A stretch of 31,108 bases of DNA from a virus (lineage: Duplodnaviria; Caudoviricetes). Position 1 is the stretch's first letter. Every line of letters begins with the position of its first letter. The DNA lies in the IMG/VR virus record IMGVR_UViG_3300020161_002551, positions 1-31,108 of that record. One strand, written 5' to 3'. Positions 1-31,108 of the stretch are shown piece by piece. The notes beneath the pieces were generated by a model. The model worked only from the letters and a program-made list of their open reading frames with translations, ran no database searches and had not been told where the DNA came from. Position numbers and translations under genes: made by a program.

Positions 1-102
1 ACTGATGATGATCGTGGTGTTCGTTATTGTGCAGCACACAATCCTAATGCAACAGAATTAGTAAGGAGACTGTTTCTTATGACCGAGGCACAAAACCAAT
101 GA
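1..102 (+). CDS. 3' end of leucine-rich-repeat-variant (LRV/HEAT-like) protein, partial; paralogue of next gene
   Basis: Frame 1 reads TDDDRGVRYCAAHNPNATELVRRLFLMTEAQNQ*, nearly identical to the C-terminus of 99..347. Its stop overlaps the next ATG (ATGA). Confidence 0.8.
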   Translation, partial: TDDDRGVRYCAAHNPNATELVRRLFLMTEAQNQ

Positions 103-347
103 CGAATCTTGAACTCGCACAAGACCCAAACACAACATTAGAAATCCTGAAGACCCTTGCGACTGATGATAATTGGGGTGTTCGTTGTAGGGTTGCACAA
201 AATCCAAACACAACACTAGAGATTCTACAGGATCTTGCGACTGATAATAATTGGCATGTTCGTTATGATGCAGCACATCATCCAAATGCAACAGAATTAG
301 TAAGGAGACTGTATCTTATGACGCAGGAAAATTTGGGTATGGCATAG
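99..347 (+). CDS. Small LRV/HEAT-like repeat protein
   Basis: Repeated unit 'LA.D.NW.VR..VA.NPNTT.EIL..' is typical of LRV repeats. Confidence 0.75.
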   Translation: MTNLELAQDPNTTLEILKTLATDDNWGVRCRVAQNPNTTLEILQDLATDNNWHVRYDAAHHPNATELVRRLYLMTQENLGMA

Positions 348-368
348 GCACAAAAACAAAATGTTTAG

Positions 369-376
369 TATAAATA
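369..376 (+). promoter_or_regulatory. T4-type late promoter TATAAATA (second copy CATAAATA at 436-443)
   Basis: Exact gp55-dependent consensus upstream of the endonuclease gene. Confidence 0.65.
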
Positions 377-469
377 ATTCTGCCTTAACTGACCGCAATC
401 CGTAAGGTTGGGGAGGAGAAATCCTCTCCTCACATCATAAATAATAATGCGGTTAGTTTAAGAGCAGTT

Positions 470-1114
470 ATGGAAACTCCAAGAGAGTATTATACTTACG
501 CATACTTGCGTGAAGATCGAACTCCTTATTATATTGGTAAGGGTAGGGGAGATAGAGCATTTTCTTCAAATAGAACAATAAACAAACCAAAAGACCAATC
601 GAGAATAATCTTTCTAAAACAAAATTTAACTGAAGAAGAGGCATTTAGACACGAAGTTTATATGATTGCGGTTCTTGGTAGAAAGGATTTAGGAACAGGT
701 ATTCTTCATAATAGAACTAATGGTGGAGAAGGTAGTTCTGGCGCCATAAGAAGTGAAGAAACCAGAAGAATACTAAGTGAAAAAAATAAAGGAAAAAAAC
801 AATCCGAAGAAACCATAAGAAAACGAAGTGAGGCAAATAAAGGAAAAAAACGTTCAGAAGAAACCAGAAGAAAATTAAGTGAGATAAAGAAAGGAAAAAA
901 ACATTCTGAAGAACATAGAAGAAAAAACAGTGAAGCAAGGAAAGGAAAAAATAATCATAATTATGGAAAATCACCTTCGGAAGAAACCAGAAGAAAATTA
1001 AGTGAGGCAAAGAAAGGAAATAATAAAGGGAAAAAATGGTGGAACGACGGAAAAGGAAACACAAAACGTTCAATAGAATCTCCAGGATCAAACTGGGCTG
1101 TTGGTAGGAAGTAA
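470..1114 (+). CDS. GIY-YIG-family free-standing homing endonuclease with NUMOD3 repeats
   Basis: N-terminal YYTYAY...YYIGKG...R motif and conserved E and N ([16 protein letters not shown]). C-terminal repeats '[14 protein letters not shown]'. Confidence 0.85.
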
Positions 1115-1630
1115 TTTTCTTAATCCATAACGAGAAATATATTCGTCTAATGCAGTATTGATAATTGAATTCATAAATTCCTCTTCTCCTGGTACGTCTA
1201 TACCTTTTTGTAATGCTGCTTGTCTTATGATTTTGAATTTATCAATTATCGTATTTTCTTCTTCAATCTTTTTTCTTTTGTTTATTAACTTTGCATGTTT
1301 GATTCTCTTTTGCCATACCAGATTCTCTACACGATTATTCTTAAAATTTTGATCTCGATGTGTGACTATCATTTTTTCGTTATCTGTATCATTAGGAATA
1401 AATGCTAGAGCAACCAAACGATGAATGTAGAAGTTTTTTATAGTTTTTGAATCATTGCTACTGAGCCTGACATAGAGATGCCCATCTCTGGACACTGCCC
1501 AGCCAGGACTCAATTTTTTTAGTTTACGATTTTTTGTGGTCCAAACATTTCCCTCAATATCTACAATGTAATCTTGGTATTTTTCCATACCTTTAATGTC
1601 TGAGACTTCTTTATGTTTAATGGTAAGCAT
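1088..1630 (-). CDS. NUMOD4-HNH homing endonuclease
   Basis: [16 protein letters not shown] (NUMOD4-like) followed by [11 protein letters not shown]...[16 protein letters not shown] (HNH_3-like). Confidence 0.8.
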
Positions 1631-1690
1631 TGTACGTTAGTTGTTACTTTTATGATATTTAGTAAAAATTAACGTTTTTTTGAGTATTTA

Positions 1691-1760
1691 ATGATACGAA
1701 TTCTTATTGTATGTTTATGATACGAATTCGTATTGTATTTTATGTTTATGATACGAATTC
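1691..1760. repeat. Three copies of ATGATACGAATTC, including 14-bp palindrome ATACGAATTCGTAT (1720-1733)
   Basis: Copies start at 1691, 1717 and 1748. Confidence 0.85.
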
Positions 1761-1800
1761 TTATCGTTTCTTTATTATTTGTTACTATTTGTTACTTATT

Positions 1801-1910
1801 CCTTATTATTGCTTATTATTGCTTATTATTCCTTATTATTGCTTATTATTGCTTATTATTGCTTATTATTGCTTATTATTGCTTATTATTGCTTATTATT
1901 GCTTATTATT
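1801..1910. repeat. Tandem repeat (G/C)CTTATTATT x11
   Basis: Directly visible 10-bp period. Confidence 0.97.
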
Positions 1911-1941
1911 GCTTCTTTATGCCAGCAGTCTTGGGCCACCT

Positions 1942-1970
1942 ATTATCGCATCCGCCCTCTTTTTTGTCAA
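1942..1970 (-). promoter_or_regulatory. Sigma70-type promoter TTGACA-17 bp-GATAAT with extended TGn, pointing into the 10-mer repeat
   Basis: Plus strand TGTCAA at 1965-1970, ATTATC at 1942-1947 and GCA at 1948-1950. Confidence 0.65.
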
Positions 1971-2046
1971 GGGGGCCACATAAAAAACTGTCCACCCCCA
2001 TCATTCATAAGGATCACATATATCACAAATGCTCATGCCCCATTAG

Positions 2047-2272
2047 CATAAAGATCAGACTTCCTTATATCACGAATACTTATGAGTAACACACATAAAG
2101 ATCAGACTTCCTTATATCACGAATACTTATGAGTAACACACATAACGATCAGACTTTCTTATATTTGTATTCCTTATGAGTAACACACATAAAGATCAGA
2201 CTTTCTTATATTTGTATTCCTTATGAGTAACACACATAAAGATCAGACTTCCTTATATCACGAATACTTATG
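2047..2272. repeat. 47-bp tandem repeat, ~4.8 copies, each containing GATC
   Basis: Units start at 2047, 2094, 2141, 2188 and 2235 (CATAAAGATCAGACTT...CTTATGAGTAACACA). Two internal variants occur in order A,A,B,B,A. Confidence 0.95.
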
Positions 2273-2287
2273 CCTGCTTTATTTTAT

Positions 2288-2360
2288 GGCAGGGTTAACG
2301 TGGCTTACTTATCGTCAACGAGCTTCTTGCTCTCTTTCTTCCCTTGTCCATATAGTCTAG
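2288..2360 (-). ncRNA. Conserved inter-cassette element, copy 1 (promoter plus putative sRNA)
   Basis: GGCAGGGTTAACGTGGCTTAC...GAGCTTCTTGCTC...CTTGT-N6-AGTCTA. The repeat is certain; the RNA interpretation is inferred. Confidence 0.6.
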
Positions 2361-2418
2361 TCGAGTATGAGCCCCAGAACCACTTCCGCAACCAGTTTCG
2401 CCACTGGCACAAGACCCA

Positions 2419-2447
2419 TTGGCCAGGGTGGTACTTGGTCCTATATT
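2419..2447 (+). promoter_or_regulatory. Early promoter TTGGCC-17 bp-TATATT (near-identical copy upstream of 6090)
   Basis: Correct -35/-10 spacing, 27 bp before the start codon. Confidence 0.55.
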
Positions 2448-2473
2448 GATGGAGTCCCAAACGGAACCAACTA

Positions 2474-3223
2474 GTGGATCTCCTGAAAATGACCAGCGGC
2501 AACGGCAAACTTGCCAAGTCTACTCTCACCTTCAGTCTTTTGGCTGGTAAGACTTGCCCCGGCGCCAATATCTGTAAGTCTTGGGTTGCTGAAGACTCCA
2601 ACAATCGTCGCAAGATTGTTGATGGTGAGAACATGCAATTCCGTTGCTTCGCTGCAAGCAACGAAGTGATGTATCCCAATACGTATAACTCACACAAGTT
2701 CAATCTCGAACAGATTGTTAAAGCTCTTCAGGTTGGAATTGATCATTGCGCTGATCTGATTCATCGCTCGATTGATGAGAATGCGATGCGTAAGACTGAC
2801 AAGGTTCGTATTCATCCTAGTGGTGACTTCTTTAACTATGCCTATATCTCTGCATGGTATAAAGTTGCAGAACGCAATCCTGATCTTAAGTTTTATTGCT
2901 ACTCTAAGTCTCTGAATCTCTTCATTCCCGATGCTCAGTGTAACACTTTCCCGCCAAACTTCTATCTTACTGCGTCGCATGGTGGCAAGTTTGATCACCT
3001 CATTGATGAAGGTTTGTTCCCTCGTTATGCGAAAGTGGTCAAGAATGATGAGGAAGCAAGTGTTCTCGGTCTCGAAGTTGATCACGATGACTCTCATTGT
3101 TTCGGCAATCGTCCGTTTGCTCTCCTAGTTCATAGTGTCCAACCTGCTGGTAGTGAATGGGGTCAAGCTATTCGTGCTCGTAAGGCGAAAGGAGAGTTTG
3201 TAGGTTACAGTAAGAAGAAGTGA
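2474..3223 (+). CDS. Phage Gp88-like protein (Cys-rich, radical-SAM-like)
   Basis: Motifs GNGKL, FSL.AG.TCPGA..C, RCFA, RIHPSGDF and YCYSK recalled from the GP88 family. GTG start. Confidence 0.65.
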   Translation: MDLLKMTSGNGKLAKSTLTFSLLAGKTCPGANICKSWVAEDSNNRRKIVDGENMQFRCFAASNEVMYPNTYNSHKFNLEQIVKALQVGIDHCADLIHRSIDENAMRKTDKVRIHPSGDFFNYAYISAWYKVAERNPDLKFYCYSKSLNLFIPDAQCNTFPPNFYLTASHGGKFDHLIDEGLFPRYAKVVKNDEEASVLGLEVDHDDSHCFGNRPFALLVHSVQPAGSEWGQAIRARKAKGEFVGYSKKK

Positions 3224-3364
3224 CATAAGATACGGGAGAGAGAGTATAACTTTCTCTCCTTTCTAGTATGATTGGCTACTGTGCCAGATGAGAAACTGTC
3301 CACTGGAATGGTTTTCTTCGTCTGTTTCCAGTATATTGATTCTGTTGGAACTGTTTTCCTTCTC

Positions 3365-3694
3365 ATGAGCAACACCATTCTTGACAATCTGGCTGACTCA
3401 TTCATTCAACAATGTATGAGTCGAGTGATGGAACAATCATACGATAAAGAGAAGTACATTGCGGCAGCAGTAGAGATTGAGAATTGTATTCTTGGACGAG
3501 AAGTTTATTATGATGATGATTATAGCGAGGTGATGAACCTAACAGACATTTGGTTCATTCAAGAGATGAACCTAACAGACATTTGGTTCATTCAAGATTC
3601 ATGGTGGGATCAATATAATGAACTGAATCTTCAAGATTCAATATACGTTCTCAACTACATTAAAGACATTTTTCCTGATACTTGGAGACCATAA
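3365..3694 (+). CDS. Acidic hypothetical protein (start reassigned to ATG 3365)
   Basis: The upstream part of the track ORF overlaps an operator/promoter region. Contains an in-frame 33-bp duplication. Confidence 0.7.
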   Translation: MSNTILDNLADSFIQQCMSRVMEQSYDKEKYIAAAVEIENCILGREVYYDDDYSEVMNLTDIWFIQEMNLTDIWFIQDSWWDQYNELNLQDSIYVLNYIKDIFPDTWRP

Positions 3695-3707
3695 AATATA
3701 AACAACT

Positions 3708-3738
3708 GAGTTGGTGGTTATTATCACCAACTCTTTTT
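3708..3738 (+). terminator. Rho-independent terminator
   Basis: GAGTTGGTG...CACCAACTC followed by TTTTT. Confidence 0.75.
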
Positions 3739-3762
3739 GTGTTTGTTATATTATTATTTCAT

Positions 3763-3834
3763 GGCAGGGTTAGCGTGGCTTACTTATCGTCAACGAGCTT
3801 CGGGCTCTCTTCTTCTCTTGTTCCCATAGTCTAG
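3763..3834 (-). ncRNA. Conserved inter-cassette element, copy 2
   Basis: Matches the repeat consensus, with TAGACT -10 on the minus strand. Confidence 0.6.
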
Positions 3835-3967
3835 TCGGTCATGAAGCCCTGTGCCACCCTGATGGACAGTTGTGGCACTGGCACACGAAGTCTGGTGGTG
3901 TCCTGTTGGTTCTGCCATCATACCTTCAGCAGCCAACCGCTGCCGCCAATTCACTTTCGATTCTTCG

Positions 3968-4501
3968 ATGGCCTACACTCTTGAGCAAGTCGCTGATCTC
4001 CTGAATAGCATCATTGTTCCTCAGGTTGATTCTGCTCCTGTTGTCGATTCCGCTCCTGTTTCTGTTCCCGATCCTATCACCGAAAAGATCAAGAAAGAGA
4101 CGGACGAAAAGGTTGCCCAGAAAATGGCAATCGTTCAGAAGAAGATTGAAGAGATTAGTCTCATCAATGCTACATTTCAGGTCATTCTTGAAGATTATCT
4201 GGGTGTACCTACGTCGGAATTGATTGTTCGATTGTTGGACAAGTGCCGCAGGAATAGCACAATGAACTTCAACGAGTTCTGTGCTGCTTATACTTTTCCT
4301 GGAATCAAAGGTGATTTGCACAAGCGTAACCTTTTGATCGTCACTTCTGCACTTTATCGTCTGAAAGTGAAGGATCTTAATGTTACTGCTAAAGGCACAC
4401 TTCGTTCCGTTGTCAAATATACTTCCATGTGCGAAGAGTGTGGAAGTCTGGCTAAGAAACTTGTTGATCGTCTTGATATTCAAGGCATCAAGTTCTCATA
4501 A
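3968..4501 (+). CDS. Hypothetical protein (start reassigned to ATG 3968, MAYTLEQ...)
   Basis: Long ORF downstream of the cassette promoter region. Confidence 0.7.
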   Translation: MAYTLEQVADLLNSIIVPQVDSAPVVDSAPVSVPDPITEKIKKETDEKVAQKMAIVQKKIEEISLINATFQVILEDYLGVPTSELIVRLLDKCRRNSTMNFNEFCAAYTFPGIKGDLHKRNLLIVTSALYRLKVKDLNVTAKGTLRSVVKYTSMCEECGSLAKKLVDRLDIQGIKFS

Positions 4502-4584
4502 GGTGACAATTCAATAACTGTCTCAGGGGCACCTAGAAGACCCTACAGTGCCCCTATAATGAATAAGTCAACCCAAGACACCTC

Positions 4585-4767
4585 ATGACTTACAAAGAAC
4601 TTCTGCAACAACTCCAACAACTCAACGAGGAACAACTCAATTCTGATGTTTGCATCTGGAATAGTGATGAATCTTTTGATGAGTTTTATCAGTATGGAGT
4701 AGAGTTTGTGTTTGCAACTGAAGAATGTCAAGCACTTGACGTTGATCACCCTATCATTCGTTTCTGA
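4585..4767 (+). CDS. Small acidic hypothetical protein
   Basis: Follows TATAAT at 4555-4560. First of five overlapping genes. Confidence 0.75.
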   Translation: MTYKELLQQLQQLNEEQLNSDVCIWNSDESFDEFYQYGVEFVFATEECQALDVDHPIIRF

Positions 4768-4898
4768 TGATGACTCCCGAAACTTACAACTTTACTGGTG
4801 ATGGTGTGACAGTTCTAGGACTGGTCGGTGTCATCTCCACTGGCATCATTCTGGTGCTATGCTTCACTCGTTACTTCAATTCTCCCCTGAGGAAATGA
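4767..4898 (+). CDS. 43-aa single-pass membrane protein (not in ORF track)
   Basis: MMTPETYNFTGDGVTVLGLVGVISTGIILVLCFTRYFNSPLRK*, with start/stop overlaps at both ends. Confidence 0.7.
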   Translation: MMTPETYNFTGDGVTVLGLVGVISTGIILVLCFTRYFNSPLRK

Positions 4899-5071
4899 CT
4901 GACCTTCGTTACTCTAATGGTACAGAACTTTTTGAGTTTCTGTATGCTAAATGTCGCCAAGATCCTGACCTGCTTGCTACTATCGTTGATGAGTACATTG
5001 TCTCTCTCAGTGATAGCAAACGGATTGAACTTGAGGACTTCCTTATGAACAACTTTGGAGATGATGAATGA
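4895..5071 (+). CDS. Small acidic hypothetical protein (start ATG 4895)
   Basis: ATGA overlap with the upstream stop. Confidence 0.7.
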   Translation: MTDLRYSNGTELFEFLYAKCRQDPDLLATIVDEYIVSLSDSKRIELEDFLMNNFGDDE

Positions 5072-5217
5072 CTGAAACTCTGCACACTGTCGAACTCACC
5101 AACCTGGAAATCTCCACCATTCTTTTCTACATTGAAGGTGGAGTGCAAGGTATTGATGAGACTGAGATTGAACCTGAAGTCTATTCAATTTTTCAAAAAC
5201 TGGAGAACGTTAAATGA
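5068..5217 (+). CDS. 49-aa acidic hypothetical protein (not in ORF track)
   Basis: MTETLHTVELTNLEISTILFYIEGGVQGIDETEIEPEVYSIFQKLENVK*, with ATGA overlaps at both ends. Confidence 0.7.
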   Translation: MTETLHTVELTNLEISTILFYIEGGVQGIDETEIEPEVYSIFQKLENVK

Positions 5218-5405
5218 ATCCCGATGATCGTGATGCCCTGATTCAATCATACATTGATCAGGTGATTGATAACATGGACACAAAGGATCTTGTTCGCATT
5301 GTATGGGAACAATTGGAGGAGAATCTTTCCCTGTATTCTGATGAAGAATTGAAGACCGAGATTGGAGATCATTATCCCGAACTGCTGGAGGATGTGACAG
5401 TCTGA
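5214..5405 (+). CDS. Highly acidic 63-aa hypothetical protein
   Basis: 18 D/E versus 4 K/R. ATGA coupling with the upstream gene. Confidence 0.75.
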   Translation: MNPDDRDALIQSYIDQVIDNMDTKDLVRIVWEQLEENLSLYSDEELKTEIGDHYPELLEDVTV

Positions 5406-5476
5406 CAACTGGCACAAGGGGTCTTGAGGTTTCTCAGGATCCCTGCAATAATACTTTTGTTCACCACAGAACTCCC

Positions 5477-5848
5477 ATGAGCAGCCAACAACAGTATTTC
5501 GGTCTCGGTGGAATCGAGCTGATCGGAACTGATACTTTCAAGTATCAAGAACAGATCGCTTTTCGTTACTGTTTTCAAGCATGGAAAGTGTTTTCAATCG
5601 AAGAGAATCTGATTGAGACTGATAGGTTCTACGTTTGGTCTGATGCTGTAGATAAAGCATACAAGATTGCAGTTGCTCATGTCTATCGTGGCCATAATGA
5701 AAAGTATCAACCTGAAGTTGATGCTGGTGAGAATGGTGGACGTTACGAAGTTGATCTGGATGAACAACATCGTGAAGTGATTGTCGAAACAAAAGAAGCA
5801 TGGAACGTCTTAATCGCTGGCAATCGAGATGACTTTTATCTCGGTTGA
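5477..5848 (+). CDS. Hypothetical protein
   Basis: Own operator/promoter at ~5396-5452, followed by a terminator. Confidence 0.75.
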   Translation: MSSQQQYFGLGGIELIGTDTFKYQEQIAFRYCFQAWKVFSIEENLIETDRFYVWSDAVDKAYKIAVAHVYRGHNEKYQPEVDAGENGGRYEVDLDEQHREVIVETKEAWNVLIAGNRDDFYLG

Positions 5849-5854
5849 TTGAGA

Positions 5855-5881
5855 AAGGGAGAGTTATACTCTCCTTTTTTT
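5855..5881 (+). terminator. Rho-independent terminator
   Basis: GGAGAG-TTATA-CTCTCC plus a T run. Related hairpins occur at ~7180, ~7746 and ~8905. Confidence 0.75.
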
Positions 5882-5906
5882 CTTAATGTTTATATTTTTT
5901 TATGAT

Positions 5907-5978
5907 GGCAGGGTCAGCGTGGCTCACTTGTCGTCATCGAGCTTCGGGCTCTCTTCTTCGCTTGTGACCCTATCCTAG
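5907..5978 (-). ncRNA. Conserved inter-cassette element, copy 3
   Basis: Consensus match, with TAGGAT -10 on the minus strand. Confidence 0.6.
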
Positions 5979-6089
5979 ACCATTCTGGCCACCAGTGCCA
6001 CCCTGATGGCCAGTTCCACCACTGGCACAAGACCCATTGGCCAGGGTGGTACTTGGCCCTATATTGATTGAGCAGTCAGCACTCCGACC

Positions 6090-6761
6090 ATGAACCGCTC
6101 CGAAGTGATGGATAAGATCAGGGCCATGATGGCTCTCAAGGAAGGCACTACCTTCGAGCAGGAAGCAGATAATGCTGCTCGAATGATTGACCGTCTTTGT
6201 GAGAAGTATGGCGTCACGGTGAATGATGCTCTCACTCCCGAAGTGTTGGATGAAAATTATCAATCGTTCAAGCGATTCGATAATGCTAATGGCATTTTGT
6301 TCTCTGCTGTCGCTACATTTTATGATGCGATGGCGTACATCTCTCGGGCAACAAAAGAACTGAAGTTGATTGGTACCGAAGCCCAACAGATTCAGGCTCG
6401 TCTTTATCATGAATACCTGTATGAAAGCATGGAGGTTGAGTGTAAGAAAGCCTATACTGCTGAGAAGATTCTGGCAGAATTGACCGGCAAAAGTATGAAC
6501 AAAGGATTCAAAGCAAACTTTAGACTTGCTTTTGCTCGTAGTGTTCAGCAACGTCTGGTGGAAAAGAAGAAAGAAGAGAATCGTATTCACGAACACGCTG
6601 GATACACAAAGGACACTCTTTCTACTCGTAGATTCTCTACTCGTAGGGTTTCATCTGCTCATGGTGATGGTGCTTTCTCTGGTGATTCTGCTGGCAATTC
6701 TGTATCTCTTCACCGGCAGGCTAATGGTTCTGCACAACGTCAACTGACTGGGGTTCGCTGA
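6090..6761 (+). CDS. DUF2786-domain protein
   Basis: N-terminal 'DKIRAMMAL...EQEADNAARMIDRLCEKYGV' fits the DUF2786 pattern. Confidence 0.7.
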   Translation: MNRSEVMDKIRAMMALKEGTTFEQEADNAARMIDRLCEKYGVTVNDALTPEVLDENYQSFKRFDNANGILFSAVATFYDAMAYISRATKELKLIGTEAQQIQARLYHEYLYESMEVECKKAYTAEKILAELTGKSMNKGFKANFRLAFARSVQQRLVEKKKEENRIHEHAGYTKDTLSTRRFSTRRVSSAHGDGAFSGDSAGNSVSLHRQANGSAQRQLTGVR

Positions 6762-6785
6762 TGCAAATGACAGTATAGTAGGCTG

Positions 6786-6818
6786 CGAGAGAGAGTAGCA
6801 ATGCTCTCTCTCCTTTTT
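6786..6818 (+). terminator. Rho-independent terminator
   Basis: GAGAGAGAG...CTCTCTCTC followed by CTTTTT. Confidence 0.7.
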
Positions 6819-6939
6819 GTATATTTTTCCGTTTTTCGTGATTCCTGTGCCAATGGTCAGACTGTCTACCAATGCTCTGAAAGGCCCCCAGAAGCCCCAG
6901 GAAGGCTGCTACAATACGGAAGACCACCTAGGACATCCC

Positions 6940-7158
6940 ATGGCTGCCATTATCCCCGATCCGTTCCGTCGCTGGGTTCAAGGCACAGCTTACGAAGCCA
7001 CCACCGACGAATACACTCAGGATGGTACCTGCATCGGCATCGGTACAATCGACATCACCAGACATGCCCGAGCCTGTGGCGTAACCTACGCATCGCCAGT
7101 TTCTTATACCAAACCAGAGAAAGACTTGGGTGATCTGTTTCTTGAATTGTTCGGTTGA
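6940..7158 (+). CDS. Hypothetical protein (start reassigned to ATG 6940, MAAIIPD...)
   Basis: Preceded by extended -10 TGCTACAAT (~6907-6915). Confidence 0.65.
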   Translation: MAAIIPDPFRRWVQGTAYEATTDEYTQDGTCIGIGTIDITRHARACGVTYASPVSYTKPEKDLGDLFLELFG

Positions 7159-7231
7159 TAACTATAACAATTCATAAGGAAGGGAGAGTATAACTCTCCT
7201 TTTTTTTCTATTGTTTATATTTTTTTATGAT

Positions 7232-7303
7232 GGCAGGGTTAGCGTGGCTTACTTGTCGTCGTCGAGCTTCGGGCTCTCTTCTTCTCTTGTCCCTATAGTC
7301 TAG
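7232..7303 (-). ncRNA. Conserved inter-cassette element, copy 4
   Basis: Consensus match. Confidence 0.6.
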
Positions 7304-7413
7304 TCCATCATGGGGCTCCCAGCCTCTCCAGTGGACGGTTTGACCACTGGCACAATGGGGTTGACTTTTCGTTTAATCGGTGCAATCATTAATGGGTAGT
7401 CAACCAATCGACC

Positions 7414-7737
7414 ATGGATTATTCCAAAGCGGTGATGTCTCTGCTGAATAAGTTCCAAACGAGGGGTGTAGCCATCACCCGAATTTATGATGGCATGGAG
7501 TGGGAGAAAGTGACTGGAGATCATAATCTTCAGATTAGAAAGAATGCGACCGAGATTGTCACGTCGGTTGACATCTCTACCGTGCAGGTTGAGCATGATG
7601 GAGTGATCGGATTGTTGACTATTGTTCTTGGAAACGATGAAAGTGAGATTCTTTGTGATTATAGCGCAAAAAAAGATTCACAGTTGATGCACATTATTGA
7701 TAAAGTTGCGGATGAGTTCTATACACAATGGGAGTGA
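7414..7737 (+). CDS. Hypothetical protein
   Basis: Single-gene cassette between copies 4 and 5. Confidence 0.75.
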   Translation: MDYSKAVMSLLNKFQTRGVAITRIYDGMEWEKVTGDHNLQIRKNATEIVTSVDISTVQVEHDGVIGLLTIVLGNDESEILCDYSAKKDSQLMHIIDKVADEFYTQWE

Positions 7738-7795
7738 TACTTTCGGGGGGAGTTATACTCTCCCTTTTTTCTTAATCTTTATACTATTATTAAAT

Positions 7796-7866
7796 GGCAG
7801 GGTTAGCGTGGCTTACTTTCGTCGTCAGCCTTCGGGGCCTCGTCTTCCTTTGTTCCCATAGTCTAC
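7796..7866 (-). ncRNA. Conserved inter-cassette element, copy 5 (GCC/GGC hairpin variant)
   Basis: Consensus match, with TGG-TAGACT on the minus strand. Confidence 0.6.
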
Positions 7867-7935
7867 CATGCCACAGGCCCAGTGCATCATCAGTATTTCT
7901 GATCTGTAACATAAAAAACTTTTATCGTTTAGGTA

Positions 7936-7964
7936 TTGACTTGGCCATGGTTGATCTGTATTCT
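7936..7964 (+). promoter_or_regulatory. Early promoter TTGACT-17 bp-TATTCT
   Basis: Canonical spacing, immediately before the shared leader and ATG 7995. Confidence 0.65.
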
Positions 7965-7994
7965 ATTGGAGTCGTCAGGGATTCCTCTCCCACC

Positions 7995-8309
7995 ATGCGT
8001 AAGATCGAACGTCTGATGAATGATGCAATCAAGGCATCAAAAGACTGGAAACTCGACAACACTGCCGTGGTCGCACTTGACAATCATTCTGAGGTTTATC
8101 TTTATGACAATCTTATCGCAAGGATTGGAGAAACCTGGATTCAACTTTTCGATGGTGGATGGAGAACACACACCACAAAGTCTCGCCTGAACGCTATTCT
8201 CGAAGGCAATGGATTGCCCGAGGAAGGTGTATTCCAAAAGAAAGGAGTTTGGTACGTTCTGTATAATGGATCTCCCATTCCATTCTTTTCAGGTATGCGT
8301 CTGAATTGA
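7995..8309 (+). CDS. Cyanophage-type hypothetical protein (MRKIERLMNDAI..., start reassigned)
   Basis: ATG follows the shared leader GGAGTCGTCAGGGATTCC. Motif TTKSRLNA. Confidence 0.8.
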   Translation: MRKIERLMNDAIKASKDWKLDNTAVVALDNHSEVYLYDNLIARIGETWIQLFDGGWRTHTTKSRLNAILEGNGLPEEGVFQKKGVWYVLYNGSPIPFFSGMRLN

Positions 8310-8315
8310 TTGTAT

Positions 8316-8347
8316 AAAGAATGAACCAAAAGTTCATTCTTTTTTTT
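8316..8347 (+). terminator. Rho-independent terminator (same hairpin at ~11021-11053; covarying version at ~12432-12460)
   Basis: AAAGAATGAAC-CAAAA-GTTCATTCTTT plus a T run. Confidence 0.75.
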
Positions 8348-8369
8348 ATTCTTTATACTTTAGTATCAA

Positions 8370-8440
8370 GGCAGGGTTAGCGTGGCTTACTTTCGTCATC
8401 GAGCTTCGGGCTCTCTTCTTCGCTTGTGACCCTATCCTAG
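8370..8440 (-). ncRNA. Conserved inter-cassette element, copy 6
   Basis: Consensus match, with TGC-TAGGAT on the minus strand. Predicted +1 at 8427. Confidence 0.6.
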
Positions 8441-8558
8441 CAGACCGTGGCGCCGGATCCTAGGCTGATGGACAGTTTGACCACTGGCACAATTGGGGCT
8501 GGCAGGGTCGGGAATCTCGGTTATCTTTAGGGAGTCGAAAGGGACAGGAGCCCTGCTA

Positions 8559-8897
8559 ATGACCACCACCACTCAACGCCTTGAGGTTGTTTCCGCTCAG
8601 CTGAAAGCTTTGTTGCAGCAGGAAACTGCTCTGAAGCAGCAGATCGCCAACACTCGTCAGGAGCTGCTCAACACTGCTATTGCTTACAATAGCGACCACA
8701 AGACTATCACCACCGCCAGCGGCACAGTTACAATCGCTGAAGTTCATGCTAAGACCTACTCTAACAAGGTCGCAAAACTCAGCGATAAAGTGGAAGAATG
8801 GAAGGCAAAAGTTGCCGCACAAAAACTCATCGAGGATCGTCTCGGTACGGTTATTCTTTCTGATCCCACTCTTCAGCTTCGATTCAAGGCAATCTGA
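8559..8897 (+). CDS. Coiled-coil hypothetical protein (start reassigned to ATG 8559)
   Basis: MTTTTQRLEVV..., downstream of -10 TATCTT. Confidence 0.7.
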   Translation: MTTTTQRLEVVSAQLKALLQQETALKQQIANTRQELLNTAIAYNSDHKTITTASGTVTIAEVHAKTYSNKVAKLSDKVEEWKAKVAAQKLIEDRLGTVILSDPTLQLRFKAI

Positions 8898-8955
8898 TAC
8901 TTTCGGGGGGAGTTATACTCTCCCTTTTTTCTTAATCTTTATACTTTAGTATCAA

Positions 8956-9026
8956 GGCAGGGTTAGCGTGGCTTACTTTCGTCGTCAGCCTTCGGGGCCT
9001 CTTCTTCGCTTGTGACCCTATCCTAG
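8956..9026 (-). ncRNA. Conserved inter-cassette element, copy 7
   Basis: Consensus match (GCC/GGC variant). Confidence 0.6.
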
Positions 9027-9146
9027 CAGACCATGGCGCCGGATCGTGGCTCCGTCACAAAACTTTATGTGTTGGTTTGTGAACCGGATCGTTGGTTCTG
9101 GGCAGGCGCCATGGTAGGATTCTGGAGTCGTCAGGGATTCCCCGCC

Positions 9147-9317
9147 ATGCCATTCTCCTTCGTTCCTTGCTCAGACATCGAAACCGGCAACGATTGCTGG
9201 GCATTAAATGACTTCGAGAATCGCCGGATTCATGTACTCGAATCCTGGCAGATTCAGTCATTCATGGACAAAAGGTATGGGATAGTTCATGAGAATAAGT
9301 ATAAACTTATGGATTGA
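9147..9317 (+). CDS. 56-aa hypothetical protein (start reassigned)
   Basis: ATG follows the shared leader. Extended -10 TGGTAGGAT upstream. Confidence 0.65.
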   Translation: MPFSFVPCSDIETGNDCWALNDFENRRIHVLESWQIQSFMDKRYGIVHENKYKLMD

Positions 9318-9427
9318 TGAGCTTCTAGGGGCCTGGGTATCCTAGGCTCCTTTTGCAAGCCAGAATGAGGAAAAAAGTATTTTTCTCATTCAACGTTTAA
9401 TCTTTCGTCCTTTTGTTATTCTTTCTC

Positions 9428-9685
9428 ATGTCGAACGATCAGTTCATTCAGTCTGCCATAATTCTTGGGGAATACTCTCTCATTTCTGAGTGGGACATGG
9501 TACAGGAAGACTATACTTCCATGACAGAAGATGCCTTTCTGGATTGGATCAAAACTTATCAATACTATCACGCATTGGTATGTTCGACTAAAGGCAATCC
9601 TAATGAGATCGCCTACCAGTTGCAGGCAGACTATAAAGAGTTAAATGAGCAGATTGCCTTGGACCATGAAGATAATGAAGATTGA
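9428..9685 (+). CDS. Acidic hypothetical protein
   Basis: MSNDQFIQ..., followed by a terminator at ~9708-9744. Confidence 0.7.
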   Translation: MSNDQFIQSAIILGEYSLISEWDMVQEDYTSMTEDAFLDWIKTYQYYHALVCSTKGNPNEIAYQLQADYKELNEQIALDHEDNED

Positions 9686-9774
9686 CCGCATTTAATACAA
9701 CAATACGTGAGAGAGATTAACTATAACAATCTCTCTCATTTTTTCTTTATACTTTTTTCGGGGTAGTATTTTAT

Positions 9775-9846
9775 GGCAGGGTTAGCGTGGCTTACTTGTC
9801 GTCGTCGAGCTTCGGGCTCTCTTCTTCGCTTGTGACCTTATCCTAG
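9775..9846 (-). ncRNA. Conserved inter-cassette element, copy 8
   Basis: Consensus match. Confidence 0.6.
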
Positions 9847-10007
9847 CAGCACCAGAGCCAGACCGTGAGACCGTGACGGGCAATCGTAACAGAGCTTCAC
9901 AATGGCCAGGCTTCGCAGGCTTTAGGTTTTATTCCGTTTTCGGTGGCTGTTCTGGCTTGTCGTGCTGCTACCATTAGGGAGTCGTCAGGGATCGCTTCCC
10001 TCCTACC

Positions 10008-10238
10008 ATGACCTTCTCTCCTGATTCCGCAGCCACTAGCAGCCCGACTCCTACGGATTATGTGGAAGCTCTCCGCATCTTTTATGATCCCAATTCAGGA
10101 ACGGTGCCATTCTGGATCGCCAGATCATGCGCCGAACTGATTGGTTTGTCTGCCCAATTTTCCGAAGATTATGGACATCTCGAAGGAGAAAAACTTGACC
10201 TTGGTGAGTTTAATGTTTGGGCGATTGAGCTGATGTGA
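10008..10238 (+). CDS. Hypothetical protein
   Basis: Shared leader upstream and terminator at ~10252-10275. Confidence 0.7.
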   Translation: MTFSPDSAATSSPTPTDYVEALRIFYDPNSGTVPFWIARSCAELIGLSAQFSEDYGHLEGEKLDLGEFNVWAIELM

Positions 10239-10302
10239 GTTATACTCAACCGGGGGCAACTTTGCCCCTTTTTTTATACTTTTGGGGAGGGTAGTATTTT
10301 AT

Positions 10303-10374
10303 GGCAGGGTTAGCGTGGCTTACTTGTCGTCGTCAGCCTTCGGGGCCTCTTCTTCGCTTGTGATCCTATCCTAG
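10303..10374 (-). ncRNA. Conserved inter-cassette element, copy 9
   Basis: Consensus match (GCC/GGC variant). Confidence 0.6.
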
Positions 10375-10497
10375 CAGGTCATGGCGCTGGATCCGGTCGC
10401 TGTTACAACACTTAACATTCCGTTTTGGTATCAACCGATACAGACTGTAGAACCGGGTTCGTTTATCTTTAAGGAGTCGTCAGGGATTCCTCCCGCC

Positions 10498-10767
10498 ATG
10501 CAGATCATTCGATACTGTGCCGAGAATGACTACAATGGAAACCCTCAAAGGGTTTATGTCATGCTCGATGAAGATTCTAACCAGATTGCACAATGGGATG
10601 AAGGTTATTATGGTTTTCACGCTGTACCTGGACCCTGGCGTGATGATGCCTATAGGGCAGAAAGAATCAGTGTTTCGGTGAAAAAATACAAGCGTATTCT
10701 GCGCCAGATTCCTACTTTCCAGTGGGCGCATGATGTCCCAGGTTATTCTCATCTGCGCCAACCATAA
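10498..10767 (+). CDS. Hypothetical protein (start reassigned to ATG 10498)
   Basis: ATG follows the shared leader. Confidence 0.75.
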   Translation: MQIIRYCAENDYNGNPQRVYVMLDEDSNQIAQWDEGYYGFHAVPGPWRDDAYRAERISVSVKKYKRILRQIPTFQWAHDVPGYSHLRQP

Positions 10768-10832
10768 GACAACAATGGGGGAGCAATCCTCCCCCTATTC
10801 TTTCACCTTTCCCCCCCAACCATAAGACAACA

Positions 10833-11015
10833 ATGGAAGACGCAATCCTGACCGCATTGTTCAACCTTTCCCGACTGAATAACAAGTGCTATGAGCATTG
10901 GATCATTCAACTTTATGAGTTCAATGGTGAGAAAATCCATGAAGAATGGAATTCACAAACTCTTAAATTGATGGAAAATGACGTGATGGCTATGTCTATT
11001 CTTCACACAATCTGA
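10833..11015 (+). CDS. 60-aa hypothetical protein
   Basis: ORF directly before a terminator. Confidence 0.6.
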   Translation: MEDAILTALFNLSRLNNKCYEHWIIQLYEFNGEKIHEEWNSQTLKLMENDVMAMSILHTI

Positions 11016-11077
11016 AAGTATAAAGAATGAACCAAAAGTTCATTCTTTTTTTTCTATTCTTTATACTTTAGTATCAA

Positions 11078-11149
11078 GGCAGGGTTAGCGTGGCTTACTT
11101 GTCGTCATCGAGCTTCGGGCTCTCTTCTTCTCTTGTTCCCATAGTCTAC
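11078..11149 (-). ncRNA. Conserved inter-cassette element, copy 10
   Basis: Consensus match. Confidence 0.6.
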
Positions 11150-11283
11150 AGCATCATGGCGCCTGCTGCGGTCGCTGTTACAACACTTAACATTCCAGCG
11201 GGTTTCGGATTCTGTATCAAACGATACAGACTGGAGCATCGGTTCCGACTACCTTTAGGGAGTCGTCAGGGATTCCTCCCGTC

Positions 11284-11823
11284 ATGTCTCAGACTCTCAC
11301 CGGCTCCGCTCTCCTGGCTCTCCATCGTGCAGTCACCAACGCCGGACTGACCAAAGGTCCGGCTGTGATTCAGGCAGGTTACGTTCGTGATAACGAGCGC
11401 CCAAATTTTTGTGATTATTATACAAATGTCATGATCGCAATGGTGCAGGAAGAGTATAAGAATCGCACGAAAAAAACAATCGTGAATCAGTTATTGGATG
11501 CAATTCAGTATAAAATGCCTTTCAATAAAGGCAAGCTGAATGTCTACGTTCAGACTGAGAATACGTACATTGTCGGCAATAAAGTTGTGGTCTATTATGA
11601 TGGTCAGCCGATTGCTGTCATTCGGGACAATGATTCGTTTCCTAATAACATGAGCCTAGGGCATCATGATAACAAAAACCAGGCAATCAAGACCTACCTT
11701 AATGCAATCGCACGTTACTTTGCGGGAGGAAAGGTAACCGAACGCAACGGAGTTTGGTGGATTGGTACAGGCGCCAGTGAGGAAGTATTCACGGGAGATT
11801 GGCATTATCTGACCAAGATTTGA
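11284..11823 (+). CDS. Hypothetical fusion: cyanobacterial AbrB-like N-terminal segment plus paralogue of 7995..8309
   Basis: LTGSALL...AGYV...ERPNF resembles the AbrB-like N-terminus. The C-terminal part aligns by eye with the 7995 protein. Confidence 0.6.
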   Translation: MSQTLTGSALLALHRAVTNAGLTKGPAVIQAGYVRDNERPNFCDYYTNVMIAMVQEEYKNRTKKTIVNQLLDAIQYKMPFNKGKLNVYVQTENTYIVGNKVVVYYDGQPIAVIRDNDSFPNNMSLGHHDNKNQAIKTYLNAIARYFAGGKVTERNGVWWIGTGASEEVFTGDWHYLTKI

Positions 11824-11895
11824 TCCCAGTTTGTATCATCGGGGGAAGGCAAGTCCTTCCCTTTCTTTATACTTTTGGGGAGGGTAGTATTTTAT

Positions 11896-11967
11896 GGCAG
11901 GGTTAGCGTGGCTTACTTGTCGTCATCGGGCTTCGTGCCCTCGTCTTCGCTTGTCCCCATAGTCTAG
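11896..11967 (-). ncRNA. Conserved inter-cassette element, copy 11 (GGGC/GCCC compensatory variant)
   Basis: Consensus match with a double change that keeps the stem paired. Confidence 0.6.
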
Positions 11968-12122
11968 CAGCGCCAGGGCCAGACTGCGAGACCGTGACAG
12001 GCTTCCGTAACAGAGCTTCACAATGGCCAGGCTTCGCAGGCTTTAGGTTTTCTTCCGTTTTCGGTGGCTGTTCTGGCTTGTCGTGCTGCTACCATTAGGG
12101 AGTCGTCAGGGGATTCCCCGCC

Positions 12123-12425
12123 ATGCCTCGCACCATCACAAACAACGTTCCCCGTCCGCTCTACAGCACCTTTGAACTTACCAGTGCTGAGAGGGAGCAT
12201 CTTAAAAAGGAATTGAACTATCTCACACAGGAAGAGTTTGACTCTACTTCCGTCTTCAAGTACCGGGAGGAGTGGTACAGCATGGACCAATTCTGTCGCC
12301 TCGATGGTGACATGTTGCGCCAAGGATGGCAAGGTTATTTTGGCGAAACTGCATGGTCTTCGATTATCATTAAGATCGTCAACTCTCACACTGAGGTTGT
12401 AGTGGGCAGGCACATCTGCGACTGA
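12123..12425 (+). CDS. Phage hypothetical protein
   Basis: Shared leader upstream and terminator downstream. Confidence 0.75.
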   Translation: MPRTITNNVPRPLYSTFELTSAEREHLKKELNYLTQEEFDSTSVFKYREEWYSMDQFCRLDGDMLRQGWQGYFGETAWSSIIIKIVNSHTEVVVGRHICD

Positions 12426-12486
12426 TACTATAAAGTACACACCAAAAGTGTGTACTTTTTCTTTATTCTTTATACTTTAGCATCAA

Positions 12487-12558
12487 GGCAGGGTTAGCGT
12501 GGCTTACTTGTCGTCGTCGAGCTTCGGGCTCTCTTCTTCGCTTGTGACCCTATCCTAG
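12487..12558 (-). ncRNA. Conserved inter-cassette element, copy 12
   Basis: Consensus match. Confidence 0.6.
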
Positions 12559-12700
12559 CAGACCGTGGCGCCGGATCCGGTCGCTGTTACAACACTTAAC
12601 ATTCCAGATCGCCGACACTTCTACCGATTTCCTTAAGGTTTTGACCGTCGGATCGGGCAGGCTGACCTGTAGGATAGATGGGTAGTCAGGGATTCCTCCC

Positions 12701-12901
12701 ATGTTCTTTGATCGTTTCGACATCGTTGAGGCACACTACGCCTTCTGCTCCGACGAACATGGCGGCATGGGATCGGAGCTGTATGGGCGCCTATGCAAAA
12801 TGCAACGCTATTTCAGGCCCGGTGCGGCATGGCGTGGTTATCATTCTCTCAGTGAGAATGGCCAGGTGATTTATGACAATCTTGTCAGCAAGTTTGCCTG
12901 A
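12701..12901 (+). CDS. Phage hypothetical protein (FDRFDI.EA.Y type)
   Basis: Leader variant GTCAGGGATTCCTCCCATG and -10 TAGGAT upstream. Confidence 0.7.
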   Translation: MFFDRFDIVEAHYAFCSDEHGGMGSELYGRLCKMQRYFRPGAAWRGYHSLSENGQVIYDNLVSKFA

Positions 12902-12962
12902 CAGTATAGTTTGGGGAGGCAAGTCCTCCCTCATTCTTTGCACTTTCCCTGAGAATCTCACC

Positions 12963-13205
12963 ATGCGCCTTATCAATCTCACCATCACTTCTAATGAGAT
13001 TCAGTTAGCTGACGGGACCGAAATCCTGTTTAGTTATGGTGCCCCAGTGGCTGCCAGAATCCCTGGGATGGGTTTTGTTAGGACTGACAAGTTCTACAGT
13101 AAAACTACAATTAAGCACATCGATCTGTGGTTAAATGATAAGATCGGGAAGGACATTGTTCCGGCGGTTGATCAATGGGAGCTTGACAAGTTAGTCGCAT
13201 TTTGA
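12963..13205 (+). CDS. Phage hypothetical protein (LFSY..PVAA...YSKTT.KHI type; start reassigned)
   Basis: ATG 12963 follows a hairpin. Motif pattern is common in cyanophage early proteins. Confidence 0.75.
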   Translation: MRLINLTITSNEIQLADGTEILFSYGAPVAARIPGMGFVRTDKFYSKTTIKHIDLWLNDKIGKDIVPAVDQWELDKLVAF

Positions 13206-13338
13206 TCACTTATGGGGCAGCAAGTCTGCCCCTAACAGTATAAAAAACAGTGTTTTTCCCGATGTAACGATCTAAGCCCGGCGCCTAGCGCCTAAAAAAG
13301 AAAGGTACCATATAAGCTATAAAAGTAAATATCGACCT

Positions 13339-13416
13339 CATAAAATCCCGCCCATAAAAAATTTCCCCCACCCCCCAAAAAAAAAAATCCCCCCATAAAA
13401 AATTTCCCCATAAATA
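13339..13416. repeat. C-tract/A-tract block with CCCATAAAAAATTTCCCC x2, ending in late promoter CATAAATA
   Basis: Directly visible. Marks the boundary between the cassette array and the late genes. Confidence 0.75.
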
Positions 13417-13444
13417 CCTGCATATATCACATTATTACTGAAGT

Positions 13445-13624
13445 ATGGACAAGATATATCACATTTATATCAAAGGGGAATGTAAATATCATAGTTTATC
13501 AGAAGAAGAATTTAATGCAATTTGGAATTATTTGGATAAACTCTGTTGGGTATCAGAGATTGACAGAGAGGACATTGAATATGAGGAGCTGGACTCACCC
13601 CTCATAAATAGTATCGAGCATTGA
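13445..13624 (+). CDS. 59-aa cyanophage hypothetical protein (not in ORF track)
   Basis: MDKIYHIYIKGECKYHSLSEEEF..., downstream of a late promoter. Confidence 0.75.
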   Translation: MDKIYHIYIKGECKYHSLSEEEFNAIWNYLDKLCWVSEIDREDIEYEELDSPLINSIEH

Positions 13625-13657
13625 TGCTGACATTTTTACCTTATATTAAAGATTATC

Positions 13658-14452
13658 ATGGCAAAAGGATTTCAAGTTAAGACAAAAGAAGAACCAAAAC
13701 AGGAATGGGATTTTGATAAGATCAAACAAAGAATGAAAGGCAAAACAATTGCTATCTGCATTCCAGGTAGGCAATGTTCCTTTGTATTCATGAAGGCAAT
13801 GATCAGACTATGCTTTGATCTTGCAAATAACGGAACTGCATTTCATCTATTTCAAGAATACTCATCAATGGTTAATTTCGCCCGCTGTCGAGTATTGGGG
13901 GCAAATGTGCTGAATGGGCCAAATCAGAAGCCATGGAATGGTCAGATTGATTATGATTGGCAACTATGGATCGATAGTGACATTGTATTTGATTCTGATG
14001 CATTCTGGAAACTCTGTGATCTTGCATTCCCAGAAGATGCAATCTGCCCCGAGACAAATGAAATTGATGAATCAAAATTAAATCATGTATCATCCGGTTG
14101 GTATTGTACTGAGGATGGACATTCTGCTGCAGCAGCTCATTGGCTCGAAGAAGCAGATTTTCGTAAGAATGGAGGAATGATGAAGAATGAAACTGTAGAA
14201 TCCATGGCAAGGCGTAACAAACCATTCAAAGTTGATTATGTTGGATTCGGATGGGTCATGGTCAGAAAAGGTATTTTTGAATCATTGCCTTATCCATGGT
14301 TTGCACCTAAATTGCAGATTTTCGAAAACGGAGATGTGCAGGATATGTGCGGGGAGGATGTATCATTCTGTCTTGATGCCAAACAAAATGGATTTGAGGT
14401 CTGGTGCGATCCTCGTATTCGTGTAGGACATGAGAAGATGAGAGTAATCTGA
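13658..14452 (+). CDS. Conserved cyanomyovirus protein, GT-A/GT2-like glycosyltransferase fold
   Basis: WIDSD (DxD) motif, GFGW, GEDVSFC and VGH. MAKGF.VK start typical of T4-like cyanophages. Confidence 0.75.
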   Translation: MAKGFQVKTKEEPKQEWDFDKIKQRMKGKTIAICIPGRQCSFVFMKAMIRLCFDLANNGTAFHLFQEYSSMVNFARCRVLGANVLNGPNQKPWNGQIDYDWQLWIDSDIVFDSDAFWKLCDLAFPEDAICPETNEIDESKLNHVSSGWYCTEDGHSAAAAHWLEEADFRKNGGMMKNETVESMARRNKPFKVDYVGFGWVMVRKGIFESLPYPWFAPKLQIFENGDVQDMCGEDVSFCLDAKQNGFEVWCDPRIRVGHEKMRVI

Positions 14453-14595
14453 TGAATGTATTCTACAAAGGAAAAATGATTCATAAGAATCTATCCGAAG
14501 AAGAACTACTTGAGGTTTTATTAGATCTCGCAGAGAAGTCTTATGAGGGGAAAGTGAATAAAGATGACATTCAGATCAAGGAGACAGCTGAGTAA
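14452..14595 (+). CDS. 47-aa hypothetical protein (not in ORF track)
   Basis: MNVFYKGKMIHKNLSEEELLEVLLDLAEKSYEG..., with TGATG coupling. Confidence 0.7.
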   Translation: MNVFYKGKMIHKNLSEEELLEVLLDLAEKSYEGKVNKDDIQIKETAE

Positions 14596-14669
14596 CTGTC
14601 CACTGTTCTCTCCCGAACTTCTTTTTTTCTGCTATCATATTCATGTAAACAATTAGAGGCTTATGAAAA

Positions 14670-14822
14670 ATGGCTAAACTAGGAACTAAGAAAACAGCAA
14701 ACGGTGTGGTACGTCTGGATCCGAAGCCGAAGAATACTCGGCAGGGTCAGGGGCGCAACACGAAATATGCGGCAACAAGCCGCAACAGTGCCCGTAAGCC
14801 GTACCGTGGTCAAGGTAAATGA
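14670..14822 (+). CDS. 50-aa basic protein ending KPYRGQGK (not in ORF track)
   Basis: MAKLGTKK...PKNTRQGQGRNTKY...YRGQGK, a pattern recalled from T4-like cyanophages. Confidence 0.75.
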   Translation: MAKLGTKKTANGVVRLDPKPKNTRQGQGRNTKYAATSRNSARKPYRGQGK

Positions 14823-14828
14823 TTAAAT

Positions 14829-14856
14829 AGGAGTATCATTAGATACTCCTTTTTTT
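14829..14856 (+). terminator. Rho-independent terminator
   Basis: AGGAGTATC-ATTA-GATACTCCT plus a T run. Confidence 0.75.
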
Positions 14857-15291
14857 ATGTCTGCAGAAGAATATATTTTAGATTGGATTGATAAAGTCTC
14901 CGAGAATAAAGAAGAATTAGGCGGATTTCCGATTTGTCCTTATGCTCGATCAGCCGTTTATAAAGTTATTACTTGTGAAGTAGAAGAAATCAGCCCAGAG
15001 TCGCTAACTGATTATGATGTGGTCATATATGTCATTGACGAAGAAATGACGGTCAAGGAAATCAAGACCTGGGTTAAGTTTTATAACTTAATGTATTCTG
15101 ATTGGTGTTTCTTTTCAGATTCAAAGAATGAACTTACTGAATTAAATGGAGTTCGGACAAATAACGAAAGATACAATTTAATCATTACTCAACCAAAGAA
15201 GAAGCTAGAGCAAGTCAGAGAACAATTAAAAAAGACCAGTTACTATTCGTACTGGCCCGTTAATTATTATAATGAGATTGTTGGTGATTAA
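14857..15291 (+). CDS. Hypothetical protein with CPYA motif
   Basis: 144-aa ORF containing WI...LGGFPICPYA. Confidence 0.75.
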   Translation: MSAEEYILDWIDKVSENKEELGGFPICPYARSAVYKVITCEVEEISPESLTDYDVVIYVIDEEMTVKEIKTWVKFYNLMYSDWCFFSDSKNELTELNGVRTNNERYNLIITQPKKKLEQVREQLKKTSYYSYWPVNYYNEIVGD

Positions 15292-15851
15292 TTTTTTCTT
15301 TTTGCTCTAATTTTGGTTCTTCTTTGTTTATCCTTTGCTCTCATTGTTGGTTGTGGATTTTTATCAATTGACTTGTTTGCGATATCTTTATCTACCATAA
15401 CATAAGATCCTTGTGGTTGACCTTCTCTCGGAGTGAATCCACCATGAGCTTTAGGAACTTTAACTATTTTTGCTCCCGATTTAAATGCTGATCTTGCCTG
15501 ATCAACAGCACTGGTTGGTTTGTTTTTATTTGCTGCCAAATCTTCTTTAGAGGAAGTTGCTACCCAATTTTTTATTTTCTTACCAAAATTCATTGGAGAA
15601 TCTGTTTTTGTGGCCTTTGGGTTTACCAACCTCAAATTTACTCTAGAGTGACCATAATCGGATCCGACCTTTGGTGATGGAGTGGTGTAAACAATTCCTT
15701 TACGATCATCTGGATGATAAGTTCCGGTGGAAGGAGAATCTTTAAATCCAGATCTCATGATTTCATGCTTAGCTGAATTGGAAGTATAATGTGCAGTGCG
15801 AAGAATCCTCATTCTTCTGGCTTCTTCTAAAAATTGGGAGAATGTTTTCAT
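15288..15851 (-). CDS. Putative capsid-internal protein, possible ADP-ribosyltransferase-like fold
   Basis: MKTFSQFLEEA N-terminus, then HYT...I...GF...VYTT...DYG. Confidence 0.55.
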   Translation of the reverse strand: MKTFSQFLEEARRMRILRTAHYTSNSAKHEIMRSGFKDSPSTGTYHPDDRKGIVYTTPSPKVGSDYGHSRVNLRLVNPKATKTDSPMNFGKKIKNWVATSSKEDLAANKNKPTSAVDQARSAFKSGAKIVKVPKAHGGFTPREGQPQGSYVMVDKDIANKSIDKNPQPTMRAKDKQRRTKIRAKRKN

Positions 15852-16570
15852 GGTTTTTCTCCAAGATCTCTTAATTGCTGTTTAAGATCTTCTGCTCTTT
15901 TCCTTCCCTTTGCTTCACGACTCACAGAAGTTCGAATCAATGCATCACTTGCATTTCCAACTAATTTTGCTTTTTTTCTAACTGATGATCGAATTGCTTC
16001 TTTTTCTTGGTTAACTTTAGGTCTAAATTTTCCAAATGGTTTATTTTCCAACTCTTTCATTCTTGCTGCATTAATTTCAATGCCTCTTGCCAATTCGCCA
16101 ACTCTATCTTTAACTCTAGCTTTTTTTTCTGGAGTCAGATCTCTAAATTCTTCATTAATAATGCTATCCATCCACTCATCAGACATTGACTCGTAAATGG
16201 CAATTGCAGAATCATAATTGTCAGTATAGCCCTCATTTATAAGATATTCTAAAATAAAATCTTCTCTCACCTCAAAGGAAATCTTTCCTCTTTGTTTTCT
16301 TCTTTCTGATTTTGCCTTTTCTTCTTCGGAATTTGGATCTGGTAAGGTTCCTGGTCCAAGTCCTTTAAATACGCTATCCTTTCCTCCAGCAATAGCCCCT
16401 GGTCTTATTTTAGTCGTTTGAGAAGACAAATCCCTTCCTTCATAAACATCCAACAATTCTTCTAATTCATCATCATTCAAATCTTCCAAAAGATATTCTG
16501 CATCTTCATAAGAATCGGCATATCCTTCGAAGTAAAGAAATTTTAAAAGTTTGTTATATTCGTAGTTCAT
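15848..16570 (-). CDS. Putative capsid-internal protein with duplicated acidic 'YL..EGY.D.Y..A' segments
   Basis: Late promoter TATAAATA on the minus strand at 16593-16600. Acidic segments alternate with basic ones. Confidence 0.65.
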   Translation of the reverse strand: MNYEYNKLLKFLYFEGYADSYEDAEYLLEDLNDDELEELLDVYEGRDLSSQTTKIRPGAIAGGKDSVFKGLGPGTLPDPNSEEEKAKSERRKQRGKISFEVREDFILEYLINEGYTDNYDSAIAIYESMSDEWMDSIINEEFRDLTPEKKARVKDRVGELARGIEINAARMKELENKPFGKFRPKVNQEKEAIRSSVRKKAKLVGNASDALIRTSVSREAKGRKRAEDLKQQLRDLGEKP

Positions 16571-16605
16571 TGTTACACTTTCTGTTATTGAATATTTATA
16601 AAAAA

Positions 16606-17190
16606 TTAATGATTTGGATCTGTGATATTTCCATGATGAGTAGTTGGTCTCAATGGAGAAACTTTATTTTGTTTTTGTCTTGGTGAAAGGTTCCTCGCAG
16701 TTCCATGTTGATATCCTCTTTTATCTACGGAACTCATTCCAATTCTAGTGTTGAGAGATGCTCTTCTTGGTCCAACTGGAGATGAGCTAATTGTAGTTCC
16801 TGGTTTTGCACTGGATGCAATTAAAGATTTAATTGTTTGCATCGCCTTTCCAGTTGATCTTCTATTTTCTGTTTCTCCAGTTAGTTCTGAATTTTGAACA
16901 AAATGATTAGGCCCAACTGGAGTGTATGTAACCTTTATTGGATGACTCTTGGAAGATACTTCATATCGATCCCCAGTTTTTTTAAAGTCATAACCTGAAT
17001 GATTTGGATTATTGATTGGCTCAGCAAATCTTTTTGCTGAAGTTCTTACTGTTTCTATTTTTTCTGGCGTTATTTTTGAATTTGTTTTTGATTTATTTCT
17101 TGCTTTTTGCATTGGAGTCTGACCAGATCCTGGTAACTTTTGCATTGGGGGTTTCCATGCATCTACAATAAATTCAGAATATGTTTTCAT
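16606..17190 (-). CDS. Basic late protein with MKTYSEF N-terminus
   Basis: Late promoter TATAAATA on the minus strand at 17212-17219. Confidence 0.7.
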   Translation of the reverse strand: MKTYSEFIVDAWKPPMQKLPGSGQTPMQKARNKSKTNSKITPEKIETVRTSAKRFAEPINNPNHSGYDFKKTGDRYEVSSKSHPIKVTYTPVGPNHFVQNSELTGETENRRSTGKAMQTIKSLIASSAKPGTTISSSPVGPRRASLNTRIGMSSVDKRGYQHGTARNLSPRQKQNKVSPLRPTTHHGNITDPNH

Positions 17191-17302
17191 CTTAATGCAC
17201 CGGAATACAAATATTTATAAAACCCAACAAAATAAATACTACAGAGAATAGGGATAGAAACCCCTCTAAAAGTTCTGATTCACAAGATCAGGAGAAAAAC
17301 TC

Positions 17303-17533
17303 ATGGGAAAACCAGCAGACAGAAATGTAGAATATATGTATTCTACATGGGGAACAACCAAACTAGTTACCGATTATCAAGAATCAGAATTAATTTCTGA
17401 AATCATGAATGATGATTATAGAGAAAAGAATATCAAATCCAAGTGTCAGAACGAATTACACCAAAAAATTCGTAACGATGATGATTATGATGATTGGAAT
17501 TATGGAATGGAGCCAGTTTCATTAATTGGATAA
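17303..17533 (+). CDS. Cyanophage hypothetical protein upstream of gp25
   Basis: AGGAG RBS and late promoter ATAAATA at 17233-17239. Confidence 0.75.
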   Translation: MGKPADRNVEYMYSTWGTTKLVTDYQESELISEIMNDDYREKNIKSKCQNELHQKIRNDDDYDDWNYGMEPVSLIG

Positions 17534-17556
17534 ATATATTAGATTAAAATATATCA

Positions 17557-17958
17557 ATGCCAATAGAACGAGTTAGTAAACAATTTAAAGATATTAGTTT
17601 ATCTTTCACTGTAAATCCTCTCAATTACGATTTAATCGTCATTAAGAATGAGACCGCTATCGCTCGCTCAGTAAGAAATTTAGTATATACGACAATAGGA
17701 GAACGTTTTTTAAATCCTAATCTGGGCTCTAATGTTACCAGAGCCCTTTTTGATAGTCTAGATTCCATTACTGCAAACGTAATACAATCAGAAATTAAAA
17801 CTACGATTGATAACTACGAACCAAGAGTGAATTTAGTATCAGTTAAAGTAACACCAGATTATGATACATTAGAATTTAATGTTACAATTACATACGATAT
17901 TATTGGCATTGATGCATTAAGACAACAACTACAATTTGCACTCTTGCAATCCAGATAA
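17557..17958 (+). CDS. gp25: Baseplate wedge subunit gp25
   Basis: KDISLSF, AIARSVRNLV.T..GER, I.NYEPRV motifs. Located directly before gp6. Confidence 0.92.
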   Translation: MPIERVSKQFKDISLSFTVNPLNYDLIVIKNETAIARSVRNLVYTTIGERFLNPNLGSNVTRALFDSLDSITANVIQSEIKTTIDNYEPRVNLVSVKVTPDYDTLEFNVTITYDIIGIDALRQQLQFALLQSR

Positions 17959-19872
17959 ATGGCACTTGTAAATTTTTCGAATCTAGATTTCGAACAAATA
18001 AAAATCTCAATCAAAGACTATCTAAGATCCAATTCTAATTTTACGGATTATGATTTTGATGGATCTAACATGTCAATTATTGTTGATATGTTAGCATATA
18101 ATACTTACATAAATTCGTTTAATGCGAATATGTTAAGTAATGAAGTTTTTATTGACAGTGCCACATTGAGAGAAAATGTAGTCTCTTTGGCAAGTAATAT
18201 CGGATATTTACCAAAGTCAAAAACTGCAGCTAGAGGAATATTATCATTCAGTGTTGATACAAGTACAATTGAATCTGGATTAACTCCATCTACTATAACA
18301 TTAAAAAAAGGAACAGTATGCACATCATCTGCATCTTATAACGGTCAAACATATTCTTTTATTATAAAAGATGATATTACAGTTCCAGTTCAAACTAATC
18401 TAGCTACTTTTGATAATGTTGAAATTTATGAGGGTTCATATATTGTAAGTAGCTTTACTGTGAATTCATATGAATACAATCAAAGATTCATATTGGACAA
18501 TTCAAGTATTGATACATCATTAATTTCTGTTACTGTTAGAGGAACATCAGAAGAAGTCGCATACAAATTCAATTTAGTTGATAATTTGACAGATGTTACT
18601 CCAACATCAAAAATATTTTTTGTTCGAGAAATAGAAGATCAAAGATATGAATTAATTTTTGGAGATGGGCAGTTTGGACAAAAATTAAATAATGGAGACT
18701 ATATTGAAGTATCTTATGTTGTAACTAATGGTGAATTGGGAAATGGAATTCCAAGCGTAGCTTTCAGCGGAAGATTATATGATAATAATGAAAGAAGTAT
18801 AACTGATGGAATTTCACTTGCAGTTTTAACTGAATCAACCAAAGGCGGAAATGAAATTGAAACAGTAGACTCAATTAGAAAATATGCACCAAAATTATAT
18901 TCTACTCAGAACAGAGCAGTAACGCCAAGTGATTATGAGACTATTGTTCCTTTAGTTTACCCAGAGATTGATTCGGTATCATCTTTTGGTGGAGAAGAAC
19001 TAACTCCCCCACAATTTGGTAAAGTATTTCTAAGTATTAAACCAAAATTTGGAGCATTTCTATCTAACAGTACCAAGGACGAAATAAAAAGAAAATTAAA
19101 AAAATATTCCGTATCTGGAATTGGTATTGAAATTTTAGATCTAAAATATCTTTATTTGGAAATAAATTCATACGTTTATTATAATTCAAATACCACTTTA
19201 AGTACAGATCAATTAAAAGAATCAATTCGCCAAAATGTTAAATCATATTCCGAATCATCTGATCTTAACAAATATGGTGCCAGATTTAAATATAGCAAAT
19301 TCCAAAAGTTAATCGACAATACTAGTTCATCTATCACATCAAATATTACTACCATACAAATAAGAAGAGATTTAAGACCAGTATTAAACAAATATGCGGA
19401 TTATGAAATTTGTTTTGGTAATGAATTTTATTCAGAAAGAACTGATGGGTATAATATAAAGTCTTCTGGATTTAAAGTTGATGGAATCTCATCCACAGTC
19501 TATATTTCAGATAAGCCCACAAAAGGAACTACATATGGAAAGATATTTTTGTTTACTTTAGATATACAAAATAATCCTCAAATATTAAGAAGTTCAATAG
19601 GAACAATTGATTATAAAAAAGGAGAAATCAAAATAAATCCAATAAATATAGTATCTACTTTAAAAAATACTGGTGGCGAGCCAATAATAGAAATATCTGC
19701 AATTCCCACCTCAAATGATGTAATTGGATTACAAGATTTGTATTTACAACTGAGTCTAAATGATTTTAATGTAGAGACGAGACAAGATAATATTGAATCT
19801 GGTTATGATATATCTGGTACAAATTACATTACAACTTCTAGTTATGTCAATGGAGATCCCGTAAGAAGCTAA
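17959..19872 (+). CDS. gp6: Baseplate wedge subunit gp6
   Basis: LDFEQIK, FTDYDFDGS, LAYNTY, FGDG, QNRAVT..DY and GTIDY..G motifs. Confidence 0.93.
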   Translation: MALVNFSNLDFEQIKISIKDYLRSNSNFTDYDFDGSNMSIIVDMLAYNTYINSFNANMLSNEVFIDSATLRENVVSLASNIGYLPKSKTAARGILSFSVDTSTIESGLTPSTITLKKGTVCTSSASYNGQTYSFIIKDDITVPVQTNLATFDNVEIYEGSYIVSSFTVNSYEYNQRFILDNSSIDTSLISVTVRGTSEEVAYKFNLVDNLTDVTPTSKIFFVREIEDQRYELIFGDGQFGQKLNNGDYIEVSYVVTNGELGNGIPSVAFSGRLYDNNERSITDGISLAVLTESTKGGNEIETVDSIRKYAPKLYSTQNRAVTPSDYETIVPLVYPEIDSVSSFGGEELTPPQFGKVFLSIKPKFGAFLSNSTKDEIKRKLKKYSVSGIGIEILDLKYLYLEINSYVYYNSNTTLSTDQLKESIRQNVKSYSESSDLNKYGARFKYSKFQKLIDNTSSSITSNITTIQIRRDLRPVLNKYADYEICFGNEFYSERTDGYNIKSSGFKVDGISSTVYISDKPTKGTTYGKIFLFTLDIQNNPQILRSSIGTIDYKKGEIKINPINIVSTLKNTGGEPIIEISAIPTSNDVIGLQDLYLQLSLNDFNVETRQDNIESGYDISGTNYITTSSYVNGDPVRS

Positions 19873-19875
19873 GAC

Positions 19876-22800
19876 ATGAAAACAAAAATAGATATCTCGC
19901 TACTAATAGAAAATCAACTACCTGCATTCGTAAGAGACGAATATCCAGTATTTGTTGAATTTTTAACTGAATATTATAGAGCAATAGAGGCAAAAGGAAA
20001 CCCAATTGATATAATTAGAAATATTGATAGCTATATTAAATTAGAAAATTTAACCAACGTACCTGCTTCTACTACTCTAACCTCTGACTTAGTAAGTTAC
20101 GATACAACAGTAACAGTAGATAGCACGGAAGGATTTCCAGATAATTATGGTTTAATTCAAATTAATTCTGAAATAATATTATACCGCACAAAAACAAGCA
20201 CTTCATTTTTAAACTGTAGTCGTGGATTCAGTGGGACTACTGGATATGTTAATGGAGAACTAGTATTTTCAGAAACATCAGCAGATAATCACACATCTAA
20301 TGTAGATGTAATCAATTTGAATCAACTTTTATTAGAAAATTTTCTACTAAAAATAAAAAAACAGATATTTCCGGGCTTTGAAAACAAAGAATTATATCAA
20401 GATATAAATCAAAGACTGTTTATTTCTAGATCAAAAGATTTTTATTCAGCAAAGGGAACTATTAGTTCTTTTGAAATTTTATTCAAGGCGCTATATGGTG
20501 AAGAAATAAGCATTATAACACCAAAAGATTATCTATTTAAGCCATCTGACGCACAGTATAGAATCACTAAAGATATTATAGTTGAGCAAATAGAGGGAGA
20601 TGCTCTAGATTTAGAAGGTAGAACATTATTTCAAGATCAAACTAGCATTTCAAACAAAAGTTATGGTGCAATCACTAGAGTAGAACCAATTACAAGAAAT
20701 AATATTACATATTATAAATTAAGTTTAGATTATGATTATAAAAAAGACATCAATTTAGTTGGTGGTACTGTATTTGGTGAGTTTTCAATTACACCAAGAG
20801 CATATTCACTAAAAGAAATACAATATACTGATGATTATATTGATGTTGATTCGACTATTGGATTTCCATCTTCTGGAGAATTGGTTGTAAATACTGGAAT
20901 AGTAACATATTCTGACAAAAATATATCTCAATTTTTAAATTGCACAGGTATTACTACATATTATCCAATTAAAACTGAAGTAAAATTAAATGAATATGCA
21001 TACGCAAATGATGGGGCAATTAAAGTAAGGATACTTGCTACCATATCCGATGCGGATAATCTAGAAAATTCTTACTTATATCGACCAGAAGATAAAACAA
21101 AAGTATTAACTTATGGATATAATTTTGATGGACCCAATTATAATAATTGGATTTTTAATATATCCCCAAGTATAGATGCTAATATTACAAATATTACTAC
21201 TCTTGGTGGAGGACTAAAAAGATATGAAGTCCAAACAATAGATGACAATACATTTTATATAAACGATAATATAGAAATTGAATATATTGATGGAAGTAAC
21301 GTGAGGCAAATTGGAATATTTTCAATAAAAAATATAATTATACCAAAGAAAAAATTTCAATTTGATTCAATAATTAGCATTTCTCAAGTATTGAATGTCA
21401 ATAAAATAATATCAAAATTTAACGATACTCCATATAATGCTAACGTACAGAATGTATATGGAGATTTGACAGAAATTGACAATCTTTATGTTTGTTCCAA
21501 TTCTTTGCCAAAATATTTGACTTATCCTAGTGATAATTTGGAAATAGATTATCAGGTAAAAACTTTATCTGGTAATTATGGAGATCAGGAATTAGATACT
21601 CTTGATATTAATAATCATGGATTTTTAACAGGAGAGGAAGTAATATATTTCCCTGGAGCTGGATCAAATAATATTGGAATAGTAACAAATAGTTATTTTA
21701 TAAAAAGAATAACCGAAAACAAAATAAAGTTAGCAGAAAGCAGAGAAAATGTATATAAATCCATCTATGTTGGAATTAATTCTTCTTCATATTTAACTGG
21801 AACTGAAAATAAATTAGTACCAGCAAAATATGTTAAAAATTTATCCGAAATAAAAGAGGTAACTCAACAAGCATTAGTTAGAAATATTTCTCCAGTAATT
21901 TCAACAAAAACAAAAGAAAAGACAGATTCTGGTTATATTGGATTGTTGATTAATGGAGTTGAAATTTTAAACTATAAGTCCGAAGATTCTATATTTTATG
22001 GCCAAATAACTGATGTAAATGTAGCTACATCAACGGAAGATTTCGATGTATTATTCCCACCTACAATTCAAATTATTGATGTTGACTCTAATAACAATCC
22101 AATTGGAGTTGGCGCATCTGTATTTTGCAACGTCCAAGGATCTCTTTCTAGAATTGATATAATAAACCCTGGATTTAACTATGATACTGAGCCAAAAATA
22201 GAAATATCAGGAGGGAATGGATATGGAGCATCCGCAAAAGCAAATTTAATTCCATATACTTATGAAATTTCATTTTCTTCTTCCCTAGTAAATACTTCTC
22301 AAAATTATATTGGATTTGGTACATATCATAATTTCACAAAAGGAGAAAAAGTAACATATAATACCAACGGAAATACTCCAATAACTGGTCTGAATGCTAA
22401 TTCAAATTATTATATTTCTATTTTCAGTTCAACTGAAATAAAATTACATAAAAATTTTGAAGATGCAATATTGGGAACCAACGAAATTCAATTAACTTCG
22501 GTTGTATTTGGCATACAAAAATTAATATCATCAAATAAAAAGAAAAAAATTGGATCAATAAAAATTATAAATTCTGGTTATGGATATAATAAAGGAGTTT
22601 CCATTGCATATCCAAATCAAATTGACATCGAACAAAATATAATTACAATAAAAAATCATATTTACTCTACTGGAGAAAAAATAAAATATTCTTATTCTGG
22701 AACTTCAATTTCTGGATTAAACACCACTGATTCATATTATGTCACAAAAATTAATGATGATAGTATTGCATTGTCATATATTGGAACTCCATCACAAGGA

Positions 22801-25800
22801 GATGATTTTTATCTAAAGAATAGACAATATGTATCCCTTGGTTCAATTGGATCGGGAACGCATACATTTTCATATGAGCCAATATCAGTATCAGTAGTAC
22901 CTACTTCACAAACAAATCAGATAATAACCGCAGCTGTAAATCCAATATTAAGAGGAAAGATAAAAAATATTGTAGTTACAAATAATGGTGTTGGCTATGG
23001 TACTCCAGAAATAATAAATTACAACAGGCAACCAAAATTTGAAATTACAAAAGGATCTGGAGCACTAGTTGATATTATAATCAGTGGGACTACTATACAA
23101 AAAGTGGTTATAATAAATCCTGGATTAAATTATGAATCATTACCTACTTTAAATGTTATTGGAGATGGAAATGGCGCAATATTAACTCCTATCATAAGTA
23201 ATGGAAAATTAGTAGAAGTCAAAGTAATTAACGGTGGACTGGGATATACTAAAGAAAAAACAAAAATAAATGTAGTTTCAGCCGGAACTAAAGCAATATT
23301 ATATGCAAATATACAGAAATGGACTATAAATTTATTTAATAGGTATTTAAATTATAATCCAACTAGAATTAAATTGCATGATGGGATAATAGAAAATTCA
23401 TTAAATCCAACTTATGAATTGGAATATTCTCATTTATATTCACCTAGACAATTGAGGCAAATAGTTTATTCCTCAAATTATGATGAATCTTCAGTAAAAT
23501 TAACCTCTGATATTGAAAACGACGATGGAACTCCATCTGCACATTCTCCAATTTTAGGTTGGGCTTACGATGGATGTCCAATTTATGGTCCATATGGATT
23601 TGATTATACTGGAAAAATAAAACAATATATCTCGGGATATGATATATCCCAAAGTATAGATTCAAATCGTCCACCAATAGGAACATATGTTTCTGGATTT
23701 TTTGTTGAGGATTATATCTATACTGCGGATAAAAATAAAATTGATGATGAAAGTAAATATGAATATCTAGATGAAAATAACGGAAGATATTGTATTACCC
23801 CAGAGTATCCAAATGGAGTATATGCATATTTTACCTCACTAGAGAAAGAAATAGAATCAAATCCAAATGATCCATTTAATGGATACAAAAAGCCAAAATT
23901 CCCATATTTTATTGGAAATTACTATAAATTTAAGAAAAATATCTTCAATTTAGACAAAAATTCAACTCAGAATAATTTTAATTTTATTGACAATCAAATA
24001 CTTAGAAACACAACTCCATATAATTTGACCAGTGAAAATAGTAAATATGATTTTATTCCAAATCCAGATAAAATAAATTCAGAATTATCTAAAGTAAAAT
24101 CAACAGAAAGTGGAAGAGTAAATAATGTCGATATAAATTATGGTGGACAAAATTACAAAGTTAAAGATAAAATAATTTTTGAAGATACTGAGACTGGAAA
24201 TAAGTTATATTCAGCATATGTTCAAAATATTTCTGGAGTAGGAGTAAATACAATTTCATCTTCTTCCTATGTTATTAATAATGTGGAATTTTATCCCCAA
24301 TTAGAAAAAAATACTAATTTCATAGGAATATCAACAATACCACATGAATTAATTGATAATGATTACGTCAATATCATTGGAATTGGATCTGATAATATTA
24401 ATTTTAACATAGATTCAAGTATATCTGTTACTTCTGAGAAGTATTCTTTATCTTTGGCAGTTAGCAATGCATCTACAACTGGAATAGTAACATATTTCAG
24501 CGTATACGGGGATTTGACTTTCCCTAGAATCATGGAAAATGATATATTTGAAGTTGACACTGAGCAAGTAAAAATATTATCAGTAGATAAAAAAAATTCT
24601 AGACTATTAGTACAAAGAGAATATAACAATACTACTGGAGCTTCTCATCAATACTCATCTAATTTAAATGAGATACCAAGAAAATTCAAATTTAATTATA
24701 GTGATAATCCAGATAGAATAGTTGATATTAACCGAGAATTATATTTTAATCCATCAGAATCAGTTGGAATTGGAACAACTGTATTTTCAAATACAATAAT
24801 TATTTCAAATCCAGGAGCTGGTGAAACTAGCATAATAGTGCCAAATGGAGCAATATACTTAGAAAATCACAAATTTAAAACTGGACAAGAGGTATTATAT
24901 TCATATAATATTGGAACTTCAATCTCATGTTACAATAGCAATAATACTTATTTTACATTAACTAACAATTCTCAAGTATATGTAGCTGCTTTGAATGATA
25001 ATTTGATTGGAATATCAACTATTCCAGTTGGAGTTGGATCAACAGGAACAATTATTGGAATTGGAACTACAAAATATCCTTTATTATATTTTACTAGCGT
25101 TGGTTCCGGAGTAACACACAGCTTTAAGACAACTTATAATGCTATTTCTGGTAATGTTTATAAAAATATTGTTACTGTGAATACAAATGAGCAACATAAT
25201 TTACAAGTAAATGATGAAATTGATGTAAATTGTGCTCCTGGAATTACAACATCATTTAAAATTGTATATAATTTTGATAGAAAGCGTCTCACTGTTTTTT
25301 ATACTTCATTTTTAGCATCAGATTTAAATATTGTTAATAATACAATTCAAATTAATAATCATAAATTAAATTTTGGCGATAAAATATTACTGACATTAAC
25401 TGGTACTGCGACCGGATTGCAAAATAATGGAATATATTACGTTGTACCAATAGATAAAGATACAATATCATTATCATCAAACTATTATAACAATATTATA
25501 CCTCCTTCTATTGTCGATTTTTCTAGTACATCAAATGGAAGTATATATTTAATAAATCCAGAATTAACAGTATATAAAAATTCAATTTTAACTTTTGATT
25601 TGTCTGATAGCAGCTTATCATACAATGATGGAAATTCATATGATTCTGCGTTTGATTTTAAAGTATATACAAATTCAAATTTTGTTGACGAGATACTTCC
25701 ATCAAGTATAGTTAAAACTGGTGTAATTGGTATTGACGTAAATGCATCAGTTAAAATAGAATATGATTCAACTCAAACTGAATTATATTATAATTTGATT

Positions 25801-28800
25801 CCAGTCGCTAATTTAGCATTGCCTTTGGCACAAAAAAATATAATAACAGATAATTATTTTGTTATAAACAATAATAAAATATCACTAAAAGATAGCATTT
25901 ATTCTGGTCTACATTCAGTAACTGGAATTACTAGCTACACGTTCAATTATAATACCAAATTACCAACAGAAAATATAGAATATAATAAAGTTAGTTCATC
26001 TATAACTTATTCGACAAGTTCAAGTTCAGCTCTTGGTCAAATAGATAAAATAAAATTAATATATCCAGAAAAATTATATAAAACTTTACCCTTTATTTCT
26101 AGTATAGTTTCATCTACTGGGACAAACGCAATATTAAGTACATATACTACAGAAATTGGTAAGATAAAATCTGCCGAATTAAATTCTGTATTATTTAATT
26201 ATTCTTCCGATAATACTATACGACCATTTGTGAAGTTTCCGGAAATCTTAAAAATAGATCCATTATCAAAATTACAATTTGTTACTGTAAATACATATGG
26301 AAAAAATTATACAACCCCACCATCCCTAATAGTAATTGATACATTTACTAATGAAATAGTCGATTGTGAATTAAAATATACTCTTGGGGTTGGCGATGTT
26401 CAAATAATAAGAAATGCGAATACAATTCACGATTCGACGCCGAAAATTATTCCGGTCAATAATTCAAATGGAGTAGGAATTAGTTCAATTTCATATAATT
26501 CAATATCAAAAGAAGTAACTGTCTCTCTAAATGCCGAATTTTCGCAGATAGAAGATTTTCCATTTCAAATTGATAGTAACGTATTTGTAGAAAATGTTCA
26601 AGTAATTTCTGGTAACAATTATAATTCATCTAACTTCAATTATAATTTTTTCCCTGTTGTTTCAATTGACATAAATCCTGGTGGCGGAGGATCTACAGTT
26701 GTTTATAGTCTATCTCAATATAATATTGCTAGTTTGGGCGAATTTGATCCTATAAATTCAAGTGGAAAATTAATTCCCCAAGATCAAATGGTAACTTTTA
26801 ATGCCATATTGGAGAAAAATAATTTTGCAGAGGGAGAAACTGTTTATGTTGATATAAACAATACAATTACTGGAACAGTTCAAAGGTGGGATAATAAAAA
26901 TAAATTAGTGGCAGTTATAACAGTAAACCATTTTGAAGTCGGAACTAAAATAATTGGAAAAACCACCGGAACTCAGGGCACAATTGTATCAAATAATAAT
27001 TTTAATTGTACATATAATATTTCCCCATCTAGTATAGTCAATTCTGGGTGGCAACGTTATACTGGATTCTTAAACGAGGACACTCAAAGATTACACAATA
27101 ATAATTATTATCAATATTTCTCATATTCAATAAAATCAAAAGTTCCATATCAAACATGGAATGATTCGGTAAGTTCACTTGCCCATATTTCCGGATTTAA
27201 AAAATTTAGTGATTTGGTAGTGGAGTCAAAAGATACGACAAATACTGGAATATCTACAGATCAAAATATAATTACAGTTGATATAATACAAAATCTTGAT
27301 AGTGTAATTGATATTGAAAATGTAGTGGATTTTGATTTAGGATACGAAAATATCAAATCATCTGGACCTCAATATATTTCAGATGAAGTAATATTCAACT
27401 CATCTTTACTACAAGATTATACTGAATCTTTTAGTAATGTTGTATTGAATTTGGATGATATATCCACATTATTCAGTTCAATTGATGATGTTACTAAATT
27501 AACTTCTTTTGATTTAACATATCAAAACTATCCAATATTTGAAAAAATATTTGATGGATCAGATTCACAAATAGTTAATATAACTGAAGATTCAATTTAC
27601 ATCCCAAGGCACTTTTTTAGGACAGGAGAAAAAGTAAATTATATTTCTAATATATCTAACCTTACTGACACCCAAAATTCAATTGGAATTGCCACTACTT
27701 TAGTTGGAGTTGCCTTAACTGATAAATTGCCATCAGTAGCATATGTCTATAAAGTGGATGATAATAGTATTAAATTGTGTGAAACTGCATTAAATTCAAA
27801 TTCAACACCAGTTAACTCATTTAATTTAACTAATGTTGGGATAGGAACAACCCATTATATTAGAGCATTAAGTCAAAATTCACGTTGTTTGATATCAATT
27901 GATAATGTAATACAATCTCCTATAGTTGGTACCGCAATTTCAACTACATTAACACTAAATGTAAATCTATTAGATGAGGTAATAATTTTCAGTAATCCAT
28001 TAAACTTTTATAGTGGAGATTTAGTTAAAATCGATGATGAATTGTTAAAAGTGGATGCGGTTGGAGTAGGAACCACAAATTATGTCAAAGTAATTAGATC
28101 ATTTATGGGATCTGGTATATCTACCCATGTATCGGGGTCAATGATAAGAAAGATGAAGGGAAATTATAATATAGTTGGAAATATTATTAATTTTTCAAGT
28201 CCACCATATGGAGCACTAAAAACTGAAAATGATTTCATAGAGGATGGAACCGGAGTAATTACAGAAGAAATCAAAAAATCTACTTTCCAAGGTAGAGTGT
28301 ATTTAAGATCATCTGCAGAAAATAGTTCTTCCGATACTTATTCCAAAAATTATATCTATGATGATATTTCACAAGATTTTGATGCAGTAAATAAAAATTA
28401 CAATTTAAAATATAATGGAACATCATTACTTGGATTACAATACGAAAGTCCTATTATTTTAATCAATAGCATATTGCAGGGACCAACAAAGGATTATAAT
28501 TTGGTTGAGGTTGGTAGCAATACACAATTACAATTTACTGGTACTGCTACCTCTACTTTATATGATCCAAATACAGCTAGTGTTCCGAGAGGAGGAATTA
28601 TACTTTCCGTTGGATCGACATCTGGATATGGATATCGGCCATTAGTATCTGCTGGCGGAACTGCAATAGTTGGTGCCGGTGGAACCATTAGCTCAATCAG
28701 CATAGGAAATTCTGGTTCTGGATATAGAGTTGGTATCCAAACAGCAATTTATGTCGGAATACAAACATATAGTGACGACATTCCAAATATAACAATAGTT

Positions 28801-30477
28801 GGATATTCCACGGTAATAAATGGATCCGTTGGTCCGGTCAAAATTACAAATCCAGGAGCTGGATTTACTAATAATCCAAGTCCACTTGTTGTATTTGATG
28901 CTCCACTATCTTATACAAATATCCCATTACAATATAAACAAGGAACAACAGGTATTGGCTCCCAAGCAACAATAGACATTGTAGTTGGTCAAGGTTCAAG
29001 TGTAATCAATTTTAACATAAAATATTTTGGATATAGATACGAAGTCGGTGACATATTAACTATTCCATATGGTGGTTCAGTTGGAATCCCAACGAATTCT
29101 AGTCTTCCATTTAAACCATTTGAACTCACTGTAGACACAATATATAATGACAATTTCTCAGCTTGGTCTGTAGGTAGTTTTGATGTATTGGATAATATAA
29201 GCTCACTGTTTAATGGAAAAAGAAGAAGATTCCCATTAAAAATAAATGGAAATTTAATCTCTTATATTACTAATCCTGGATCTCCAGTAGATTTAAATTC
29301 AAATATTCATGTGTATATTAATAATGTCCTCCAGGTTCCAGGTGAAGGTTATGTATTCAATGGGGGAAGTAGCATACTATTCAAGGAAGCACCAAGAGGA
29401 CCAGAAGAATATTCCCCCAATACTGGAGATACCGCAAAGATATTATTCTATCGTGGAACCGAATCTGTTGATATTAAAGGAGTAGATGTATTAGAAACAG
29501 TGAAATCTGGTGATGATGTGCGACTTACATCTGAGTTGGGACAATTTAATGAAACTCAAAGAAAAGTAACTAGTGTCCCTACACCAAGTTCAGTTGAAAC
29601 AACAATTTATAATATACCAATTGATATTATCGACACATTAACTGAAACTGAATATTATAGAGCATTAGATTGGAAAAAACAAAGAGAAGATCTTTATATA
29701 GATGGAACTCAAGTAAATAAAAATAGGGTTATATATGAACCAACAATTGTCCCAACAACAAATATAATTCAAAGTGTCGGAATTGGGTCAACTTTAGTAT
29801 TTGTGGAGTCAGTTAAAGGTGTATTTGATGATTATAGAGAAAATGTATTGGATTTATATAGAAATTCTTTTGAAATTATTTCACAATCAGATACACCAAT
29901 AAAATCACAAATAGTAAAAAATGCCACTTATTCGGGCGATTATGGAATAATCTGCGGAGTTCAATCTACCACATATAGTGGAAATCCAGCATTTATATTT
30001 GATTTATTCATTCCAATAAACTCTACATTAAGAGACAATATAAGCATGAATAATAATGCAATTACAGCAAGTCAGATTCAACAAAATAATTATTTTAAAA
30101 TATATGACACACGAGTTGGATCTGGGGTATCTACATTGAGACAAAATAATACTGTTATTGGCATTGGAACTACATTTATAGATAATATCTATCAAGTAGC
30201 ATCAGTATCAATTGGACAAACCTTAGTTCCCGGAATAGGATTAACTAATGTTGCTAAAGTTATAACAAAAGTTAATAATTACAGTGGAATTACGACATCT
30301 CAATTTGGATATAATTCATATCATGGTAAATTCAGTTGGGGTATTATTTCTGTTCCTCCTGGTTATATAACCAAAGAATTTATTATAAATAATACCAATG
30401 GAGTTGTTGGATTGAATAGTACACCAATAATAAGAAGAGTCAATCCACTTAAATTTGATAGCTACACAATAACTTAA
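19876..30477 (+). CDS. gp7: Large baseplate wedge initiator gp7-like protein (3533 aa) with YHYH-like and repeated beta modules
   Basis: QLPAFVRDEYP.FVEFL.EYY and KDFY.AKGT..SF..LF..LYG N-terminus. Located between gp6 and gp8. Contains HSPILGWAYDG.PIYGPYG. Confidence 0.82.
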   Translation: MKTKIDISLLIENQLPAFVRDEYPVFVEFLTEYYRAIEAKGNPIDIIRNIDSYIKLENLTNVPASTTLTSDLVSYDTTVTVDSTEGFPDNYGLIQINSEIILYRTKTSTSFLNCSRGFSGTTGYVNGELVFSETSADNHTSNVDVINLNQLLLENFLLKIKKQIFPGFENKELYQDINQRLFISRSKDFYSAKGTISSFEILFKALYGEEISIITPKDYLFKPSDAQYRITKDIIVEQIEGDALDLEGRTLFQDQTSISNKSYGAITRVEPITRNNITYYKLSLDYDYKKDINLVGGTVFGEFSITPRAYSLKEIQYTDDYIDVDSTIGFPSSGELVVNTGIVTYSDKNISQFLNCTGITTYYPIKTEVKLNEYAYANDGAIKVRILATISDADNLENSYLYRPEDKTKVLTYGYNFDGPNYNNWIFNISPSIDANITNITTLGGGLKRYEVQTIDDNTFYINDNIEIEYIDGSNVRQIGIFSIKNIIIPKKKFQFDSIISISQVLNVNKIISKFNDTPYNANVQNVYGDLTEIDNLYVCSNSLPKYLTYPSDNLEIDYQVKTLSGNYGDQELDTLDINNHGFLTGEEVIYFPGAGSNNIGIVTNSYFIKRITENKIKLAESRENVYKSIYVGINSSSYLTGTENKLVPAKYVKNLSEIKEVTQQALVRNISPVISTKTKEKTDSGYIGLLINGVEILNYKSEDSIFYGQITDVNVATSTEDFDVLFPPTIQIIDVDSNNNPIGVGASVFCNVQGSLSRIDIINPGFNYDTEPKIEISGGNGYGASAKANLIPYTYEISFSSSLVNTSQNYIGFGTYHNFTKGEKVTYNTNGNTPITGLNANSNYYISIFSSTEIKLHKNFEDAILGTNEIQLTSVVFGIQKLISSNKKKKIGSIKIINSGYGYNKGVSIAYPNQIDIEQNIITIKNHIYSTGEKIKYSYSGTSISGLNTTDSYYVTKINDDSIALSYIGTPSQGDDFYLKNRQYVSLGSIGSGTHTFSYEPISVSVVPTSQTNQIITAAVNPILRGKIKNIVVTNNGVGYGTPEIINYNRQPKFEITKGSGALVDIIISGTTIQKVVIINPGLNYESLPTLNVIGDGNGAILTPIISNGKLVEVKVINGGLGYTKEKTKINVVSAGTKAILYANIQKWTINLFNRYLNYNPTRIKLHDGIIENSLNPTYELEYSHLYSPRQLRQIVYSSNYDESSVKLTSDIENDDGTPSAHSPILGWAYDGCPIYGPYGFDYTGKIKQYISGYDISQSIDSNRPPIGTYVSGFFVEDYIYTADKNKIDDESKYEYLDENNGRYCITPEYPNGVYAYFTSLEKEIESNPNDPFNGYKKPKFPYFIGNYYKFKKNIFNLDKNSTQNNFNFIDNQILRNTTPYNLTSENSKYDFIPNPDKINSELSKVKSTESGRVNNVDINYGGQNYKVKDKIIFEDTETGNKLYSAYVQNISGVGVNTISSSSYVINNVEFYPQLEKNTNFIGISTIPHELIDNDYVNIIGIGSDNINFNIDSSISVTSEKYSLSLAVSNASTTGIVTYFSVYGDLTFPRIMENDIFEVDTEQVKILSVDKKNSRLLVQREYNNTTGASHQYSSNLNEIPRKFKFNYSDNPDRIVDINRELYFNPSESVGIGTTVFSNTIIISNPGAGETSIIVPNGAIYLENHKFKTGQEVLYSYNIGTSISCYNSNNTYFTLTNNSQVYVAALNDNLIGISTIPVGVGSTGTIIGIGTTKYPLLYFTSVGSGVTHSFKTTYNAISGNVYKNIVTVNTNEQHNLQVNDEIDVNCAPGITTSFKIVYNFDRKRLTVFYTSFLASDLNIVNNTIQINNHKLNFGDKILLTLTGTATGLQNNGIYYVVPIDKDTISLSSNYYNNIIPPSIVDFSSTSNGSIYLINPELTVYKNSILTFDLSDSSLSYNDGNSYDSAFDFKVYTNSNFVDEILPSSIVKTGVIGIDVNASVKIEYDSTQTELYYNLIPVANLALPLAQKNIITDNYFVINNNKISLKDSIYSGLHSVTGITSYTFNYNTKLPTENIEYNKVSSSITYSTSSSSALGQIDKIKLIYPEKLYKTLPFISSIVSSTGTNAILSTYTTEIGKIKSAELNSVLFNYSSDNTIRPFVKFPEILKIDPLSKLQFVTVNTYGKNYTTPPSLIVIDTFTNEIVDCELKYTLGVGDVQIIRNANTIHDSTPKIIPVNNSNGVGISSISYNSISKEVTVSLNAEFSQIEDFPFQIDSNVFVENVQVISGNNYNSSNFNYNFFPVVSIDINPGGGGSTVVYSLSQYNIASLGEFDPINSSGKLIPQDQMVTFNAILEKNNFAEGETVYVDINNTITGTVQRWDNKNKLVAVITVNHFEVGTKIIGKTTGTQGTIVSNNNFNCTYNISPSSIVNSGWQRYTGFLNEDTQRLHNNNYYQYFSYSIKSKVPYQTWNDSVSSLAHISGFKKFSDLVVESKDTTNTGISTDQNIITVDIIQNLDSVIDIENVVDFDLGYENIKSSGPQYISDEVIFNSSLLQDYTESFSNVVLNLDDISTLFSSIDDVTKLTSFDLTYQNYPIFEKIFDGSDSQIVNITEDSIYIPRHFFRTGEKVNYISNISNLTDTQNSIGIATTLVGVALTDKLPSVAYVYKVDDNSIKLCETALNSNSTPVNSFNLTNVGIGTTHYIRALSQNSRCLISIDNVIQSPIVGTAISTTLTLNVNLLDEVIIFSNPLNFYSGDLVKIDDELLKVDAVGVGTTNYVKVIRSFMGSGISTHVSGSMIRKMKGNYNIVGNIINFSSPPYGALKTENDFIEDGTGVITEEIKKSTFQGRVYLRSSAENSSSDTYSKNYIYDDISQDFDAVNKNYNLKYNGTSLLGLQYESPIILINSILQGPTKDYNLVEVGSNTQLQFTGTATSTLYDPNTASVPRGGIILSVGSTSGYGYRPLVSAGGTAIVGAGGTISSISIGNSGSGYRVGIQTAIYVGIQTYSDDIPNITIVGYSTVINGSVGPVKITNPGAGFTNNPSPLVVFDAPLSYTNIPLQYKQGTTGIGSQATIDIVVGQGSSVINFNIKYFGYRYEVGDILTIPYGGSVGIPTNSSLPFKPFELTVDTIYNDNFSAWSVGSFDVLDNISSLFNGKRRRFPLKINGNLISYITNPGSPVDLNSNIHVYINNVLQVPGEGYVFNGGSSILFKEAPRGPEEYSPNTGDTAKILFYRGTESVDIKGVDVLETVKSGDDVRLTSELGQFNETQRKVTSVPTPSSVETTIYNIPIDIIDTLTETEYYRALDWKKQREDLYIDGTQVNKNRVIYEPTIVPTTNIIQSVGIGSTLVFVESVKGVFDDYRENVLDLYRNSFEIISQSDTPIKSQIVKNATYSGDYGIICGVQSTTYSGNPAFIFDLFIPINSTLRDNISMNNNAITASQIQQNNYFKIYDTRVGSGVSTLRQNNTVIGIGTTFIDNIYQVASVSIGQTLVPGIGLTNVAKVITKVNNYSGITTSQFGYNSYHGKFSWGIISVPPGYITKEFIINNTNGVVGLNSTPIIRRVNPLKFDSYTIT

Positions 30478-30497
30478 TCCACTCATAAAATATTTCA

Positions 30498-31108
30498 ATG
30501 GCGGCAATAATAACTGATCAACTGAGAATTTTAAATGCAAAAAAATTTGTGTCTGAAGTGCAATCCGACACAAATTCTTATTATACATTTTTAGGATTAT
30601 CAAATGCAACTGACTATAAGTCAGATTGGGATGTTTCTCCACAATCTCCAATAGATAATTTTGATTATTCAAATGATGTTTGGGACACCATAATATCGTT
30701 AAAAAAAATTAAATCTGATGACATAACTTTAGTCATAAGAAAAGTTCTGTGGCAATCTGGTACTGTATATTCAATGTACAGACATGATATAAGTAGAAAT
30801 AATTTGTCTGCACCATCAAATATTACAAGTTTATATCAATCAAATTATTATGTAATAAATCCATCTACATATAGGGTTTATGTTTGTTTAAACAATGGGA
30901 CTTCACCAGAAACTCCATATGGAAAGCCCTCACTAGATGTCCCAAACTTTGTTGATATTGAGCCATCTACTGCTGGCTCAAGTGGAGATGGTTATATTTG
31001 GAAATACTTATTTACAATAAAACCAAGTGATTTAATAAAATTTGATACTACAAATTTTGCCCCAGTTCCATTTGATTGGGATACTAATTCCGAATATTCT
31101 GCGGTAAG
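30498..31108 (+). CDS. gp8: Baseplate wedge subunit gp8, 5' part (runs off window)
   Basis: MAAIITDQLRILNA...W.SGTVY.MYRHD...RVYVCLNNG...DGYIWKYLFTI, open to the window end. Confidence 0.88.
   Translation, partial: MAAIITDQLRILNAKKFVSEVQSDTNSYYTFLGLSNATDYKSDWDVSPQSPIDNFDYSNDVWDTIISLKKIKSDDITLVIRKVLWQSGTVYSMYRHDISRNNLSAPSNITSLYQSNYYVINPSTYRVYVCLNNGTSPETPYGKPSLDVPNFVDIEPSTAGSSGDGYIWKYLFTIKPSDLIKFDTTNFAPVPFDWDTNSEYSAV

Follow-up and report, generated by a model that had tools for sequence, protein, structure and literature searches.

What is the short sequence that recurs twelve times among the likely early genes of an uncultured cyanophage, and what might it do there? The window (the whole 31,108-nt stretch analysed, positions 1 to 31,108 of IMG/VR record IMGVR_UViG_3300020161_002551) belongs to a T4-like cyanophage, a virus of small cyanobacteria, and carries baseplate wedge genes (best tblastn match S-SM2, 56.6%). 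Twelve copies of an element of about 70 nt lie between cassettes of likely early genes. A preliminary description placed their plus-strand starts at 2288, 3763, 5907, 7232, 7796, 8370, 8956, 9775, 10303, 11078, 11896 and 12487, and a 23-nt core pattern finds exactly these (12 plus-strand matches in the window; 0 in 100 shuffles). A covariance model, built with these 12 copies included, recovers the same set at 70.6–92.7 bits, the next best match scoring 12.8. Because the copies are not identical, and because an independent contig also has an array of 12, bounded by the same genes on either side, an assembly artefact, named beforehand as a possible refuter, is unlikely.

Judged from its sequence, the element is likely to be a small RNA gene not described before, which lies on the minus strand and has its own predicted promoter. 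It had been taken for part of each cassette's plus-strand regulatory module, but both the −10 box and the fully pairing hairpin sit on the minus strand, and the end of the element recorded as ATCCTA/AGTCTA is the minus-strand −10 box. Of 225 unique copies, 224 have a minus-strand TAnnnT box 14–31 nt ahead of the hairpin (223 of them at 14–19 nt), compared with only 4–38% in four control windows. An A at +7 follows in 99%, and a TG extension is present in 143 of 224, although the choice of box favoured candidates with a purine at +7 and TG. Early in infection, host RNA polymerase would with good probability transcribe every copy, in the direction opposite to the neighbouring cassette promoter.

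Relaxed searches yielded 139 viral loci with three hairpin subtypes: A, B, and C. In subtype A none of the 352 cells is unpaired; both sides have changed in 73, and 50 are G-U cells that would be A-C if read on the plus strand; the search patterns and parsing expression already contained part of this structure. The number of doubly changed pairs was equalled or exceeded in 447 of 500 shuffles, and the stems fall into three core types only, so subtype A records few independent compensatory events. The independent subtype B hairpin also pairs throughout (225 of 225 cells, 46 of them G-U), with four of its five pairs changed on both sides. Pairing is complete, G-U included, on the minus strand only. 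(Predicted folding energy is lower on the plus strand: −15.8 versus −10.3 kcal/mol for subtype A.) Mutual information across the element gives a strong signal for the hairpin pairs only. A subtype B model holding no window sequences detects each of the 12 copies in the window, always on the minus strand (E 2e-7 to 0.07). No terminator that would fix the 3′ end of the RNA recurs consistently across copies on the minus strand.

Could the element act purely as DNA, either as a site for binding or recombination or as a second plus-strand terminator? Spacing is fixed inside each subtype, the plus-strand hairpin with its pyrimidine tail scored as terminator-like in six copies, and half of the rearrangement block ends considered below fall at the element. 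However, the G-U wobbles are confined to the minus strand, the −10/+1 arrangement is conserved, the subtype C plus strand lacks a pyrimidine tail, and phages with a single copy, hence no recombination partner, retain the complete element. Moreover, 15 of 33 related contigs each contain one copy inverted together with its −10; the six examples inspected from these 15 contigs keep the −10 and have no adjoining terminator. A role as DNA without a functional RNA is accordingly improbable.

Coding by the minus-strand transcript is scarcely credible. Many subtype A copies do have an ATG, GTG, or TTG with an in-frame stop after seven codons and a purine-rich stretch upstream, as a 7-residue peptide begun at an AUG after the hairpin would require. 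Nevertheless, the stop position varies, GCTA is found in just 112 of 225 copies, linker lengths shift the frame in 11 of 225, the variable sites are not third codon positions, and the frame is not kept in subtypes B and C.

Positions of the predicted RNA gene copies, cassettes and associated signals in the window (RNA gene rows rest on a covariance-model match and a reading of the sequence around each copy)
Feature	Position	Strand	Details
Predicted small RNA gene copy 1	2278..2359	−	+1 at 2347; −10 TAGACT at 2354–2359; without terminator on 3′ side
Predicted small RNA gene copy 2	3753..3833	−	+1 at 3821; −10 TAGACT
Predicted small RNA gene copy 3	5897..5977	−	+1 at 5965; −10 TAGGAT
Predicted small RNA gene copy 4	7222..7302	−	+1 at 7290; −10 TAGACT
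Predicted small RNA gene copy 5	7786..7865	−	+1 at 7853; TG-extended −10 TAGACT
Predicted small RNA gene copy 6	8360..8439	−	+1 at 8427; TG-extended −10 TAGGAT
Predicted small RNA gene copy 7	8946..9025	−	+1 at 9013; TG-extended −10 TAGGAT
Predicted small RNA gene copy 8	9765..9845	−	+1 at 9833; TG-extended −10 TAGGAT
Predicted small RNA gene copy 9	10293..10373	−	+1 at 10361; TG-extended −10 TAGGAT
Predicted small RNA gene copy 10	11068..11148	−	+1 at 11136; −10 TAGACT
Predicted small RNA gene copy 11	11886..11966	−	+1 at 11954; TG-extended −10 TAGACT
Predicted small RNA gene copy 12	12477..12557	−	+1 at 12545; TG-extended −10 TAGGAT
Operator-like motif CACTGGCAC	2402..2410	+	Ahead of cassette promoter; also 3876, 6020, 7345, 8482
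Cassette 1 genes	2489..3694	+	GP88 family 2489–3223 (PF17338); 109-aa ORF 3365–3694
Cassette 1 closing terminator-like hairpin	3708..3733	+	
Cassette 2	3968..5848	+	Seven small ORFs, one DUF7326; internal element-free promoter-like regions
Cassette 2 closing terminator-like hairpin	5851..5881	+	
Cassette 3	6090..7158	+	DUF2786/DUF7168 protein 6090–6761 and small ORF
Cassette 3 closing terminator-like hairpin	7176..7206	+	
Cassette 4	7414..7765	+	107-aa ORF (phrog_4158); terminator 7745–7765
Cassette 5	7995..8342	+	Kyano_Gp96 family ORF; terminator 8316–8342; equals relative's cassette 7
Cassette 6	8559..8925	+	112-aa ORF; terminator 8905–8925
Cassette 7	9147..9738	+	Two small ORFs; hairpin with T-rich tail 9708–9738; equals relative's cassette 5
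Cassette 8	10008..10269	+	76-aa ORF; terminator 10252–10269; unmatched in relative
Cassette 9	10498..11048	+	Two small ORFs; terminator 11022–11048
Cassette 10	11284..11863	+	179-aa ORF, weak Kyano_Gp96 likeness; terminator 11841–11863
Cassette 11	12123..12458	+	100-aa ORF (phrog_21085); terminator 12432–12458
Cassette 12	12701..13205	+	Two small ORFs; second is phrog_5643

The order of parts first proposed for each unit needs some correction. A plus-strand terminator hairpin with a T-rich tract precedes 11 of the 12 copies, copy 1 being preceded by 47-bp tandem repeats instead; but the CACTGGCAC "operator" follows only five of the 12, other motifs follow six, and one has none. This operator-like motif, which presumably is linked to published cyanophage early promoters, recurs without the element at about 5408, and similar motifs are present in early regions of S-SRM01 and S-CREM1. 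Promoter-like regions lacking the element also lie inside some cassettes (about 4510–4560, 5400–5460, and 6810–6930), and a σ70 scan found 28 sites versus 18.9 ± 5.1 in shuffles. The array ORFs are small and mostly without annotation.

How are the cassettes rearranged? Identical gene order in relatives had been named as a refuter of a modular array, and it is not what is seen: the close relative IMGVR_UViG_3300032270_001559 has the window's cassettes 5, 6, and 7 as its own cassettes 7, 6, and 5, all on the same strand. Gain and loss are evident between the two as well; for example, the DUF2786 gene of cassette 3 is missing from the array of this closest relative. Of 18 block ends, nine are no more than 60 nt from an element (background 21%; P ~0.007, the ends not being independent), and the other nine lie elsewhere, several near element-free promoters. 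Gene families change neighbour more often across cassettes (14 of 19) than within them (13 of 33).

An integron, one of the two comparisons offered originally, is not supported. No IntI tyrosine recombinase or other integrase was found in the 37 and 30 ORFs scanned from this 31-kb fragment; an attC site is a long imperfect palindrome that folds along all of its length, whereas the consensus fold has a 4-bp stem (4 pairs in 71 columns); and every unit has a promoter-like region and a terminator, whereas integron cassettes are promoterless and read from a single promoter. The SPO1 host-takeover module is organized similarly, its small early genes being grouped into numerous short units whose intergenic regions are repeated, but it belongs to an unrelated phage family and is not known to include a divergent small RNA gene.

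The other comparison, to PeSL (promoter-early stem-loop) cassettes, is upheld: with whole cassettes reordered and the element at half of the block ends, the array behaves as those do. According to the accessible parts of two reports, PeSLs occur in the T4-type pairs RB49/phi1, PST/T4, and nt-1/KVP40 (PMC2839356, PMC4122927). Both kinds of array are carried by T4-like phages, have their repeats among small ORFans in a variable region, and place a terminator stem-loop plus AT-rich tract upstream of the cassette promoter (11 of 12 units here). Mini-circles, produced when flanking repeats recombine, are a further trait of PeSL arrays. In both, as far as the accessible PeSL texts go, small ORFans are gained, lost, and displaced at intergenic modules without a dedicated recombinase. 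However, the conserved part of a PeSL, as those same portions describe it (PMC2839356, PMC4122927), is a near-consensus forward σ70 promoter with a stem-loop, whereas here the forward promoters differ among units, and conservation is strongest in an additional stretch of about 70 nt that has a reverse −10 box and a hairpin with covariation. The word "antisense" is absent from the accessible portion of the Arbiol PeSL text, and according to that of another report, PeSL-like sites are sparse in S-PM2 (PMC4503421). The cassettes would, with good probability, be shuffled in the PeSL manner by homologous recombination, both from copy to copy and from one promoter module to another, and the same process would have amplified the RNA gene in this clade.

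Copy number sets the clade apart: its members have 6–12 copies, versus one or two in most phages. Cultured carriers are S-SRM01 (two copies), DSL-LC03 (one), and B23 (two). Eight of the 12 window copies find their best match inside the window rather than in the relative (two ties, two reversed), a sign of homogenisation; in the sister clade, copies are no closer within genomes (0.66–0.71) than between them (0.66–0.70). Two GC-rich metagenome matches without the hairpin (L136, L141) were excluded before counting. A weak S-SCSM2R match (E 0.037) lacks the promoter-hairpin layout and was likewise rejected, as were 15 short, chance-level blastn matches of the window element in cultured phages.

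Might the transcript instead stay on its template as an R-loop primer, starting replication or recombination of the early region? T4 origins consist of a promoter and a downstream AT-rich unwinding tract. The first 32 nt of the predicted RNA are 68–73% purine and an AT-rich tract follows; iteron-like 10-bp and 47-bp tandem repeats lie directly ahead of the array. Yet the complete genomes of S-PM2, Sf-FR1, DSL-LC02, and S-CREM1 have no element match, and a T4-type origin would need neither conserved single-base motifs nor a kink-turn-like signature. An origin of this kind is quite doubtful.

Those motifs lie 3′ of the hairpin: a kink-turn-like GA signature, then conserved GCCAC..CCUG..AAAUA. 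The arrangement GA-stem-NNN-GA is common to subtypes A and B despite their different stems and loops. A kink-turn has a 3-nt bulge and then tandem G-A/A-G next to a canonical helix, and takes up a kinked fold with Mg2+ or binds L7Ae; here GA is present in 216 of 225 subtype A and 49 of 50 subtype B copies, the bulge length being partly preset by the search patterns. As in kink-turns, GA precedes the stem, and the bulge and a second GA follow it; 74 of 88 subtype A sequences have G-C as closing pair, and 3b is C in 213 of 225 copies. Unlike in kink-turns, no Watson-Crick NC helix follows the bulge (the 4b:4n pair is G:A in 121, G:G in 61, G:C in 42, and G:U in one of 225, without canonical continuation), most subtype B sequences close the stem with G-U, and the motif is missing from subtype C, to which 34 of the 84 B/C sequences belong. 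In the accessible part of one report, C at 3b favours ion-induced folding and a C-G 3b:3n pair, which 67 of 225 element copies would form, folds poorly (PMC8191799).

The 3′ motifs could in principle be seeds, GCCAC and CCUG pairing with a host or phage transcript. They are near-invariant and unpaired, whereas the spacer between them differs in sequence and is 4 nt long in B/C but 6 nt in A, and the subtype B duplex with host Cyano-1 (Yfr2) is somewhat better than base shuffles (−38.2 versus −34.2 kcal/mol). However, no two-seed complement occurs in a Cyanobium rRNA operon or in Cyano-1, and duplexes of the 3′ part with the rRNA operon are near-equal to shuffles (−25.0 versus −24.6 for A; −29.9 versus −27.9 for B). 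Bases flanking the seeds differ among subtypes, and GCCAC itself drifts in DSL-LC03 and B23 (GACAC, GUCAC, or GACAA). Action through base-pairing is unlikely.

Protein binding is the reading we favour, with some confidence: a likely minus-strand RNA gene of about 70 nt with a predicted host-type promoter, present in 12 copies amid reordered cassettes, whose product is predicted to be a protein-binding decoy rather than a base-pairing RNA. CsrB/Rsm RNAs, and phage pseudo-antitoxin repeats directed against type III toxin-antitoxin systems, are multi-copy decoys with short unpaired motifs on small hairpins and a dose set by copy number. No host antitoxin-like or other homologue of the element was found. 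With nearly even chances, a protein of the host or the phage may recognise the kink-turn-like hairpin together with the short single-stranded motifs, more copies giving a higher dose. A broader scheme is more speculative and less likely than not: photosystem-carrying T4-like cyanophages might encode an undescribed decoy RNA, made by host polymerase in the first minutes of infection, that titrates a regulator or defence protein of the host. The present clade might then have coupled it to cassette shuffling, a single recombination process swapping early genes and tuning dose from one to 12 copies. Should the decoy reading hold, picocyanobacteria would be expected to have a so far unknown RNA-binding regulator or defence factor.

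Searches of host genomes revealed no host RNA that the element could mimic. The subtype A pattern gave six single matches, none of them in a cyanobacterium; that of subtype B gave 0. Models R1 and R2 gave two matches and one, respectively, on 101 Cyanobium-family genomes (E 0.03–0.05, about 50 candidates scored per genome), none with the promoter-hairpin layout; on five named picocyanobacteria the best R1 match had E 0.49. Among possible pairing targets, a tmRNA search returned short sub-threshold matches only. Cyano-1 has no sequence relation to the element. A short 3′ pattern occurred in 33 of 301 host genomes versus three for a control, an excess set aside as coding bias because the one recurrent site inspected falls inside an ORF.

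That the element is not a described family holds with respect to Rfam. No family, Cyano-1, ribozymes, riboswitches, and type III antitoxins among them, matched the window at gathering score, none matched the element within 9600–12700 at E ≤ 10, and none matched 20 subtype B/C loci at E ≤ 0.5; likenesses to hammerhead, twister, pistol, and riboswitches were set aside because neither an Rfam match nor additional covariation backed them. The accessible literature, including the S-SRM01, S-CREM1, and Sullivan papers and a review, does not describe it, and supplementary lists of candidate viral structured RNAs could contain it. Cyanophage noncoding RNAs include wcaG, manA, glnA, abiF, and CfrI (accessible parts of PMC9964418, PMC12197685). 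These and the host Cyano-1/Yfr2 RNA are likewise short, structured, and non-coding, the phage ones being intergenic, but none is described in those parts as a gene of 6–12 copies in an early array. The element thus is a candidate phage small RNA family outside Rfam, widespread in uncultured cyanophage contigs, and its cassettes extend PeSL-type shuffling to cyanophages and tie it to gene amplification. The predicted RNA gene is present, unannotated, in the three cultured carriers, which makes its expression and function directly testable.

All 12 copies of the element that the preliminary description placed between the early-gene cassettes (window 2288-13205) were recovered at their stated positions, with no match in 100 shuffles; a covariance model search of the window found no further copy. 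An assembly artefact is unlikely, because the copies differ among themselves and the same flanking genes enclose a 12-copy array in an independent contig. The surroundings proved less uniform than first described. A terminator-like hairpin with a T-rich tract precedes 11 of the 12 copies, the first having 47-bp tandem repeats instead, and the operator-like CACTGGCAC follows five of the 12 and is missing from the rest. Relatives contain CTTATGAGT-type repeats ahead of their first element copy, and the early region of S-SRM01 contains repeated CTCGACGAG motifs. The tandem-repeat block directly ahead of the array may consist of iterons, or may serve in packaging or as an origin.

The element reads as a predicted gene on the minus strand. 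Pattern scans identified 23 loci in 11 IMG/VR contigs and 59 loci in 15, plus 118 metagenome stretches (some contigs being the same phage from different samples). A profile search yielded 227 unique copies, of which 225 were parsed and two GC-rich outliers dropped. The hexamer TAnnnT, the predicted −10 box, lies shortly upstream of the hairpin on the minus strand in 224 of the 225 (controls, 4-38%). An A follows six bases past it in 99%, and a TG extension is present in 143 of the 224; the choice among candidate hexamers favoured both features. The predicted RNA opens with a purine-rich 5' stretch and GA, followed by a 4-bp stem capped by an NNGAA loop. After three variable bases come GAYGA, a linker of 3 nt, and GURAGCCAC; four more variable bases lead to AYCCUG and the AAAUA tail. 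Among 88 diverse copies drawn from the 224, all 352 stem cells pair and 73 are doubly changed. Against this, the stems are of three core types, and 447 of 500 shuffles also reach the count of doubly changed pairs. Fifty stem cells in these copies are G-U, equivalent to A-C mismatches on the plus strand. Predicted folding energy is lower for the plus-strand sequences, which share no fold.

One inverted copy is present in 15 of 33 assembled relatives. The six examined retain the −10 box and have no adjoining terminator; the box therefore belongs with the element rather than with the cassette. A hairpin terminator at the minus-strand 3' end is lacking in the first copy and in the inverted copies, and the tails are weak. 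The minus strand is probably transcribed, from a predicted early host-type promoter. The inverted copies stand at the array end (for example, positions 5901, 4459, and 5164 of stored stretches L002, L003, and L004), directed without a terminator into the promoter of an F10-family gene, conserved and ~230 aa long, whose mRNA they could also provide with a 5' leader.

The element belongs to a wider family. Covariance model R1 gave a single weak match in cultured phage S-SRM01 (E 0.26), where reading of the region revealed two copies that share the −10/N6/ACAA start and the GCCAC..CCUGC..AAAUA end around a different hairpin. A pattern made from this frame alone, which sets the frame bases and leaves hairpins free to vary, matched at least 139 viral loci in about 121 stored stretches; the matches listed include at least 109 unique sequences, at least 84 of them other than subtype A, the window type. 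Among those listed, 50 are subtype B, with a 5-bp stem, a loop that is mostly GGGGUA, and the GA and NNN-GA flanks of subtype A; 34 are subtype C, with a 5-6-bp stem and no such signature. In 45 aligned subtype B sequences, 225 of 225 cells pair, four of the five pairs are doubly changed, and 46 cells are G-U. Model R2, built from subtype B alone, detects the window's 12 copies, all of them on the minus strand, and in cultured phages finds one copy in DSL-LC03 (E 2e-19), two in S-SRM01, and two in B23 (E 3e-12 and 2e-8). Predicted transcript starts at the conserved A lie, for instance, near 90,205 in S-SRM01 and near 82,295 in DSL-LC03. R2 has no match in S-PM2, Sf-FR1, or DSL-LC02, and neither R1 nor the pattern finds a copy in S-CREM1.

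Eight long contigs with subtypes B or C have one or two pattern matches apiece, and one complete genome has a single copy; long contigs of the window's clade have 6-12, and in each of the three records searched in full every copy falls inside the early array. In 27 contexts examined, subtypes B and C nearly always have a terminator-like tract on one side and a divergent early-type promoter on the other. No homologue was found in the host genomes searched. A weak R2 match (E 0.034) at 1500-1585 of L457, a stretch of the small host-family genome G035, is intergenic-looking and hairpin-rich, ends in TGCCTTGAAATA, and has no matching −10 box; it may be chance or another RNA.

The preliminary description did not recognise the element as a described family. 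It has no Rfam match, and the RNA was not found in the open literature searched, including passages of PMC9964418, PMC8557907, PMC3037559, PMC12197685, PMC5780444, and PMC4503421. What might it do? A protein-binding decoy, a role that we propose tentatively for the predicted RNA, best fits its short unpaired motifs, which are invariant and sit on an exchangeable hairpin, together with the early host-type promoters and the expansion in copy number. CsrB-type and pseudo-antitoxin RNAs would be parallels. Under a rival reading the RNA would act by base-pairing; one host rRNA operon and Cyano-1 RNA, when searched, held no complement to its seeds. Other alternatives are that the transcript is an R-loop primer or encodes a mini-peptide. 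Finally, the element might function as DNA only; however, recombination homology alone is insufficient, because single-copy phages retain the gene with its promoter, hairpin, and 3' motifs. Shuffling is therefore more likely a by-product or secondary use that arose in the window's clade.

The GA-stem-NNN-GA signature agrees with the standard kink-turn description (PMC8191799, excerpted text), and position 3b is C in 213 of 225 copies. However, the element has no NC helix and subtype C lacks the signature, so the predicted kink-turn remains a lead.

Cassette order supports the modular, PeSL-like (promoter-early stem-loop) array proposed at the outset: window cassettes 5, 6, and 7 are 7, 6, and 5 in the close relative IMGVR_UViG_3300032270_001559, without inversion. 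In that relative, the gene that ends window cassette 2 forms a separate cassette, and nothing matches the DUF2786 gene (cassette 3) or the gene of cassette 8. Among 18 block ends, listed by hand from gene-bearing blastn blocks, nine are no more than 60 nt from an element, versus a background of 21% (binomial P 0.007, the ends not being independent); several of the others are near element-free promoters. Across 32 distinct gene orders, the same downstream neighbour is kept in 211 of 638 pairs across an element versus 347 of 578 within cassettes, and 14 of 19 versus 13 of 33 gene families change neighbour, counts that are descriptive because the genomes are related. Eight of the 12 window copies match another copy in the window better than any in the relative; the sister clade displays no such homogenisation. 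Both duplicated intergenic module pairs (see table) include a terminator, or a promoter and ribosome-binding region; duplication of whole modules beside unrelated genes is a sign of recent module exchange. This shuffling fits the homologous exchange of PeSL cassettes (PMC2839356; PMC4122927, both in excerpt). The integron-like alternative is not supported: no integrase was found among the ORFs scanned, and the element lacks the palindromic form of an attC site. The array represents a cyanophage version of the PeSL cassette system.

Repeats, duplications, and associated genes in and beside the array
Feature	Window position	Details
Leucine-rich-variant/HEAT repeat ORFs	99-347 and 1-98	78-bp repeats; contig start
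Two homing-endonuclease-like genes	470-1630	convergent, overlapping, beside repeat block; GIY-YIG-type start with 51-bp repeats on plus strand, HNH on minus strand
Tandem-repeat block	1684-2272	non-coding, directly ahead of array; 26/31-bp, 10-bp x 14, and 47-bp x 4.8 repeats
Exact 33-bp tandem duplication	3532-3597	in-frame, within ORF 3365-3694
Duplicated intergenic module pair	7735-7873 / 8895-9033	87% over 139 nt; adjoins unrelated genes
Duplicated intergenic module pair	9761-9990 / 11882-12111	92% over 230 nt; adjoins unrelated genes
Repeated C-rich/A-rich stretch	13340-13430	array end, upstream of conserved gene at 13445

Baseplate wedge genes lie at 17557-30477 of the 31-kb record, and their top tblastn matches are in Synechococcus phages (S-SM2, 56.6%); the window thus derives from a T4-like cyanophage. 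Photosystem II genes are present in one of two related contigs searched. Because the PsbD encoded there shares 93-97% identity with picocyanobacterial proteins, the host is likely Synechococcus/Cyanobium. In the relative (G001:C1:112682-115985; stretches L201-L203), the first photosystem II gene matches in two parts interrupted by stops, and beyond it ORFs of 204 and 211 aa lie around psbD; the split psbA probably reflects an intron or homing endonucleases.

Follow-up and report, generated by a model that had tools for sequence, protein, structure and literature searches.

Repeated units of a predicted promoter and small RNA in the probable early region of an uncultured cyanophage, tentatively read as a dosage-amplified decoy

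The window analyzed here is a 31,108-nucleotide stretch of DNA, the virus record IMGVR_UViG_3300020161_002551 (Caudoviricetes), and the hosts of this virus are lake or estuary picocyanobacteria. Upstream of the baseplate genes gp25/gp6 lies a GC-richer array of small, mostly single-gene units (2288–13205, plus strand) that is probably the early region of this Kyanoviridae phage and includes genes for GP88, DUF7326, DUF2786/DUF7168, and Kyano_Gp96 as well as unknown ORFs. Next to it is a block of tandem repeats (1684–2272) with 26/31-nt units, 14.2 copies of an AT-rich 10-nt unit, and 4.8 copies of a 47-nt unit, which is a possible origin region. As a previous sequence-only reading had reported, 12 near-identical non-coding units, all on the minus strand and in one orientation, are located between the small, likely early genes; a scan of the window with a 23-nt core, allowing up to six mismatches, found no 13th copy. 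The homologue set comprises 203 distinct copies from related uncultured phages, with 6–12 copies per genome.

Each unit has, on the minus strand, a −10 box, a predicted start (+1), and a short hairpin designated stem 1. The box is TAGACT in copies 1 (2288–2359, box 2359–2354, +1 at 2347, stem 1 at 2332–2320), 2 (3763–3833, +1 3821, stem 1 3807–3795), 4 (7232–7302, +1 7290, stem 1 7276–7264), 5 (7796–7865, +1 7853, stem 1 7839–7827), 10 (11078–11148, +1 11136, stem 1 11122–11110), and 11 (11896–11966, +1 11954, stem 1 11940–11928). It is TAGGAT in copies 3 (5907–5977, +1 5965, stem 1 5951–5939), 6 (8370–8439, +1 8427, stem 1 8413–8401), 7 (8956–9025, +1 9013, stem 1 8999–8987), 8 (9775–9845, +1 9833, stem 1 9819–9807), 9 (10303–10373, +1 10361, stem 1 10347–10335), and 12 (12487–12557, +1 12545, stem 1 12531–12519). 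The TGn extension in copies 5–9, 11, and 12 and the 6-nt spacer after the box are as stated earlier, and the 11 starts predicted then (2347 to 12545) agree with the sequence; the start of copy 5 was missing from that series. Copies 5–7 are 1 nt shorter than the others, and stem 1 is GGCC/GGCU in copies 5, 7, and 9 and GGGC/GCCC in copy 11. The conserved core of copy 1 ends at 2288, beyond which it reads into the 47-nt repeats with no terminator hairpin.

The same promoter features are found among the homologues. A TAnnnT box, in seven hexamer variants, is present upstream of 202 of the 203 distinct copies (about 13% expected by chance), the TG extension occurs in 125 of these 202, and an A lies exactly 7 nt past the hexamer in all 188 distinct upstream sequences. 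No conserved hexamer was detected near −35 (maximum 0.53 bit). A −10 box at a fixed distance from a purine start is the arrangement of a sigma70-type small RNA gene, and inspection by eye showed the same hexamers ahead of 10 of 25 host rpsD genes. Divergent forward promoters, probably early (7969–12691, plus strand), share a start motif that is in each case 5–8 nt past a TAnnnT box; GAGTCGTCAGGG is exact at 7969, 9125, 9979, 10474, 11260, and 12100 and has two mismatches at 8532 and 12680, giving eight matches in the window versus 1.31 expected. The distances between the −10 box of the unit and the divergent forward −10 box cluster at about 82, 92, 102, 112, and 123 bp (98 pairs), with a 10.5-bp phase (p = 0.007 for 19 distinct distances).

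Terminator-like hairpins of the upstream genes (3708–12458, plus strand) are located 25–36 nt before copies 2–12, at 3708–3733, 5851–5881, 7176–7206, 7745–7765, 8316–8342, 8905–8925, 9708–9738, 10252–10269, 11022–11048, 11841–11863, and 12432–12458, and 11 of the 12 copies point into the terminator of the upstream gene. This geometry would suit a cis-acting transcription element, in which RNA polymerase is the target of the nascent RNA or of convergent transcription itself; head-on collision at the terminator would insulate the upstream cassette, or read-through antisense RNA would coat the early mRNAs. The T-run of the hairpins is strong on the plus strand and mostly weak on the minus strand, where there are mostly one to three T residues in the 8 nt past the hairpin; in the 197 copies with enough flank, the shared hairpin is present in 122, and 75 have none within 90 nt. 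Given this weak T-run and the copies that lack a hairpin, the RNA has no clearly marked 3′ end and may read through to act in cis. The weak minus-strand termination signals are consistent with a cis element, as is a 5-nt loop, GANNA (GAAA in seven of the eight short copies), between invariant AC and GU, which recalls boxB-type loops, but the AC/GU stem has only two pairs and no compensatory change. Collision alone, moreover, requires no conserved RNA sequence, and at four window junctions a promoter-like site is present and the element is absent. In the related genomes G001, G003, G004, and G005, inverted terminal copies that are convergent with no gene keep their own −10 box, and the one read in G004 has no terminator after it. 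A cis-acting role is, in our assessment, unlikely.

The covariation and strand bias claimed for stem 1 from the window are real and hold in the homologues. Stem 1 pairs in 203/203 copies on the promoter-sense strand, whereas on the opposite strand pairs 1 and 4 form in only 188/203 and 128/203; there are two compensatory pairs, and of all columns the strongest covariation is at pairs 2 and 3 (APC 0.84 and 0.91). Of the 53 matches in a scan with the 3′ half only, 50 have an intact stem 1, and the other three are in records with no model match. A second stem drawn earlier fared less well, as only its outer two pairs are supported, the third pair occurs in 10/104 copies, and the inner three pairs form in 91/104, 79/104, and 77/104, with no more compensation than independence predicts. 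Nor does the 60-nt core fold better than its shuffles (z = −0.04 for copy 12 and 0.25 for copy 7). About 21 bases are invariant, most of them outside the 4-bp hairpin of stem 1, and they form single-stranded blocks whose spacing is constant although the bases between them vary, a pattern that appears more in keeping with a fold bound by protein than with an antisense seed. Between genomes the core is 0.80–0.84 identical and the flanks are 0.33–0.56 identical. All 105 model matches in 16 sources score 69.7–94.9 bits, and no decayed copies and no weaker model match up to E 1 were found in these sources. Because decayed copies were not found and the inverted terminal copies retain a promoter, we regard the unit as comprising a promoter and an RNA, and the comparative evidence for such a predicted minus-strand small RNA gene is strong.

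The copies are mosaics of shared alleles, with all 9/9 allele combinations in most block pairs, and gene conversion among copies can keep them alike without each being functional. Gene order differs at element boundaries between the window and the related genome G002. Both features would be expected of a DNA-level recombination cassette or protein-binding site in which promoter and hairpin are passengers with no RNA function, and PeSL cassettes are described as shuffling early ORFans in T4-type phages (PMC2839356). However, recombination requires identity and not compensated pairs, the wobble pairs work only on the strand that the −10 box would transcribe, and the promoter geometry is retained in 188/188 sequences; a purely DNA-level role is distinctly unlikely.

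Three further RNA-based readings were weighed. A base-pairing regulator of phage early mRNAs or of a host RNA would use the blocks UGACGAY and CCCUG, which complement the leader start AGUCGUCAGGG; the eightfold occurrence of this motif in the window, as the exact complement of two conserved blocks, speaks for it. The motif is, however, in only 13/113 leaders, whereas the blocks themselves do not vary, and their order would not permit a single duplex. Leaders from the same genome have no advantage in pairing over those from other genomes, and in 9/11 arrays shuffled leaders do better. All 37 occurrences of GTRAGCCAC in five phage records are inside an element, and antisense matches to the host rRNA operon are not above chance. 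The antisense role proposed earlier has little support, conserved and co-varying complementarity to an early mRNA target not having been found, and we give base pairing little credence. About as improbable is a translation-start mimic, in which a start codon behind a purine-rich leader would act as a trap, either for 30S subunits or for RegA, a phage repressor; alternatively, a 7-residue peptide would be made. A single position is AUG in 141, GUG in 35, and UUG in 12 of 203 copies, a frame of 7 codons is present in 108/203, and regA is present in the related genomes G005 and G006, but five of the 12 window copies have ACG at that position, the frame ranges from 7 to more than 30 codons, and codon 3 encodes any of five residues, whereas four third positions never change. 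The mini-ORF reading was tested and is not supported. Least probable of all is a replication primer, in which the transcript would form an R-loop at its A-rich tail (A makes up 64% of the 30 nt past the core) and the unit would have spread along the array from the copy adjoining the tandem repeats. T4 origins are primed by transcript R-loops, copy 1 reads into the 47-nt and AT-rich 10-nt repeats, and terminal copies in relatives run into similar repeats, but this leaves unexplained the selection on all copies and the copies that end at terminators, and positions 1–14000 of the window contain no DnaA box. A primer role, as proposed earlier, would fit at most the single copy beside the tandem repeats and not the others.

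The best reading, which we hold as plausible rather than probable, is that the units encode a dosage-amplified, protein-binding decoy RNA on PeSL-like gene cassettes. Each repeat would be a small RNA gene driven by a predicted extended −10 promoter of host type that diverges from the promoter of the neighboring early gene. Its product would be an RNA of about 60 conserved bases with an A-rich tail, and 6–12 copies per genome would yield large amounts of it early in infection. The RNA would likely bind and tie up a host RNA-binding protein, possibly an rRNA binder, and the repeats would incidentally offer recombination points at which gene cassettes are shuffled. That the units are transcribed, that this happens early, and that the RNA acts in trans and binds a protein are all inferred. 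Of the functions suggested previously, the decoy is the one retained. For an antitoxin mimic, no host counterpart was present in the genomes searched, and no homologous host RNA was found that would make the unit a mimic of a type III antitoxin or CRISPR repeat. The unit is absent from the host genomes searched and from five cultured cyanophages; pattern searches gave no matches in GTDB contigs and 0/301 in family genomes, and the model matched 7/121 genomes at E 0.05 versus about six expected, in a run that scored only 41 candidates in each genome. Rfam 15 has no matching family in the whole window, the sole match being DapZ (E 0.96) on a terminator.

The target is the weakest step of the decoy reading. 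One lead is that the 3′ half appears to resemble the helix 17–18 strand of host 16S rRNA, a region bound by uS4, and because of this likeness the best candidate target would be a 16S-binding protein such as uS4. Among sampled copies, 40/51 align best to one 16S site. The 3′ half outscores 173/173 real host control chunks in four scoring schemes, a likeness noticed only after several other ideas had been tried. With Cyanobium 16S, 0, 3, 0, and 0 of 200 shuffles did as well, versus 20, 7, 11, and 19 of 200 with non-cyanobacterial 16S; with 16S and 23S together the counts were 0, 13, and 8 of 150, varying with gap costs. The alignment requires three 1-nt gaps and one longer gap, nhmmer gives it E 0.35, the covariance model has no match at the 16S site, and an ungapped profile found nothing above chance in the host rRNA operon. 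The leader and stem 1 show no significant likeness to 16S (25–81 of 173 control chunks), and the partner strand of helix 18 (GUGGC) has no counterpart in the element. GUAA is present in 153/203 copies and GUGA in 46, and GCUAA is kept in only 103/203. Host rpsD leaders do not resemble the element. A ribosomal protein L1 site is not supported, since host rplA leaders have GGGG...CCCC around the stem and the element keeps the upper half only, the GA and G-C stem without the lower GG/CC helix. It is rather unlikely, but conceivable, that a cyanophage lineage made this piece of its host's 16S rRNA, with its S4-leader-like GUAA, into a small RNA gene and placed it, under bidirectional promoters in helical phase, at each junction of the early cassettes, flooding the cell to capture uS4 or another 16S-binding factor, so that host ribosome assembly or rRNA antitermination is shut down or ribosomes are shielded from a defence nuclease.

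Small early proteins are credited with the takeover of the host by T4-like cyanophages, and a conserved RNA gene kept intact in 6–12 copies in that region would bring RNA into this takeover and would explain the likeness among these gene junctions. The unit is short and synthesizable, with starts predicted to the base, so its partner could be identified without a cultured phage. A ribosomal protein as partner would imply a phage RNA that competes with rRNA, of which no description was found in the literature searched.

The pseudo-ToxI repeats of phage PhiTE (PMC3475682), a precedent for a dosage-amplified phage RNA mimic, share with the unit a non-coding phage RNA, dose set by copy number, and proposed mimicry. 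RNA anti-CRISPRs share these features as well. In both systems the host RNA that is copied can be identified and the copies are tandem or solitary, whereas the copies here are dispersed, have their own promoters, and had no host antitoxin or repeat homologue in the genomes searched. The Firmicutes S4 leaders share the conserved GUAA, their rRNA-imitating motif, and a likeness to the 16S 5′ domain (PMC7247131), but are cis-acting on rpsD operons, whereas the unit is free-standing and multicopy and cannot close helix 18 alone. The abiF, wcaG, manA, and glnA RNAs of S-CREM1 (PMC9964418) are likewise non-coding RNAs of T4-like cyanophages; the unit has no Rfam match, and S-CREM1 lacks the unit. 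Like kink-turns (PMC9723947 and PMC6779385), the unit has a G-C-closed stem preceded by GA, then a 3-nt bulge with U as its last base, and after it a further GA. The canonical-helix pair by the bulge is G-C in 188/203 and G-U in 15/203 copies, the tandem G-A, A-G bases are present (GA past the bulge in 203/203; before the stem, A in 203/203 and G in 195/203), and the 3-nt spacing is kept in 50/50 true copies recovered by a pattern that does not specify it. In contrast to kink-turns, the usual continuation of the non-canonical helix is absent, the next three positions pairing in 68, 32, and 1 of 203 copies, as by chance. An L7Ae-family partner is not supported, with PF01248 in 0/4 picocyanobacterial genomes and 0/1 phage record. 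A close arrangement is that of the PeSL cassettes of the T4-type phages RB49 and phi1 (PMC2839356), where small early ORFans are separated by repeated intergenic units that carry a terminator hairpin and a sigma70-type promoter and at which gene order changes; in the window, too, a repeated promoter and terminator stem-loop lie between early ORFans, with gene reordering relative to G002 and mosaic copies. PeSL itself, as described there, has a consensus −35 box and no separate RNA gene, whereas the unit here adds a second, divergent promoter and a conserved, covarying 60-nt unit on the opposite strand.

Twelve copies of the element are present in the window, all in a single orientation, and no others were found. 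The sequence-only reading was right on the -10 boxes, the TG extensions, the spacer of 6 nt and the starts it gave; copy 5, missing from its list of starts, begins at 7853. From +1 to the end of CCUGCC the copies measure 58–60 nt. Copies 2–12 lie 25–36 nt downstream of the terminator hairpin of the upstream gene, and copy 1 reads into tandem repeats. Three such arrays (26/31-nt, 10-nt AT-rich and 47-nt) occupy 1684–2272, with an HNH gene on one side and the first cassette on the other; they are origin-like, and no DnaA box was found in positions 1–14000 of the window. The window carries the genes Kyano_Gp96, GP88 and baseplate gp25/gp6 and is a fragment of a T4-like cyanophage, with a gp6 no more than 57% identical to those of cultured phages. 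Positions 2288–13205 are GC-richer and hold an array of small genes on the plus strand, most of which have their own promoter and a hairpin resembling a terminator; by analogy with other T4-type phages this is presumably the early region. An LRV/HEAT-repeat ORF (99–347), a NUMOD3 homing endonuclease (470–1114) and the convergent HNH gene (1088–1630) flank it.

By pattern scans the unit was located in 16 contigs of IMG/VR and some 69 from metagenomes, many of which are redundant. Parsing of 215 loci and of the window yielded 203 distinct copies; locus L032 and three matches from a scan with the 3' half were left out as chance matches in unrelated sequence. The copies form arrays of 6–12, in the early region only, also in the long contigs (133 and 101 kb). 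A covariance model built on 66 copies, with the 12 window copies and many others inside its training set, gave 105 matches in 16 long sources at 69.7–94.9 bits and nothing weaker, and 21 columns are invariant among the 104 distinct matches. Between genomes, identity is 0.80–0.84 in the core versus 0.33–0.56 in the flanks. Gene order differs at the element boundaries between the window and the related contig G002, and the copies are mosaics; gene conversion may add to their likeness. The last copy has the opposite orientation to the others in four relatives (G001, G003, G004 and G005) and retains its own -10 box; in G004 it runs directly into the next promoter region. Because inverted copies keep the -10 box, and because four window junctions have a promoter-like site without the element, the unit is the -10 box plus core and not part of the terminator or forward promoter. 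In several relatives (L095:5040–5270, L092:4455, L094:3914 and L096:4422) the array closes with a distinct inverted copy, which where read comes after a GC-rich hairpin and is followed by a DUF6011 gene; no such copy is present in the window or G002. At the level of sequence, the comparisons establish a repeat with a defined promoter geometry, stem 1 and its strand, an absence of relics and independence from gene orientation.

Rfam and tRNA/tmRNA scans of the window gave no match for the unit, and none of 50,697 cultured-phage records covers 80% of it. In the early regions of S-CREM1, DSL-LC02, S-SZBM1 and S-SCSM2R the best E value was 1.1, and their whole records, with that of S-PM2, gave pattern matches at control level only. 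The hosts are likely picocyanobacteria, because psbD of the element-bearing relative G005 is up to 96–97% identical to Cyanobium and Synechococcus proteins. The unit is absent from the GTDB contigs and 301 host-family genomes searched, and model searches of host genomes, in which part of the candidates were scored, stayed at chance level. In G005 the psbA region (L216–L218) is stop-split beside homing-endonuclease-like ORFs, likely by an intron. One G001 cassette (L092:8147–8629) encodes an ArdA-like anti-restriction protein (PHROG E 1.5e-8), as would suit an anti-defence region, and an IS605-family TnpB gene (L092:13617–14810) adjoins the early array of G001. A search for a partner protein among the early ORFs obtained nothing usable from the ESM Atlas for those of 123 and 72 aa.

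Stem 1 (4 bp) pairs in all 203 copies, with a loop that is mostly AAGAA, ACGAA or CCGAA. Pair 2 swaps A-U/G-C and pair 3 swaps G-C/C-G, and these give the two strongest covariation signals; pairs 1 and 4 include G-U wobbles, in 15 and 75 copies respectively, that would be mismatches (A-C) if read on the plus strand. Slid controls fell to 18–47% paired. Since two search patterns had fixed part of the 3' arm, a scan was made with the 3' half only, and full stem 1 was present in 50 of its 53 matches, the remaining three lying in unrelated records. The covariation and strand preference first read from the window hold across the family. Set beside this minus-strand pairing, a cassette acting purely as DNA is a quite unlikely explanation. 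In the proposed second hairpin the outer two pairs stand, and the remainder has no covariation beyond independence, as is also the case for a longer UGACG/UGCCA helix (two registers) and an AC/GU mini-hairpin, both of which fit the invariant bases. A hammerhead-like core, compared with the familiar hammerhead sequence, was rejected because required bases vary among copies. In seven of eight short copies a 1-nt deletion converts GANNA to GAAA, which is suggestive. Around stem 1 the sequence agrees with half of what defines a kink-turn in PMC9723947 (C helix, 3-nt bulge, tandem GA); the helix is not continued, and an L7Ae-family partner was rejected, as the four picocyanobacterial genomes and one phage record searched hold no such gene.

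Upstream of the predicted RNA, TAnnnT occurs in 202 of 203 copies (chance about 13%), as TAGACT (96), TAGAAT (39), TAGGAT and TATGAT (23 each), TATAGT (12), TATTCT (8) and TATTAT (1). The T, A and T are fixed and the middle bases vary, which is the sigma70 signature. An A follows 7 nt after the hexamer in 188/188 distinct upstream sequences, although the parsing script did not require it, and a -35 box is absent among them. By eye, TAGGAT, TAGAAT or TAGACT occupies a similar place in 10 of 25 host rpsD upstream regions, whose promoters are unmapped. Divergent forward promoters with the pattern [TC]AnnnT-N5-AGTC were found in 98 distinct cases, the two -10 boxes being 78–86 (57 cases), 89–94 (31), 101–102 (2), 112 (1), 123–124 (6) or 153 bp (1) apart. 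In the window (2359–12701) and homologues the spacing steps by about one helical turn (82, 92, 102, 112 and 123 bp). The distances are in helical phase (p 0.007 on 19 distinct distances), suggesting that the two promoters operate from the same face of the DNA. Of 69 occurrences of a TGGCAC box, 61 lie 37–38 bp ahead of the forward -12 base, which suggests a single candidate activator site for both directions. Action of the element in cis on transcription is, on balance, unlikely. The forward early transcripts are predicted to begin with a shared AGTC(G) motif, 5–8 nt past the -10 box (window 7969–12691), which is present in 113 of 189 divergent regions.

The antisense role offered by the sequence-only reading is very unlikely: complementarity to early leaders is striking in the window, yet it occurs in only 13 of 113 leaders, and duplex energies favoured shuffled leaders in 9 of 11 arrays. 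The main box had no second site in five phage records. Mimicry of a translation start, for which a start codon at one position in 188/203 copies speaks, is likewise highly improbable. A mini-ORF was rejected, as frame lengths vary while third positions stay fixed, and so was a frame in which Asp-rich codons lead up to a UAA/UGA codon at its end, since it has no in-frame start after +1 in 203/203 copies. An L1 site was rejected because its lower helix is missing; in picocyanobacteria, directly ahead of host rplA (L386–L405), an L1-site-like leader, GGGGGAGAC...GTCG...CCCC, is clear in the 18 loci inspected. No boxA match to a host leader site was found, and a Cyanobium rRNA operon, compared without gaps on both strands, gave no match.

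After several other ideas, gapped alignment placed 40 of the 51 copies sampled at a single site in the 16S gene of Cyanobium, where GAAGAAGA, TGACG, TAAGCCAC, GCTAA and TGCCA succeed one another as in the element; we take this to be the helix 17–18 strand near the uS4 site. By our own reading, the site has counterparts for 13 of the 3' half's 15 invariant bases, at the price of four gaps. The 3' half scores above 173/173 real host chunks in four schemes, and Cyanobium 16S outscores non-cyanobacterial 16S, the latter represented by locus L431, which comes from an E. coli record and serves only as a non-cyanobacterial control because it is not of E. coli type. That gene (L431:1260–2776, 1517 nt) differs from E. 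coli in its short helix 17 region, and the RefSeq record is likely a chimeric assembly. The exact 16S variant occurs in 5 of 201 Cyanobacteriota genomes, many without rRNA genes, all five from the host-family sample. For 16S plus 23S the shuffle counts were 0, 13 and 8 of 150, nhmmer gave E 0.35, and the covariance model had no match at the site. All four blocks are identical to 16S in only 37 of 203 copies, and the partner strand of helix 18 has no counterpart in the element. That this likeness reflects functional mimicry is doubtful. Blocks of GTGCA and CCAGCATG recur in many host rpsD leaders (L406–L430), which may represent a picocyanobacterial S4 leader.

Host RNA polymerase would transcribe each copy early, alongside the forward gene. 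Because the many intact copies would point to a stoichiometric role and the invariant unpaired blocks at fixed spacing to a protein-bound fold, we tentatively favour a decoy RNA, whose leading candidate target would be uS4 or some other factor that binds 16S. The replication primer once proposed for the repeat is the most improbable of the roles weighed.

In the literature searched for RNAs of phages and cyanophages, early promoters, kink-turns and leaders, no account of the motif appeared. PMC10690425 reports over 10,000 candidate viral RNAs; the supplements searched gave no match to four 10-nt motifs or six contig names, and the element may be among its candidates. The element is a real, conserved, multicopy predicted phage small RNA gene, apparently undescribed. 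In genome layout the array resembles the PeSL cassettes of T4-type phages, which (PMC2839356) likewise combine changes of gene order at their boundaries with mosaic copies, and the element is not a member of that type. If the decoy reading holds, it would also resemble the amplified pseudo-ToxI of phage PhiTE (PMC3475682), again as a likeness and not as membership.
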